61,745 nucleotides of DNA from Phycisphaerales bacterium (GCA_038251595.1 JBBSBC010000001.1:1-61745), one strand, 5' to 3'. Positions 1 to 61,745 are shown, counted from the stretch's first letter. Made by a program: numbers and translations. The notes: generated from the letters alone by a model not told the origin.

Positions 1-386
1 ATCTGCTGTATGCGCTGGTGCGGATTCGGAGCATCTTCCGCAAGGCCGAGAGTGGGGGGGGTGGAGGGGGTGGGGGGGGTGGGGGGCCGGCGGTGAAGAC
101 CGGCGCGATCATCATTGCGGCACCTGAGGAAAAAGCACTGGCCCTCACGCTCTTGCGCTACCCCGGGGTCGTGCGCAGCGTGGCGCAGTCGCTCGAACCG
201 CACCGCTTGTGTCAATACCTGTTTGATGTGGCGGGCGCGTTCAGCTCGTTCTTCACCAACTGCCCGGTGCTGCAAGCGCCTGATGAAGCGACCAAGCACT
301 CACGACTGCGGTTGTGCGCCATCACCGAGCGGGTGCTGGCGGAGGGGCTGGGGCTATTGGGGATCAAGACGCTGGAACGGATGTAA
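1..386 (+). CDS. argS: arginyl-tRNA synthetase, C-terminal fragment (5' end lies outside the window)
   Basis: The frame is open from the window edge. LLYALVRIRSIFRKA...HRLCQYLFDVAGAFSSFFTNCPVL...RLRLCAITERVLAEGLGLLGIKTLERM* matches the DALR anticodon-binding domain and the typical ...ERM terminus of ArgRS. It carries an 11-Gly insert encoded by G-runs at 54-86. Confidence 0.9.
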   Translation, partial: LLYALVRIRSIFRKAESGGGGGGGGGGGPAVKTGAIIIAAPEEKALALTLLRYPGVVRSVAQSLEPHRLCQYLFDVAGAFSSFFTNCPVLQAPDEATKHSRLRLCAITERVLAEGLGLLGIKTLERM

Positions 387-498
387 ACGAGCGGCGTGCG
401 AGGTACGCAGGCGAGTTGTAGTGTTCCGTTCTTCGATGGGTGCGGATCGTGATGAACGCACCGAGGCCGAAAGCGCCGCTGCATGGGCTGGGGACCGC

Positions 499-1614
499 TC
501 ATGCTATCCGGAATCCGAACTCGAGCGTAGGCACATGCGGGAGTTCTCCACCTCTGTTGATAACTCGATCGGTGAGCGATGCTTGGCCAATACCTCCAGT
601 CCAGTGTGACCCATCGAACAACCGGTACCGTTCTCCACTCGAAAGCTCTCGTACGCTCTCAGTCCACTCCGCTGTCCCACCAGCAGTGTCGAACAACCCC
701 CACGGGCTTTGCGCAACATTCTCATAACTTCCCAGCGGGACTGCAAATGGCGATTGTCCCTGAAAGTTACGATCATCCCAGCCCGCGTTCGCTTCGGTCG
801 GCATTCCGTTCACCATTGCTCCCGGCGGCCCATAGATCAGCGCTCGATCAGCGCGCCCGTTCGCATTTTCCCACCACCCGCCCGTCGAGCCATCCGGATT
901 CACCTTATTCGGGTCAAAGTGCGAAGCCTCGAGCCACTCATTCCATGTTGGTATCCAGTATCGCGCCCCCGGGGTGTGCGCCTCCTGGTCGGTGAAGATG
1001 TTCCCGAAGAATCCAAACGTACTCACATCGTAAGCACCGCTGAGAAAAGCGCTTCGCTCCGTGCTTTTGTTGTTAGGCAGCCAGTTGCAATAGAGCGCCG
1101 CCATGCGCCATGAGATATCGCCGACAGGGAGCATCTCGTTGCCCGCTGGCACGCGCCAGCGTCGCCCTCCGGCGGTGTTGGGCGTCGTGGGCACCGCGCC
1201 CCAGTGGTCGGAGGGGACGAGTTGAGGGATGCGGTCGTCGGCAGGGCGGTCGTAGGCCGCGTTGAAGAACTCCGCCCACTGAGAGGTGGTGACCTCGAAT
1301 CGCCCGATGCTGTATTCGTGATTGACCCTTCCCCGCCCGTTCACGAACGAGTTGGGTGTCGGGTCCGAGTACGGCGCATTCCCCACCCCGCCGTACGTCG
1401 CCCCGATGCGCACGAAGTCGATGCCGCTGGCGGGATCGATATCGGCGTGGACGCATGGCGCGGAGAGCAGGAGTGCCACAAGCTGGCCCGCCCACTTGTG
1501 CGGCCCGTTGAGTGGCCCGTTGAGTGGCCCGTTGAGTGGCCCGTTGAGCGGCCCGTTGAGTGGCCGCCTGCTGATCATCCGCCGATAACACACACACCAG
1601 CACCCGATCGTCAT
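499..1614 (-). CDS. secreted FGE-sulfatase (SUMF1/EgtB/PvdO, C-type-lectin-like fold) domain protein
   Basis: Family motifs are YSIGRFEVTTSQWAEFFNA, ISWRMAALYCNWL, YWIPTWNEWLEA, GLFDTAGGTAEWTE and the C-terminal GFRIA. The N-terminus has a hydrophobic signal-like segment LVALLLSAPCVHA after a (PLNG)5 repeat. An alternative start is M13 at 1578. Confidence 0.8.
   Translation of the reverse strand: MTIGCWCVCYRRMISRRPLNGPLNGPLNGPLNGPLNGPHKWAGQLVALLLSAPCVHADIDPASGIDFVRIGATYGGVGNAPYSDPTPNSFVNGRGRVNHEYSIGRFEVTTSQWAEFFNAAYDRPADDRIPQLVPSDHWGAVPTTPNTAGGRRWRVPAGNEMLPVGDISWRMAALYCNWLPNNKSTERSAFLSGAYDVSTFGFFGNIFTDQEAHTPGARYWIPTWNEWLEASHFDPNKVNPDGSTGGWWENANGRADRALIYGPPGAMVNGMPTEANAGWDDRNFQGQSPFAVPLGSYENVAQSPWGLFDTAGGTAEWTESVRELSSGERYRLFDGSHWTGGIGQASLTDRVINRGGELPHVPTLEFGFRIA
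1502..1566. repeat. 12-bp tandem repeat GGCCCGTTGAGT, 5 copies plus a partial copy; on the minus strand it encodes (PLNG)5
   Basis: Read directly: five consecutive 12-mers with one T>C variant, inside the N-terminal region of the FGE-fold gene. Confidence 0.95.
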
Positions 1615-1726
1615 GAGCCGACCTCCTTCCGGTCAGCTCTCTCCAGGCCGCGCTGAGTCTACACCACGCTGGCCGCGGCGGCCATTATGCCTGCGGCGGG
1701 TCCGCCAAACGAACAAGCAAAACGAA

Positions 1727-1754
1727 CAAGGCCCCCGCCGAAGCGGGGGCCTTG
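1727..1754 (-). terminator. rho-independent terminator downstream of the porin gene
   Basis: Perfect 12-bp stem CAAGGCCCCCGC/GCGGGGGCCTTG with loop CGAA. On the minus strand it is followed by the T-rich TTGTTCGTTTTGCTTGTTCG. It lies 32 nt after the porin stop. Confidence 0.8.
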
Positions 1755-1785
1755 TGATGAACAGGTCAGATGATCGCGTTCAGGA

Positions 1786-3054
1786 TCAGAACAGGAGCTG
1801 GAACTGAGCGCGGATCGTGATCTCGTTCTCTTCGCTGTCGCCGAGGAGGCCGATGGCGGTGTTGGGGAGAACGCTGAGGTTGGAGGTATCGTCGAAGGAC
1901 CATACGACGTCGAGGGTGCCCTTGGCGGCGTGGCCGGCCCAGTATTGGTTGAAGCCAGCGGTCAGGAAGTTGAAGTTATCCTCGCCGCCGGTAAAGCGGT
2001 CCGAATCAGCGATGATGAGGTCGTAGCGGGCGAAGACTTCGGTGTTCTGGGCGAAGCGCCAGCCACCCTGGACAACGATGCCCGAGTCGTAGAGGTCGGT
2101 ATCGGAACCGGCGTTGCGGAACTGGCTGTAGCGGCCGATGTAGGCGCCGAAGACGTTCCACGAGTCGCCTTCGAGGCTGGCATCAACCGTAAACTCGCCC
2201 GTCTGGCGATCGAAGTCGGAGGCGGCGGCGGTGTTGGCCGACTGCTGCCAGTGGCCAGCGACGCCGACGAGTGCGCCGAAGTCCTGACCCTTCTCGCTGG
2301 TGAAGTCCTCGAACATCTTCCAGTTGCCGCTGAAGAGGTACTCGAAGCGGGCGGTGAAGGCGTAGTCTGCCTCGCCGGTGTTGTTGAACTGGCCGGTGTT
2401 GGTGTAGATTTCGTTGTTGGTGAAATCGGTGTTGCGGGTGCCAAGACCGTCGGAGAAGGCACCGGAGAGACGCCATGCCTCGGCCTCGTAATCAAGGCTG
2501 ATTCCCTGGCTGTAGTCCTGGGTGAAGGCGCTGTTGGTGACCGAGCGATCGGCGGCGAGCTGCTTGGAGTCGCTGACGAGCTCTTCGCGGAGGAGGGGGA
2601 GCTTGAACTGGCCAACCGTCAGGCGGACGCCATTGGCAAACTTGTAGCCAGCAAAGCCGTAGTCAAGCTGGAAGTTGCCGTTCTCGCCACGCTCGAACGC
2701 GCCGCGGACGTTGAAGAACCAATCCTTGTTGATGTCGCCGGAGAAGGCGAGCTTGGCGCGACGGATCTGGAAGCCGGGCTCGAACTCGTTGTTGGTGGTG
2801 TCCTCATCGCGGAAGTTGGCGATGTAGCGGGACTGAAAGATACCGCTGACATTCAGGCGGTAGCCATCACCGGAGATGAAGAAGCGGCCGTCGTGGCCGG
2901 CATCGCCAGCGGCGAGCAAGCTGGAGCGGGTTTCCGCGTCGGCCATGGCCTCGGCGACAATCGAGCGGACTTCATCGTTCTGAGCGAAAGCGGCGGTCGC
3001 GCTCAGGCTCAGTGCCGCACCTGCGAGCAAAACAAGACTCTTGGACTGACCCAT
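1786..3054 (-). CDS. phosphate-selective porin O/P (OprO/OprP) family outer-membrane beta-barrel
   Basis: Signal peptide MGQSKSLVLLAGAALSLSATAAFAQ. The FQIRRAKLAFSG motif is typical of the Porin_O_P family. Alternating beta-strand pattern and a terminal ...FQLLF. The start at 3054 is preceded by AAGGAG. Confidence 0.8.
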   Translation of the reverse strand: MGQSKSLVLLAGAALSLSATAAFAQNDEVRSIVAEAMADAETRSSLLAAGDAGHDGRFFISGDGYRLNVSGIFQSRYIANFRDEDTTNNEFEPGFQIRRAKLAFSGDINKDWFFNVRGAFERGENGNFQLDYGFAGYKFANGVRLTVGQFKLPLLREELVSDSKQLAADRSVTNSAFTQDYSQGISLDYEAEAWRLSGAFSDGLGTRNTDFTNNEIYTNTGQFNNTGEADYAFTARFEYLFSGNWKMFEDFTSEKGQDFGALVGVAGHWQQSANTAAASDFDRQTGEFTVDASLEGDSWNVFGAYIGRYSQFRNAGSDTDLYDSGIVVQGGWRFAQNTEVFARYDLIIADSDRFTGGEDNFNFLTAGFNQYWAGHAAKGTLDVVWSFDDTSNLSVLPNTAIGLLGDSEENEITIRAQFQLLF

Positions 3055-3261
3055 TCTGAGACTCCTTAACTGGTTAGCTAACCGAACCGTTCTCGTCTTG
3101 GCGCGGATACTTGGGCCGAAACTGCCTGATTCAACCCCCGACCAGATGCAAACCCGAATCTGGAACTGCATCTGGAAAGGACTTGGAGCAGGCTATGAGC
3201 GGCATTCCGCGTCGTTTATCAACCGTCCGCACAAATGGAAGGGCCTCCAAGGCCACATCCC

Positions 3262-3299
3262 GGACTTTTACTTTGAGGACTTTTCAGGTGGACTTTACA
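3262..3299. promoter_or_regulatory. three direct repeats GGACTTT(T)(A/C)(C/A) in the divergent porin/response-regulator intergenic region; candidate regulator binding sites
   Basis: GGACTTTTAC at 3262, GGACTTTTCA at 3277 and GGACTTTACA at 3290. Further CGGACT cores occur at 3331, 3621 and 3715 in the same 800-bp gap. The function is inferred only. Confidence 0.3.
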
Positions 3300-3874
3300 A
3301 GTGAAACGTGGCATCGGCCCAATCGGCCGTCGGACTACACAAACCTGATCGACACAAACACGAAACTGGTCACAAAGGGGTGCTCTTTACCACGGTCTGA
3401 AACGAACCGTGGCTGTGCTTCAAACTCTTCACTGCACCCTTGGATGATCATCGACGGGCGTGGATATGAAAGCCGGATGCTGCCTCATGCTGGTTGTGTA
3501 GGATTGGCCGCAGATCTCCGAAACTGGGCCAAGTGGGTAATCGAGTGGGGGACCGAGAACGTAGGTTTGTTTCTCGGTGGAGCGGATGATACCCCTCGTG
3601 GCTAGCAAACGCAAACTCTCCGGACTGGGATTTTTTCGGCCGACCGACCACCCCTCCGCCAACTTTGATCGGAGATTGGGGCAAGTATTCAAAAAACTGG
3701 CGAGAGCAGGTTTCCGGACTTTGGGGGTGCGTGTGGAGGAGTCATCATCTTGACACAACCTTTGCGAAGTGGTGGAGTGCGTTTGGACCGAAGGGCTGCT
3801 AGAACATTGGGCGCGCGAAACGCTCCCGTTTTGGAACTTGCACCACTTGTCGTAAGTGTTTGGGGTATATAGAG

Positions 3875-4609
3875 ATGGCAACGCCGAAGCAGGTATTGGT
3901 CGTCGAAGACGAAGCCGATTTGGCCGACCTGATGGCGTACAATCTTCGTCGCGCTGGGTACGAGGTTGAAGTTGCACGCGATGGAGCGACCGGTCTTCGG
4001 CAGGCAATCGAGACCCCCCCGGAACTAGTTATTTTGGACGTTATGCTTCCGAAGCTGACGGGCCTGCAAGTGGCCCGCGAACTGCGAACAAACCCGAAAA
4101 CCGCCTCGATCCCAATCATGATGGTGACGGCGAAGGCGGAGGATTTGGATCAAATTGCGGGTTTGCAGGTTGGGGCGGATGACTATGTGACCAAACCGTT
4201 TTCGATGAACGTGCTGCTGGCGCGGGTTGACGCGTTGTTGAGGCGGTCGAAGGGGAGTGGGGGAAGTGCTGGTGAAGGTGATGTTGTTGAGGTGAGGAAT
4301 GTTCAGGCGGACCTCGCCACGCATGAGGTGCGGGTGGGGGGGGAGCCGATCAAGCTGACGCTGACGGAGTTCAGATTGCTGGTCGCGATGATTCGGGGTA
4401 AGGGGAAGGTTCTGAGCCGCGAAGACCTTATGTACACGGCGATGGGGCCGGACATTGTGGTCACGAGCCGGACGATCGATGTTCACATGGCCTCGATCCG
4501 CAGGAAACTTGGGGCTTCTGGGGTGATGATCCGCACGATCCGCGGGGTGGGGTATCTTCTGGATGAGAAGGCCGAGGCGGATGAGACGGAGACGGCCGAT
4601 CGGGTGTAA
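3875..4609 (+). CDS. OmpR/PhoB-family response regulator (receiver plus winged-helix domain)
   Basis: VLVVEDEADLADL...ELVILDVMLPKLTG...MVTAKAEDLD...GADDYVTKPFS is the receiver domain. LTLTEFRLL...RTIDVHMASIRRKL...IRTIRGVGY is the trans_reg_C domain. A TTG at 3860 is an alternative start. Confidence 0.9.
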   Translation: MATPKQVLVVEDEADLADLMAYNLRRAGYEVEVARDGATGLRQAIETPPELVILDVMLPKLTGLQVARELRTNPKTASIPIMMVTAKAEDLDQIAGLQVGADDYVTKPFSMNVLLARVDALLRRSKGSGGSAGEGDVVEVRNVQADLATHEVRVGGEPIKLTLTEFRLLVAMIRGKGKVLSREDLMYTAMGPDIVVTSRTIDVHMASIRRKLGASGVMIRTIRGVGYLLDEKAEADETETADRV

Positions 4610-4637
4610 CCGGCCGGGGGTCTTGTCACGTTGAAGA

Positions 4638-6173
4638 ATGGCGGATCGGATGCGGATAGATGGACCAACCAAGGTCTCGGTGGTCGCGTTTGGCGCGATG
4701 GGGTTTTTGGCCGCGCTTGGGGTGGTGGGAGCTGTTGGTACTGGAACATGGGCCACGGTTCAGGTTGGACTGAGCGTGGCATCGGCGGGCGTGTTTCTGC
4801 TGAAGGCGCGTCGGCGCGGCGTGGTGCTGGCGCGGATGGAGCGCAAGGCACGCAGTCTTTTGAAAGTGACGTTGCCGTTTGGCACGGAGCCTGAGCCGGG
4901 GAATGTTGGCCGCGGCGATGAGCCGGCGGATCTGGATGGATTGCGAGCGGCGATCGATGGGCTTGGGAGGCGGGTCGAGGATCAGGTGAAGGAGGTCGCG
5001 AAGAAGACGCGGAATCTTGAGGCCCTGATCGCGGCGATTGATGAGCCACTGCTTGCGACGGATAACGATGAGCGCGTGCTGCTTTGCAATCGGTCGGCGG
5101 AGGCGATCTTCGGCGATTCGATCGGGGCGGGAGGGGGAGGGGCGGTAGAGGGTGCGGAGATTGTGGGGCGGCGGATAAGCGAGGTGTTTACGCACGCGGA
5201 ACTGATCGAAATGCACAGCGCCGCGCGGCGGGGGGAAGTTCGAAGGTCGCGTGTGCCGCTGGTGACACCGCTTGGTCGGCGCGTGTATCAGGTGTCGGCA
5301 TCGCCGGTGCCTTTGGCGTGGGGCGAGGGTGTGTTTGGCGCGGTGATGCTTCTGCGCGATGTGACCGAGCTTGATCATGCGGTGCAGATCAAGTCGGAGT
5401 TTGTGGCGAACGCCTCGCACGAGCTGCGCACGCCGGTGGCGGCCATACGTGGCGCGGCCGAGACGCTGGAGTTGGCGGTGCGTGATGATGTGGTGATGGC
5501 CCAGCGGGTGGCGCGCATGATCGTTGCGCACGCGGGGCGGCTGGAAGAGTTGCTGCGCGACTTGTTGGACCTGACGCGGCTGGAATCACCGGATGTGCCG
5601 CTGCGGATTGAGGCGGTGGACCTTGGTGAGATCGAGCGTTCGCTGCGGATGCTGTTTGAAGGTGTGTGCGCGGAGCGGAACCTGAAGCTGGTGTTTGAGA
5701 TTGATGAGGATCTGGTCGGCGCGATGGGGCTGAAGACTGATCGCAAGTTGTTGATGCTGATTGCGCGGAACCTGGTCGAGAACGCAACGAAGTTTGCGCA
5801 TGAAGATACAGAGGTTCGGATCGCGGTGACGATGGTGGAGGCGGAGATGCCGAGTGCGAGGGGTGTGCCGCACGGAGGTGCGTGGGGCGCGACGCGCGGT
5901 GTGATTCGCTGGGAGGTTTCGGACCGAGGGATTGGCATTCCGCTTGGGCAGCAGGATCGCGTGTTCGAGCGGTTTTATCAGGCCGATGCGGCGCGCACGG
6001 GGAGCGCGAAGCGGGGCACGGGGCTTGGGCTGGCGATCGTGAAGCACGCGGCCAAAGCGCTCGGTGGCCGGGTGGGACTGAAGAGTGTTTGGGGACAGGG
6101 CACGACGGTGTGGGCCGAGATTGCCGTTGAGTTTGCGCGCAGTGGAGAGGAAGGGACCAGGCGGGTGGGCTGA
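4638..6173 (+). CDS. PAS-domain sensor histidine kinase (PhoR-like architecture)
   Basis: N-terminal TM segments and a PAS-like region. The H-box is [23 protein letters not shown]. The HATPase N/G boxes are [16 protein letters not shown] and [11 protein letters not shown]. It lies 28 nt downstream of the regulator gene. Confidence 0.9.
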
Positions 6174-6201
6174 GTTGCTGTGGCTTGTTCGTCGGCACGG
6201 G

Positions 6202-7269
6202 TCAATCTGAAGTGTTGCTGAAGTCGTAGCCCTTGATGCCGTTGCGGGTCCAGCGGTAATAGCCGCCGACGATGTCGGCGGGACGACCGCTGAGGGTTGG
6301 CGGATCAAACCCGCGCCAACTGGTGGTGGTGGGGTTGTAGTTGTGTGTGAAGGGGGTCATGTTGGTGGGGTTGTTGGGATCAAATCCGGGGCGCGCTTTG
6401 CCGGAAGTGCAGAGGCGGACCGAACCATCGAAGAAGGCAAGGGGCTGGCGTGCGGTGGGGTAGCCGAACCAGGCCATCTTCTTGGAAGCGTGGCGATCGA
6501 ACTCATCGAAGAAGGCGACCTTCTGCGTGGGAAAGAGGACTTCGTCGAAACGACGCAGGCCCATTTTTGCGAAGGTGCTGTTGTTGGCACTGAGGTAGAA
6601 GAGGTGGTGATCGTTGGGGTCTTGATAGAAGGTGATGGCCGCGCCGACTTTCTGATCGGCCGAATAGGCGGCGGGGACCATCTGGTAGGTTGACCAGTAG
6701 GCGAACATGCGGATGGAAGCTGGGGGCGGAAACTGCGGAACGATGCTGGCGCCAAGAGCCTGGATCTGCGATGGGCGCGTCTTTTGCCAGATCAGCGGCA
6801 GGCGGTCTTCGGGGCAGATCAGACTGGGAGTGGTGGCGTTCTGATCGGCGTAGTGCCCGCCGACCATGAGGACGAGGTGCCAGTAGTTTCGGTCGTAGAC
6901 GCGGCCGTAGGCGCGCGGGAGTTCGGCGGCGTTGTGTCCGCTCATGCGGCGTGCGAAATCGACTGCTTGATCGGCGTGAACATCCATGCGGCGTGTGGCC
7001 TGCGTGGTGGTGAGGTCTGGATAGGCATCGCTGGCCCAACCCGGCTGGGCGGTGAAGTTGCCGATCGAGCCGCGAGAATCGCCGTTGTAGGAATAGAGGG
7101 CGATGGCGAGCTGTCGCATGTTGCTCATGCAGATGTCGGTCCGTGCCGCCTTGCGCGCGCCAGCGAGGCCGGGGAGCAGGATGGCGATTAGCAGCGCGAT
7201 GATGGCGATGACCACCAGCAACTCGATGAGTGTGAAAGCGGCAGCACGGACGATGAGGTGACGATTCAT
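6202..7269 (-). CDS. prepilin-type N-terminal cleavage/methylation domain protein (DUF1559-like pseudopilin)
   Basis: N-terminus [35 protein letters not shown]. The C-terminal FFDGSVR motif is typical of planctomycete DUF1559 proteins. Confidence 0.85.
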
Positions 7270-7508
7270 GGGAATACCTCGATCAGGCGCGATCAGATTC
7301 TCGCGGGTTCGTGGTGGAAAACGGGCGCGACACCACAGGGCACGAATTAATCACGAGTTATTCAGTATAACTCGGTTCGACAGATGTGGTAGCAGTAATT
7401 CCATGTCGTTTGGGGTGGAGTTTTGTGCAGAAATGGCCGCGGAGGGAGGTTTGACCGAGAGAAAATTTCTGAGGGGTTCGAGCATGATCGGTATTTATAC
7501 GTATTTTG

Positions 7509-7964
7509 TCAGTTATCTGGAAGGGGCGCGAAATCTACGCCGCGAAGTTGTTTGAGGCGGTTGGCGAGCGCGATGAGGAACTTGCGCTCATCGGGCGGAT
7601 CGCCGAAGCGACCGAGGTTGGCGGTGAGCTGGATGGAGGTTGACTCGGAGATGCCGGGGTTGGTGCGCTCGGCGAGAAGCGAGCCGGATTCACCATCGAA
7701 CTGGCGGAGGGTGATGCGTTGGCGAAGGTTGGATTCGTCGATGCTTGAGGTGACGACGGCGTGAATGGACACGACGGCGAAGCGGGATGCGGCGTCGATG
7801 TCGTTCCAATCGGCGATGATCGTGAGGGTGCTTGGACCTGTGATGACCGCGGGGGTTGTGGACTTGGGCGAGTGGACAGCCGAGCATGCGGGCGCGAGCG
7901 CGATGAGCGCGGCAGCGATGATGCGGGAGAGCAAGTGAGCGGGGAATGGAGGTGCTTTGGGCAT
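7509..7964 (-). CDS. hypothetical lipoprotein
   Basis: Signal peptide plus lipobox: ...AAALIALAPAC. No recognisable family. Confidence 0.55.
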   Translation of the reverse strand: MPKAPPFPAHLLSRIIAAALIALAPACSAVHSPKSTTPAVITGPSTLTIIADWNDIDAASRFAVVSIHAVVTSSIDESNLRQRITLRQFDGESGSLLAERTNPGISESTSIQLTANLGRFGDPPDERKFLIALANRLKQLRGVDFAPLPDN

Positions 7965-8109
7965 GGTTGGGCAGGTTGGGAAGGGGTGGACGAGCGGGGC
8001 GACGTGCCCGAATTCAATTTGCGGCGGATCGTCGGCGGTCTGTCTAAGGTTTTGATGGTCAAGTTCGGGATTGCACGAATCGGGCGGGTTCTGACTGGGA
8101 CACAGTCTG

Positions 8110-8205
8110 TTGGCGTGTGTCGGCGTGGTTGTTGGCGTGGTTGTTGGCGTGGTTGTTGGCGTGGTTGTTGGCGTGGTTGTTGGGGCGATTGTTGGGGTGG
8201 TTCTG
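8110..8205. repeat. 12-bp tandem repeat GGCGTGGTTGTT: 5 perfect copies at 8122-8181, flanked by 3 degenerate copies
   Basis: Read directly. The array ends at the GGAG Shine-Dalgarno sequence 2 nt before the phoH ATG at 8210. Confidence 0.95.
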
Positions 8206-8209
8206 GAGT

Positions 8210-9385
8210 ATGGCGGGCGTGGAATTCAGCATTAAAGTGCCGCAGGGGGCTGAGCGTGTGACGATGCTCGGCATGGGTGATCGCAACCTGAAGATTATCC
8301 GGGAAGCGCTCGGCGTGCGGGTGCTTGCGCGTGAAGGGCAGGTGCAGGTGTCGGGTGAGCGGGGTCCGGTTGCGGCGGCTCGGAGTGTGCTTGAGCGGCT
8401 GGGTCAGGCGGCTGAGCGCAACGAGCACATGACCAGGCAGCAGGTTCTGGACCTGATCACGCAATCGACGATGGGGCGGGTTGGTGGAGGTGGTGGGGGT
8501 GGTGGGGGTACGGAGGCACCGGTGTTTGGTCGAACCGGGAGCACCGGGCGGCATGAGCGTGATGAGACCGAAGACTGGAACGATGGTGTGGATCAGGGGC
8601 CGCTGTGGGAAGAGCACCTGGATGTGTATGTGGGTGGTCACGCGGTGCGTGCCAAGACGGCGAACCAGCAGCGGTATCTGGATGCGTTGCGGGATAACGA
8701 TCTGGTCTTCGGGATCGGCCCTGCGGGAACGGGCAAGACGTACCTGGCGGTGGCGGCGGCGGTTCATATGTTGAAGCACGAGCGGGTGAAGAAGGTGATC
8801 CTGGTGCGGCCTGCGGTCGAAGCGGGCGAGCGGCTGGGCTTTCTGCCGGGAGACTTGCAGGCGAAGGTGAACCCGTATCTGCGGCCGCTGTTTGATGCGC
8901 TGCACGACATGATGGACTTCGGGACACTGAAGCGGTTCATGTTTAACGATGTGGTGGAAGTTGTGCCGCTGGCGTACATGCGCGGCAGGACGTTGAACCG
9001 AGCGGTGATTATTCTGGATGAGGCGCAGAACACGACGCGCGGGCAGATGCTGATGTTTCTGACGCGGATGGGTCATGGATCAAAGATGATTGTGACGGGC
9101 GATACGACGCAGATCGATCTGCCCGACCCAACCGAGAGCGGGCTGATCGATTCGGTTCGACGATTGCGGCGGGTTCGGGGCATCGGGTTTTGCACGATGG
9201 ATAAGTACGACATTGTGCGACACCGACTGGTGCAGCGGATCGTGGAGGCGTATGCGGGTGATGCGCCGGGTGCGGAGGAGACGTTACAGTCGCGCGAAGT
9301 AGCCGAGTTGGTTGGGAAGATCAGGCCCGGAAGTGGGGAAAGGGCGGAGTTGGCGGACGGATCGCAGACCGATGAAATGAAGTGA
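8210..9385 (+). CDS. phoH: PhoH-like ATPase (YbeZ type, with N-terminal KH-like domain)
   Basis: Walker A is GPAGTGKTYLAVAAAV. Followed by ILVRPAVEAGERLGFLPGDLQAKVNPYLRPLFDAL and VIILDEAQNTT. Contains a poly-Gly insert (G8) at 8478-8509. A GTG at 8117 would add a repeat-encoded (AWLL)5 N-terminus. Confidence 0.9.
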   Translation: MAGVEFSIKVPQGAERVTMLGMGDRNLKIIREALGVRVLAREGQVQVSGERGPVAAARSVLERLGQAAERNEHMTRQQVLDLITQSTMGRVGGGGGGGGGTEAPVFGRTGSTGRHERDETEDWNDGVDQGPLWEEHLDVYVGGHAVRAKTANQQRYLDALRDNDLVFGIGPAGTGKTYLAVAAAVHMLKHERVKKVILVRPAVEAGERLGFLPGDLQAKVNPYLRPLFDALHDMMDFGTLKRFMFNDVVEVVPLAYMRGRTLNRAVIILDEAQNTTRGQMLMFLTRMGHGSKMIVTGDTTQIDLPDPTESGLIDSVRRLRRVRGIGFCTMDKYDIVRHRLVQRIVEAYAGDAPGAEETLQSREVAELVGKIRPGSGERAELADGSQTDEMK

Positions 9386-9448
9386 TGCGTGGTGTGAGGT
9401 ATGGGGTGATGGGGGGATTGGGTGACGCGGTGAGTCGGATAGATCACT

Positions 9449-11908
9449 ATGGCGAAGCGAGCGTTGAACAAAGTCGGCGTGTCGAGGTCGCGAACGGATG
9501 ATCTCCGGCGCGAGATCGATGAAGCGATGGGCGGTCGATGGGGGTGGATAGGTGGTGAGGGGTTCGGGCGGATGCTCGGCTCGCGGAACATGCTGCTGGC
9601 GTTGATGATCTGGGGTGGGTTTATTGTGGTGGTCTCGCTGGCGGTGGTGTGGACGCGCGAACAGCCGCAGGTTGCGGTTGGGCGTGTGATGAATCACACG
9701 CGGATCGCGCGGGCTGAGTTTCGTATTGAAGATGACACTGCGACGGAGCAGGCCAAGAACAACACCCGAGCGACGACCGCGCGGGTGTATGTGGAGGTGG
9801 CGGGAATTCTGGAGGAGATCCGGTCATCGCTGGAGAATCTGCCGGAGGTTGCGCTGGGGGTTGATGATCCGGATCGGATCGAGGCGGGGCTGAGGCAGCA
9901 GTTTGGGATTACGCGCGAGACGCTGACCGCGCTTCAGACGCAGATCGTTGAAGGCAAGGCGGCGCGTGAGTGGGTGCAGAAAGTTGATCGGCTGCACAGC
10001 TTGCTGCTGAGGACACCGATCCTGGAGCGCGAGACGTTTCAAGTGGAGCAGACCTCGCAGAACCGCGAGATTGAGCTGAGGTTTGTGCCTGTTGGAGGTG
10101 GCGCAAAGAAGGAACAGGGAACGGGTGGTAAAGAAGGGGTGGGTGTTGGGTGGAACCGGATGGTCGTGAGCACCGCGGGCGCGTTGAACGCGGAGAGCCC
10201 GAGGCTTGACGAAGACTTTCGACAGTTGGCAACAGGGGCCGGGTTTCGCGGGGTGTTGCTTGAGATGGTGGTGAACAGGCTGAAGAACCCGGTGCGGGCG
10301 ACGTATACGTTCGACTCGGCGGCAACATCGGCAAACCAGGACCTCGCGGCGACGGGGGTGGTTCCGGTGATTGTGAAGTATCCGGCGGGAGAAGTGATTT
10401 ATCGGCGCGGGGAGAAGCTGACCGAGACGCAGTTTAAGAAAGTTGAGCAGGCGATGCTGGTTGAGCAGCGTTCGCTGGGCTTCTGGTCGACGTGGGCATC
10501 GCGGCTGGCGGCGATGGGTGTGGTGTGCGGCGTTGCGGCGGCGGCGGCGGGATATACGGTGTTGTTTGTGCCGCGTGCGCGGCGGAACCCGATGCGGATG
10601 CTGGGATTGGCGGGACTGCTGGCGATTGCGACGTTGGCGGGGTGCTGGGCGACGGCGACGAAGCCCGCGCTGATCGTGCTGACGGGGATCGCGCCGACGG
10701 TCTTTGTGACGGCGATATTGGCCATTGCGTATAACCAACGGGTCGCGCTGGCGTATGGGTGTCTGCACGGGGTATTGATGGGGGTTGCGCTCGATCTGCC
10801 GATCGGGATGTACGCGGTGATGGTGGTGGGGGTGGGCGTTGCGGTCTGGCAACTGAAAGAGGTTCGCGATCGTGATGCGCTGATCAAGCTGGGGATCTGC
10901 GAAGGGGTTGCGCTCGCGATTGGTGTGTTTGTGGCGAGCCTGCTGGAACTGCCACCGACGGCCGCGGCGATTCATCAGGGAGGATGGGATGCGCTTTGGG
11001 CGGGGATGGGCGGGTTGCTGGTGAGCGGGGTGGTGTTGTACATTTTGCCAACGCTTGAGCGGGCATTCGGGCTGGTGACGGGGATGACGCTGATCGAACT
11101 GCGTGATCCGAAGCAGCCACTGCTGAGGCAGTTGCAGCAGCGTGCGCCGGGGACGTACAACCATTCGCTGAATGTGGCGAGCCTGGGTGAGAGCGCGGCG
11201 GAGGCGATCGGCGCGGATAGTCTGCTGACGTATGTCGGCGCGTTGTACCACGATATCGGAAAGATGAACAAGCCGGATTACTTTATCGAGAACCAATCGC
11301 CGGGGTTCAACCGGCACGACAAGCTCTCACCGGCGATGAGCCTGCTGGTGATTGTGGGGCACGTCAAGGATGGTTTGGAGTTGGCGCGCGAGTTTAACCT
11401 TCCCAAGCCGCTGCATCACTTTATTGAAGCGCACCACGGAACGACGCTGGTGGTGTATTTCTATCACCGCGCCAAGCGCCGCGCGGAAGAGCAGGCGCGG
11501 GTGGACGGTGAGGATCATCAGGATGCGGAAGTTCCGAGTGAGCTGGAATATCGATATCCTGGGCCGCGACCGAGGACGCGGGAGGCGGCGATTCTGATGA
11601 TCTGCGATGCGGTGGAGAGTGCTGCACGAGCAATGGCGGACCCGACACCGTCAAGGATTGATGCGACGGTGCGGGCGATCGCGAACAAGCGGTTGATGGA
11701 CGGACAGTTTGACGAGTGCGATCTGACGCTGCGCGAACTGAACGTGATCGTGGAGACGGTGACGAGGACGCTGACGAGCATTTATCACGGGCGGATTCAG
11801 TATCCGGGTGGAGGCTCGGTTGAGAGTGGCGTGGTGGAGGCGCGGACAGGGGTTGGATCGGAGGGGGAGAATGTGCCGCGAACGGGCGTGCAGGTCGGGG
11901 GCAGGTGA
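9449..11908 (+). CDS. 7TM-HD membrane phosphohydrolase (PgpH/YqfF-like, HDIG domain)
   Basis: Large extracytoplasmic N-domain and about 7 TM helices. The HD domain reads NHSLNVASL...ALYHDIGK...EAHHGTTLVVYFYHRA. The phoH-pgpH order is a widely conserved pairing. Confidence 0.85.
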   Translation: MAKRALNKVGVSRSRTDDLRREIDEAMGGRWGWIGGEGFGRMLGSRNMLLALMIWGGFIVVVSLAVVWTREQPQVAVGRVMNHTRIARAEFRIEDDTATEQAKNNTRATTARVYVEVAGILEEIRSSLENLPEVALGVDDPDRIEAGLRQQFGITRETLTALQTQIVEGKAAREWVQKVDRLHSLLLRTPILERETFQVEQTSQNREIELRFVPVGGGAKKEQGTGGKEGVGVGWNRMVVSTAGALNAESPRLDEDFRQLATGAGFRGVLLEMVVNRLKNPVRATYTFDSAATSANQDLAATGVVPVIVKYPAGEVIYRRGEKLTETQFKKVEQAMLVEQRSLGFWSTWASRLAAMGVVCGVAAAAAGYTVLFVPRARRNPMRMLGLAGLLAIATLAGCWATATKPALIVLTGIAPTVFVTAILAIAYNQRVALAYGCLHGVLMGVALDLPIGMYAVMVVGVGVAVWQLKEVRDRDALIKLGICEGVALAIGVFVASLLELPPTAAAIHQGGWDALWAGMGGLLVSGVVLYILPTLERAFGLVTGMTLIELRDPKQPLLRQLQQRAPGTYNHSLNVASLGESAAEAIGADSLLTYVGALYHDIGKMNKPDYFIENQSPGFNRHDKLSPAMSLLVIVGHVKDGLELAREFNLPKPLHHFIEAHHGTTLVVYFYHRAKRRAEEQARVDGEDHQDAEVPSELEYRYPGPRPRTREAAILMICDAVESAARAMADPTPSRIDATVRAIANKRLMDGQFDECDLTLRELNVIVETVTRTLTSIYHGRIQYPGGGSVESGVVEARTGVGSEGENVPRTGVQVGGR

Positions 11909-11927
11909 AGGCGAGGATGAAGAGCGG

Positions 11928-13160
11928 TTAGGGAATGTCACGACCTCTGGCACCATCAAGGGTGTGCTGGCCGGGTTCGTAATCGAGACTGTGCACGGGC
12001 ATCATCTCGGGCCCATCACCAGCGGGATAGCCGCGTGCGAAGCGGTTTGCCGGGAGCGCGATGGCGGCACCGTCGGAGAGAGCGGCTTGCCAGACTTGTT
12101 GAACATTTGCTACCTGATTTGCTGGCTGAAACGGATGATGCTCGTTCAGCAAGAGCACTTTTTTGGAGGGAAAGACCACTTCCGCAGGTCGGACGGCGCG
12201 CCACTGTGACAGACCCGTGCGCAGGCGGGGGTTCCAATAGGCGGGGTCGGCGAGGAATGTGCAGTTGTATATGTATGGTGTAGGACCCCCGCGCTGAGAT
12301 GGCGACGTGATAGTATCAAAGTATGTCGGCGGGTAAAGGGAATCATGATAAGGATTTCCGCCGTAATAAGCATCATAGAGTACGTAGTTCCAAAATTTGT
12401 ATCCCCAGAAGTACATAACTGGATAGCTCGATGGCGTTCTGGGTATGAGGATATTTGTTATTTCAATGGTTGGGCGGGTGTAGTAAGGATAGTACTCGCG
12501 GTTGTCACCCTCGTAGAGAGAAAAGATCTGGGCGTGTGAGCGAAGATTGTTGAGTGATACGGCATCGCGGGCGGTGGTGCGCACGGGCGCAAGCGATACA
12601 ATAACGAGACCGACGAGGAGGGCGATCACGGCGATCAACACCATAAGTTCGATGAGGGTGAAAGCTCGTGACCGGGAAATGGAAAGCTGGTGATCAGTCA
12701 GCGGCGGGCTTGTGGAGGTGCGGAGCGTGTGGACCGATCGGCGAGAGCCAAGAATGCCGAAGAGGGCGAGTGCGACCAGAACCGTGTTGCGTAACAGCAA
12801 GTGTTCGCTGAGTCGGTGAAGGTATGCAAACCGTTCGATCATGCCGAGGCAGTTGCAGGTGGGAGGGCGACCTTGCAAGTAGAAGGCGGCGTATGCGATG
12901 GAATATGCCGCGATGAGCATGGTGGTGCTGATCAACGAGAGACGTTGATGCTGGCCAGAGAACCAGAGCCCGGCGAAGAGGAGCTCGATGGCTGGAACAG
13001 CGATCGCAAGGATCGAATCAAAGCCGGGTGCGATACCCCATGTGGCAAGACTCAGACGAAACGCCGGAAGATCGACAAACTTTCCGATGGCAGAGATGGC
13101 CATGAAGATCATGACCAGGTCGGCGGAGCGTCTAGCGACGAATGCGGTCACGGGGTGCAT
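11928..13160 (-). CDS. fusion protein: MauE/DoxX-like 4-TM redox domain plus prepilin-type N-methylation motif/DUF1559-like pseudopilin
   Basis: Residues 1-145 are MauE-like: AISAIGKFVDLPAFRLSL..., PAIELLFAGLWF and a CNCLG motif. An internal SRAFTLIELMVLIAVIALLVGL follows, then a pseudopilin-like body. It is a single uninterrupted ORF. Confidence 0.7.
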   Translation of the reverse strand: MHPVTAFVARRSADLVMIFMAISAIGKFVDLPAFRLSLATWGIAPGFDSILAIAVPAIELLFAGLWFSGQHQRLSLISTTMLIAAYSIAYAAFYLQGRPPTCNCLGMIERFAYLHRLSEHLLLRNTVLVALALFGILGSRRSVHTLRTSTSPPLTDHQLSISRSRAFTLIELMVLIAVIALLVGLVIVSLAPVRTTARDAVSLNNLRSHAQIFSLYEGDNREYYPYYTRPTIEITNILIPRTPSSYPVMYFWGYKFWNYVLYDAYYGGNPYHDSLYPPTYFDTITSPSQRGGPTPYIYNCTFLADPAYWNPRLRTGLSQWRAVRPAEVVFPSKKVLLLNEHHPFQPANQVANVQQVWQAALSDGAAIALPANRFARGYPAGDGPEMMPVHSLDYEPGQHTLDGARGRDIP

Positions 13161-13635
13161 CGGGTTGCTCGGTGGGGAGTTCGGGATTGATCACGGCTGG
13201 TGGTCCTGGACAGGGGAGGGAAAGGGTGTCCACGAACACGGAAGTGCATATCGAGACGCTCGTTTCGCCTTCGTCGCAACCTGTGGCTCCTGCGGGCGGC
13301 TGGTCAATTGACTTACATGACCTTGACGTGCGCAGGCAAGGGACTGAAGTTCCGTAGTTGAGACCTCTGCGACCACTGCCGCCGGCCTTCGGTGGAGATT
13401 GTGCTTGAGTGATGGCCAGGCTTGGAAAGTTTACTGTGTCGCGACAATCCCAAGTGGTGGTGTTGCCCGGTTGGTTGCTGATGCATGTTCTTGGCGATGG
13501 CGCAAAGCAGCAGATCATTGAAGTCACCTGCTCCCAGCAAAGTCCGGAGACGGCCAGGGCGGGGGTTGCGAGGGTGAGTGCAGCCCCGAGAAAGACGCGG
13601 CGGAGCGTTTGAATAGTTGATGGTGAAAGTTTCAT
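13132..13635 (-). CDS. secreted cysteine-rich hypothetical protein (10 Cys in 167 aa)
   Basis: Signal peptide MKLSPSTIQTLRRVFLGAALTLATPALAVSG. Cys residues are scattered through the mature part. It overlaps the downstream MauE-fusion ORF by 29 nt. Confidence 0.55.
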   Translation of the reverse strand: MKLSPSTIQTLRRVFLGAALTLATPALAVSGLCWEQVTSMICCFAPSPRTCISNQPGNTTTWDCRDTVNFPSLAITQAQSPPKAGGSGRRGLNYGTSVPCLRTSRSCKSIDQPPAGATGCDEGETSVSICTSVFVDTLSLPCPGPPAVINPELPTEQPDAPRDRIRR

Positions 13636-13648
13636 GTTGTCAATCTTT

Positions 13649-14878
13649 TCAGTTAAGTTTAGAGGAGGAATGTTGACTCACGCGACGGAGTTTGTACCAG
13701 ACCAGAAAGCAGATGATGGCTCCAGCGGTGGTCCAACCAGCGATACGGAGGAAGGCCGAGGTGCCGCTGTTGGGAGACATGAAGACGGAGTTGATCTCAT
13801 CGATGGTTTCACGACCGTCGGGAAGGTAGCGGGTGGTCTTGCCTGTACGCAGGTCGTTGTAGATCAAGACCTTGACTTCGCCGCGGAACGAGTCTTGGGA
13901 GCCTTGCTTGGGAATATCGAAGGCTCGATCGAACGTTCCATTTGTCTCGGCGGTCGCGCCCTCGAAAATGAATACGTGGTCGAGACGGCCCTCAATACCA
14001 TAGATCTCTGTTCTTTCTGAGAACCACAGATTCAGGATCGGGTCGAGTTTCCAATCTTTAGCAATGGCTACAGGACCCGGCTTGGCAATGGCTGCATTCG
14101 GCGCGGCCTGATCGATTCGTGAGATTCTCTCGGTAAAGCCGCGATTTGCGGTTGCATCCCATCGGCCTGTAACAAGATATTCCCTGGCGGGAGCGTTGCC
14201 TGATGTTGATTTGGTCGTGAGCGTGGCACGCCAATCGCCTTGAGCGTCTGCCTGAAGTGACTCGACCACCACGTCTCTGCGTATCTGTGAAAGTCCACCA
14301 GAACTCATGATGGCCAAGTTTTCAAAGAGTTCACCAACGATGGACGCGAGGTTCTGACCGATGGGGTAGCCTTCGGTGGGGTCGATGATGGTGATGCTGC
14401 CATGATCAAATGAGATGGCGTGTCTGGGGGTGACCACCTTATCCCAGAACGAGTTGGGCGTGAACTCAGGGTCGGTGAAGCTTTCGCTGAGACGCCACGT
14501 TGTGTTGTCTGCTATCCAGGCGGTACGAGGCGTTCGCGTCGGCTGTCCCGCTCGTCGTCGCTGATAGATGCCGAAGACCTGTCGCTCGGGATGGTCGGGG
14601 TGACCCGGCACTTCGCGGGCAAGACGCGCCATTTCCGCTTCACCGGGCCAGCGATGGGTTTCGCGGATCCAAGATACACGATTCTTTCCGTAGTCGGGGA
14701 GTTTGGTAGGCGAAACCAGTTCGGCTTCAAACCATGCTTCGAGGGCGGCTGGTATCGGTTGCTCGGAAGTGCCAGTGCTGGATTGGCCACCTGAACTGGC
14801 CGCAAAACATGCTGGAACAAGCCAAAAAAGAACGATGGCGAGTCGATGATGGTGGAGGGCAGCCCTCTTGCGAAACAT
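13649..14878 (-). CDS. hypothetical secreted protein with C-terminal TM anchor and basic tail
   Basis: The start is taken at MFRKRAALHHHRLAIVLFWLVPACFAASSGG; the ORF extends up to 14944. The C-terminus is AFLRIAGWTTAGAIICFLVWYKLRR. No family recognised. The region is AT-richer than its flanks. Confidence 0.6.
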   Translation of the reverse strand: MFRKRAALHHHRLAIVLFWLVPACFAASSGGQSSTGTSEQPIPAALEAWFEAELVSPTKLPDYGKNRVSWIRETHRWPGEAEMARLAREVPGHPDHPERQVFGIYQRRRAGQPTRTPRTAWIADNTTWRLSESFTDPEFTPNSFWDKVVTPRHAISFDHGSITIIDPTEGYPIGQNLASIVGELFENLAIMSSGGLSQIRRDVVVESLQADAQGDWRATLTTKSTSGNAPAREYLVTGRWDATANRGFTERISRIDQAAPNAAIAKPGPVAIAKDWKLDPILNLWFSERTEIYGIEGRLDHVFIFEGATAETNGTFDRAFDIPKQGSQDSFRGEVKVLIYNDLRTGKTTRYLPDGRETIDEINSVFMSPNSGTSAFLRIAGWTTAGAIICFLVWYKLRRVSQHSSSKLN

Positions 14879-15145
14879 GCAACAAATGGGCGAGCACCGG
14901 CGAGAATGCCGGAACTCACGACTCATCTCCGTGCGTCTCAACACGCGGAGATTGGACTCGGGATTTGTTTCGGAGTGATTCGTAACGATGCACGTCCCAT
15001 CTCAAAGGAGGTGGATGATTTTCAAGTGCATTGCATGGTACCGTCCCCCCCGCCCCCCAGGTCCAACGAAAATTATTAAAATTTTCTGTCAGGTGTAAAG
15101 CTGAGAATGGCATCGATGTTGTCCCGACGACCGGAGGTATGAACT

Positions 15146-16624
15146 TCACGCGCTCGCAAGCGGATTTGGACCGTGAACATGATGTGGCAGCGGCATCGGT
15201 TGGTAGTGCTCATCGAGCACCGCTCGCCACTCATCCAGAGTTGCGACCGCAATGAACCTGCGGCGGACAACTTCTGACTCCGGGTGATGCGAGGCGAAGC
15301 GGATGCCGAACTTGCGCATGAGTTTGCTGGCGTGGCGTTCGCCGTTGAGGGCGGCGGAGAGGCGGAAGTGTTCGTCGAGGACGGCGCGTTGTTCGGGGAT
15401 GGTGGGGACGGTGGGGGGTTCGCCGCGGAGCATCTGGCGTGCCTGGCGGAAGATCCAGGGGTTGCCGATGCAGCCGCGGGCGACGGCGACGGCGGCGACA
15501 CCCGTGTAGCCGATCATGCTGAAGATGTCGTGGACATTCCAGACATCGCCTGAACCAAAGATGAGATTATTTCAATTCTTATGAACGATATCGCGGAGAA
15601 TATCCCACCGGCTGGGTCCGATGTACTTCTGCTGAACAGTGCGGGCGTGGACCGTTGCCCATGAAAAGCCCATGGCGAAGGCGGCCTCGAGAATGCGATC
15701 AAAGTTGGCGGCCATCTCGGGTGTGTCGTCGAAACTGCGCCGGAGCTTGACGGTGCAGGGGATGTGCGAGGGGACGGTCTCGCGCACGGCCTTGAGGATG
15801 CGGATGGCCCCGGCGGGTTCGGCGAGCCAGTGGCCGCCGCGTGCTTTGGATTTGATTTTCTTGACGGGGCAGGCGAGGTTGATGTCGATGGTCTCGAAGG
15901 AGAGATGGTGGGGAGATGAGGTGGTAGGGTGAGTGGGAGCGGAGTGAGAGGGGGAGGAGTCGATCTGGTTGATTTCGTCGATGAGGGTTTCGCAGGTTTC
16001 ATCGAGATCGGAATGCTCGTGCGAGGCGTGAACCCTTCCCGCTGCCCCCTCCCTCTGGGAGGGGGAGCCGGAGCCCCCGAAGATCGGTACGCGGCCGACT
16101 TGCTGGCCGCCGGGCAGACGGAGGTGGACATCGAAGACTTCGGCGAGTTCATCGGGTGAGAGGTGGTCGTAGGCGAGGTGGCGGTAGGCTTTGTCGGTGC
16201 GCAGTCCTTGTTCGGCGACCTTGAGTGCGGAGACGGCCATTTCCTGCGGCTCGCTGCCCATGATCTGGCAGGCGAGGGGATGATCTTCTTCACCACCGGG
16301 GATGTTGTCGTGAAGGTCGCCGAGATCGGCTTTGGTGAATCCGCGGCCGCCGGCGAGGAGGGTGCGATCGAGCAGGGCCTCGGTGACGCAGAAGGGGCAG
16401 CCGTGTCGGCGCGCGATGATGCGCATGGCGGCATCGGAATAGCCGGCGAGACCGGCTTGGAAGAAGGGGGCATCGAAGGTCGGGATGATGGCGCGGATGC
16501 GCGGATCAACCCCACCGGGCCACTTTGCGGCAAGGTCGCGTGCGACCGCCGCGGGGTCGATATGCTCACGACCGGGCGCGATGGCCGGGCTTGGGGGCGT
16601 GGCGTTGTTGCCGTGCTCGCTCAT
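15146..16624 (-). pseudogene. dus: tRNA-dihydrouridine synthase (Dus family) interrupted by an in-frame TGA at 15572-15574
   Basis: Upstream ORF: FFQAGLAGYSDAAMRIIARRHGC..., IDINLACPVKKI, TVKLRRSFDD, ATVHARTVQQKY. The same frame continues after the TGA as NNLIFGSGDVWNVHDIFSMIGYTGVAAVAVARGCIGNPWIF. A low-complexity insertion of about 110 aa precedes IDINLACP. Confidence 0.8.
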
Positions 16625-16776
16625 TCGTGCGATGATAGTGGCGGGTGGCGGGATTGGAGCGAAAGCCGATGCAAGTACAGAGCGAACACAGGGTACACAG
16701 CGATGGCACAGAGGGCAGGGAGAGGGCCAAGGCGGGTGCGATTGGTTGTTCAACCAAGCGTTTTTCTCTGCGGTCT

Positions 16777-17190
16777 ATGCGCCTTGTGTGTGTGCTCTGT
16801 GTTTCTGCCTTTGGCTTGTGGCCAGGCGGATGTACAACGGGTCCGGATGCTTCGCTGGCTGGGCCGATGTATCCGGAGCGGCGGCAGGGGCAGACGTTGG
16901 ACATTCAGATTGTGCGTGATGAGACGATCATTCGCATGACGAACACGACGGTGAAGCCGTTTGTGAACGCGCGGATGTGGGTGAACCGGTGGTACAGCAA
17001 ACCGATTGAGAAGTTTGATGTGGGGCAGACGCTGGAGCTGAGCCTGTGGGACTTCCGCGACGAGCATGGGGAGGCGTTTGAGGCGGGTGGATTCTTTGCG
17101 ACGCGGAAGCCGGATCGGCTGGTGCTTGCACAGCTTGAGGTGGGTGAGGAGTTGTTTGGGATGGTGGTGGTGGGGCGTGGGGGGGAGTGA
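16777..17190 (+). CDS. hypothetical lipoprotein
   Basis: MRLVCVLCVSAFGLWPGGC lipobox. No family recognised. The 3' end is G-run rich. Confidence 0.55.
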   Translation: MRLVCVLCVSAFGLWPGGCTTGPDASLAGPMYPERRQGQTLDIQIVRDETIIRMTNTTVKPFVNARMWVNRWYSKPIEKFDVGQTLELSLWDFRDEHGEAFEAGGFFATRKPDRLVLAQLEVGEELFGMVVVGRGGE

Positions 17191-17246
17191 GGGGGGCGGG
17201 GCAGGCACCGGGCATCGGGCATTGGGAATGCGCCGAGATGAATGAG

Positions 17247-17960
17247 TCAAAGGCAGAGGTCTTTGAATGAGGTGAGACCGATTGGTTCGCGGGCGAAGAA
17301 GGGTTCGGCGGCGGGGGTGCCGATGCGGGAACCGAAGTATGTGTTGGCCGCGTCGAGCCAGGTAATGACGGGGGCGTTTTTGGTGTTGGCGACAAACTGC
17401 GAGTGGTAGGCGAGGCAGGCGTCGCGTTTGGTCTGCTCGAAGCCGGTGATATCGATGTAGAAAGAGGGGTTGGGGGTGATGCGGAGGTGGGTGGCGTAGT
17501 AGTGGAAGAGCCACTTGGGGTAGATCGGTGGCTGGCCTTGATCGCCGGGCATGTCGAGTTTGGTGAGCTTGGCATCGAAGCGGGCATCCTCGGCGATGCG
17601 TGTGACGGCGAGGTGGTCGGGGTGGGCATCCTCGAAATAGGGCACGAAGATGATGTGGGCCTGGGTGGCGCGGATGATGCCAGCAACCTTGTGGCGGTTC
17701 TCGATGGTGTGCTGAACGGAGCGGTTTTTCAGGCCAAGCTGGATGCGTTTGACTTTGCCCGCGATTCCACCGCCGAGGACGAGCGCGGCCGCGGCGGCTT
17801 CTTTGGCGCGCGTGCCGGGATCGCCGAAGGGAGTGGGTTCTCCGTCGGTCATGTCGAGGAGTGTGACGGAATCTCCCTGCGCGGCGAGTCGGGCGATGGT
17901 TCCGCCCATTCCGAGTTCTTGATCGTCGGGGTGAGGGCCGATGACGAGGATGTTGGGCAT
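17247..17960 (-). CDS. PIG-L/LmbE family deacetylase (BshB/MshB-like)
   Basis: MPNILVIGPHPDDQELGMGGTIARL... is the signature PHPDD-E motif. HPDH occurs later in the protein. Confidence 0.85.
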   Translation of the reverse strand: MPNILVIGPHPDDQELGMGGTIARLAAQGDSVTLLDMTDGEPTPFGDPGTRAKEAAAAALVLGGGIAGKVKRIQLGLKNRSVQHTIENRHKVAGIIRATQAHIIFVPYFEDAHPDHLAVTRIAEDARFDAKLTKLDMPGDQGQPPIYPKWLFHYYATHLRITPNPSFYIDITGFEQTKRDACLAYHSQFVANTKNAPVITWLDAANTYFGSRIGTPAAEPFFAREPIGLTSFKDLCL

Positions 17961-17987
17961 GTCGGAGAATAGCTACGCTATGGGTAC

Positions 17988-19577
17988 GTGACCCCTACCG
18001 CCGAACTGATTCAACCCGAGGTGCAGGAGCTTGTGCGCGATGGTGCGTACGGCGAACTTCGCGCTGCGCTGCGGGGGATTCCTTCGGCAGATGTTGCGGA
18101 TATTCTGGCGAGCCTTCAGCCGGACCAGGCGGCGGTTTGCTTCAGGTTTCTGCCGCGGGACGATGCGGGCGAGGTGTTTGCGTATCTGGATTCGGAACTG
18201 CAAGAGCTGTTGGTGGTGAAGCTCGGGGACAGTGCGCTGCGGGTGATCGAGGGCATGAGCGCGGACGACCGTGTTCGGTTGCTCGATGAGCTTCCGCCGG
18301 AGGTTGCGCAGCGGCTGATCACCAGCCTGCCGACCGAAGAGCGCAAGCAGACGCAGGCGATACTTGGCTATCCGTCGGGGAGCGTCGGTCGGTTGATGAC
18401 GCCCGACTACATCCGGCTGAGGCCGGAGTGGACGATTCAGTACGCGCTCGACCACGTGCGAAGGTACGGCAAGGATGCCGAGACCATCAACGTGATGTAT
18501 GTCGTGGATGACAAGGGGGTGTTGATCGACGATATCCGGCTGCGCACGCTGCTGCTGGCGGACCCGGCGCAGTCGGTCGAGAGTCTGATGACGCGGAACT
18601 ACATTGCGCTGCGGGCAGACCAGGCGCAGGAAGAGGCCGTGCGGGCGATGGCGCGGTACGACCGCATCGCGATGCCGGTGGTTGATTCGCGGGGCGTGCT
18701 GCTGGGCATCGTGACGATCGACGATGTGCAGGATGTTGCCGAAGAAGAAGCGACGGAAGACATCCAGAAGATCGGCGGTGTGCAGGCACTTGAAGAGCCG
18801 TACATCACCATGCCGGTGATCGGGCTGGTCAAGAAGCGTGCGCCGTGGCTAGCGCTCTTGTTCATGAGCGAACTGCTGACGACCTCGGCGCTCGGGCACT
18901 TTGAGGGTGAGATTGCCAAGGCGGCGGTGTTGGCGACGTTTATTCCGGCGATTATCTCGTCGGGCGGAAACTCGGGGTCGCAGGCGAGCACGCTGGTTGT
19001 GCGAGCGCTGGCGCTTCAGGAGATCAAGCTCAACGACTGGCTGCGCGTGCTGTGGCGCGAGTTGCAGTGCGGATTGATCCTGGGGTTGATGGTCGGCATG
19101 ATGGGCTTTATTCGGATCAATATCTGGGGTGCGCTGGGCCTGTTTGCCAAGGATTCGCCGGAGGCAAGCCACTTCACCGTGCTGGCCATAGCGATTTCGA
19201 CAACGCTTGTGGGCGTGGTGTTGTGGGGGAGCATCATGGGTGCGATGCTGCCGTTCCTGCTGAAGAGGTGTCGCCTGGATCCGGCGACGAGTTCGACACC
19301 GTTTGTGGCCACGCTTGTGGATGTGACGGGCATCCTGATCTATTTCTCGTGCGCGATCTTGATCTTGAGCAACACGATTCTGTCGGATCGGCGCGGGCCG
19401 ACGCACCAGTTTACCGGGGACACGGGCGACTTCGTGATCTTTACCAATGACAAGGGGCACCCGTCGGAAGTCATGCCCAAAGGCGAACCGAACCATCGGT
19501 TCCCGGTCTCCGACTACGCACCCGCTGGTTCACCGGAGGCTGCTCCACATCACACGCCCGATCTCCACCTGCCTTAA
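17988..19577 (+). CDS. mgtE: magnesium transporter MgtE, with a C-terminal extension of about 70 aa
   Basis: GTG start. MgtE_N region (ADILASLQPDQAAVCFRFLP), a tandem CBS pair, and a TM domain with IPAIISSGGNSGSQAS and PFVATLVDVTGILIYF. Confidence 0.9.
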   Translation: MTPTAELIQPEVQELVRDGAYGELRAALRGIPSADVADILASLQPDQAAVCFRFLPRDDAGEVFAYLDSELQELLVVKLGDSALRVIEGMSADDRVRLLDELPPEVAQRLITSLPTEERKQTQAILGYPSGSVGRLMTPDYIRLRPEWTIQYALDHVRRYGKDAETINVMYVVDDKGVLIDDIRLRTLLLADPAQSVESLMTRNYIALRADQAQEEAVRAMARYDRIAMPVVDSRGVLLGIVTIDDVQDVAEEEATEDIQKIGGVQALEEPYITMPVIGLVKKRAPWLALLFMSELLTTSALGHFEGEIAKAAVLATFIPAIISSGGNSGSQASTLVVRALALQEIKLNDWLRVLWRELQCGLILGLMVGMMGFIRINIWGALGLFAKDSPEASHFTVLAIAISTTLVGVVLWGSIMGAMLPFLLKRCRLDPATSSTPFVATLVDVTGILIYFSCAILILSNTILSDRRGPTHQFTGDTGDFVIFTNDKGHPSEVMPKGEPNHRFPVSDYAPAGSPEAAPHHTPDLHLP

Positions 19578-19629
19578 CCCCCGATCGAACCCAATCCGTA
19601 CCTTTGTGGTTGAGCCTGGACAATTTTGT

Positions 19630-20601
19630 ATGACTCGCATGAGTCTGGCAACACCGTCCGACTATTCGCTCGCGCGGGACCTGTGCTCGTATGGGTACTT
19701 CCTGCTCGAGCCGAATCTATGGGACCCGAAGTCTGGGGTCTATTCGACAACGTTGAATATCGAGGGTTTGGCGGTCACGGTGCGCGTCAGGCAGGGGGAG
19801 GCGATCGGCGCACCGCTCGTGGTTCGTGCGGATTGTGTGCTGGGTGCCTCGCAACGTCGCCATGTGCGTGAGCAGTTGGTACGGGTGCTGAGGCTTGATG
19901 AGCATGCCGCGACGATCGCAGAGTTTCATGGGATTGATCCTCGCTTTGCATCAACCGGACGCGGCCGCCTGATGCGGTCGGCGACGCTGTTTGAGGATGT
20001 GCTCAAGACGGTGACCAGTTGCAACGTGACGTGGCCGAGCACGCTGAACATGAATCGCCGACTGTGTGCGGTGTTTGGAACTAGATCCGCAAGCGGCGCG
20101 TATTCGTTCCCCACCGCGGCGAAACTAGCGCGGGCGAGGCCGACGACGCTCAGGGCGCGGTGCTCGGTTGGCTATCGCGATGTGCGGATGGTGGGACTTG
20201 CAAGGATCTTTGCGGCGGCGGAGCGTGGGAAGAGATCGGAACTCGATCTTGCGCGGCTGGTCGATTCCGGCACGCCCGATCAGGCGGTCTTTGATGCGTT
20301 GATTGAACTGCCGGGAATCGGGCCATATGCCGCGGCCAATATCCTGCAGTTGCTGGGGCGGTATTCAAGGTTGCCGCTGGATACCGAGTCGATACGGCAC
20401 GGAAAGACGGTGCTGGGGTTTAAGGGATCGCCAGCGCAGATCATGAAGAAGGTGAACGCTCACTATGAGCCGTTTGGTGCGCACAAGTTTCGATCGTATT
20501 GGTTTGAGTTGTGGTCGCACTATGAACAGAAGCGTGGGCCATCGTGGACGTGGGAGCGCGAGACCACGGGCAAGACGTTCACCGCCGCGTTGCTGGATTG
20601 A
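19630..20601 (+). CDS. HhH-GPD superfamily DNA glycosylase (AlkA-like)
   Basis: Helix-hairpin-helix LIELPGIGPYAAANILQLLG followed by a PLDTES catalytic-Asp region. The start is taken at MTRMSLATP. Confidence 0.65.
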   Translation: MTRMSLATPSDYSLARDLCSYGYFLLEPNLWDPKSGVYSTTLNIEGLAVTVRVRQGEAIGAPLVVRADCVLGASQRRHVREQLVRVLRLDEHAATIAEFHGIDPRFASTGRGRLMRSATLFEDVLKTVTSCNVTWPSTLNMNRRLCAVFGTRSASGAYSFPTAAKLARARPTTLRARCSVGYRDVRMVGLARIFAAAERGKRSELDLARLVDSGTPDQAVFDALIELPGIGPYAAANILQLLGRYSRLPLDTESIRHGKTVLGFKGSPAQIMKKVNAHYEPFGAHKFRSYWFELWSHYEQKRGPSWTWERETTGKTFTAALLD

Positions 20602-20626
20602 GGGTTCGACTGTGTTGCGTGCGCGA

Positions 20627-20776
20627 TCACACCGCGACGCGTGAGGGCGCGGGGCCGACAAAGACACCGGTGGGGCTATGCGTCTGGTAGTCGGAAAGAC
20701 TGAACCGGACGCGGCCGCGAACGCCGTTGGGGGTGAAGGTGAGCTGGGATTCGCTCCCGAGTTTGTGGGAGACCAT
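20627..20776 (-). CDS. possible small ORF (49 aa) downstream of carB
   Basis: ATG..TGA ORF MVSHKLGSESQLTFTPNGVRGRVRFSLSDYQTHSPTGVFVGPAPSRVAV. It is below the ORF-track cutoff. By hand count, most third codon positions are G/C, as in neighbouring genes. No family recognised. Confidence 0.3.
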   Translation of the reverse strand: MVSHKLGSESQLTFTPNGVRGRVRFSLSDYQTHSPTGVFVGPAPSRVAV

Positions 20777-20807
20777 GCAGCGGGCGGTTGTGGCACGCGA
20801 GGGCGAA

Positions 20808-24500
<3,693 letters not shown>

Positions 24501-24846
24501 GGGGAGGTGGGGGGTCAGGTGAAGGTGGCGTCAATATTTACAGGCGCAAACTCGCGAAGCGTATGCGCTCCAGGTCAGGAGGTTGGTCGGGGCCAAGCAA
24601 AAGCCGGGATTCGGCGCGGGCGGCCACCGACACTCTGGGTATTCGCACCAATTCCACGCATTTCGTCGAATTGCGATGACTCTAAAATCCGAACCGCGAT
24701 GCTGCTCGGATTCCTGCCGCCGTCTGTCGCACATTTGACATCGTCGCGCGTCGCGGCGGGTCATGGTCTTTGTGAGGTCAGGCGGCGACACCGATGGGTG
24801 TTGGTGCCTCACGTATGGGGCTTCATCCGTTGGTGCAGGGGTCGGG

Positions 24847-25752
24847 TTGGGTGCATTCAGGGAGATTCGATCATGCGTTCGTCAGCTCTTCTTTTTTGCC
24901 GTCGCGGCCACGTTCACTAGTGCAGGTCTGGCCGCGGGCCAATCCATCTACGGCATCACCCGTGACAACCGGCTTGTCTCGTTCAATGCCGCCGCTCCAG
25001 GCACGCTGATCAGCGATAACGCGATCTCAGGGCTTGCCTCGGGCGAGACGGTGCTGAGCATCGACGTTCGTCCGCTTACGGGCGAGATCTTTGTCATTGG
25101 CTCGAGCAACCGCATGTACTCCGTCACGCCCGCGGGCGCGGCGACCGGGATCGGCGCGGGGTTCAGCGCGCTGGCCAACTCGCAGGTCAGCTTCGATTTC
25201 AACCCCACGGTTGATCGGATGCGCGTGGTCGATTCGGCGGGACTCAACCGCCGCCTGAACCCGACCAACGGCCTCGACATCGCACCCGTGAACGACACGC
25301 CCCTGACATACGCGGCGGGGGGCACGCCTCGCGCCGCGGGTGTTGCCTACACCAACGCCCAGTTCGGGGCCAATGTGCCCATGGGCAGCATTCGCGAGTA
25401 CATTCTCGACTCCAACCTCAACATCCTTGGCGAGGTCGGCACACAGGCTGGCGGCAACGCATCCTTCAATGGTGGCGTGGTGACCCCGGTCGGTGCGCTG
25501 GGGTTCGATCTCGGGGATGATGCGGGCTTTGATATCTTTGGCCCGATCGGCACCGCCTACATCAGCGACCTGACCCCCAATGGTCCCCGCTTCTACACGC
25601 TCAACCTCAACACCGGTTTGGCGAGCTTTGTCGGCAACATTGGTGATGGCTCACGCCTGGTCACCGATATCTCCGCCGCGATTCCTTCGCCCGGCACCGG
25701 CGCGGCCGCATTGCTGGGCCTGGCGGTTCTGGCCCGTCGCCGTCGCGCTTGA
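24847..25752 (+). CDS. DUF4394-like secreted protein with a PEP-CTERM-like (IPSP...RRRRA) C-terminal anchor
   Basis: IYGITRDNRLVSFNAAAPGTL...ISGLASGETVLSIDVRPLTGEIFVIGSSNRMYSV...FDFNPTVDRMRVV matches the DUF4394 pattern. The start is uncertain: TTG 24847, or ATG 24873 via a 1-nt change in the T6 run. Confidence 0.75.
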   Translation: MGAFREIRSCVRQLFFFAVAATFTSAGLAAGQSIYGITRDNRLVSFNAAAPGTLISDNAISGLASGETVLSIDVRPLTGEIFVIGSSNRMYSVTPAGAATGIGAGFSALANSQVSFDFNPTVDRMRVVDSAGLNRRLNPTNGLDIAPVNDTPLTYAAGGTPRAAGVAYTNAQFGANVPMGSIREYILDSNLNILGEVGTQAGGNASFNGGVVTPVGALGFDLGDDAGFDIFGPIGTAYISDLTPNGPRFYTLNLNTGLASFVGNIGDGSRLVTDISAAIPSPGTGAAALLGLAVLARRRRA

Positions 25753-25754
25753 TC

Positions 25755-25799
25755 GATGATCAATCGATGGATGATCAATCGATGGATGATCAATCGATG
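25755..25799. repeat. 15-bp tandem repeat GATGATCAATCGATG x3 (contains TGATCA and ATCGAT palindromes)
   Basis: Read directly, immediately after the DUF4394 stop codon and before its terminator hairpin. Confidence 0.95.
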
Positions 25800-25852
25800 A
25801 TTGATCGGCGTCTGCGGGTTTCGGAAAGTTGCAGAACTCACGCACAGCACGA

Positions 25853-25890
25853 CCCCCCCGGCCAATGTGCCGGGGGTTTGTGATTTTGGG
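25853..25890 (+). terminator. rho-independent terminator
   Basis: Stem CCCCCGGC/GCCGGGGG (8 bp), loop CAATGT, then TTTGTGATTTT. Confidence 0.65.
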
Positions 25891-26009
25891 GATCTTGTCG
25901 CGTATTGCGTAGTAAACATGCGCAAGTTGAGGCTCACCCGCCGGATCGCTATGGTCGATAACCACGTTGTAGGACTGCATGTTGCCGCCCGCCGTGTTCA
26001 GATCATCAC

Positions 26010-27170
26010 ATGCTCGTCTCCCAAGCACACTCTTTCACTCAGCAAGCGCGACTCGCCATCACCCTGGCATGGGTGGCGGGCTACACCAACATCATCACGA
26101 TCATCACCTGTGCCACGGCGACCAGCCACGTCTCTGGCACGGTCGCGCAGTGGGGGCTTGATTTCGTTGAAAGGCGGTGGAGCCTCACGATCTTCACCTC
26201 GTTCCTTCTGCTGACCTTTCTGGCTGGCGCGGTGCTGTCAGCGATCTGCACCGAGTCGGGCAAGCGTCGTGGATGGGAGTCGATTTACATTCTGCCTATC
26301 GCGGTTCAGGCGGCACTGCTCTTGGCGGTCGCCGTACTGCTGGACTGGCACCACCACGGAACAACCGCAACGGGCGGGATGCTCTACGCCATGACCGGGC
26401 TGGCTTCGGGCGCGATGGGGCTTCAGAACGCGACGATCACACGCATATCGGGCGGTGTCGTTCGCACGACACACATGACCGGTGTCTTTACCGATCTTGG
26501 CCTTGAGGCTGTTCAGTTCTTCTACTGGTTGCGTGACCGTCACAAGGAGGATTCGGCTCGTCGAACGGACATGCTGGTTGACCGCGTGCGTGCCCATCCC
26601 ACCGCGCGACGGCTGGCGCTGCTTGTTTCGGTGGTGGCCTCGTTTGCGCTGGGTGCCGGGCTGGGCGCAAGCATGTACGACCACTTCCCGCGCTGGTCCA
26701 TGTTTGTTCCGGTGCTCTTTCTGCTCTGGATCATCTTGCAGGACGTTCGTGCCCCGATTTGTGAGATCGAGCTCTCCGAGCTTGTCGGCGGGGAGAATGG
26801 CCTGCACCTTCCCCATGGACTTGCGGTCTTTCACCTGCGCAGAGACCAGACCCGTCGCGGCAAGATCCACCGATTGCCAGACTTGCTGGGATGGTGCGAA
26901 CGGTTGCCTGCCACGACGCGGGTTGTCATTCTTGATCTTGGTGAAGTGACCGTGCTTGATGTCAACGCCGCGCTCGAACTTCGAGCCCTGATGAAGCAAT
27001 CAGGGGCACGAGGGCGGCGGATGGTGATCTCAGGCATCACCGGCGAGCAGTATCGATCGATGCGCAGTTCGGGCGCTGGTGATGTGCTTGATCCGACAAA
27101 CGTCTGTCCGGATCTGGAACTGGCCATAGCACGGGGAATGGTGCTTTTGGATGCGAATCCGGCAGAGTAA
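26010..27170 (+). CDS. DUF1275 (YoaK-family) membrane domain fused to a C-terminal STAS domain
   Basis: N-terminal part: LAWVAGYTNIITIITCATATSHVSGTV..., GLQNATITRISGGVVRTTHMTGVFTDLG. C-terminal part: VVILDLGEVTVLDVNAALELRALMKQSGARGRRMVISGI (STAS-like). Confidence 0.75.
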   Translation: MLVSQAHSFTQQARLAITLAWVAGYTNIITIITCATATSHVSGTVAQWGLDFVERRWSLTIFTSFLLLTFLAGAVLSAICTESGKRRGWESIYILPIAVQAALLLAVAVLLDWHHHGTTATGGMLYAMTGLASGAMGLQNATITRISGGVVRTTHMTGVFTDLGLEAVQFFYWLRDRHKEDSARRTDMLVDRVRAHPTARRLALLVSVVASFALGAGLGASMYDHFPRWSMFVPVLFLLWIILQDVRAPICEIELSELVGGENGLHLPHGLAVFHLRRDQTRRGKIHRLPDLLGWCERLPATTRVVILDLGEVTVLDVNAALELRALMKQSGARGRRMVISGITGEQYRSMRSSGAGDVLDPTNVCPDLELAIARGMVLLDANPAE

Positions 27171-27383
27171 TGGCCGTGGCGTTGGTCCGGCAGATGGTGA
27201 TTCAACGAACGAGCCATGGGATGTGCGCATGTACCGATTCACAGAACACAATCGGCGACGCTGATCACCAAAATCGCGAAACGCGATACAGTTCCGTTCT
27301 CCAAACCGCTATCCTCGATCATCAGTGCAGAGCACATCGCGGTTCCCATTCTCCGTGGAATTGATTCGACAAAGGAGCACCCC

Positions 27384-28418
27384 ATGCCCATTCGACTCGC
27401 GCTCATCGCCGCAATGCTCTCCACATCTATCGGTTCGGCGCAGCCGCCCGCCGCGACTGCCCCCGCGGATCCACCGGCGGCCCCAAATGCACCGAATGCT
27501 GCACCGCCTGTTAGCCCGCGCGAGAAGGTTCGCGAGCGCGTGCAAGAGCGTCTGTTCGACAATGTTGAAGTTCATAGGGACCTCGAGTACTGCAAGGTTG
27601 GCGATGCCCAGGCCGGAGAACGCTCCCTCAAACTTGACCTCTTCACACCCAAAGGTCTCGACGGCCCAGCACCTCTGGTCATCTGGGTTCATGGCGGCGG
27701 TTGGAGCCAGGGCAACAAGGACAACTGCCCCGCCCTCCCCTTCCTCCGCGATGGCTTCGCCGTCGCCAGTGTGCAATACCGCCTTACCGATGTGGCCCCT
27801 TTCCCCGCGCAGATTCACGATGTGAAGGCCGCGGTTCGCTATCTGCGTTCACATGCGAAAGAACACAATCTCGATCCGGCCCGCTTCGGTGCGTGGGGTG
27901 CTTCGGCGGGAGGTCATCTTGTCGCGCTGCTGGGCACATCGGGCGATGTGAAAGATCTCGAGGGTAACTGCGGCAACACTGCCCAGCCGAGCACCATCTC
28001 GAGTCGGGTTCAGTGCGTCTGCGACTGGTTCGGCCCGTCCGATTTCACCAACATGCCCGGTGCAGAGTTCGTCGCGGGTGGTGCGGTCGTCAAGCTGCTC
28101 GGCGGCAAGCCCAGTGAAAAGCCCGATGTTGCCGCCGCGGCCAGCCCAGTCACGCACATCACCGCCGATGACCCGCCGTTCCTCATCATGCATGGTGATG
28201 AAGACAAGGTGGTGGATATCCAGCAGAGCGAGATTTTGGAAGAAAAGCTCAGAAAGGCGGGGGTCTCGGTCAAACTCGAAGTTCTCAAGGGGCAGGGGCA
28301 CGGCTTTCGCACACGCGAATCGCTCGAATCTGTCCGAACATTCTTCAAAGAGCAGCTCAAGCCCCATGCGCCAGTTGCACCGGGCGCTACCCCGACGCCG
28401 CAGCCACCGACCAAATGA
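27384..28418 (+). CDS. secreted alpha/beta hydrolase (esterase/lipase-like)
   Basis: Signal peptide MPIRLALIAAMLSTSIGSAQ. Oxyanion HGGGW, nucleophile elbow GASAGGH and the HGDEDKVV region. AAAGGAG lies upstream of the ATG. Confidence 0.85.
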   Translation: MPIRLALIAAMLSTSIGSAQPPAATAPADPPAAPNAPNAAPPVSPREKVRERVQERLFDNVEVHRDLEYCKVGDAQAGERSLKLDLFTPKGLDGPAPLVIWVHGGGWSQGNKDNCPALPFLRDGFAVASVQYRLTDVAPFPAQIHDVKAAVRYLRSHAKEHNLDPARFGAWGASAGGHLVALLGTSGDVKDLEGNCGNTAQPSTISSRVQCVCDWFGPSDFTNMPGAEFVAGGAVVKLLGGKPSEKPDVAAAASPVTHITADDPPFLIMHGDEDKVVDIQQSEILEEKLRKAGVSVKLEVLKGQGHGFRTRESLESVRTFFKEQLKPHAPVAPGATPTPQPPTK

Positions 28419-28459
28419 TGGCTTGCGACATTTTCGGTTGCTGCCGGTAAGCTAAGGCC

Positions 28460-29749
28460 ATGACCACCAACATCATCAGTGCCTTCGGACTCATCGTGGT
28501 GGTTACCTTGGGCGCCAAGGCTGGCCAACCATTGCCGCCGACTTCAAAGCCCGCAGTGGCGAATGCACCCAATGAGCTGCCGAACGTTCTGCCGAGAGTT
28601 CCGGCCGATGGTGTGGCCCCGCAAGATCAAGTCTCGCAGGCCCGTTTGCTGGCCACGCTCCAATCGTTACCGACCAAGCGCTCCGCCAACGGCACCGACG
28701 AGCACCGCAAGGGGCTCCACGATACCGAAGAGCTGATGCTCGACAGCCTCCGCGCGCTCGGCTTTGCGCCGATGACCCACGAGTTTGATTTCCTCGGTTC
28801 ATCCCGTGATGGTCGCCGGCCTGCCCCATCCCTGAAACCCGACACACCCAACTACGCCCCAGATGCTGCACCCGTCGCGGCCGAGCGTCTGCCGTGGCGC
28901 AACATTATTGTGGAGATCAAGGGGCAGACCCGACCTGAAGAGGTCTTGATTTTCAGTGCGCACATCGACGCCGTCCCTGAATCGCCCGGGGCGGACGATG
29001 ATGGTACGGGCGTTGCCGCGATTCTAGAGATGGCACGCTTGTTGAAAGACCGACCCATGCAGCGCACGGTTCGTCTGTGCCTGTTCAATCTTGAGGAGGT
29101 CGGCCTGGTCGGGTCGCGCGCGTATGTGGAATCGATCGAAGAGGAGATCCTCGGCAAGATCATCACGCCCGCCAGCCCTGATAGTGGAAGGAAAGCTGAG
29201 CGCGCATCACCCACGATGAAGTTCGTGGGGATGGCCTCGATCGATGGTGTCGGGTACTTCACCGATGAACCCAACAGCCAGAAGAGCCCGATTCCGGAGA
29301 CCAAGTTTTTCAAGCCCCCGACCGTGGGCGACTTTCTGGCCATGGGCGGCATCGCCCGCCATCGAATGTTCAGCCAGGCACTGGATAAGGCCATGCGCCA
29401 GGCCGCGCCGGAGCTGAAGACGGTGGTTGTGGATTTCCTCCCGATCGCGTTGCCCGACCTGTTGCGGTCAGACCACGCGCCGTTTCTTGGCCTGGGTGTG
29501 CCCGCAGTGATCCTTGCGGATACCGCCAACTTCCGCAATCCGCATTATCACCAGCCCACCGATACGATTGAGACCCTCGACATGAAGCGGTTTACGGATG
29601 TGGTCCGTGGGTTGGTGGGCGCGGCCCACACGCTTGCTGGGCCAGTTGGCCAGCCACTCACAGAGCTTGTTCCGAAGCGGCCTGACGCACCCGCGCCGCC
29701 CGTGCTTCCTGAGTCGCGCACGACGCCCCAGCCGTTGAAGCGAGAATAA
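28460..29749 (+). CDS. M28 family metallopeptidase (aminopeptidase)
   Basis: SAHIDAVPESPGADDDGTGVAAILEMARLL, LFNLEEVGLVGSRAYV, SDHAPFLGLGVPAV, HYHQPTDT. Confidence 0.85.
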   Translation: MTTNIISAFGLIVVVTLGAKAGQPLPPTSKPAVANAPNELPNVLPRVPADGVAPQDQVSQARLLATLQSLPTKRSANGTDEHRKGLHDTEELMLDSLRALGFAPMTHEFDFLGSSRDGRRPAPSLKPDTPNYAPDAAPVAAERLPWRNIIVEIKGQTRPEEVLIFSAHIDAVPESPGADDDGTGVAAILEMARLLKDRPMQRTVRLCLFNLEEVGLVGSRAYVESIEEEILGKIITPASPDSGRKAERASPTMKFVGMASIDGVGYFTDEPNSQKSPIPETKFFKPPTVGDFLAMGGIARHRMFSQALDKAMRQAAPELKTVVVDFLPIALPDLLRSDHAPFLGLGVPAVILADTANFRNPHYHQPTDTIETLDMKRFTDVVRGLVGAAHTLAGPVGQPLTELVPKRPDAPAPPVLPESRTTPQPLKRE

Positions 29750-29750
29750 A

Positions 29751-29776
29751 AAAGCCCGCGCACGCGCTGGGCTTTG
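29751..29776. terminator. bidirectional terminator-like hairpin between convergent genes
   Basis: AAAGCCCGCG-CACG-CGC(T)GGGCTTT: an imperfect stem flanked by an A-run and a T-run. Confidence 0.5.
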
Positions 29777-29824
29777 ATGGGTGGTTCGTAGGTTGGAGGT
29801 GGGTCGTTGGGTAGGCGAGATCAC

Positions 29825-30139
29825 TCAGCCGACGACGTTCAGGCCTTTGACGATCCTGTCGGCGGTGGATTGCAGTTTATCTTCGCTCAAGTAGGTATCG
29901 GCGGCGATTTCAGCGCGAACTCGTGCGACCAGTTCCTTGCGGACCGGGGCGGTTGTGGGTGCGCGCTCGCTCAACTCGCGGGCTTGGGAGGAGATGTTGA
30001 CGGAGTCGGATGATCGGAGGCCCGCATCATCACCCGATCGAACACTGGCGACGCGGCTGCCCGCCGCGTTGTTCAACGTATCGGTACGTGGGGATGCACC
30101 CGCGCACTGGTTGCAGTTTATTGAAGCGATGGACGACAT
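29825..30139 (-). CDS. flgM: anti-sigma-28 factor FlgM
   Basis: The C-terminal VRKELVARVRAEIAADTYLSEDKLQSTADRIVKGL matches the FlgM sigma-28-binding helices. The N-terminus is disordered. The ORF extends up to 30160. Confidence 0.7.
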   Translation of the reverse strand: MSSIASINCNQCAGASPRTDTLNNAAGSRVASVRSGDDAGLRSSDSVNISSQARELSERAPTTAPVRKELVARVRAEIAADTYLSEDKLQSTADRIVKGLNVVG

Positions 30140-30414
30140 TGGTCGGCTCCTGACCCGCAAATCGGCACAATCGTTGGCCGATGGCGGGCGAATCGAGGTT
30201 CATGCGCGATCCGTCGCGAGCGAGTACTGTTCGCCGAGCCGATCCTGGCTCAACGTGCGGAGTCAACAGGGACTCCGCTTGCGAAATTACTGACGTACAG
30301 ATTATCGAACCGCTGGCTAAGATTCCTGCACAAGTGGATAGTGGCCGCCTGAACAGGGTGGTATCTAAGATATTGAGACGTAACGGGTTATGGTGATATT
30401 TCCAGGAGAATTTC

Positions 30415-31332
30415 ATGCTTCGTTCCCGCCGACTTTTGAGCATGGCCGCATGGAGTCTTCTTGCGGTGACGGCACCGGCGATGGCGCAGCTCGATTCGGA
30501 TACCGCTCCGGCGCGCAAGCCCTCAGCGCCCGCGAAAGAGGCACCCAAAGATAAGAAGCCGATCCCCAAACTTGACGACCCGAAGGATGTCTTTGGTCCC
30601 GCGAGCAAGTCCAAGGTTGATGCGGATGGCAAGGCGATTGAGACGGGTGGATGGTCGATCATCCTCGTGGTCTTCCGCGGCAAGGATCAGGGCGAACTCG
30701 CAAGGCTCGGCCTGCACAAAGTTCAGACCGAGGGCGGGTTGCCCGATGCTTTCATCGAGAAGCGGGGAGAAGCAACCGCAGTGGTGTTTGGCAGCTTCTC
30801 GGCGGGCGATGATCCGCGCGCCATCGCCGAGCTCAAGCGGGTGCAGGAGATTCAGGCGGGCGGATCAGGCGATAAGCCTTATCGGTTTGCGCTGCTTGCC
30901 CCACCAATCAACAGGATTGATGAAGGGAGCATTCCGCAATACAACCTCTCGCAGGCGCGCGTGCTCTTTGGCGATGCGGCGGTGTACACACTTCAAGTCG
31001 CGGTGTATGGGCGGGAAGACCTGGATCAGGCGACGGGGAAAGACCTGGCCGAAGTGCGCAGGGCGGCCGAGCAGGCGGCGGTCAAGCTTCGTCAGGAAGG
31101 AGAACTTGCGTTCTACTTTCACGGGCCGCGACGGAGCATGGTCACGATCGGCGTCTTTGATACGACCGACTTTGACCCGGAGGTGGCTTCAATGATGAGC
31201 GTGCGGCTCAAGGATGCGATGCGCCGCCACCCGCAGAACCTCTATAACGGCGCGGGGATCAAGGAACGCCGGAAGGGTGAGCCCCAGTCACGCATGCAGG
31301 CCAGTTCACTGGTTGCCATTCCAACAAAGTAG
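30415..31332 (+). CDS. hypothetical secreted protein
   Basis: Signal peptide MLRSRRLLSMAAWSLLAVTAPAMAQ. AGGAG lies upstream. Two internally similar alpha/beta segments; no family recognised. Confidence 0.6.
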   Translation: MLRSRRLLSMAAWSLLAVTAPAMAQLDSDTAPARKPSAPAKEAPKDKKPIPKLDDPKDVFGPASKSKVDADGKAIETGGWSIILVVFRGKDQGELARLGLHKVQTEGGLPDAFIEKRGEATAVVFGSFSAGDDPRAIAELKRVQEIQAGGSGDKPYRFALLAPPINRIDEGSIPQYNLSQARVLFGDAAVYTLQVAVYGREDLDQATGKDLAEVRRAAEQAAVKLRQEGELAFYFHGPRRSMVTIGVFDTTDFDPEVASMMSVRLKDAMRRHPQNLYNGAGIKERRKGEPQSRMQASSLVAIPTK

Positions 31333-31364
31333 GCCGAACGCAGCGGTGGTCTTGAGACGGCGAC

Positions 31365-32072
31365 TTAAGGCTGCACGTTGGTGCCCGCAGGAACACCGTC
31401 GATTTGCAGACACTCGAGCGAGGTGACGACCCACGCCCCCATCTCACTTGAAGCGGTGTTGGACCCGGATCGTCGCCAGGTGAGGCGCCACCATGAACCG
31501 ACGGGAACATCGTACATGGTGGTTTCCTTGCTGCCAACGCGAACGTGAACCTGGGTTGTTGCGAAGGTGCCTCCCTGAAGCGCGGCTTGCAGATTGCTGG
31601 TTTTGTGCCAATCGATCGGGGTGACCTGACCGGGATACTTGGCAACAAGCGCGAGGAGCTGGGCCCGATTAAACGGCGACTCATTGCCGAGCAGGGTAAA
31701 CGTAACTTCAGATGCAAGCATGGGTTGCAACTCAACCGTATCCGCTCGGACTGCGTGCGCGATCACTTCGCGTGTCATGGTGATGAGCCGTTCACGCTCG
31801 GTGGTGATTGCCCGCGAGGCGAAGAAAATCCCCAGGCTTGCCATGGCTACGGCGATCGCAACCCATCCGAGCCATCGGTTGCCCTTCGCTCTTCCGGTGA
31901 GCACCCACCACCCGCACCCTGCTGCCAAGGCGAGGCCGATGGCCGCGGCGGGTATTGGGTTCTCGAAGAAGTAGTGGGCGAGAAAGGGCGGAGCGTTGAG
32001 CGGGGCGGGCGCACTCGCGTTGGAACTTGCGGGAACCTGCGCGAGCGTGAATGCCACGGAAGGGAAGTTCAT
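31365..32072 (-). CDS. hypothetical membrane-anchored protein
   Basis: The start is taken at MNFPSVAF. Two TM helices (PIPAAAIGLALAAGCGWWVL and WLGWVAIAVAMASLGIFFA) and a soluble C-domain. No family recognised. Confidence 0.5.
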   Translation of the reverse strand: MNFPSVAFTLAQVPASSNASAPAPLNAPPFLAHYFFENPIPAAAIGLALAAGCGWWVLTGRAKGNRWLGWVAIAVAMASLGIFFASRAITTERERLITMTREVIAHAVRADTVELQPMLASEVTFTLLGNESPFNRAQLLALVAKYPGQVTPIDWHKTSNLQAALQGGTFATTQVHVRVGSKETTMYDVPVGSWWRLTWRRSGSNTASSEMGAWVVTSLECLQIDGVPAGTNVQP

Positions 32073-32210
32073 GGAAGCTCCGCGAAAGAGGTCGTCTTGT
32101 TGCGGGATCTTGGGCGCGTGGTAGTTCTTTGAAGCAGGTTCGGTGGATCGACCGATCACGACAGGTTAGGTATGGAGATTCAGAGAATGCATTGTTGATC
32201 AACTACTTGA

Positions 32211-35200
32211 ATGGTGCGCCGAGTTTGGCGGGAAGGTTGCACCATCGAGACTGATAGCGTGTGCGTTGGTGATGGCACGGGTTGTAGGCGGTGGGGCGTG
32301 AGGGTGGAGTTCAACGAAGGAGCGAGCGCCTTGACCGCGCTGGCCACATCGATCTTTGAGCGGAACCTGCGGGCGCTGTCGCGTACAAGCCCGGATGCCG
32401 CGCGCAAACTGTCCGAGGTCGAGCCGCAGGAGGGTGTGCGCTTCTTTGAAACCGAAGAAGGGGCGCTCAGCGCCGAGACGGGTCGTGGGCAGACCGCGTG
32501 CGCGCTGGCGAGCCGAAGGCGACCGGTCGAGGAGGCGCGCCGCTTGGTGGGTTCGCTGGACCTCGCGGAATCAGCAGTTTTCATCGTCAGCGGGTTCGGG
32601 ATGGGTTATCACGTTGAGTTGCTGGCGCGGAAACTTGGTAAGACGGGCATCGTTGTGGTCTTTGAGCCCGATGTCGCGCTCCTTCGCGCGGTGCTCGACC
32701 GTGTTGATTGCTCGGGTTGGCTGGGTGCGATGAACGTTGCGATTGTCACCGACCCGGACGACCCCGCGCTGATCTCACGGCTGATCGACGGGGTCGAAGG
32801 GCTGGTGGCCATGGGTGTCACGCTGGTTGAGCATCCGGCGGGACGTGGGCGGATCGGTGATCGGGGGCGAAGGTTTCATCAGCAGTTTGCCGATGTCGTG
32901 CGTGCGGTGAAGATGACCGTCATCACCACGATGATGCAGGTCAAGACGACGATGCGGAACCTGACTCAGAATCTGGACCACTACGCGAACAGCCCCGGCA
33001 TTCTGGAACTTAAGGATTGCTGCCGCGGTGCGCCCGCGATTGTGGTGAGCGCGGGGCCGAGTCTGGCACGCAATGTTCATCTGCTCAAAGATCCGTGGGT
33101 CCGCGATCGGTTTGTCATAGTGGCCGTGCAGACGGTGCTGAAGCCACTGCTGGAGCGGGGAATCCGGCCGCACTTTGTGACCGCGCTTGATTATAGCGAG
33201 ATCAGTCGGAGGTTTTATGAAGGGCTCACCACCGCGGATGTGGAAGGTGTGACGCTGGTGGCCGATCCGAAGGTGAATCCGGCGGTACTGGATGCCTGGC
33301 CGGTTGATGCCGACGGAGTGGGGGGCGCGCTGCGTGTGCAGGGGGATCGATACCTTGACAAACTTTTAGGGACTGAACTTGCGAAGTCGAAAGGTGAGTT
33401 GAAGCCGGGTGCCACGGTGGCGCATCTTGCGTATTACCTCGCACGCCACATCGGGTGCGATCCGATCTCGTTGATCGGGCAGGATCTGGGCTTTACCGAT
33501 GGCCAGTACTACGCGGCGGGCGCATCGATCCACAACACGTGGGCCTGTGAACTGAACGAGCTGAACACGCTGGAGATGCTGGAGTGGCAGCGGATCGTGC
33601 GGATGGGGTCGCAGCTCCGGCGCGCGACCGATGTGTTTGGACGCCCGATCTTCACCGATGAGCAGATGGCGACGTACCTCGTGCAGTTTGAGCGCGATTT
33701 CAGGGACGATACGCAGTGCGGGCTTCGCATCATCGATTGCACGGAGGGAGGAGTTCGCAAGCGTCACTCCGAGTCGCGCACGCTGGAAGAGTTTCTCAAT
33801 GAGTTCCGTGATTATGCGCCGCGCCCGGTGCGGATACCTCCGGCAAAGCTTCGACGGGCGAGGGGCTCTGGCGGCGAATCGGCGGGTGGGCAATCGCTTC
33901 GACGGATTGGTGAGCGTCTGACCGAGACGCGGGCCGCCGCGTTTCGAGTGGCTGAGATCAGTCGAAAGACTGAGGGCGTGCTGGCGGAGATCGCCGAGCA
34001 TCAGCACGACCAGGTGCTCGTGAACACGCTGATCAGCAAGACCGAGCGGCTTCGCGATCAGGTGGGTGCGCTTGAGCCTGCGCTCTCGCTATCACATACG
34101 CTCAACCAGACGGGCGCGTTCAATCGCATCCGTTCTGACCGGGCACTTCAGATGGAATCAAACGATGGGGCGCTGGCACCTGTCGAGCGCCAGCGCCGGC
34201 AGGTGGAGCGTGATCGGGAGAATGTGCGGTCACTGGCCGCAGCGGCCGACACGCTGGGCGAGCTGCTTGATGATGCGATCATGACGCTGCGTGGTGGCGC
34301 GAAGATTACCAGAGAGTCGGCCTCGTCGCGACAGAGCATGGCGGTGGATCTTCGATCGGTAATCAGGTCGGGAGATCAGGGAACGCCAGCGCTCAGGCGT
34401 GTCGCGGCGATTGTTCATGTCTACTCAGACCGGAGCGATCTGGCGGATGTGTTGCACAATGGGCTCAACGCGCTGGAATGCACAATCTCACGGCTCGCGC
34501 TCTGCAAGGGGCTGGGCGTAAATGGCGCTGCGAAGACTGCTGCTGCACCCATCGTGGTTGTGACCGACGACATGATGAGGGCCAGGAGCTGGTTGCGGCG
34601 ATTGCCGGAGAACATCGCGATCGAGTTTGTCTCGGCGGGAACAACCGCCGGATCGAGGCGCGACGCGGTGCGATCGGCGCGCATCCTGGCCCGCGAATGC
34701 TGGCGCGGCGGTGTGGCCAACCTGAGTGTGTATGACGAGCATGTCGAACCACAATCACTTCTTGATGCGATGAGCATGTGCCAGCCGCCGATCGACGCGG
34801 CGATGCTGGTTGGCGCGGATTGGTCGTGCGTCGATCCCGTGCTCTGCGATGCGGTTATCGAGCGCCACCTCACCAACCCGCATCAGAGCAGATTTGCCTT
34901 TACGCAGGCGGCACCGGGATTGTGCGGGTGCCTGATCGCGCGCGAGGCTGTCGCAAACCTGCACTCGGCCGCAACGACAGGTGGGAACTTTGTCTCGATC
35001 GGCGGCATACTCGGGTATGTGCCGACTCGACCGACGGTCGATCTGATCAGCCTCCCCGAGTGCGTTTCGGTGCCGGTTTCGGTTCGCGACAGCGGGGAGC
35101 GATTCATCGCCGACTCGCGCCACGGTCGCGAGATGGTCAGGCGTGTGCTGGAGGGAAGAGAGGCAGAGCCGCATGCGGCGGGGCTGCCCGCACACCTTGA

Positions 35201-35870
35201 GCTTGTGGTGGCGCGCGGGTGGGATCGATTGTCGGTCGATGAAGCCCGCCGCGAGATCGAAGCTCTGGCTGAGCGGCGTGAGGATGGCGCGGTGACGATG
35301 CGCGGAGCAGCGATCGTCGGTGACGATCCGCTCTCGCACCCGGACATTCGTCGCTTGTGCGAGCACGCACATCGTCTTGGCCTGGGTGTTCATGTGCGCA
35401 CACCACTCACCGCCGAGGCCGATTGCGGCTGGTTGGTCGAATCGCGCAGTGTTGACATTGTCAGTGTTGATCTTCTGGCCCACACCGAGGATGGATATCG
35501 CGCTATGACGGGACGCGATGGGCTTGTGCGTGTGCGTGAACGGCTTGAGAAACTGATGGACCTTCGTGGTCAGACCGCCGACGGCCTCACCGCCATGACC
35601 GTGCGCGGAGATCCGATCGAGCAGGGTCGAACAACGGCTGCCGCGGGCGGAGAAGCATGGCGTACACCATGGATCGTGCCGCGAATCACGAGGTGCGATG
35701 CGGTGTACTCCGAAGTTGAACCGTTCTATCGCGAATGGTTGTTGCGGTGCGGATGGGCGGTGATTGATCCGCTCGATACGGTGCGCGAGGGCGAGCGCAT
35801 CGCACCTCTGCCTGTTCCCGCATGGGTCGATGGCAAGCGCGCCAAGTCTACGAGGGTGGTGGGTTGTTGA
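32211..35870 (+). CDS. motility-associated factor (Maf/DUF115, MptE-like) glycosyltransferase fused to a SpsF/cytidylyltransferase-like region and a radical-SAM-like domain lacking the CxxxCxxC motif
   Basis: The Maf core is PAIVVSAGPSLARNVHLLKD...FVIVAVQTVLKPLLERGIRPHFVTALDY. The C-terminal VTMRGAAIVGDDPLSHPDIRRLCEHAHRLGLGVHVRTPL...VDIVSVDLLAH resembles a radical-SAM barrel, but VARGWDR occupies the cluster-loop position. The start is uncertain; GTG candidates lie at 32298 and 32304. Confidence 0.7.
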   Translation: MVRRVWREGCTIETDSVCVGDGTGCRRWGVRVEFNEGASALTALATSIFERNLRALSRTSPDAARKLSEVEPQEGVRFFETEEGALSAETGRGQTACALASRRRPVEEARRLVGSLDLAESAVFIVSGFGMGYHVELLARKLGKTGIVVVFEPDVALLRAVLDRVDCSGWLGAMNVAIVTDPDDPALISRLIDGVEGLVAMGVTLVEHPAGRGRIGDRGRRFHQQFADVVRAVKMTVITTMMQVKTTMRNLTQNLDHYANSPGILELKDCCRGAPAIVVSAGPSLARNVHLLKDPWVRDRFVIVAVQTVLKPLLERGIRPHFVTALDYSEISRRFYEGLTTADVEGVTLVADPKVNPAVLDAWPVDADGVGGALRVQGDRYLDKLLGTELAKSKGELKPGATVAHLAYYLARHIGCDPISLIGQDLGFTDGQYYAAGASIHNTWACELNELNTLEMLEWQRIVRMGSQLRRATDVFGRPIFTDEQMATYLVQFERDFRDDTQCGLRIIDCTEGGVRKRHSESRTLEEFLNEFRDYAPRPVRIPPAKLRRARGSGGESAGGQSLRRIGERLTETRAAAFRVAEISRKTEGVLAEIAEHQHDQVLVNTLISKTERLRDQVGALEPALSLSHTLNQTGAFNRIRSDRALQMESNDGALAPVERQRRQVERDRENVRSLAAAADTLGELLDDAIMTLRGGAKITRESASSRQSMAVDLRSVIRSGDQGTPALRRVAAIVHVYSDRSDLADVLHNGLNALECTISRLALCKGLGVNGAAKTAAAPIVVVTDDMMRARSWLRRLPENIAIEFVSAGTTAGSRRDAVRSARILARECWRGGVANLSVYDEHVEPQSLLDAMSMCQPPIDAAMLVGADWSCVDPVLCDAVIERHLTNPHQSRFAFTQAAPGLCGCLIAREAVANLHSAATTGGNFVSIGGILGYVPTRPTVDLISLPECVSVPVSVRDSGERFIADSRHGREMVRRVLEGREAEPHAAGLPAHLELVVARGWDRLSVDEARREIEALAERREDGAVTMRGAAIVGDDPLSHPDIRRLCEHAHRLGLGVHVRTPLTAEADCGWLVESRSVDIVSVDLLAHTEDGYRAMTGRDGLVRVRERLEKLMDLRGQTADGLTAMTVRGDPIEQGRTTAAAGGEAWRTPWIVPRITRCDAVYSEVEPFYREWLLRCGWAVIDPLDTVREGERIAPLPVPAWVDGKRAKSTRVVGC

Positions 35871-36628
35871 ATGGTCGTGGACATGCAATAGCGGTTGTGC
35901 TGGCACGCGGCGGCAGCAAGGGGCTGCCTCGCAAGAATGCGTTGCCAGTCGCCGGACGGGCTTGCATCGAGTGGACACTCGAACATGCTTGTGCCGCCGA
36001 GAGTGTGCATGAAGTGGTGCTCAGCACCGACGATGAAGAGTTGATGTCCATCGGTCATGAGTGGCGCGACCGCGGGGTGGTGGTTGTGCAGCGATCCGCG
36101 CCGCTGGCCAGCGATACCGCGACCATCGACGCGGCCGCTCGCGAAGCGATTGGGCAGTGGGCGAGCAAGGAGGCTGGTCGGAGCGCCGACGGTCGGACGA
36201 TCGTCATTCTTTATGGGAATGTCCCTGTGCGTCCTGCTGGGCTCATCGATCGCGCGGTGCGAATGTTGATCGAGCAGAACGCGGATTCGGTGCAAAGCTA
36301 CTCGCCCGTCGGCAAACATCACCCGTGGTGGACCGCCCGCGTGAGCAGCGAGAGCGGCGAAGTGCGCCCATGGGAGGGTGAAGTCTTGAACCACGGCGTC
36401 TTTCGTCGGCAGGATCTGCCGCCAGCGTTTGTGCCCGATGGCGGCGTTGTTGTCGTCACATATCCGGCACTGATGCTGAAAATGGAAAGTGTGCGGTCGG
36501 GGCCACATGCATTTTTCGGTCGCGCGGACCGGCGTTACGGCGTTATCAATGCAGAGGGCGATGTGGTGGATATTGATACGCGGGCAGACCTGCTCGTGGC
36601 CGAAGCCCTGCTGATGGAGCGTGCGTGA
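35822..36628 (+). CDS. neuA: acylneuraminate (nonulosonate) cytidylyltransferase
   Basis: AIAVVLARGGSKGLPRKNALPVAGRACIEWTLEHA...VVLSTDDEEL. The start probably lies at TTG 35864/35867, overlapping the maf stop. Confidence 0.8.
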   Translation: MGRWQARQVYEGGGLLNGRGHAIAVVLARGGSKGLPRKNALPVAGRACIEWTLEHACAAESVHEVVLSTDDEELMSIGHEWRDRGVVVVQRSAPLASDTATIDAAAREAIGQWASKEAGRSADGRTIVILYGNVPVRPAGLIDRAVRMLIEQNADSVQSYSPVGKHHPWWTARVSSESGEVRPWEGEVLNHGVFRRQDLPPAFVPDGGVVVVTYPALMLKMESVRSGPHAFFGRADRRYGVINAEGDVVDIDTRADLLVAEALLMERA

Positions 36629-37803
36629 TGCGCATCGGTCAACGTCAAATCGGTGTCGGGCAGTCTCCGTACATCATCGCCGAGTTGGGCGTGAACCACG
36701 ACGGGAGCGTTGAGCGTGCTCTCGACATGACCCGCGCCGCGGCCGGGGCAGGCGCGGATGCGGTGAAGCTGCAACTGTTCGAGACCGATCTGTTGATGAG
36801 CAGTGCGGCGAAGCTCGCGGCCTATCAGAAGGCCGCGGGCGAGACGGACCCGGTGGCCATGCTCCGCCGGTTGGAACTGAGCATCGACGACATGGCCCGC
36901 ATCGTCGCGCTTGCCCACGAACTCGACATCCACGCGATCGTCACCGTCTTCAGCGTTGAACTGATGGAGAAGGCCCAGTCGCTCGCGTGGGATGCGTACA
37001 AGATCGCGAGTCCGGACATCGTTCACAAGCCGCTGCTGGAATCGCTCGCGGCGACCGGCAAGCCGATGATTATCAGCACGGGCGCGAGCACGATCGAAGA
37101 GGTGAAGCAGGCCGTAGCGTGGTTGCCAACAGAATCGCGCCCGTCAGGAAGCGGCCGCCACGTCTCGCCGCACGACCGCCTCGCGCTGTTGCAGTGCGTC
37201 AGTTGTTACCCAACACCAGAAGATCGCGCCGAACTCGGCGGCATCGCCGCAATCGCGATTGCCACCGGTCTTCCGACCGGCTATAGCGACCACACGGCGA
37301 CGCACATCACCGGTCGCTATGCCGTCGCCGCTGGTGCAGTGATGCTGGAAAAGCACCTCACCTACGACCGACGCGCCGTAGGCCCGGACCACGCGGCATC
37401 TCTAGAGCCAGACCTGATGCGGAGGTATGTTCTCGAGTCTCGCGCAGCGATAGTCGGCCGACCACTGTCGGTCGAGCACTCAGTTCGAAAAACCTCTGCT
37501 GCGTTGGGTTCAACCGGTGTGTCGGTAAGCAAGGAAAATGGCCGCGATCTCGCGTACATGCTTCAACATGTCGAGCGTCTCAAGCGCGTACTCGACATCG
37601 AACAGGATGTGCGCACCGTCTCACGCCAATCCCTCACCACCTGCCGCGCGTTGCCGCGTGGCCACAGCCTCCGGAGCGAAGACCTTACGTTCAAGCGACC
37701 CGGAACCGGCTTGCTCCCCTATCGCCTCGACGATGTGCTCGGACGCGCACTCACACGCGATGTGGGGGCCGATGTACCGCTGGTTGAGGAGGATGTCTCG
37801 TGA
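36628..37803 (+). CDS. neuB: N-acetylneuraminate/legionaminate/pseudaminate synthase family (NeuB) with C-terminal SAF domain
   Basis: PYIIAELGVNHDGSVERALDMTRAAAGAGADAVKLQLF..., KIASPDIVHKPLLE, GYSDHT. The ATG overlaps the neuA TGA (TGATG). Confidence 0.85.
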   Translation: MRIGQRQIGVGQSPYIIAELGVNHDGSVERALDMTRAAAGAGADAVKLQLFETDLLMSSAAKLAAYQKAAGETDPVAMLRRLELSIDDMARIVALAHELDIHAIVTVFSVELMEKAQSLAWDAYKIASPDIVHKPLLESLAATGKPMIISTGASTIEEVKQAVAWLPTESRPSGSGRHVSPHDRLALLQCVSCYPTPEDRAELGGIAAIAIATGLPTGYSDHTATHITGRYAVAAGAVMLEKHLTYDRRAVGPDHAASLEPDLMRRYVLESRAAIVGRPLSVEHSVRKTSAALGSTGVSVSKENGRDLAYMLQHVERLKRVLDIEQDVRTVSRQSLTTCRALPRGHSLRSEDLTFKRPGTGLLPYRLDDVLGRALTRDVGADVPLVEEDVS

Positions 37804-38996
37804 TCGCCCGCGCTCCAGCTCGCCGCACTGTTGCCATTGTCACCGGCACCCGAGCCGAGTATGGTCTGTTGCTGCCGGTCATGCTCGCGGTTCAGAAGCA
37901 CAAGAAGCTCGAACTCCGGGTGATAGCAGCCGGGGCGCACTTCCTCCCGCCCGCCCGCACTATTCGCGAGGTCGAATCAGCCTTCGCCATCGCCGCGCGT
38001 GTGCCGATGCAGTCTGGTATGCCGGTTCTCCGAGCCGGCTCCTCACGCCTAGCCGACGCCGCCGCCCTCGGTCGCGGCATTTCAGGCTTTGCCCGCGCCT
38101 TTGCCACGTTGGAGCCCGACTGGATAGTTGTGCTCGGCGATCGCACCGAGGCCTTCGCCGCGGCCAGCGCGGCAAGCATCGCGGGCATCGCCGTCTGCCA
38201 CATCCACGGCGGCGACCGCGCCGAGGGCATTGCCGATGAGGCCATGCGTCACGCCATCACCAAGCTCTCGCACTTGCACTGCGCCGCGACCAAACTCTCC
38301 GCGGGGCGCATCATCAGGATGGGTGAGAAGCTCGAGCATGTGCATGTCACCGGTTCGCCAGCGATCGACGGGCTGAGCCGCACCAAGCCGATGAGCAACG
38401 CCGAGGCGGCGAAGTACGGCGATCCGAAGGTTGTTGTGTTGCTTCATCCGGCGGGCTTGCGCGATGAGGACGAACTTGAATGGGCCCGCCATGCGTTCGG
38501 CATCGCGGGTGTTCTCGGTGGAACGCAGTCGGAACTCGAAGTAAAACAGGGTCGTCGTGTGCTGTTGCTCATGCCCAACTCGGATCCGGGGCGCGACAGC
38601 ATTGTGCGGGTGTGGCGTCGTACGACGGGAACGGGCGGCAAGATCATCGATCATCTGCCACGGCCGATGTTCGTCGCGCTACTCAAGCGCCTGGCGGTAC
38701 ATTCAGGCGTTCTCATCGGCAACTCCTCCGCCGGGCTGATCGAGGCTTGTGCGTTGGGTGTGCGAGTGATGAACCTCGGGCCGCGGCAGGCCGGTCGCGA
38801 GCACGGACACAACGTGGTTCACGTCGCGCGACCTGACAAGCCATCCATCTTGCAAGCGATGCGACGAGTGCAGGAACTGCGGCCTTGTCCGGACCATCGA
38901 TTCGGCGATGGCCGCGCCTCACCCCGTATCGCGTCGCTCCTCGCCCGCATCGACCCGCACGCATCCGCGATTCTCCGCAAGCACAATACGTATTGA
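37800..38996 (+). CDS. neuC: UDP-N-acetylglucosamine 2-epimerase (hydrolysing), NeuC/LegG type
   Basis: VAIVTGTRAEYGLLLPV..., VLGDRTEAFAAASAASIAGIAVCHIHGGDRAEG..DEAMRHAITKLSHLH. The GTG start overlaps the neuB stop (GTGA). Confidence 0.85.
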   Translation: MIARAPARRTVAIVTGTRAEYGLLLPVMLAVQKHKKLELRVIAAGAHFLPPARTIREVESAFAIAARVPMQSGMPVLRAGSSRLADAAALGRGISGFARAFATLEPDWIVVLGDRTEAFAAASAASIAGIAVCHIHGGDRAEGIADEAMRHAITKLSHLHCAATKLSAGRIIRMGEKLEHVHVTGSPAIDGLSRTKPMSNAEAAKYGDPKVVVLLHPAGLRDEDELEWARHAFGIAGVLGGTQSELEVKQGRRVLLLMPNSDPGRDSIVRVWRRTTGTGGKIIDHLPRPMFVALLKRLAVHSGVLIGNSSAGLIEACALGVRVMNLGPRQAGREHGHNVVHVARPDKPSILQAMRRVQELRPCPDHRFGDGRASPRIASLLARIDPHASAILRKHNTY

Positions 38997-39106
38997 TGCC
39001 TGCGACGTTGGGCTGTTCTCGGACGTACTTGCCATCTCCATGGATTCACGGCTTGCCCCGCACCTTTCGCATATCGCGGGCTGGCCGGAATTTTCAGCAC
39101 AACCAC

Positions 39107-39134
39107 CAAAGTGCCCACCACGCTGGACCGATAC
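39107..39134 (+). promoter_or_regulatory. candidate sigma-28 (FliA)-type promoter upstream of the HDOD gene
   Basis: CAAAGTGC-N12-ACCGATAC compared with the enterobacterial consensus TAAAGTTT-N11-GCCGATAA. It ends 48 nt before the ATG. This rests on motif resemblance only. Confidence 0.25.
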
Positions 39135-39181
39135 CAACGCAACAGGTGTTTGTATTTCTTTCCCGAATCGGAGAACATCCC

Positions 39182-40075
39182 ATGACGGCTCAGGCCCAGA
39201 CCAGCACGCGTGAACAAGCGGTGAACTCGGCGATCCGCGAGATCAGCCACATCGCAACTCTTCCAGAGATCACGCTGAAGATCATTGAACTGGTCGAGAG
39301 CCCGACGAGCACCGCGCAAGACCTCCACAAGGTCATTGCCAATGATCCCGCGCTCTGCTCGCGCATTCTCAAGGTTGTCAACAGCGCGTTCTACGGTTTG
39401 CCCGGTCAGATCGGCTCGATCAACCGGGCCATCGTGCTGCTTGGATTGAACGCGGTCAAGAACATCGCGATCGCTGCGAGCCTGGCGAAGCTCTTCCGCG
39501 GCGGCTCGTTGACACCCGAGTTCAGCGCGAAGGATCTGTGGAGCCACTCGATTTCAACCGCAGCGGCGTGCAAGATGGTCGCTGACTCGATGAAGCTCGG
39601 TCTCGGTGATGAGGCCTTTCTCGCGGGCCTCATTCACGACATCGGTGTGATCGTCGAGATCCAGTACGACCGTCACAAGCTCATTGAAACCATCGGCCGT
39701 GTCGGTGTTGATTCTGGCGGAGTCCCGTGCAACAGCATGCTCGAAGTCGAGACCGAGATCTTCGGTGCAAACCATCAGGAGTTCGGTCAGGGATTGTGCG
39801 AGAAGTGGAAGTTCCCCCGCACATTTGCGCTCGTAACCGGGTTCCATCATCGCCCGCTCGAACTCGGTGATGATCAGCGCACGCTGGTCACGATCGTGTC
39901 AACCGCCGACCGGCTGGCTGGTGCGATCAAGCCCGGCTTCCGTATGGATCTCCCTACGCTCGAAATCCCCGGTGAATACCTCGATGTTCTCAAGCTCTCA
40001 CGCGATCAGATGAACGAGATCGCCGCAAAGCTTCCCGCGCAGATCGAAAGCGTGAACCAGATGCTTATGACGTAA
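39182..40075 (+). CDS. HDOD domain-containing signalling protein
   Basis: IATLPEITLKIIELVESPTSTAQDLHKVIANDPALCSRILKVVNSAFYGLPGQIGSINRAIVLLGLNAVKNIA and later GLIHDIG... Confidence 0.85.
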   Translation: MTAQAQTSTREQAVNSAIREISHIATLPEITLKIIELVESPTSTAQDLHKVIANDPALCSRILKVVNSAFYGLPGQIGSINRAIVLLGLNAVKNIAIAASLAKLFRGGSLTPEFSAKDLWSHSISTAAACKMVADSMKLGLGDEAFLAGLIHDIGVIVEIQYDRHKLIETIGRVGVDSGGVPCNSMLEVETEIFGANHQEFGQGLCEKWKFPRTFALVTGFHHRPLELGDDQRTLVTIVSTADRLAGAIKPGFRMDLPTLEIPGEYLDVLKLSRDQMNEIAAKLPAQIESVNQMLMT

Positions 40076-40120
40076 GTGCGTGAGGAGAGAGCGGGTTCTG
40101 GAGAGATGAAGAATTTGTGT

Positions 40121-40157
40121 CCAGGAGCCCGCATGGATGCGGGCTCCTGGTTTTTAC
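40121..40157 (+). terminator. rho-independent terminator
   Basis: Perfect 13-bp stem CCAGGAGCCCGCA/TGCGGGCTCCTGG, loop TGGA, then TTTTTAC. Confidence 0.85.
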
Positions 40158-40195
40158 ACTGTTTATGTCGCGTGAACAGGCTTTGCCAGCAAGGC

Positions 40196-41062
40196 TCACG
40201 CTTCAATCCGGCTCTGCCATCGGTCCAGTGTGCTCTTCTTGGTCAGGTCATACCTGAGCGGGGTCACCGTTATGTTGCGCTCCCAGAGCAGTTGCACATC
40301 GCTCCCATCGTCGGTGGTGTGAAAGTCCAATCCGTGCCCCGCCGCCCAGTAATACACCTCACCGCCCGGGGCCACGCGCCGCTCGTATTTGTCGTTCAGC
40401 CCATGCGTGTTCATGCGGCAGACGCGCAGCGGATACTCGCCCGGCGCGGCCGCCTTGTCCCCTTCGGTGATCGGGATATTGATTGACAGGCACGAGTGCG
40501 CCTCGGGCAGCGCGTGCCGAACCGTCGTCTTCTGCTCGCGCGCCACGCCGCTGATGATCTTCTCAATCGCCCACCGCGCGTGCTGTGCAGCCACCTTGAA
40601 GTTCGTTCGGCCATGCTCGTTCTTACCCAGGTGCAGGCTAACGGCGATCGACGGAATACCCAGAAACGCCCCTTCAATGGCCGCGGCCACCGTGCCGGAG
40701 TAAATGATGTTGATGCCAACGTTCGTACCCGCGTTCATGCCAGAGATGAGCAGGTCCGGGCGCGTACTTGCGCCAAACTTGTCGGGCCAGAGTTGCGAGA
40801 CCGCGAGCTTCACGCAATCGGCAGGCCGCGCGTCAACAGCGATACCGCGCATGTGCGGGCTGACCTGCACATGCTCAACCATCAGCGGTGAGTGAAAGGT
40901 GATGCCATGGCTTGTGGCCGATTGCACGGTGAGCGGCGCAATCGGAAAGACGACCTCGCCCAGCGGGTGGCCGAAGAGGCCATCGGCATCGACGAGCGCA
41001 TCGAACATGGCTTGAATGCCGGGGGCGCGGATTCCGTCATCATTGGTGAGCAGGATCTTCAT
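40196..41062 (-). CDS. surE: 5'/3'-nucleotidase SurE
   Basis: MKILLTNDDGIRAPGIQAM... and SGMNAGTNVGINIIYSGTVAAAIEGA. Confidence 0.92.
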   Translation of the reverse strand: MKILLTNDDGIRAPGIQAMFDALVDADGLFGHPLGEVVFPIAPLTVQSATSHGITFHSPLMVEHVQVSPHMRGIAVDARPADCVKLAVSQLWPDKFGASTRPDLLISGMNAGTNVGINIIYSGTVAAAIEGAFLGIPSIAVSLHLGKNEHGRTNFKVAAQHARWAIEKIISGVAREQKTTVRHALPEAHSCLSINIPITEGDKAAAPGEYPLRVCRMNTHGLNDKYERRVAPGGEVYYWAAGHGLDFHTTDDGSDVQLLWERNITVTPLRYDLTKKSTLDRWQSRIEA

Positions 41063-41097
41063 GACGCGAGGGTATCCTCGCACATCGATCTGCGCAC

Positions 41098-42000
41098 TCA
41101 GGGCTGTGGTTGCGGTGCCCGCACAATCACATACACACCGGGGGAGAATGGTTCATGCTCAGAATCCATGTGCGATACGAACCGGCCACTGCCCAGCACG
41201 CTGTCTCGATGAACGCTGGTCTTCTGAACCAGTGGCGCAAAGTCCTCGATGATGGGCTTCAGCTTCGGCGCGGCCGCCGGCTTGAGCGGTGGGGGTGCGG
41301 CGCTCTCGATGGTGGCGGGCACATCGGGTTCATCTTTCACCGGCCCGGCCTCACTCCAATAGACGCGCTGCACGGGCATTCGGTCGGGTGCGCTCAGCAG
41401 CACATGGTCGCCACTATTCCCAAGCGCAATCTTGCCGTTGGTGTTCTTCATGCTGAAGACCAACGCGCCGCCAAAGGCCGCGCTCGGGGCGGGTGGCGGC
41501 GTCTTGCTGTCGCCGATCGTTGTTGACCATGTCGAGTTGCACCCGTTGAAGACCACCACCACAGCGCCGGGTGCCAGTTCAACGGCGGGAAAGCTGAACT
41601 TCATCTGGCCCTTGCCAGGCTCCTGCGAATCCGTGAGCGTGTACCCGAAAAGCTGGATCGGCTTGTCGTGCGGGTTCACCAGTTCAATGAACTCATCACC
41701 CGCAACTTCGCGCTTGCCATCCTTGTTCGCATCGCCCACCGGGCCGGTCGGAACAGCAAAGAGGACTTCGGTGATCATCGGGTGCGGAAAGGGGACGGCG
41801 GGTGCAGGCCCCGCCGGCGCGGCGGGCGCGACAGGGGCAACCGTATCAGTTGGTGTGGTGGGAGGGGTGGGTGATGGGGGTGGGGGGGGTTGAACCGGGT
41901 CGGTTCCCGCAGGCACCGTTATTGGCGGGCTTGTCGGAGCCACCGGTAGCGCGGGCTCGACAGGTTGGAGAAACGCAGCAGCAACGAGAAGGGAAAGCAT
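41098..42000 (-). CDS. secreted lamin-tail-domain (LTD) protein with a Pro-rich N-terminal linker
   Basis: ITEVLFAVPTGPVGDANKDGKREVAGDEFIELVNPHDKPIQLFGYTLTD and ALGNSGDHVLL match the LTD pattern. Confidence 0.75.
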   Translation of the reverse strand: MLSLLVAAAFLQPVEPALPVAPTSPPITVPAGTDPVQPPPPPSPTPPTTPTDTVAPVAPAAPAGPAPAVPFPHPMITEVLFAVPTGPVGDANKDGKREVAGDEFIELVNPHDKPIQLFGYTLTDSQEPGKGQMKFSFPAVELAPGAVVVVFNGCNSTWSTTIGDSKTPPPAPSAAFGGALVFSMKNTNGKIALGNSGDHVLLSAPDRMPVQRVYWSEAGPVKDEPDVPATIESAAPPPLKPAAAPKLKPIIEDFAPLVQKTSVHRDSVLGSGRFVSHMDSEHEPFSPGVYVIVRAPQPQP

Positions 42001-42090
42001 TCATAAGCCCTCGCGCTTCCCTGCGCGGTTGTTGAAAGCGATAGACATTGCGTGTGCATCGAACCGACAGGTCCGATGCGGAGTGATTGT

Positions 42091-42525
42091 TCAATCCTGC
42101 CCGGTGCGATCCGCCCGATCGGTTGGGTTACGACCTTTGGCAAGTTCCTTGGCCACCAGCCGACCATTGTTCAGTTCGAGGTCGTAGTAGCGTGATCGGT
42201 CATCAGAAAGTTTCAGATCAACACGCGCCGCACTGTCTTGCGGCGGTCGATCCGGGAGCGAGAACCGCACACGCTTGCCGAACCCTTGCTCGGTGTGTGT
42301 CACTTGGTTCGTGAACGATCCCTTTGGCCCGAGCCGTGCGGTTGAATAGGTCGTGGTTGACCCATCGCTCGCCACATCCATGAACTCAACCATCAGGTTC
42401 TGACCTGTGCGGTTCTGAATATCCACACCGTAGGTGGTGGAGCAGCCGGTGGCCGCACACAGAGCGGTTGCACCGATGAAGCCCATCGCGGCCATTCGTA
42501 GTGGTGTCATCATGCGGTTCTCCAT
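42091..42525 (-). CDS. hypothetical lipoprotein (paralog of 42631..43005)
   Basis: Lipobox ALCAATGC, then STTYGVDIQNRTGQNLMVEF, shared with its neighbour. Confidence 0.6.
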   Translation of the reverse strand: MENRMMTPLRMAAMGFIGATALCAATGCSTTYGVDIQNRTGQNLMVEFMDVASDGSTTTYSTARLGPKGSFTNQVTHTEQGFGKRVRFSLPDRPPQDSAARVDLKLSDDRSRYYDLELNNGRLVAKELAKGRNPTDRADRTGQD

Positions 42526-42630
42526 CGGGCAGCGTAGCCAATCTGCGGGTGAAAGTGGGAGGGGAAGACCGTACCGGGTCCATGCCGTGGTGTTGCTTGA
42601 GAAAGTCGGTTCCAGAGACTGAGCAGCGGC

Positions 42631-43005
42631 CTAAGGCTTCGGGCTCAACCGTAGAACGCCGCTCTCGTCCGTCACATCCAGAAAGCTGGTGCCGGGCAAC
42701 AGGTCAAGTGATGCCGGACGTGCCGCGTTCGGGAGTGAGTCAACACTCACAAACACCGCTCCAGGATTGTCCGAGGCCCTTACGGGACCGATGAACGCTC
42801 GATCGCCGGGTCCAAGCCGCTTGCTTGCCCCGAGAATGGACTGACCATCCGCACCATGTGGCTTCACGAACAGTTGGGCAAAGACCGGTGTCGAGGTTCT
42901 GTTCCGAATATCAGCGGAATAATCGGCCTGACATCCGACGAGTAGAAGCATTCCGAGCACCGTCGCACCGCGTTGAACTGACCATCCCATGACTGTCGTT
43001 TGCAT
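42631..43005 (-). CDS. hypothetical lipoprotein (paralog of 42091..42525)
   Basis: The start is taken at MQTTVMGWSVQRGATVLGMLLLVGC, followed by QADYSADIRNRTSTPVFAQLF. Confidence 0.55.
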   Translation of the reverse strand: MQTTVMGWSVQRGATVLGMLLLVGCQADYSADIRNRTSTPVFAQLFVKPHGADGQSILGASKRLGPGDRAFIGPVRASDNPGAVFVSVDSLPNAARPASLDLLPGTSFLDVTDESGVLRLSPKP

Positions 43006-43343
43006 CTGGTTGATCCCTGAAGTAAAGACGAACCGAAATCGTGCAAGTAATAGATAAACGTAGTCTCCGTCAAGACACCTGTCGATACGGGTGTTCTGTG
43101 GTCTGCGCAGGTGCGATGTTTTCAGCCGTGCCCCGCACATGGCGTAACCGACCGACCTGCCAGCTTGGTCGTCAGATCCGCGTGTTAAAGATGCGGTCGT
43201 CCATTGGCCGGTCGCCTTCGGGTCAATGCTGGAAGATCCGGAGCTTCTCGACCAACGCTTCGAGCGAAAAGCGGCGGAGCATCGGACGGGGTGCATGGAG
43301 TTGATCGGAGCCAGAGAGACCGCCCTTCAGGAGAAATCGGTCA

Positions 43344-44605
43344 ATGAAGCTCTCGCTCCGCGTTACGACGCTCATCATCGCAGTACTGGCTCTCGCAAGG
43401 AACGCTTGCGGACAAGTAACGTTTCAGGTGTTGGAACCTTTTCCCAATACGAACTCCGGTAGCCTTGCATGGTCGGCATCACCCGATGGGCAAACGATGA
43501 TTGGGAATGCGGGGAATGGGAATAGGGTGCGGGTGGGGCGGTGGCAGGCCGGGCAAGGGTTTGAAGACCTGACACCCTCTTTCGGTCCGGCCCCCTACTA
43601 CATCACGTCGGCTTCGGCCGCAGGAGATGTGATCGCGGGCACACGCAACGATGTCGCCATCAGGTGGACGGAGAGCAGCGGGGTTCAGAGCCTGGGCTTT
43701 CTTCCGACCGGTCGTTTCAGCCAAGCCTCTGGGTTAAGCGGTGATGGGTCAGTGGTGGTCGGCAGCAGCGACACGGATGATGGTCGGCGTGCCTTTCAAT
43801 GGACACCCGGCAATGGCATGGCGGCACTTCTGCCCCCAACGGCGGCAGAACCGCAGCAGTGTTGGGGGAACGGTGTGAGCCGCGACGGGCGGATCGTTAT
43901 CGGGTCGAGCGGCAACTTCACCAGCGGGGGTTATGCGCAGGCGGTGCGGTGGTTGCCCGACGGAACGCCGCAGGCCTTGGGTAGGACCAGCAATACGATA
44001 TCTTCGCAGGCTTACGTGGCCTCGGTGGATGGCTCGGTGATTACCGGAAATCTCATCGTTTCAACACCAGCCAACCCGTTCGGGGTAAGCCATGTGTTTG
44101 GGTGGACAGAGGGGATGGGGGGGTCGGGGGGGTCGGGGGGTCGGGTGGGCCAGTGATGACCGACCTTGGGATCGTGCCCGGTTCCAGTGCTTCGGTTCCG
44201 ATGGGCATCAACGGTGATGGCTCGGCGATTGTCGGGTACAGCAACTTTATCACATCTCTGCACGCATTCCTATGGACCCCCGCCCTCGGCATGGTGGACC
44301 TGCAAACCTACCTCCCCACGCTCGGCATTGACCTTACCAACTGGACGCTCACGAATGCGATCGCGGTATCAGACGATGGCCGCACCATCGTGGGAAGAGG
44401 CGGCTATGACGCCGTTCCCGGTCCTGGAGGCAATATTGGCTTAGGTTGGGTTGTGACCATCCCCTCACCCACAGCCGCGCCGGGGCTGGTTTTTGCGGGT
44501 CTGCTCACCCTCGCGCGGCGGCGACGGAGCGTGTACGCCACGACAACATGCGTCGACAATCAGGCATGGATTACGTCGGTTTCGGCCCGCATCATCGCCG
44601 GGTAA
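43344..44605 (+). pseudogene. HAF-repeat extracellular protein with a PEP-CTERM-like anchor, split by a 1-nt frameshift in a G-run
   Basis: Signal peptide MKLSLRVTTLIIAVLALARNACG. Repeated ...A.GVS.DGS.IVG... units. The frame changes at 44135-44140. The downstream frame gives VMTDLGIVPGSS...HAFLWTPALGMVDL...IPSPTAAPGLVFAGLLTLARRRR. Confidence 0.75.
44117..44142. repeat. GGGGGGGTC/GGGGGGGTC/GGGGGGTC tandem units (G7-TC, G7-TC, G6-TC)
   Basis: Read directly. The third unit is one G shorter than the first two. Confidence 0.95.
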
Positions 44606-45723
44606 CTGGTGTATCCGACTTCCATCGGTCCAACACCCGGCCAGTAGAAAGTCGCAGGATCACCGGGCGCGAGTTCAACAGGCGTGCCCGAGGCCATCGC
44701 GCGGAATCGGGCCGTCAGATCCGGGTTGGAAATGAACGGGATGCCGAACGCGATGGCATCGGCCCAGCCGCGGTGCAGGTACTCCTGTCCCTTCTCGAAG
44801 GTAAAGCCCGCGTTGGTGATGAGGGTGTGCCGGGTGAGTGGACGGAAATGCGAGACCGGGATCGGCTCGTAGCCGGGCACCAGCTCTTTGCCGCGCCTGA
44901 TATCGCCTTCCATCGCTTCCATGATGTGCAGATAGGCCAGCGGCAACTGGTTGTACTTCTGAACAAGATGCCCGAACGTGGCCTTCGGGTCACTATCGAT
45001 CATGTCACCAAACGCACCCGATGGAGAGAGTCGCACCCCAACCCGATCCGCACCCCAGACATCAACGAGCATCCGCGTCAGGTTAAAGATAAAGCGGATG
45101 CGGTTCTCGATGCTGCCCCCATACTGATCGGTTCGACGGTTGACACCATCGCGGGTGAACTGATCGGGCAGATACCCGTTCGCGCCGTGCAGCTCAACAC
45201 CATCAAAACCCGCCGCGCGTGCGTTGTTTGCCGCATGGCGATACTGCTCGGTCACTTCTCGAATATCTTCAACGGTCATCGCTCGCGGCGTCGGATACGG
45301 AGCCTTCGTGCCATCCGGAAGCACGCACTCGCCGCTCTTGGCCGAGGGCGATGAAGACATGGGCGCACGCCCATCTGGCTGATAGACCTCGTGCGAGACG
45401 CGACCAACATGCCAGAGCTGCGCGAAGATCAGCGAGCCGCGCGCGTGAACCGCCTCGGTCACGAGCTTCCAGCCGGCGACCTGCTCTTCTGAGTGCAGAC
45501 CTGGTGTGTTCGGATAGCCGCGCCCCGCGGGTGAGACCTGCGTCGCTTCCGAAACGATCAGTCCCGCACCATCGTCTCCGGATCGCTGCGCGTAATACTC
45601 GGCGTTGATCCGGCCCGGTGATTGCACCGGGGCGGGTGCGCGGCACCGCGTCATGGGCGCCATCACCACCCGGTTGCGAGTGGTGAGTAAACCAATCTTG
45701 AGTGGTGAAAATAAGTCGGGCAT
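44560..45723 (-). CDS. Old Yellow Enzyme family NADH:flavin oxidoreductase (alkene/N-ethylmaleimide reductase type)
   Basis: LFSPLKIGLLTTRNRVVMAPMTRCRA..., AQLWHVGR, GFDGVELHGANGYLPDQF, RTDQYGGSIENR. Confidence 0.9.
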   Translation of the reverse strand: MPDLFSPLKIGLLTTRNRVVMAPMTRCRAPAPVQSPGRINAEYYAQRSGDDGAGLIVSEATQVSPAGRGYPNTPGLHSEEQVAGWKLVTEAVHARGSLIFAQLWHVGRVSHEVYQPDGRAPMSSSPSAKSGECVLPDGTKAPYPTPRAMTVEDIREVTEQYRHAANNARAAGFDGVELHGANGYLPDQFTRDGVNRRTDQYGGSIENRIRFIFNLTRMLVDVWGADRVGVRLSPSGAFGDMIDSDPKATFGHLVQKYNQLPLAYLHIMEAMEGDIRRGKELVPGYEPIPVSHFRPLTRHTLITNAGFTFEKGQEYLHRGWADAIAFGIPFISNPDLTARFRAMASGTPVELAPGDPATFYWPGVGPMEVGYTSYPAMMRAETDVIHA

Positions 45724-45778
45724 GGTACGGGCTGTTCTCTTCGTGGTGATGGCTCATCGAGTCGCGTCATGCCGTCGT

Positions 45779-46273
45779 TCAAAACAGTGCCGGAAAGCCC
45801 TTCTGCCTACGCCAAGCCGAAAGCTGCCCGAGGTGATACCCCTCGTGCCCAGTGAGCAGATGCGAGACCAGATGACCGCAGCTCACAATTGGTGTCCCCT
45901 CGAAAAGCGGCACCGGGTGTGGACTTGTCAGCGAGCTTGAATCCGTTTGAGACGCAGCGTCAACAACAATCTTGTGCCCGCGAGCAAGGGCGTCAAGCAA
46001 CACAGCCTTGTCGTTTGTTGGTGTTTGAGGATGGTTGATTTCCGAGCCAGGACCAAACGCGGTGTGCCACGAGTTGTCCAAAGACTTCGGACGACCAAGA
46101 AGCTGCGAGGCGTAGTCGGTGGCGATGGCGAGATGACCGAGAATCCAAGCGGGTGTCTGTCCGACGCCACCGATCTGCTGCGACATCTGCTCGGCGGTCA
46201 GGTCGCTCGCGAGCCGATGCGCCATGTGAAGGTTGTAGGCAAAGACGACCAGTTCATGTTCATTCGATTTCAT
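45779..46273 (-). CDS. DinB-family protein
   Basis: Four-helix DinB pattern with PAWILGHLA and HEGYHLGQLSAWRR. Confidence 0.7.
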   Translation of the reverse strand: MKSNEHELVVFAYNLHMAHRLASDLTAEQMSQQIGGVGQTPAWILGHLAIATDYASQLLGRPKSLDNSWHTAFGPGSEINHPQTPTNDKAVLLDALARGHKIVVDAASQTDSSSLTSPHPVPLFEGTPIVSCGHLVSHLLTGHEGYHLGQLSAWRRQKGFPALF

Positions 46274-46316
46274 GGATGCTCCTTTACCGAAAAATATCAA
46301 TGAATTTCGCAAAGGG

Positions 46317-47144
46317 TCATCGATCCGTCGCACTCCCGACAGACTCCCAGGCATCCAGCTCCGTGGCCGTGTCTCTGAGCAGCTTCCGCACCTTGTTGTG
46401 TGCATACTTGCCCAGCACCAGCCTGAGTGGCGGGCGTTCAGCATCGACAAGCGAGACAATCGCCTTGGCCGCCTTCTTCGGGTCGCCCGGCTGCTGCCCG
46501 TTCACCTTCTCAAGCAGTTCGGCAAACTTGCCGCTCGTGGCGTTGTAGTCATCAATACGTCGTTCACCCCGGACAAGCGAACGCGAAATGAAGTCGGTAC
46601 GGAAGGGACCGGGTTGCACGATGGTCACCTTCACACCCAATGGCCCCGCCTCGAGCGCGATCGATTCACTCAGGCTCTCCAATGCCGCTTTGGCCGCGCC
46701 GTACACGCCAAACCCCGCGTAGTTGTTGATCGCCGCCGCAGCCGAAATGTTGATGATGTGACCTGACCGCTGCGCGCGCATGATCGGCAGTATCGCTCGC
46801 ATCAGATTCAGAGGACCCATCAGGCAGGTCGCAAAGTTCTGGTTGATCTGTTCATCGCTTACTTCTTCCACAGCGCCGATAAGCCCATACCCAGCGTTGT
46901 TGATCAGCACATCAATGCGCCCGAACTCACCCATCGCAAGTTCAACCGCGTCGCGTATGTGCTGCGGGCTGGTGACATCCAGCTGCACGGCCCGTGCATT
47001 GTCGGGTGATCGGCCGACCAGTTCCGCCAGTTGCTCGGGTTTCCGGGCCGTCGCGACAAGCCTGTCACCGCGATCAAGCACGGCCGCGGCCATCTCATAC
47101 CCAAACCCGGTCGATGCACCGGTAATGAACCAGACCTTGCTCAT
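46317..47144 (-). CDS. short-chain dehydrogenase/reductase (SDR)
   Basis: VWFITGASTGFG, NNAG, the YGAAKAA catalytic motif and PGPFRTDF. Confidence 0.9.
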   Translation of the reverse strand: MSKVWFITGASTGFGYEMAAAVLDRGDRLVATARKPEQLAELVGRSPDNARAVQLDVTSPQHIRDAVELAMGEFGRIDVLINNAGYGLIGAVEEVSDEQINQNFATCLMGPLNLMRAILPIMRAQRSGHIINISAAAAINNYAGFGVYGAAKAALESLSESIALEAGPLGVKVTIVQPGPFRTDFISRSLVRGERRIDDYNATSGKFAELLEKVNGQQPGDPKKAAKAIVSLVDAERPPLRLVLGKYAHNKVRKLLRDTATELDAWESVGSATDR

Positions 47145-47324
47145 GTGATCGCTTTCAAAGGAGGTGATGCAGCACAGCAAATTCTGCTGAGGAATAATCA
47201 ATCCTCATACGGTAGCGACTCTTCGATGCGCGGAACTCACCGTAACAAGGTTCGATCAGGCCGAACGAATTGCGCTGCGCATCCGCGCCCGACACGCTGA
47301 ACGAGCCGTTGTCGAGCGCTGTCC

Positions 47325-48053
47325 CTACCACCGCATGTGAACCTGCATGTGGTAGTACCCGCCGGTCGGTCCATCGGCCGGAAGTGTCGCGAGCCATACG
47401 CTGGTCTTCGCACCATCAACAATCTCCATCGGCGCCGATTCGCCGCCAAGATCGGTCTTTACCCAGCCCGGGTGCGCCGCGTTCACCTTGATGCTCGTTG
47501 CACGCAGTTCGTGGGCCAGGTGGTTGGTGAACATGTTCACTGCCACTTTCGAGCAGTCGTAGGCGGCGAACTTCGTATTGTAGATTCCTGAGTTCGGGTC
47601 GGCATGTTCAGCAATCGACCCCAGCACGCTCGTCAGGTTCACGATGCGTCCCGCTTCGCTCTTCCGGATGAGCGGCAACATCGCCTGCGTAACCGCCACA
47701 AGCCCAAAGAAGTTGATATCAAACGTCGTTCGCAACGCCGCGGCCGAGACGGCGCTGGCAATGTGATCGGTCTGATAGTCAAGCCAGCCGGCGTTGTTGA
47801 TCAGGATATCGAGCCGACCAAAGCTCGTCCCGATCGTCCGGGCGGCCGCCGCGATCGATGCCTGATCGGTGACATCAAGCTGCACGAAGTGAGCATCAAT
47901 CTTCTCCTGCTTGAGGGCGACCACCGCGGCCTCACCCCGCGATCGATCACGTGCGCCGATAAGGACAGCGACACCCTGTTGACCAAGCTGACGGGCGGTT
48001 TCGAGACCGATGCCCTTGTTGGCACCCGTGATGAGCGCAATGCGATTGGACAT
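47325..48053 (-). CDS. SDR family oxidoreductase (carbonyl-reductase-like)
   Basis: IALITGANKGIG, NNAG, YDCSKVA, HPGWVKTDL. Confidence 0.9.
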   Translation of the reverse strand: MSNRIALITGANKGIGLETARQLGQQGVAVLIGARDRSRGEAAVVALKQEKIDAHFVQLDVTDQASIAAAARTIGTSFGRLDILINNAGWLDYQTDHIASAVSAAALRTTFDINFFGLVAVTQAMLPLIRKSEAGRIVNLTSVLGSIAEHADPNSGIYNTKFAAYDCSKVAVNMFTNHLAHELRATSIKVNAAHPGWVKTDLGGESAPMEIVDGAKTSVWLATLPADGPTGGYYHMQVHMRW

Positions 48054-48125
48054 GCGAGTTCTCCATGTATGGACGGACAAACTGTTGAACTGATCGAAGC
48101 GACGAGCTGGCGCAGCACAACTGCG

Positions 48126-48833
48126 TCAGGGAACCGTGAAACCACCATCCACCTTCAGATCGTGGCCCGTGATGAACGACGCGCCCTCAGAACACAGGAA
48201 CGCCACAGCGGTCGCAATCTCGCGCGGCTTGCCCGTGCGCCCGATCGGGTGAAGGCTTGACATAAACTCTCGTGAGCCCGCATCGGGCGCGAAGCGATCG
48301 TACATGTCCGTCTCAATCGCCGCCGGGCTCACCGCGTGCTTGCTGGCAATGTAGATCGAAACACCCGCCATGCCGATCGACCCCGCGATCGAATCGTTGT
48401 TGACAATCGCGCCCCGCGCGCCCGACTCATCCTTCGCGTTCCGCATCATCGCGGGAATCTCGTGCTTCAGGCTGAGCAGCACACCCAGCACGTTGATATC
48501 AAAGACCTTTCGATACGTCTCTTCGGTCGCTTCAACAATCGGCCCCAACGTCTCAAGCCCCGCGTTGTTGAAGGCCAGATCAAGTCGCCCGAACTTCTTG
48601 AGCGTGAACTCAACCATCGCCGCACAATCCGATTCCTTGGTAACATCGGCCCGCACAAACGCCCCCTCGCCCCCCGCCTCCTGAATCAAACTCACGGTTT
48701 CAGTACCCTCGGCCTCGCGCCGGCCGGTGACAACAACCCGCGCGCCCTGCCGCGCAAACTCAACCGCCGTGGCGCGCCCGATACCGCCCGTGCCCCCGGT
48801 GATGAGCGCAACCTTGTGCTTGAGCGAACTCAT
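48126..48833 (-). CDS. SDR family oxidoreductase with an apparent internal in-frame deletion
   Basis: VALITGGTGGIG, NNAG and YIASKHAV are followed directly by SPAAIETDM. The usual ~20 residues (xGLTKxxAxEYxxxGIRVNAV) are absent. Confidence 0.75.
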   Translation of the reverse strand: MSSLKHKVALITGGTGGIGRATAVEFARQGARVVVTGRREAEGTETVSLIQEAGGEGAFVRADVTKESDCAAMVEFTLKKFGRLDLAFNNAGLETLGPIVEATEETYRKVFDINVLGVLLSLKHEIPAMMRNAKDESGARGAIVNNDSIAGSIGMAGVSIYIASKHAVSPAAIETDMYDRFAPDAGSREFMSSLHPIGRTGKPREIATAVAFLCSEGASFITGHDLKVDGGFTVP

Positions 48834-49010
48834 GTTGGAATCCCTTTCAACAGTGGCGGCCGCTCGGATGGACAAACGCCCATTGCCACCGCCGCCGATC
48901 ATCGTGATGGATAAACATCCGGCCACTATATCGATGATTATCTATATGTCAAGGCCCGCCCCGTGGTCGCTCTGTCAAGATTTCGCGATGACGTTGACGA
49001 ACAGCACACG

Positions 49011-49430
49011 TCAGGACTTTGGACGGGCTCCACGTCGTTGAGCCTTCGCCCTCTTCGCCGCAACCGGAAGCTCCGCTTCCGAGCACTTCAGCGCGGCCGC
49101 CGCATCATCAGAAGAATCGCTGCTCAGGTCCTCTTCCGCCCGATCAGGAAGCCCAAGGGCATCAATAAACCCTCGCAGCACCTTCTCATCAATGCTCAGC
49201 ACGTGAAACTGCCCGCGCTTTCGAACGGAGATCAGCCCCGCCGTCGCCAATGTGCAGATGTGGTGCGAGATCGTCGGCTGGCTGAGCGCAAAGCGCTCGC
49301 AAACCTGCTTGCAGGTCAGCTCGCCCGCCGCGCGAACCTCTCGCATCATCCGATGTCTCGTCGGATCTGCCAGGGCTTTGGCGATTGTGACAAACTGGGA
49401 ATCCTTGATGGGCACACTGTATTTGCCCAT
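49011..49430 (-). CDS. ArsR/SmtB-family transcriptional regulator with a charged C-terminal tail
   Basis: IAKALADPTRHRMMREV...LTCKQVCERFALSQPTISHHICTLATAGLISVRKRGQFHV. Confidence 0.85.
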   Translation of the reverse strand: MGKYSVPIKDSQFVTIAKALADPTRHRMMREVRAAGELTCKQVCERFALSQPTISHHICTLATAGLISVRKRGQFHVLSIDEKVLRGFIDALGLPDRAEEDLSSDSSDDAAAALKCSEAELPVAAKRAKAQRRGARPKS

Positions 49431-49467
49431 GCGCCAAGGGTGTTGTCAACCTTCGTCCAACAGATGT

Positions 49468-50556
49468 TCAGCGGATGTTCACAAGCCGCCGTCCGAGCGC
49501 AACCGCCTCATCGGCACTCGCCGAATGGCCGTCCGCGCCCAGCACCGCCCACGAATCCTTGCATGAGCTGAAGGCACTACCGCCCACAATGATCTTCGGG
49601 GACGCAGATCCCATCGAGTCCCGAATCAACCCGATGGTCTCTTCAAGTATCCGAAGCTGGCCCGGCAACGCGGCCGAGAGCGCAACCACATCCACCCCAA
49701 AGTCCACCGTCGCGACCAGCAGATCTTCAGCCGGGCAACTCGCACCAAGGTACACCGCGCGCCACCCGTCAAGCTCAAAGAAATCCGCAACCATCCGGAT
49801 GCCCAGGTCGTGCGAGTTCCCATCAACCGATGCCGCAAGCAAGGCTCGCCCATTCGGCTTCCGCCGCTCGGTCAGTGCCAGCAGTTGCGACATCACCATC
49901 TCCGTCGTCGCCGTGGCAAAGTGCTCCTCGCCCACAGAAACCTCATTCAGGTGCCACATCCGCCCGAGCTCATGCTGCACCGGCAGCAGAACCTCCAGAT
50001 ATGCTTCTCGCACCGTCAGGCCATGCCCCACCGCATCCAGCACCGTGCGGCTCGCCGCCAGCCGGTCGCCCTCCAGCAGTTTCAAAAGATACTCCGCCGC
50101 GATCCGCCCATGCGCGGTCTCCAACGACAACCGCACCGGCCCATCGGGGCGAGGCGTTTCCACTCCACGCCTCGCTTCGGCAAGATACCCAGCCACATGC
50201 TCAGAATCTTCCGGCGGCACCTCGCGTTGCAGCACCGTGGCCAGCGCCTCGAGGCTGAAGCGCAGGTCATCGGTCGGCGTGCCCCTTGCCGCAAACGCCG
50301 ATCGCGCCCATTCGACCTGTGTGCGAAACAGACTCGGCGATTGCATATGTACCGCCGTGGCCAGATCATGCACCCGTCCCATGAGCGCACGCTGCCACTT
50401 CTCGCGCGGCAAGGGTTGGTAGCGAGCAGCAATCTCCGGTCGTGCTCGCAGCAACTCCGTCGCGGCCAGCTCGGCAAGCTCATCCGCGCGCGCACTCAAT
50501 AGCTCGGCCAGAAACCGGGATTGAAAGTCAGAATCGCTCAGATCGTGCGGCTGCAT
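49468..50556 (-). CDS. CarH-type cobalamin-binding sensor module (B12-binding_2 helical bundle plus B12-binding Rossmann domain) without a DNA-binding domain
   Basis: A Wx9EH motif (WHLNEVSVGEEH, codons at 49921-49956) and SHDLG in ...LLAASVDGNSHDLGIRMVADFFELDGW...VVALSAAL. An N-terminal helical domain of about 160 aa has unknown family. The start is taken at MQPHDLS. Confidence 0.7.
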   Translation of the reverse strand: MQPHDLSDSDFQSRFLAELLSARADELAELAATELLRARPEIAARYQPLPREKWQRALMGRVHDLATAVHMQSPSLFRTQVEWARSAFAARGTPTDDLRFSLEALATVLQREVPPEDSEHVAGYLAEARRGVETPRPDGPVRLSLETAHGRIAAEYLLKLLEGDRLAASRTVLDAVGHGLTVREAYLEVLLPVQHELGRMWHLNEVSVGEEHFATATTEMVMSQLLALTERRKPNGRALLAASVDGNSHDLGIRMVADFFELDGWRAVYLGASCPAEDLLVATVDFGVDVVALSAALPGQLRILEETIGLIRDSMGSASPKIIVGGSAFSSCKDSWAVLGADGHSASADEAVALGRRLVNIR

Positions 50557-50653
50557 GAGGATGCTTTCGTACCCGACGCACCCCGGATGCCCGAACCAGC
50601 GTGAAATGCAGAGATCACCCAACTCGGTCACTCATCCGGATCACACCAAACGA

Positions 50654-51847
50654 CTACTTACCCGCGGGCTTGCGCCACTCCTCAATCCGCTGCCGCATGA
50701 TGCCGACCATCGGTCCCGCCTTCGCCTCGCCAACCTGCTCCTTAAACCGCATGATGGCCGCTTCCTGCGTGCTTATCGCCTTCTCAACCTGACCATCCTT
50801 GAAATAGGCCCCCGCCAAGCGATGAAGAACCTCCGCCTTCTTCCCTTCGGAGATCTGGTTCGCCTGCTCACCCAGCTTAACGGCCAACTTGTAATCGGGC
50901 GTCTTCAGGTTATCAGCACTGGCAATCGTGTCGCAGAAGAGCGAGAGCACCTCCTCAGAATCCTTCATCTCACCTTCCGCAAGCCCCTTCACCATGGCGT
51001 AGGCCGCGGGCTCGTCGGTCGTCGCAAGCAGATTGAACTTGTACCGAGCAAGCGCGCCGCGCACATTCTTCTCGGTCTCCGTTTTCAGATGCGTCTCGAT
51101 GACCGCGATCGCCTCCGGTACCTTCCCTTCGCCCTCAAGCTTCTGCGCCGCCCTCATCGTTGCCCCATACCGCTCCATCATCGCCGCCTCATCCGCAGCA
51201 CGCTTCGCCTCAACCTTGACGTCCAGGTTGCCATCAACCGCCTTCTGAATCATCTCATCAAACTGAGGCGACAACGGATTCCCGATCCACGCAATCTGCC
51301 CGCCCGTCCCGCTCTCAGCCGGCATCACGATGAACGCATGAGGAATGGAGTTCAGCCCCGCCGCACCAAGCCAGCCAGAGGCCATGGTTTGGCTCGCCGT
51401 GTCCATCGCCACGGTGTATCCGATCGCCGGTTCAAAGGTCTCGACATAAGTCTTCACCTTCTTCACCAGCGCATCCTGAGTCTCGCCGCCGCGCCCCTCC
51501 CACACGTGTACACCGACCACGGTCAGCTTGTCCTTGTGCTTCCCCTGAAGTTCGGTCAAGTGCGGAATGCTCGCCTTGCATGGCGGGCACCACGTCGCGC
51601 CAAACTCAACCACGTACACGCGCCCCTTCGCAAACTCCTTGACCCCCTCACCCCTGATCCATTCGCCAACCTCCAGCTTTGGGGCCGCATCCCCGATCCC
51701 GAGCAGTTTCGGCGCGACCGCCTGTGCGGCGGGTGGCGATATCACGCCCCCCTGCTGAGCGAGTGCTGGCTGGACCGCAAGCCCGCTCATGCCCAGTACA
51801 ACTGCTGCCATTGATCGGACGAACTGATGATGTGTCGGTGATGTCAT
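50654..51847 (-). CDS. secreted thioredoxin-like (TlpA/ResA-type, WCPPC) protein with a helical/TPR-like C-terminal domain
   Basis: Signal MTSPTHHQFVRSMAAVVLGMSGLAVQPALAQ, then VYVVEFGATWCPPCKASIPHL. The upstream part of the long ORF (to 52345) overlaps the divergent gene and is not considered coding. Confidence 0.8.
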   Translation of the reverse strand: MTSPTHHQFVRSMAAVVLGMSGLAVQPALAQQGGVISPPAAQAVAPKLLGIGDAAPKLEVGEWIRGEGVKEFAKGRVYVVEFGATWCPPCKASIPHLTELQGKHKDKLTVVGVHVWEGRGGETQDALVKKVKTYVETFEPAIGYTVAMDTASQTMASGWLGAAGLNSIPHAFIVMPAESGTGGQIAWIGNPLSPQFDEMIQKAVDGNLDVKVEAKRAADEAAMMERYGATMRAAQKLEGEGKVPEAIAVIETHLKTETEKNVRGALARYKFNLLATTDEPAAYAMVKGLAEGEMKDSEEVLSLFCDTIASADNLKTPDYKLAVKLGEQANQISEGKKAEVLHRLAGAYFKDGQVEKAISTQEAAIMRFKEQVGEAKAGPMVGIMRQRIEEWRKPAGK

Positions 51848-51946
51848 GGTCAACCATGATAAGTCGCCCCGATCAAGTCCGCCGGATCGACCCATGGGCC
51901 CCGGTACCTCCAGGTTCAGCCCGCTCGGCCTGCCAAAGATACCCCT

Positions 51947-53533
51947 ATGAACCCAGCCCGATTGCTCGCCTGCACGCTCGCCACCCTTCTGGCCACCCTG
52001 ACATCGAAGGCAACGGCGGGTTGGCCGCCCGATGTCGAGGCCGCGCTCGCCGCCGCGGATAAAAACCGTGGCGAACTCGAGAAAGTTCTGAACCACTACC
52101 GCGATCTCGGCGATGAGCAGATGCTCTCGTGCGCGCAGTTCCTTATCGGCAACATGCCCGGGCACGGGCACGTCGTGTTTGCATTGAAAGACAAAGCCAG
52201 GGCCACCATCCCCTTTGATGCACTCGCAAGCAAGGACTTCGCCGCCGCCCAACTCGCCATGGATCAACTCGAAAAGCTCCACGGCCCGCTCGAGTTTGGC
52301 CGGGGCCGTACCGACGAAGATGTCCGCACCATCACCTCCGGACAACTCATCGAGAACATCGATCTGACCTTCTGGGCCTGGCGCACACTGCCCTGGGCAA
52401 GAGCCATGAATGTGTACACCCTGCGCGAATACGTGCTTCCCTATCGCGGGAGCGAAGAGCCCGCAAACTCATTCCGCCCCGCCATGATCGACCGATTCAA
52501 AGACCTATCAGCTACGCTCAAAGACTCTACCAGCGCGACGGAAGCCGGCAAGGCGATCCAGGCCAACATCGCCTCCTACATCGCCTTCAGCGAGCTTTAC
52601 TACCTCCACCCGACCGATCAGGGTTTCAACGAGATGGCGCGCACACGCCTTGGTCGATGCGAAGACATCACCAACATGCAGCTCTACGCACTCCGTGCCA
52701 ACGGCATCGCGTGCGCATCCGACTACACCCCCGCATGGGCCAACCGCGACAACAACCACGCGTGGGAAGTCATCCTCAACGCGAACGGTGAAGGCCGCGC
52801 CGAACTCGCCAACATCGCGGCCAAAATCTACCGAAAGACCTACTCGACCCAGCCCGCCGCGCTCGGTTCACAACTTGCTGAAGGTGAGGCCGCACCGCGC
52901 TGGCTCAAGGGCAAGCACTACGCGGATGTCACCAGCCAGTACATGCCCGTGAGCGATGTCACGATCGAGCTCAAGGTCGAGCGACCCAAGGGCGCACGAT
53001 TTGTGTACCTCTGTGTCTTCAATGGTGGTGAGTGGGTGCCCATTCACTGGGCCGCGCTCGATGCCGATGAGCCGCTTGTGCATTTCAAGGCCATGGGCCG
53101 CAACATCTGCTATCTGCCAGCCTACTTGGTCAATGACCAGATCATTCCCGCCGCTGCGCCGCTCATTCTTGAACAGGATGGCACCACGCGCCTGCTCGAC
53201 GGCACTCCTCCTGGCGGCTCGGGCCCCGGATGGTCATCATCCAGGCCCGACACCACATCCATCGAGATCACCACCACCGTTCCATCCATACCCGATGCCG
53301 ATACGCGACGTGAGAAGCCTTCGATCAAAGTCGAACCGGGCGTGACCTATGAACTTCTGGTCTGGGATGACGCCCTCAAGACCTGGAACTCCCACGGCAC
53401 GCAAACCGCGTCCGACAAGCCCGTCACGTTCGACAAGGTTCCCCGCGACCGACTGCTCTGGATGAAGACCGAATCAGGAAGAAACCTCGAGCGCATCTTC
53501 ACGATCGAATCGGGTAGACAAATCTTTTGGTGA
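51947..53533 (+). CDS. secreted transglutaminase-like (Cys-His-Asp core) domain protein
   Basis: Signal MNPARLLACTLATLLATLTSKATA. The core reads RLGRCEDITNMQLYALRANGIACASDY...NNHAWEVIL. Confidence 0.75.
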   Translation: MNPARLLACTLATLLATLTSKATAGWPPDVEAALAAADKNRGELEKVLNHYRDLGDEQMLSCAQFLIGNMPGHGHVVFALKDKARATIPFDALASKDFAAAQLAMDQLEKLHGPLEFGRGRTDEDVRTITSGQLIENIDLTFWAWRTLPWARAMNVYTLREYVLPYRGSEEPANSFRPAMIDRFKDLSATLKDSTSATEAGKAIQANIASYIAFSELYYLHPTDQGFNEMARTRLGRCEDITNMQLYALRANGIACASDYTPAWANRDNNHAWEVILNANGEGRAELANIAAKIYRKTYSTQPAALGSQLAEGEAAPRWLKGKHYADVTSQYMPVSDVTIELKVERPKGARFVYLCVFNGGEWVPIHWAALDADEPLVHFKAMGRNICYLPAYLVNDQIIPAAAPLILEQDGTTRLLDGTPPGGSGPGWSSSRPDTTSIEITTTVPSIPDADTRREKPSIKVEPGVTYELLVWDDALKTWNSHGTQTASDKPVTFDKVPRDRLLWMKTESGRNLERIFTIESGRQIFW

Positions 53534-53548
53534 GCGTGCTCGGAGGTA

Positions 53549-53571
53549 TGCCCGGCTCTCCGAGCCGGGCA
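53549..53571 (+). terminator. terminator-like hairpin (no T-run)
   Basis: Perfect 10-bp stem TGCCCGGCTC/GAGCCGGGCA with loop TCC, 16 nt after the stop codon. Confidence 0.55.
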
Positions 53572-53848
53572 GCCTGTCAACCTGAACTGCCAAGCACGCA
53601 GCGTGTGCCTGTTCAACACAACCATAAATAAAGTATCCGCATTCGGCATGGCTTGCAACAACTATGTAGCCAGCGAGAACCTAAGCATCCTGCAACGGTT
53701 CCGACCACTCGCCACGCGACGGGAATAAAGCCACTTTTGCGTCGCTCGTCAAGGGGATGTTGCCGTTACCGCAAACTCAGTTGTAAACAGCTTGCGTTTA
53801 GCCGCAATCGATGCTCGGCAATGCACTCAACCCTCTCCCGGCAGATGT

Positions 53849-54325
53849 TCAATCAATCGCCTTCATCCCCATCATTCCTCTCAACATCATGATCTGTCCA
53901 AGGTGGTAACTGTCGTGACCGATCAGGTACTGCAACCGATCCAATGGCACACTCGGATCAGCAATCGCCCCGCGCATCTGCTGGTGCGAATCGGCCAGTT
54001 GCACGGCTGTCCGCGACCAGTTGGCCTCCGTCACTTCCAGCGGCCCTTCTGGCGCATCCCAGTTACGTGAAGCTACTTCCGCTTCGCTCGGCCCTGGCCC
54101 ACCCATCGTCCGCCGCAGCGCAACCTCGCGCCAGAACAGCATGTGGTTGATGATCTGCCAGATCGAGTGCCGTCCACCCGAGTGGTCAGCACCTTCCGCC
54201 ACGACACTCGGCTTCCACGCCGCCTGTTTCGGCGTCAGGTCCTCCACCGCCCGCGACATCGGCGCGGCCCACAGTCCCGACATCCAGAACTCATCCCATT
54301 GTTTCAGCAGCATTTCGCGGTCCAT
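53849..54325 (-). CDS. DinB-superfamily (DinB_2-like) protein
   Basis: IWQIINHMLFWRE and LIGHDSYHLGQIMMLR, the His-triad helices typical of the DinB fold. Confidence 0.7.
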   Translation of the reverse strand: MDREMLLKQWDEFWMSGLWAAPMSRAVEDLTPKQAAWKPSVVAEGADHSGGRHSIWQIINHMLFWREVALRRTMGGPGPSEAEVASRNWDAPEGPLEVTEANWSRTAVQLADSHQQMRGAIADPSVPLDRLQYLIGHDSYHLGQIMMLRGMMGMKAID

Positions 54326-54416
54326 GCCCTCAGCTTACCCTATCACGCCCCCCTTTCGCAATGCGATTGCTTCCAGCACCGACGTTTCCGCCGCAGGTTC
54401 ATGAATCGCATTCGCC

Positions 54417-54453
54417 AAAAAAAACACCGCCCGTGATCCTTGCGGTACGGGCG
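54417..54453 (-). terminator. rho-independent terminator of the desaturase gene
   Basis: On the minus strand, the stem CGCCCGT/ACGGGCG is followed by T8 (plus-strand A8 at 54417-54424). Confidence 0.65.
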
Positions 54454-54488
54454 ATGCGATTGAGAATTCACAAACTTCAGCCGGTCAG

Positions 54489-55520
54489 TTAATGGATGGC
54501 CTTCGCAGCCAGCCGCTCCGGAGCCGGAATGCGCACATTCCAGATCAGTCCGAGCTTCTCCATGATCTTGATGATCACCCAACTCGAATCAAACTGCCAC
54601 CACTTCAGACCGTGACGTGCCGAGGTCGGGAACGCATGGTGGTTGTTGTGCCATCCCTCGCCAAAGGCGAGCATTCCGAAAACTGCGTTGTTGCGGCTCT
54701 CGTCGTGGCTGCGGAAGTCCTGCTTACCCCAGAGGTGGCAGGCAGAGTTGATGCTCCATGTCACATGGTGCACAATAAAGATCCGCACCGCGCCGCCCCA
54801 CAACAGCCCCATGAGCGCGCCGTACCACGACATCGTGAGAAGACCACCCGCCACGGTCGGCAGAAGAATGCCCAGAAAGACCCACAACGGGAACAGGTTG
54901 CTGACCCTGCGGATCAATGGATCAGATTCAAGGTCCTTGACATAGCGACGAAGGTCCGGATGGCTCGCCGTAAAGAACCAGCCGATGTGCGCGTGGAAGA
55001 ATCCCTTCATGAAGCCGACAAACCCGTGCTCATGCCCGTGCGGAGAGTGCGGATCCTCTTTACCATCGCTGTGCTGGTGATGGCGGCGATGCGTCGCAAC
55101 CCAATCAAGAATAGAACCCTCGATCGTCATCGATCCCAGGATCCCGAACACCGCCGTCATGAAGCGGCTCGTCTCAAACGATCGGTGCGTGAACAGACGG
55201 TGGAACCCGATGGTGATGCCGAAGCCCGACAGGAAGTACATCGCCGTAAGGGTTCCGAGTTGAACCCAGTTGAAGCTGTCGCCCCACAACAGCACCATCG
55301 CCACGATCATGCCAACAAATGGCAGGATGATCGCCGCAAGACTCAGCACGCGATTCAAGAGCGGAGCTTTGCCGCCTTCGAGGGTCGGTGCGGGTTCCGC
55401 ATCCAACGTGTCAACCGCATCAGGGTCGATTGCCAACGCGACCGCGGCATCGATTGCGGATTCAGAGTCACGGTTCTTCGGTCCAGACTTCAGTTGTGGA
55501 GGGGTGGCCAACGCGGTCAT
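54489..55520 (-). CDS. acyl-CoA/acyl-lipid delta-9-type fatty acid desaturase
   Basis: Three His boxes: GFHRLFTHRSF, HRRHHQHSD and GEGWHNNHHAFP. Confidence 0.92.
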   Translation of the reverse strand: MTALATPPQLKSGPKNRDSESAIDAAVALAIDPDAVDTLDAEPAPTLEGGKAPLLNRVLSLAAIILPFVGMIVAMVLLWGDSFNWVQLGTLTAMYFLSGFGITIGFHRLFTHRSFETSRFMTAVFGILGSMTIEGSILDWVATHRRHHQHSDGKEDPHSPHGHEHGFVGFMKGFFHAHIGWFFTASHPDLRRYVKDLESDPLIRRVSNLFPLWVFLGILLPTVAGGLLTMSWYGALMGLLWGGAVRIFIVHHVTWSINSACHLWGKQDFRSHDESRNNAVFGMLAFGEGWHNNHHAFPTSARHGLKWWQFDSSWVIIKIMEKLGLIWNVRIPAPERLAAKAIH

Positions 55521-55824
55521 TCAATAGACTCCTCAGCACGAATCAAGATCAAGAGAATCGGGAAAAACAACGACGCCGCGAAGAAGAAGGTCGTGGCCGA
55601 TCTTCGCGGACATCGTTTATGGTACGTCGTCCAAACGGTCGGAGTTTGTTGAACGAAGCCCGAAGTCTCGTATTCAGCCCGGAGCGACCTCAATGAATGT
55701 TCCTTGGAATGTAGCAGCTTTCACCTTTGTACCTACGGTGTGGACTGCCGTTCTGACAGGGCCGGCGGTCTGTGCTCGGCAATCGGTCGCGCATCAGGCA
55801 AAAACGTCATCCTCTTCATGTGAG

Positions 55825-56121
55825 ATGGTCTCCGCTGGCAGGAAGTTTCTCGGCGCCGATGAATCGCCCATGAAAGCCGACAACTACGCCAAGGAAATTG
55901 AACGCCTCAAGAAAAAGTTGGCGGGAAGCACCCGAGAAATGGCGCAAAGTCCTCATGCCCTTCTCTTGGCCACAATCGCTCAACGCGGCCAGCTCTTCGG
56001 GAACCGAACCAAGGGCTCGAACGCCGACACCACCATCACACACGGTTGCGATCGCACGACGTCCAGCAAACTCTCCCACACCATCGAGCTCATGAACCGC
56101 GAGCGTGCCGAGACGTTCTAA
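55825..56121 (+). CDS. possible small hypothetical protein
   Basis: By hand count, the plus frame has clearly higher third-position G+C than the overlapping minus ORF 55816..56202. The start (55825 or 55870) is uncertain. No family recognised. Confidence 0.3.
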   Translation: MVSAGRKFLGADESPMKADNYAKEIERLKKKLAGSTREMAQSPHALLLATIAQRGQLFGNRTKGSNADTTITHGCDRTTSSKLSHTIELMNRERAETF

Positions 56122-56742
56122 CAAATGGAACGGCGCGGCCGTTGACTCGTTCATCTTCATCCCCGCGATCGACCGGCTCAAAGCCAAAGAGCCAAGAGTC
56201 ATGTTCCTCAGGCTCGGCGAAAATCGACGAAAGCGCCCACAGACGACAAGCCTCCGACTGCTTCAATGCTGCGATTCGGACCGATTCGGTTGTGGAAGAA
56301 CTGTGAAAAACCCTTTAGCTGCTTCCGAAGTACAAAGAGCCAGACTGCCACCATCTTGTGTCCCGATCACGGTCGTGGCGACAGACGCGGCCCAGGCCTA
56401 GCAATCGCCGCCCGCGACTGGTGGAACCACGGCCCCAAGCACCAGTTGCCGCGACCGCCGCCGCGTTGCAAAGTGAAGACGACAACCGCTTACAGCCTCG
56501 CGCGGGAGCCTCGAAGTGGGATGTCCTTCGGCCCCTTCTCTCGCATCCATCGCTGTCCACTCAAACAGGGGGATTGGTCCGCTGGGCTGGGCGCGTGAAC
56601 TGGCTGCGCGTGCTACAATGGTCGCGGTCGAAGAACTAGGTCGTTCGAGTGAACGACGCTCTTTGTATCAGCCGACGCCGGACTCGCCCGAGTTTCTGCA
56701 CGGTTTCAAAACGCTCTCGGGCAAAGGTATCTGGTGGCTTCA

Positions 56743-57132
56743 ATGAAGCTTTACGTAGGCAATCTCTCGTTCAGCACGTCTGAGTCCGCTCTCCGCTCCG
56801 CTTTCGAGGCTTTCGGCGAAGTCACTTCGGCGACCCTCGTTATGGATCGCGACACCGGGCGCCCCCGTGGCTTCGGCTTCGTCGAAATGCCCGACAACTC
56901 GCAGGCCCAAGCGGCCATCGCGGGCATGAACGGCAAGAACCTCGACGGTCGTGACCTTACTGTCAACGAAGCTCGTCCCCGCGAAGATCGCGGCGGCGGC
57001 GGCGGTGGTGGTAGCCGTGGCGGCGGTGGTGGCGGTTGGGGTGGCGGCGGCGGCGGCGGCGGAAGCCGTGGCGGTCGTGGCGGCGGCGGCGGCGGTGGTG
57101 GTGGTGGTGGTGGTGGCCGCGGCGGCTGGTAA
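56743..57132 (+). CDS. RRM-type RNA-binding protein with an extreme Gly/Arg-rich tail
   Basis: KLYVGNLSFSTSESALRSAF (RNP2) and RGFGFVEM (RNP1). The C-terminal ~45 residues are almost all G, with RGG/SRGG. Confidence 0.92.
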   Translation: MKLYVGNLSFSTSESALRSAFEAFGEVTSATLVMDRDTGRPRGFGFVEMPDNSQAQAAIAGMNGKNLDGRDLTVNEARPREDRGGGGGGGSRGGGGGGWGGGGGGGGSRGGRGGGGGGGGGGGGGRGGW

Positions 57133-57209
57133 CTCCAGTCTCCCGACTTCACCTCTTCGCTTCTGCAGCTTCAAAACCTGTCACTTCAAAATCTAAATGC
57201 TCACTACAG

Positions 57210-57250
57210 CAACCCCGCGTTGGCAACAACGCGGGGTTGTTCTCTTTCTG
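57210..57250. terminator. bidirectional rho-independent terminator between the RRM gene and the GNAT gene
   Basis: Perfect 13-bp stem CAACCCCGCGTTG/CAACGCGGGGTTG, loop GCAA, then TTCTCTTTCTGTT. Confidence 0.85.
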
Positions 57251-57251
57251 T

Positions 57252-57779
57252 TCACGTCATCTGCGCCAACCGATGAAGGGCCGCGCCCGTGACACGGTGA
57301 ACGGTCCACTCGTTCATGCCCACCGCCCCTGCGGCTTTGTAAAACTCGATCGCGGACGTGTTCCAATCGAGCACTGACCATTCAAACCTTTCGCACCCGC
57401 GTTCGATGGCGATCGTCGCCACGCGCACCAGCAGCGCTTTGCCCAGTCCGCTCCCTCGTGATGCGGGGCGCACGAAGAGGTCTTCAAGATAAATGCCCGG
57501 CTTGCCGAGCCAGGTCGAGAAGTTGTGAAAGAAGAGCGCGAAGCCCTGCGGCGTTCCATTCAAGACTCCGATCAGGCACTCAGCGGTCGGCCCGCGTCCG
57601 AGTCCGTTGCCGAAGAGGTGCTGCCTTATCAGTTCGGGTGTCGCGACGGCCTGCTCTGGTGCTCGCTCATAGTCGGCGAGTTCACTGATAAGCTCAAGTA
57701 TCAGTTGAACATCACCCGGATGCGCAGCGCGAATCTGAATGGTGGGTGTTGGCTGGTTGCGATTGGCTGATGTCACCAT
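57252..57779 (-). CDS. GNAT family N-acetyltransferase (diamine/SSAT-like)
   Basis: IRAAHPGDVQLILELISELADYE..., LEDLFVRPASRGSGLGKALL, WNTSAIEFYKAAGA. Confidence 0.88.
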   Translation of the reverse strand: MVTSANRNQPTPTIQIRAAHPGDVQLILELISELADYERAPEQAVATPELIRQHLFGNGLGRGPTAECLIGVLNGTPQGFALFFHNFSTWLGKPGIYLEDLFVRPASRGSGLGKALLVRVATIAIERGCERFEWSVLDWNTSAIEFYKAAGAVGMNEWTVHRVTGAALHRLAQMT

Positions 57780-57872
57780 GAACCTCCGGGCGCACCTCGT
57801 GTTGATGAGGGTGAGGTGGGTGTGGTGCGCCCGGCAAGTTTAAGGCACGCATGCGGAGCGGGTCGTACCCGA

Positions 57873-58730
57873 TCAATCAAACGGCCACGAGGTGCGGCTC
57901 TTGAGCTGAGCGGGCTTGACCTCCGCACTCGGCGCATCGTTGGGCTTGGCGCCGGGTTGGGTCTCATTGGGTTGGTCAAGATGGCGGGGTGCGCGGCGTT
58001 CGCGTGGACCTCCGCCGCGCGGGGCGGGCCGATCTTCCCGGTTCATCTGATGGTCCTTTGGGCCGCGATCTCGTGAGTTGAAGTCGCGCGGCCCATCGCC
58101 TTTGCGGGACTGCGGGGCGCGTGGCGGAGGTCCGAACCCCCGGCCTTGATCTCCATCAGTTCCGCGACGCATGCCGCGCGGGCCGTGTGGTGGCGGGCCT
58201 TGTTGATCGCGGTTGAACCCGTGCCGGCCATCGAACTCTGGCCCCTGCCCAGGCCCGCGTCCCCGACCCTGCTCGCCGCGGCCCTTGAATCCCTCACCGC
58301 GGATGCCCTGACGCGGCCCATCGAATGCGCGTGGCCCATCGAAGCGCGGGCTGCGGCCGCGAGGTCCGCCGCGCATCTCGCCGCGCGGGCCACCCTGTGC
58401 ATCATTGTGCTCAGCATGAGGCCGCGCGAGAGGCCCATCGTGCGGGCCGGAGCGTGGACGATCGAACTCGCGACGGCTTTCTCCGCGGCGATCGGCCCTA
58501 TTCTCAGCCCGCCCTTCAGCCCGCCCTTCAGCCCGCCCTTCAGGCCGCCCTTCGCCGCGGGCGCGACCTTCGGGGCGATCACCCTCGTGATGTGGTCGAT
58601 CGTTCTGCGGCATTTCGCCACGCGGATGTGGTGGGCGTGGACCATCGGAGGGTTGAACCATGCTGATGGCCTGTGCGGATGAGCAGGCGATCAGCAGGGC
58701 GAGCGAAGTGATGGAGAGGGATCGGCGCAT
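57873..58730 (-). CDS. secreted low-complexity Arg/Gly/Pro/Asp-rich protein
   Basis: Signal peptide MRRSLSITSLALLIACSSAQA. The remainder is RGE/GPR/GRAE-type low complexity, including (GRAE)3-4. Confidence 0.6.
   Translation of the reverse strand: MRRSLSITSLALLIACSSAQAISMVQPSDGPRPPHPRGEMPQNDRPHHEGDRPEGRARGEGRPEGRAEGRAEGRAENRADRRGESRREFDRPRSGPHDGPLARPHAEHNDAQGGPRGEMRGGPRGRSPRFDGPRAFDGPRQGIRGEGFKGRGEQGRGRGPGQGPEFDGRHGFNRDQQGPPPHGPRGMRRGTDGDQGRGFGPPPRAPQSRKGDGPRDFNSRDRGPKDHQMNREDRPAPRGGGPRERRAPRHLDQPNETQPGAKPNDAPSAEVKPAQLKSRTSWPFD
58505..58552. repeat. 12-bp tandem repeat CAGCCCGCCCTT x4 (last copy CAGGCC...)
   Basis: Read directly. It encodes EGRA repeats on the minus strand. Confidence 0.95.
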
Positions 58731-58838
58731 GGAGAGTTTCCTTTGAAGCCGGCAACGGCAGTTGCACGGTCACCACGCCAAACGCAGATGCGTGGGCTTC
58801 ATTGCACGCTGAATGTTCGTGCGCGCGCTTGCCCAGAT

Positions 58839-59498
58839 TTACAGGCGAACCACTTTCACAATCACCACCGGCTTGACGGGTACATCCTGAAGTCCTCCGT
58901 CTTCGGGGTTGGGCGCGATATCCGGGCGGTTCATGATCTTGCCACTCTTGATGATGTCCACAACTTCGAGCCCATCGACCACGCGCCCAAAGACGGCGTA
59001 GCCCGCGTTACCGGTCGTCTCTCGCGCGGTATCAAGCCGCGCGTTGTCGGCAACGTTGATGTAGAACTCGCGGGTCGCGCTGTCGGCATCCGGCTCGCGG
59101 GCCATGGCGATTGTGCCGCGTGTGTTCTTCAGCCCATTGGTCCACTCGTTGATAATCGTGGCATCGGGCAGGCCCGCATCTTTCGCGATCTTGCTGCGGT
59201 CGGTCAGGTCAGGGTTCCACCCACCGCCCTGAATCACGAATGAAGGAATGACGCGATGAAAGATCGTGCCATCGTAATGTCCCGCTGCGGCGTGCATGAG
59301 GAAGTTGCCAGTCGAGATCGGCGCCCGCGCCGCATCAAGCTCCAGGGTGATGTCGCCCTGAGAAGTCTGCATCAGCACACGCACAGGCGCGGCCCTCAAC
59401 GGCAAAGGATTGCCCTTGGGCGCGGTCGAACCGGCACACCCGAAGAGGAGGGGCATTGAAACGGTGATGGAGAGAGCAAGGCGTGTGGATAGGCGCAT
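58839..59498 (-). CDS. cyclophilin-type peptidyl-prolyl cis-trans isomerase, lipoprotein/periplasmic
   Basis: Lipobox LLFGCAG, then GDITLELDAARAPISTGNFL...YDGTIFHRVIPSFVIQGGG...GTIAMAR...YAVFGRVVDGLEVVD. Confidence 0.92.
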   Translation of the reverse strand: MRLSTRLALSITVSMPLLFGCAGSTAPKGNPLPLRAAPVRVLMQTSQGDITLELDAARAPISTGNFLMHAAAGHYDGTIFHRVIPSFVIQGGGWNPDLTDRSKIAKDAGLPDATIINEWTNGLKNTRGTIAMAREPDADSATREFYINVADNARLDTARETTGNAGYAVFGRVVDGLEVVDIIKSGKIMNRPDIAPNPEDGGLQDVPVKPVVIVKVVRL

Positions 59499-59781
59499 GG
59501 ACGCAGTGTACCGAGGGTGGATGCAAGGGGCGAGTGAGGCCCGTCACAACACGCATGATCGAGCGTGCCACTGGCAGGCTGCTCTGAGTCTTCCAGTGCC
59601 GGGCGCGAGGAGAATGGATAAACGCCGGCAGCCTCACGGTCGGCCGAACCTCCACCCGCCACACCAGCAGTAAGCCAAGCACACGCGAGTCTGGGTTGAT
59701 CGGTGGTCACTTGCGGGCCTTGCGCTGCGGGTGCAGCGCTTACAAGAGAACGGGCCGTGGTGGTGAGCCGATGGTGACCTG

Positions 59782-59820
59782 GACCCTCCCCCCGACCCCC
59801 CTCCCTCTGGGACAGGGAGG
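59782..59820. repeat. REP-like C-rich element ending in a 7-bp hairpin; related copy at 16032-16067, half copy at 15041-15058
   Basis: ACCCTCCCCCCGACCCCCCTCCCTCTGGGACAGGGAGG compared with ACCCTTCCCGCTGCCCCCTCCCTCTGGGAGGGGGAG, aligned by eye. The hairpin CCTCCCT/AGGGAGG lies 7 nt after the stop of the minus-strand gene. Confidence 0.6.
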
Positions 59821-59826
59821 TTGGAT

Positions 59827-60378
59827 TCATCCGTCCGGGGTATCCATCAACTGCTGCAAGCGTGTGGCCAGCACGGATGAGAGTCGTGTCACCCAAGTCG
59901 GCTCGATCAGTCGGACACCGATCATGTCCATCAGGTGGACCTGATCCTTTCGGCGAAAGGCTGTGAGCTTGATGCGCACGAGGGCTTCAAGGCCGAGCAC
60001 GCGGAACGAGCCCATGTCCTCGGACTCGCTCACCTCCGGGTTAGGTTCAGGCTCGCCGGGCCTCACGAGTTCACCCGCGAAGATGATATGAACCGCTTCG
60101 CGAGGCAAAGCGGCGGCGTGATCCAAAAACAGATCAAGCCCTGCCACCTCGCGATGGACGAAGCCCGCGTGTTGCAGTGCAGTCTTCGCGGCATCAAGGT
60201 TGCCGCGATGAATCATGATGGCAACATCCTGCGTGTTTCGTACGGCGGCACGGTCGATCGTGGCGACCCACGCCGCCACCGCGTGTCCACCGACAACGGC
60301 ATAGGCCACACCGGCACCCTGGAGGGCCGCAGATGCACGCAGCAAGCGTTGACGCACCTGTTCCACAACATCCACCAT
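59827..60378 (-). CDS. nucleotidyltransferase-fold protein (MNT/AbiEii-like, tentative)
   Basis: YAVVGGHAVAAWV...RNTQDVAIMI resembles the GG..x(n)..D.D minimal NTase motif, with the second acidic residue replaced. No partner gene is present. Confidence 0.4.
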   Translation of the reverse strand: MVDVVEQVRQRLLRASAALQGAGVAYAVVGGHAVAAWVATIDRAAVRNTQDVAIMIHRGNLDAAKTALQHAGFVHREVAGLDLFLDHAAALPREAVHIIFAGELVRPGEPEPNPEVSESEDMGSFRVLGLEALVRIKLTAFRRKDQVHLMDMIGVRLIEPTWVTRLSSVLATRLQQLMDTPDG

Positions 60379-60540
60379 TCACTGAAGCAGGTCGGTGGGA
60401 ATGGGAAGCCCGGTAGACACACCACATCGTAGGGCTGGCCTCAAGCACGCGGTTTGGGGGTGAGGGGAACTGAAGAGCCACTGGCTGGAAGCGAGTGCTA
60501 CCAAAAACCGGGGCAGCTTTGCCTCGTACAATCACGCCCT

Positions 60541-61710
60541 ATGTCTTACACCGTGCTTGCCCGACGTTACCGCTCGACCGACTTTGATGGCGTTGTTGGT
60601 CAGGAAGCGATTTCCAATACGCTCAAGACGGCGATCGCCACCAACCGGGTGGCGCACGCCTACCTCTTTACCGGCACGCGCGGCGTGGGCAAGACCTCGA
60701 TGGCCCGCATCTTTGCCAAGGCCTTGAACGCCGTCGATGAGAAGGGCGTTGAGAACCCGGAGATCGGCAAGGCGATCATGCAGGGTCGTGACACCGATGT
60801 GATCGAGATCGACGCGGCGAGCAGCAACTCGGTCGAGGAAGCGAGAACGCTGATCTCGAACGCCGCGTATCGGCCGCTGCGGGGGCGGAAGAAGATCTAC
60901 ATCATCGACGAAGTTCACATGCTGTCATCCGCCGCCTTCAACGCGTTGCTCAAGACGATGGAAGAGCCGCCAGAGCATGTGGTGTTCATCCTGTGTACGA
61001 CCGAGACGCACAAGGTGCCAGCAACGATCCAGTCGCGTTGTCAGCGGTTTGACTTCCGCAACATCGCGACCAGCAGCATCGCCGGGCATCTGAAGAGCGT
61101 GGTGAAAGATGAGAAGTGCGAGGCTGAGCCTGAGCTGCTGCACATGGTGGCGCGCCTGGGCAACGGCTCGATGCGCGATGCGCTCTCGATCATGGATCGG
61201 CTGATGGCCGCGGGTGAAAAGAAGCTGACGACCAAGCTGCTGGCGCATTTGCTCGGGTTGCCCGATCGAACACTGGTGGATGACCTGGTCACCGCTATCG
61301 CCGACGGCGATGCGGGCGCATCGTTGAAGGGGGCGGATACCCTCTCAAAACGCGGCGTCACGCCCGATCAGTTGCTCTCAACGCTGGCCGATCGTTTCCG
61401 CGATCTGATGGTGCTCGCGGCCTGCGGCCCTGAGACGGATCTGGTGGAACTGAGCGATGAATCGCGTACACAATCGAATGTGCTCGCACAGCGGTTTGAT
61501 GCCGCGGGACTGACACACATGATTGCCATCTGCGATTCGGTCGCGCGGTCAAGCAAACTATCGAGCAGTCCGCGAGCGCTGGTGGATGCGGCGATCGTGC
61601 GGCTGGCGCCGTCACGGCTGCGGCTGCGGCTGCGCCTGCGCCTGCGCCTGCGATTGCGGTTGCAATTGCGGTTGCGGTTGCGGTTGCGGCCGCAGTTGCG
61701 GCTCCAGTAG
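60541..61710 (+). CDS. dnaX: DNA polymerase III subunit gamma/tau; the 0-frame product ends inside a repeat tract, so the 3' end is uncertain
   Basis: MSYTVLARRYRSTDFDGVVGQEAISNTLKTAIATNRVAHAYLFTGTRGVGKTSMARIFAKALN, IYIIDEVHMLS and the SRCQRF sensor. After domain III the 0-frame reads (RL)n and stops at 61710. The -1 frame stays open to the window end. Confidence 0.9.
   Translation: MSYTVLARRYRSTDFDGVVGQEAISNTLKTAIATNRVAHAYLFTGTRGVGKTSMARIFAKALNAVDEKGVENPEIGKAIMQGRDTDVIEIDAASSNSVEEARTLISNAAYRPLRGRKKIYIIDEVHMLSSAAFNALLKTMEEPPEHVVFILCTTETHKVPATIQSRCQRFDFRNIATSSIAGHLKSVVKDEKCEAEPELLHMVARLGNGSMRDALSIMDRLMAAGEKKLTTKLLAHLLGLPDRTLVDDLVTAIADGDAGASLKGADTLSKRGVTPDQLLSTLADRFRDLMVLAACGPETDLVELSDESRTQSNVLAQRFDAAGLTHMIAICDSVARSSKLSSSPRALVDAAIVRLAPSRLRLRLRLRLRLRLRLQLRLRLRLRPQLRLQ
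61615..61704. repeat. hexanucleotide repeat tract (CGGCTG/CGCCTG/CGGTTG variants, about 15 units)
   Basis: Read directly at the 3' end of dnaX. It is followed by a G8/C-run palindromic sequence at the window edge. Confidence 0.9.
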
Positions 61711-61745
61711 CGGGTGGGGGGGGCACCCCCACCCCCCACCCCCCC

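Follow-up and report, generated by a model that had tools for sequence, protein, structure and literature searches.

Locus organization and base composition

The 61,745-nt stretch of Phycisphaerales DNA analysed here (the window) holds, between a phoH–pgpH pair and dus, three open reading frames on the minus strand (11928–15145), named A, B and C. Gene A (13649–14878) encodes 409 aa from the ATG at 14878, the start found in most database copies; a GTG at 14944 would give a longer form of 431 aa (13649–14944). Gene B (13132–13635) encodes 167 aa and gene C (11928–13160) a MauE–prepilin fusion of 410 aa. An ORF check reproduced the layout given in the preliminary description, with a 13-nt gap between A and B and a 29-nt overlap between B and C, and the flanking genes it had named were located as PhoH (8117–9385), a PgpH-type 7TM-HD protein (9449–11908) and Dus (15146–16753). 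An in-frame stop lies within the adjoining dus gene. As described before, neither an integrase nor flanking direct repeats were seen, and a search of the flanks found no mobility gene or repeat beside the cassette, which counts against the horizontal-transfer part of our main reading.

The AT palindrome reported at 15068–15086 is present. Overlapping it, 5′ of A, is a candidate sigma-70-like promoter on the minus strand (TTTACA-16-AATAAT, 15072–15099, 10 of 12 positions). It is the sole promoter-like site in 11700–15300, a region where shuffled sequences give a mean of 1.5 such sites; one site does not exceed this expectation, and its position is the only argument for the candidate. The proposed half-copy of a REP-like element (15041–15058) did not hold up, since the C-rich run at 15045–15058 occurs only once in the window.

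The compositional deviation of the island is modest though real, about 5 GC points. Hand counts made earlier on three 60-nt lines (22/60, 32/60 and 45/60 G+C) were exact, and the mean per line is 36.7 ± 3.9 over all lines and 33.6 over the island lines. Overall, island GC is 0.560 versus 0.611 for the whole window; just 0.3% of 3.2-kb windows slid over the stretch are at or below the island value, and by tetranucleotide distance it ranks within the top 0.4%. GC3 values for A (0.60), B (0.58) and C (0.635) are all under the minimum of the 47 other window ORFs (mean 0.729, sd 0.043, minimum 0.641; z = −2.2 to −3.4). The deviant composition first judged by eye is thus upheld by sliding-window GC, GC3 and tetranucleotide measures. 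The GC3 dip is seen in three genomes: the window (0.58–0.64 vs. 0.73), L001 (0.70–0.76 vs. 0.85–0.92) and L003 (0.55–0.59 vs. 0.71–0.89). The L007 cassette has no such dip, which counts against mobility. Taken together, low GC3 and unrelated flanks across genomes suggest horizontal movement of the cassette.

Conservation of the cassette

The trio is a conserved cassette of Phycisphaerae-type Planctomycetota, previously undescribed: our literature search found no published description, in agreement with the earlier remark that no such system was known. Co-occurrence in other genomes had been suggested as a check, and the trio indeed recurs in many divergent contigs with unrelated flanks. A is followed by the pilin on the same strand in 16/16 independent loci with enough downstream sequence, and gene order and orientation are kept across more than 16 loci at protein identities of 22–47%. 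Flanking genes vary by locus, and no gene family outside the cassette is common to the loci. These comparative data contradict the idea that the island is just a stretch of unusual composition whose ORFs are decaying or fortuitous and share no function; low GC3, a Cys-to-Phe change in B and the in-frame stop in dus would fit it, but invariant motifs and confident structure models do not, and we consider it hardly credible.

A and the pilin make up the constant core of the cassette, in most cases together with B, and MauE is variable. MauE is fused to the pilin in nine loci (window/L091/L092, L001, L003, L007, L088, L093, L101, L103 and L104), has a gene of its own in L090, L100 and L107 (in L107 the MauE and pilin genes overlap by 4 nt), is degenerate in L099 and is absent from 3/16 loci (L089, L094-96 and L106). 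With the exception of L094-96, every locus has a Cys-rich ORF with a signal peptide between its A and pilin genes. The pilin domain stands alone in L011, L089, L094-96, L106 and L107, and two proteins, P0045 and P0133, have A fused directly to the pilin.

The MauE domain of C

Residues 1–147 of C (12720–13160, minus strand) are predicted to form a four-helix DsbB-like membrane domain. The AF2 model of the whole protein has a pLDDT of 74, and its MauE helices (3–29, 48–67, 72–96 and 105–147) reach 80–94. The domain matches PF07291 (MauE) at 65 bits over residues 15–137 (cut-off 27, E = 1.1e-17), and all seven full-length fusion homologues (P0002–P0008) match the same profile. The MauE–pseudopilin fusion recognized in the preliminary description is genuine and recurs across loci. 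A CXC motif, C102-N-C104 (12849–12857, minus strand), followed by L-G, lies in the loop that joins helices 3 and 4, which would be periplasmic by the positive-inside pattern. Among the fusion homologues, C102 and G106 never vary and C104 is kept in 6/7, the exception being P0005, which has no second Cys. Also invariant in the MauE–pilin family are K27 in helix 1 and E59 in helix 2.

MauE replaces DsbB in E. coli and needs both Cys of a CXC that faces the periplasm between TM3 and TM4; the protein also conserves a Lys on TM1 and a Glu on TM2, with Phe-Gly following the CXC (bioRxiv 10.64898/2026.03.05.709764). According to the same preprint, MauE is thought to work through a thioredoxin-fold partner, and entries in which MauE carries a fused thioredoxin-superfamily partner make up about 8% of the total; “non-thioredoxin fusions” are merely counted there, and the MauE–prepilin architecture is undiscussed. 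C resembles this MauE/DsbB-like group in its PF07291 match, four TM helices, predicted periplasmic TM3–TM4 CXC followed by x-Gly, and Lys and Glu, K27 and E59 agreeing with the reported residues at helix level. It differs in being fused upstream of a prepilin and in having, in most members, Leu in place of the usual Phe after the CXC, with G106 kept. No thioredoxin-fold partner is encoded in the cassette, which counts against our main reading.

A further likeness is to the MauE–MauA pair, as the MauE of C is encoded beside a small secreted Cys-rich protein. MauE and MauD mature MauA, the 12-Cys small subunit of methylamine dehydrogenase. None of MauA, MauB, MauD and MauG was found among the window ORFs scanned. 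The oxidative-folding module hypothesized from the sequence is well grounded, because experiments have since shown MauE to generate disulfides in the manner of DsbB through its CXC. However, a MauE that may be fused, separate or absent makes oxidative folding look accessory to a pilin-centred module with A and the pilin at its core, rather than central, and its absence from 3/16 loci, along with the missing second Cys of P0005, means that MauE oxidation cannot be essential to the module.

The pilin part of C and its predicted cleavage site

Past the MauE domain, a basic stretch modelled as disordered (residues 148–166, pLDDT < 50) leads to a predicted prepilin-peptidase site, A166↓F167-T-L-I-E171 (12648–12665, minus strand), with the family motif [G/A]↓FTL[IV]E. 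Throughout the family, F167, L169 and E171 do not vary and the residue before the cut is G or A; at this −1 position the window protein carries Ala, not Gly, which counts against our main reading. The family profile is in register with solved mature pilins, its position 165 falling on residue 1 of PilA, GspG and PilE chains in the PDB (E to 1.9e-11). Cleavage would release a mature pilin-like part of residues 167–410 (11931–12662, minus strand), modelled as a hydrophobic α1 helix (169–219) followed by strands, with a globular domain of about 190 aa ending in HTLDGxRGRD.

Profile matches were of mixed strength. The N_methyl check proposed earlier gave a match at E = 1.5e-3 that is below the Pfam cut-off (PF07963, 18.4 bits vs. 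21.2), and TIGR02532 is also below threshold (13 vs. 16.3). At E ≤ 0.1, the prepilin profile is matched by 11/11 family members (best 1.7e-6), and C gives GspG and GspH N-terminal matches. The SBP_bac_10/DUF1559 family, likewise put forward as a candidate, was not found in the pilin domain: PF07596/TIGR04294 gave no match at E ≤ 1 for the window protein and a single one, at E = 0.04, among 11 relatives. A PDB fold search with the pilin-like part was uninformative, the globular domain matching no solved pilin.

Compared with type IV pilins and T2SS pseudopilins, C shares the [G/A]↓F-x-L-x-E motif, an α1 helix about 50 residues long and, at the C-terminus, a globular domain. It departs from them in its leader, a four-TM enzyme of 165 aa instead of 6–30 residues; in P0045 and P0133 the leader is a whole tail-anchored protein of 330–380 aa. 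Only the last ~20 of these ~165 residues are the usual basic disordered stretch, and we know of no precedent for a four-TM prepilin leader of this length, which counts against our main reading. The DUF1559/SBP_bac_10 pilins of the PVC group share with the cassette pilins the phylum setting, the prepilin motif, a large C-terminal domain and, close to its end, a DGS[AV]-type motif, and the nearest non-fusion matches carry PF07596. However, the H-X9 spacing of DUF1559/TIGR04294 is absent from the cassette family, whose own signature is ADPxFWN..TRxGPxQWR and HTxDGxRGRD.

Alternatively, C might not be cleaved at all; it would then be an enzyme with five TM helices, and its pilin-like domain would serve in the periplasm as a dock for the substrate or partner of MauE, with no filament or secretion machinery involved. 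VKOR–thioredoxin and MauE–thioredoxin fusions are of comparable design, and the MauE–thioredoxin-superfamily fraction cited above makes a periplasmic partner fused to MauE a known arrangement. Ala at −1 and the sub-threshold N_methyl score of the window protein are consistent with this possibility, as is the observation that no prepilin peptidase, secretin or assembly ATPase is encoded among the ~50 window ORFs, which also counts against our main reading. Yet the pilin domain has the usual short leader, with MauE absent, in L011, L089, L094-96 and L106, follows MauE as a separate gene in L107 and L090, and is joined to A rather than to MauE in P0045 and P0133. If there were neither processing nor pilin-type interactions, it would be difficult to account for the invariance of F+1, L+3 and E+5 and their register with mature pilins. 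A domain found behind MauE, behind A or as its own gene accepts any N-terminal partner with a cytoplasmic C-terminus, which fits cleavage. We regard an uncleaved C as rather unlikely.

Gene A

Protein A is predicted to have an N-terminal Sec signal sequence, a periplasmic domain, a TM helix near the C-terminus and a cytoplasmic tail rich in Arg; hydropathy and the AF2 model agree here with the signal sequence, C-terminal TM and basic tail described at the outset. The tail anchor (residues ~375–409; 13652–13756, minus strand; AF2 helix 375–408) consists of an LR..GW motif, the TM helix and a KLRR-type basic tail, and is conserved across the A family. In P0045 and P0133, the tail helix is followed by a basic loop (~18 aa each) and then by the G↓FTL[IT]E of the pilin. 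This run from helix through basic loop into prepilin places the tail of A in the cytoplasm, and its helix thus behaves as a plain tail anchor. No C-terminal sorting domain (PEP-CTERM, GlyGly-CTERM, LPXTG, etc.) was matched in NCBIfam at E ≤ 1.

Although A was first described as an orphan, on sequence comparison it belongs to a large family, of 646 clusters at 50% identity, that is named by no library; A has no match in Pfam, NCBIfam or PADLOC. Conserved in the family are PDHP, R129, D146, GRW, D329, R332-G333, D342 and G381-W382, with H96, R129, D146, D329, R332 and D342 as invariant polar residues. The AF2 model (pLDDT 89.4, pTM 0.82) points to a LolA/RseB-like half-barrel fold, a distant match. 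Foldseek retrieved LolA3 9tp6 (E = 4.5e-6), 3bk5, 2yzy, LprF, RseB and MucB at probability 1.0, with E from 4.5e-6 to 4.6e-4 for LolA3, 3bk5, 2yzy and LprF; TM-scores are only 0.21–0.45, and A has no sequence match to PDB. For the LolA-like match the TM-scores are as low as 0.30 and 0.45 and identity is below 10%, which counts against our main reading. Members of the LolA/LolB/RseB/MucB/LppX-LprG superfamily bind acyl chains or lipids in an unclosed beta-barrel. The likeness of A to it is that these folds are the first that its model retrieves; it differs in its larger size, extra N-terminal helices, tail anchoring in the inner membrane, invariant His, Arg and Asp and lack of a sequence-family match.

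From this fold, A could be supposed to bind a lipid, an acyl chain or the pilin α1 helix much as LolA, LprG and RseB bind theirs, and to chaperone extracted pilin, with B as a structural partner. The invariant A–pilin linkage, the two direct A–pilin fusions and the presence of A and pilin with no B between them in L094-96 are all in keeping with such a hydrophobic ligand. Nevertheless, the fold match is distant, the six invariant polar residues are not what would be predicted for a purely lipid-binding cavity, and the Cys-rich protein and disulfide enzyme of most loci are left unexplained; we therefore find it quite improbable.

Gene B

As the preliminary description stated, the 167-aa product of B is a predicted secreted protein, with a signal peptide and 10 Cys after it; the mature part begins near a C-W motif. 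No family match was found in Pfam, NCBIfam or PADLOC, and none of its only seven database matches has a functional name. Positional counterparts between A and the pilin exist in 13+ loci; the B-like proteins have 8–14 Cys (10 in 8/14) and a C[WYF] start. They are too divergent for proof of homology over all loci and, in a 99.8%-identical strain, Cys107 is replaced by Phe; both observations count against our main reading. B is the sole Cys-rich protein of the cassette (the pilin domain holds one Cys and the A ectodomain none) and is a candidate substrate of the MauE domain.

It could also be hypothesized that the cassette serves competition or defence, B being a secreted disulfide-rich toxin or bacteriocin-like peptide, A its immunity or holding protein, the pilin a link between its export and the host machinery, and MauE its folding enzyme. 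An accessory cassette of deviant composition, unrelated flanks and patchy occurrence would suit this role, as would a B that evolves fast with its Cys pattern kept. L090 has two B paralogues and, two genes downstream, a Cap15-like effector gene. Between near-identical strains, 5/8 cassette differences are non-synonymous, the excess falling in A and B, and the flanks of the same pair show one amino-acid change and the stop-codon site; such counts are, however, too small for a test. Moreover, A, B and C have no PADLOC match at E ≤ 1, no relatives were found on viral contigs or plasmids, and B is like no known toxin family in Pfam, NCBIfam or the database matches. A defence role seems to us unlikely.

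Proposed mechanism

We propose that the cassette is an accessory module of the cell envelope, self-contained and centred on a specialised pilin-like protein, in which MauE would oxidise B, and the pilin and A would handle B for display or export; we give this reading an even chance of being correct. Comparison of the loci shows A, B and the pilin gene staying together, with MauE usually joined to the pilin N-terminus. C would insert with five TM helices, the N- and C-termini of MauE being cytoplasmic, and the host prepilin peptidase would cut A166↓F167 to give a free four-helix MauE and a mature pilin with N-terminal Phe and Glu5. We infer this processing from the topology, from the conservation of the cleavage motif and from the existence of split and alternatively fused forms. 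The MauE part may then act like DsbB, passing electrons from periplasmic thiols through C102/C104 to the quinone pool and making the ~5 disulfides of B, directly or via a host DsbA-like protein, a role suggested by published MauE activity and by the conserved CXC, Lys and Glu. Oxidised B might finally be held or escorted by the globular domain of the pilin and by inner-membrane-tethered A, and the type II secretion or type IV pilus apparatus of the host might then present it or drive it out; this last stage is the weakest part of the scheme.

T2SS cargo is folded and disulfide-bonded prior to export. A putatively secreted B beside a membrane-tethered periplasmic A resembles a T2SS cargo with its own membrane-bound chaperone, the dependence on this machinery being our proposal. 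Dedicated membrane-associated chaperones serve T2SS substrates in Acinetobacter (LipA/LipB and CpaA/CpaB; PMC4713064). Their operons are not known to include a pilin or a disulfide enzyme. These chaperones, like the lipase-specific foldases, are N-terminally anchored and of another fold, whereas A is predicted to be tail-anchored.

Organization and conservation of the cassette

An ORF scan located three minus-strand genes where the preliminary description had placed them: A at 13649-14944 (431 aa from a GTG; 409 aa from the ATG at 14878, which is the start in most database copies), B at 13132-13635 (167 aa) and C at 11928-13160 (410 aa). A and B are spaced by 13 nt, and B and C overlap by 29 nt. 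The island is flanked by PhoH (8117-9385) and a 7TM-HD PgpH-type protein (9449-11908) on one side and by Dus (15146-16753, minus strand) on the other. An in-frame TGA interrupts dus at 15572-15574 (minus strand); the codon is CCA (Pro) in L092, a metagenome contig 99.8% identical to the window. The TGA reflects either a nonsense mutation of this strain or an error in the assembly. The window contains a second prepilin-type gene 5 kb from the cassette (6202-7269, minus strand, 355 aa; PF07963, E=4.8e-5).

Related loci were gathered by exact-protein look-ups and one metagenome scan, and their ORFs were searched with our own HMMs of A, of the MauE part and of the pilin part; the count covers the independent loci (n = 16) in which sequence extends about 2.5 kb or more downstream of A. 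The cassette pilin lies downstream of A on the same strand in 16/16, and an ORF of 124-167 aa that is Cys-rich, encodes a signal peptide and is frequently missed by gene finders stands between the two in all but L094-96. The trio first proposed as a module from one sequence thus co-occurs in other genomes. MauE and pilin are fused in nine loci: the window (with the 99.8%-identical L091/L092), L001, L003, L007, L088, L093, L101, L103 and L104. MauE is a separate gene upstream of the pilin gene in L090, L100 and L107 (in the last, the two overlap by 4 nt), is degenerate in L099 and is absent from L089, L094-96 and L106; in L106 an in-frame stop also breaks the Cys-rich ORF. Two database proteins, P0045 and P0133, join A directly to the pilin, the tail-anchor helix being followed by a basic loop of ~18 residues and then by the putative cleavage site G/FTL[IT]E. 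L006 (labelled Phycisphaerales UBA1924) carries the fusion behind a different upstream protein, with a small 10-Cys protein nearby. No further gene family is common to the loci compared, and their flanks are unrelated housekeeping genes. The contig labels and the one NCBI name available for taxonomy all read Phycisphaerae or Phycisphaerales.

These comparative data exclude non-functional DNA. A known defence system was rejected after a PADLOC search without a match, and a mau operon after Pfam and NCBIfam searches. L090 harbors two tandem B paralogues and, two genes downstream of its cassette, a Cap15-like (CBASS effector-type) gene at 4806-5429. Relative to L092, the cassette shows five non-synonymous and three synonymous differences (13516-14789 and 13316), and 5.8 kb of flanks show one amino-acid change, the stop-codon site, eight synonymous differences and one intergenic difference; both sets are too few for a test.

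Protein C: a MauE domain fused to a prepilin

The preliminary description had read C as a MauE domain joined to a pilin-like part, and we arrived at the same architecture: C scores 65 bits with Pfam MauE, whose cut-off is 27 (E=1.1e-17, residues 15-137), and seven full-length homologues with 22-47% identity are built alike. The match to the prepilin N-methylation motif is weak (18.4 bits, under the cut-off of 21.2), as are those to the GspG and GspH N-termini. The pilin domain matched neither DUF1559 (PF07596) nor TIGR04294. Position 165 of the C-family profile aligns to residue 1 of the solved mature PilA, GspG and PilE (E down to 1.9e-11), which puts the motif of C in register with the prepilin-peptidase site. 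K27, E59, C102, G106, F167, L169 and E171 are invariant in the alignment of homologues, where the residue preceding F167 is Gly or Ala. Strom and Lory reportedly identified Gly at -1 as the key cleavage determinant, with Ala as the sole substitution still permitting some cleavage; such tolerance is consistent with the alternation before F167.

The AF2 model of C (pLDDT 74 overall, 80-94 across the MauE part) has helices at 3-29, 48-67, 72-96 and 105-147, a basic, disordered linker at 148-166, and a 50-residue helix at 169-219 followed by a mixed domain. By the positive-inside rule, the MauE termini and the linker are predicted to be cytoplasmic and the C102-N-C104 loop and the pilin globular domain periplasmic; this predicted topology is the one required of a prepilin. 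A fold search of the model against the PDB returned just generic helical bundles (E>0.2), and a contig scan with C gave no fusion relatives, its matches being dominated by the generic pilin word AFTLIELM.

MauE proteins from two phyla substitute for DsbB in E. coli; neither Cys of the CXC in their periplasmic TM3-TM4 loop is dispensable, a Lys in TM1 and a Glu in TM2 by a predicted quinone site are highly conserved, and the proteins probably work via a thioredoxin-fold partner (bioRxiv 10.64898/2026.03.05.709764). According to the alignment and the AF2 model, the MauE domain of C carries the CXC in its predicted periplasmic TM3-TM4 loop, and K27 (helix 1) and E59 (helix 2) are its candidates for the conserved Lys and Glu.

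Proteins A and B

Neither A nor B matched any profile library searched, and a PDB sequence search with A found nothing. A had been described as belonging to no recognizable family, a view that we abandon: a profile built from three close relatives and searched against 1.84 billion representatives recovered 646 clusters at 50% identity, 426 of them with E<=1e-10, nearly all of 360-400 aa and matched end to end. The family conserves PDHP (H96), R129, D146, GRW (238-240), W276, D329, R332-G333 and D342, together with a C-terminus composed of G381-W382, a TM and an RxRR tail. An exosortase- or sortase-type sorting signal at this end was rejected from NCBIfam searches and from the tail of P0045/P0133, which runs on to the pilin. 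A2 and A3 offered no stretch conserved enough for alignment-based locus scans.

The AF2 model of A is confident (pLDDT 89.4, pTM 0.82), and Foldseek matched it to LolA3 (9tp6, E=4.5e-6), the lipoprotein-sorting domain 3bk5, 2yzy, LprF, RseB and MucB, with probability ~1 and TM-scores of just 0.2-0.45. These matches suggest a distant LolA/RseB-like half-barrel, held by a predicted inner-membrane tail anchor. With such a fold in A, the cassette might alternatively serve mainly to bind a hydrophobic ligand or to chaperone the pilin helix, a reading to be weighed against the Cys-rich ORF found beside A.

B carries 10 Cys behind its signal peptide, and its profile retrieved only 7 proteins from the database. 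The mature part of B-like proteins starts with C-[WYF] in all cases, and CC follows 5-10 residues later in most; counted from C-[WYF] on, 8/14 have 10 Cys, and the rest have 8, 8, 9, 12, 14 and 14. Similarity is detectable within subgroups only, so that homology of all B proteins, judged from their sequences, is plausible rather than established. A lipoprotein identity was rejected, as positions -3 to -1 before Cys1 misfit a lipobox in most members. Cys107 of the window B is Phe in the 99.8%-identical sister strain (L092; window 13316, codon 107). In a less likely rival reading, B would be a secreted toxin and the cassette a module for competition.

Proposed mechanism

The MauE features of C, and B as the sole Cys-rich product of the cassette, lead us to favor a scheme of oxidation, processing and display. 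The MauE part would make the disulfides of B, directly or via a host DsbA-like protein. C would be a polyprotein that prepilin peptidase cuts between A166 and F167. Once oxidised, B would be handled on the periplasmic side by the matured pilin together with tail-anchored A, and would be displayed on, or exported by, the type II secretion or type IV pilus apparatus of the host. What follows oxidation is the weakest portion of this account. Functionally, the closest parallel is a type II secretion (T2SS) cargo that brings along its own membrane-bound chaperone (PMC4713064).

Alternatively, C could stay uncleaved and act as an oxidase with five TM helices whose pilin-like domain serves for docking. 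Cleavage finds support in the loci where MauE is split off or missing and in the A-pilin fusions. The pilin retains F+1 and E+5 across all these forms, and it appears to accept any N-terminal partner ending in the cytoplasm.

Several observations count against the oxidation and display scheme: a thioredoxin-fold partner is lacking among the cassette genes, some loci do without MauE, the window ORFs scanned include no filament genes, the LolA-like match of A is distant, and the sister strain has Phe in place of Cys107 of B. A 563-aa protein with a thioredoxin/TlpA-like domain is encoded at 50654-52345 (minus strand), 37 kb from the cassette; the window showed no other thioredoxin-fold candidate.

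MauE, the prepilin and the LolA-like fold are known kinds among the parts. In the literature searched we found no description of the cassette, of the two unnamed families A and B, or of a prepilin with an entire membrane enzyme as leader. We tentatively put forward, at somewhat less than even chances, that prepilin peptidase serves here as a polyprotein processor, freeing a working four-TM DsbB-like oxidase (elsewhere a tail-anchored LolA-like protein) as the "leader" of a pilin, and that, with a five-disulfide secreted protein, this makes up an unrecognised type IV filament-dependent cargo or display system with its own oxidative-folding enzyme, widespread in Phycisphaerae and horizontally moving. 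If the fusion is cleaved, the known substrate range of prepilin peptidases would grow from short leaders to whole polytopic proteins. In B, MauE would have a natural candidate substrate to which it is genetically linked; its role as a general disulfide generator was demonstrated only in 2026. The cassette also offers a first tractable case for hundreds of unexplained PVC pilin-like genes, one in which the partners are fixed, namely an enzyme, a helper and a protein resembling cargo. It adds two sizeable families that lack a Pfam or NCBIfam model: A, with its hundreds of clusters, and B, whose members share a start of the form C[WYF]...CC and mostly have 10 Cys.

Composition, spread and other features of the window

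The compositional departure of the island is genuine and modest. Hand counts of G+C in the preliminary description (22/60, 32/60 and 45/60) were exact on recount, and the deviation holds at window scale: island GC is 0.560 against 0.611 for the window, making it virtually the most GC-poor stretch of 3.2 kb (as low a value occurs in only 0.3% of sliding windows), and its tetranucleotide distance is in the top 0.4%. GC3 is 0.60, 0.58 and 0.635 in A, B and C, all under the minimum of the 47 other window ORFs (mean 0.729, sd 0.043). Cassette GC3 is also lower than that of neighbours in L001 (0.70-0.76 vs 0.85-0.92) and L003 (0.55-0.59 vs 0.71-0.89); in L007 it is not. Lower GC3 and variable location favor horizontal spread of the cassette. 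No mobility genes were seen at the cassette and, as reported before, the island has neither an integrase nor a flanking direct repeat. Carriage by phage or plasmid was rejected, no relatives being found on viral contigs or plasmids.

At the border, the AT palindrome at 15068-15086 exists, and the proposed REP-like element at 15041-15058 is unsupported, the C-rich run 15045-15058 occurring once in the window. A C-rich run upstream of A (15040-15057) has an 83%-complementary partner 337 nt off, within dus (15395-15412). A functional promoter at 15072-15099 is not claimable, one site being the chance expectation.

Plus-strand GC skew is strongly positive (+0.2 to +0.4) over ~4-20 kb (region ~4000-20000), irrespective of gene strand, and negative past ~45 kb (region 45000-55000), with a cumulative maximum near 44-45 kb; the change may be a replication-related switch. 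A local GC peak of 0.716 at 58001-58645 contains a 200-aa ORF with GC3 0.86 and no Pfam match. A gene run of the nonulosonic (sialic-like) acid synthesis/transfer type occupies 32211-38996 (plus strand) and encodes a 1219-aa MptE-like protein, a cytidylyltransferase, NeuB and a UDP-GlcNAc 2-epimerase.
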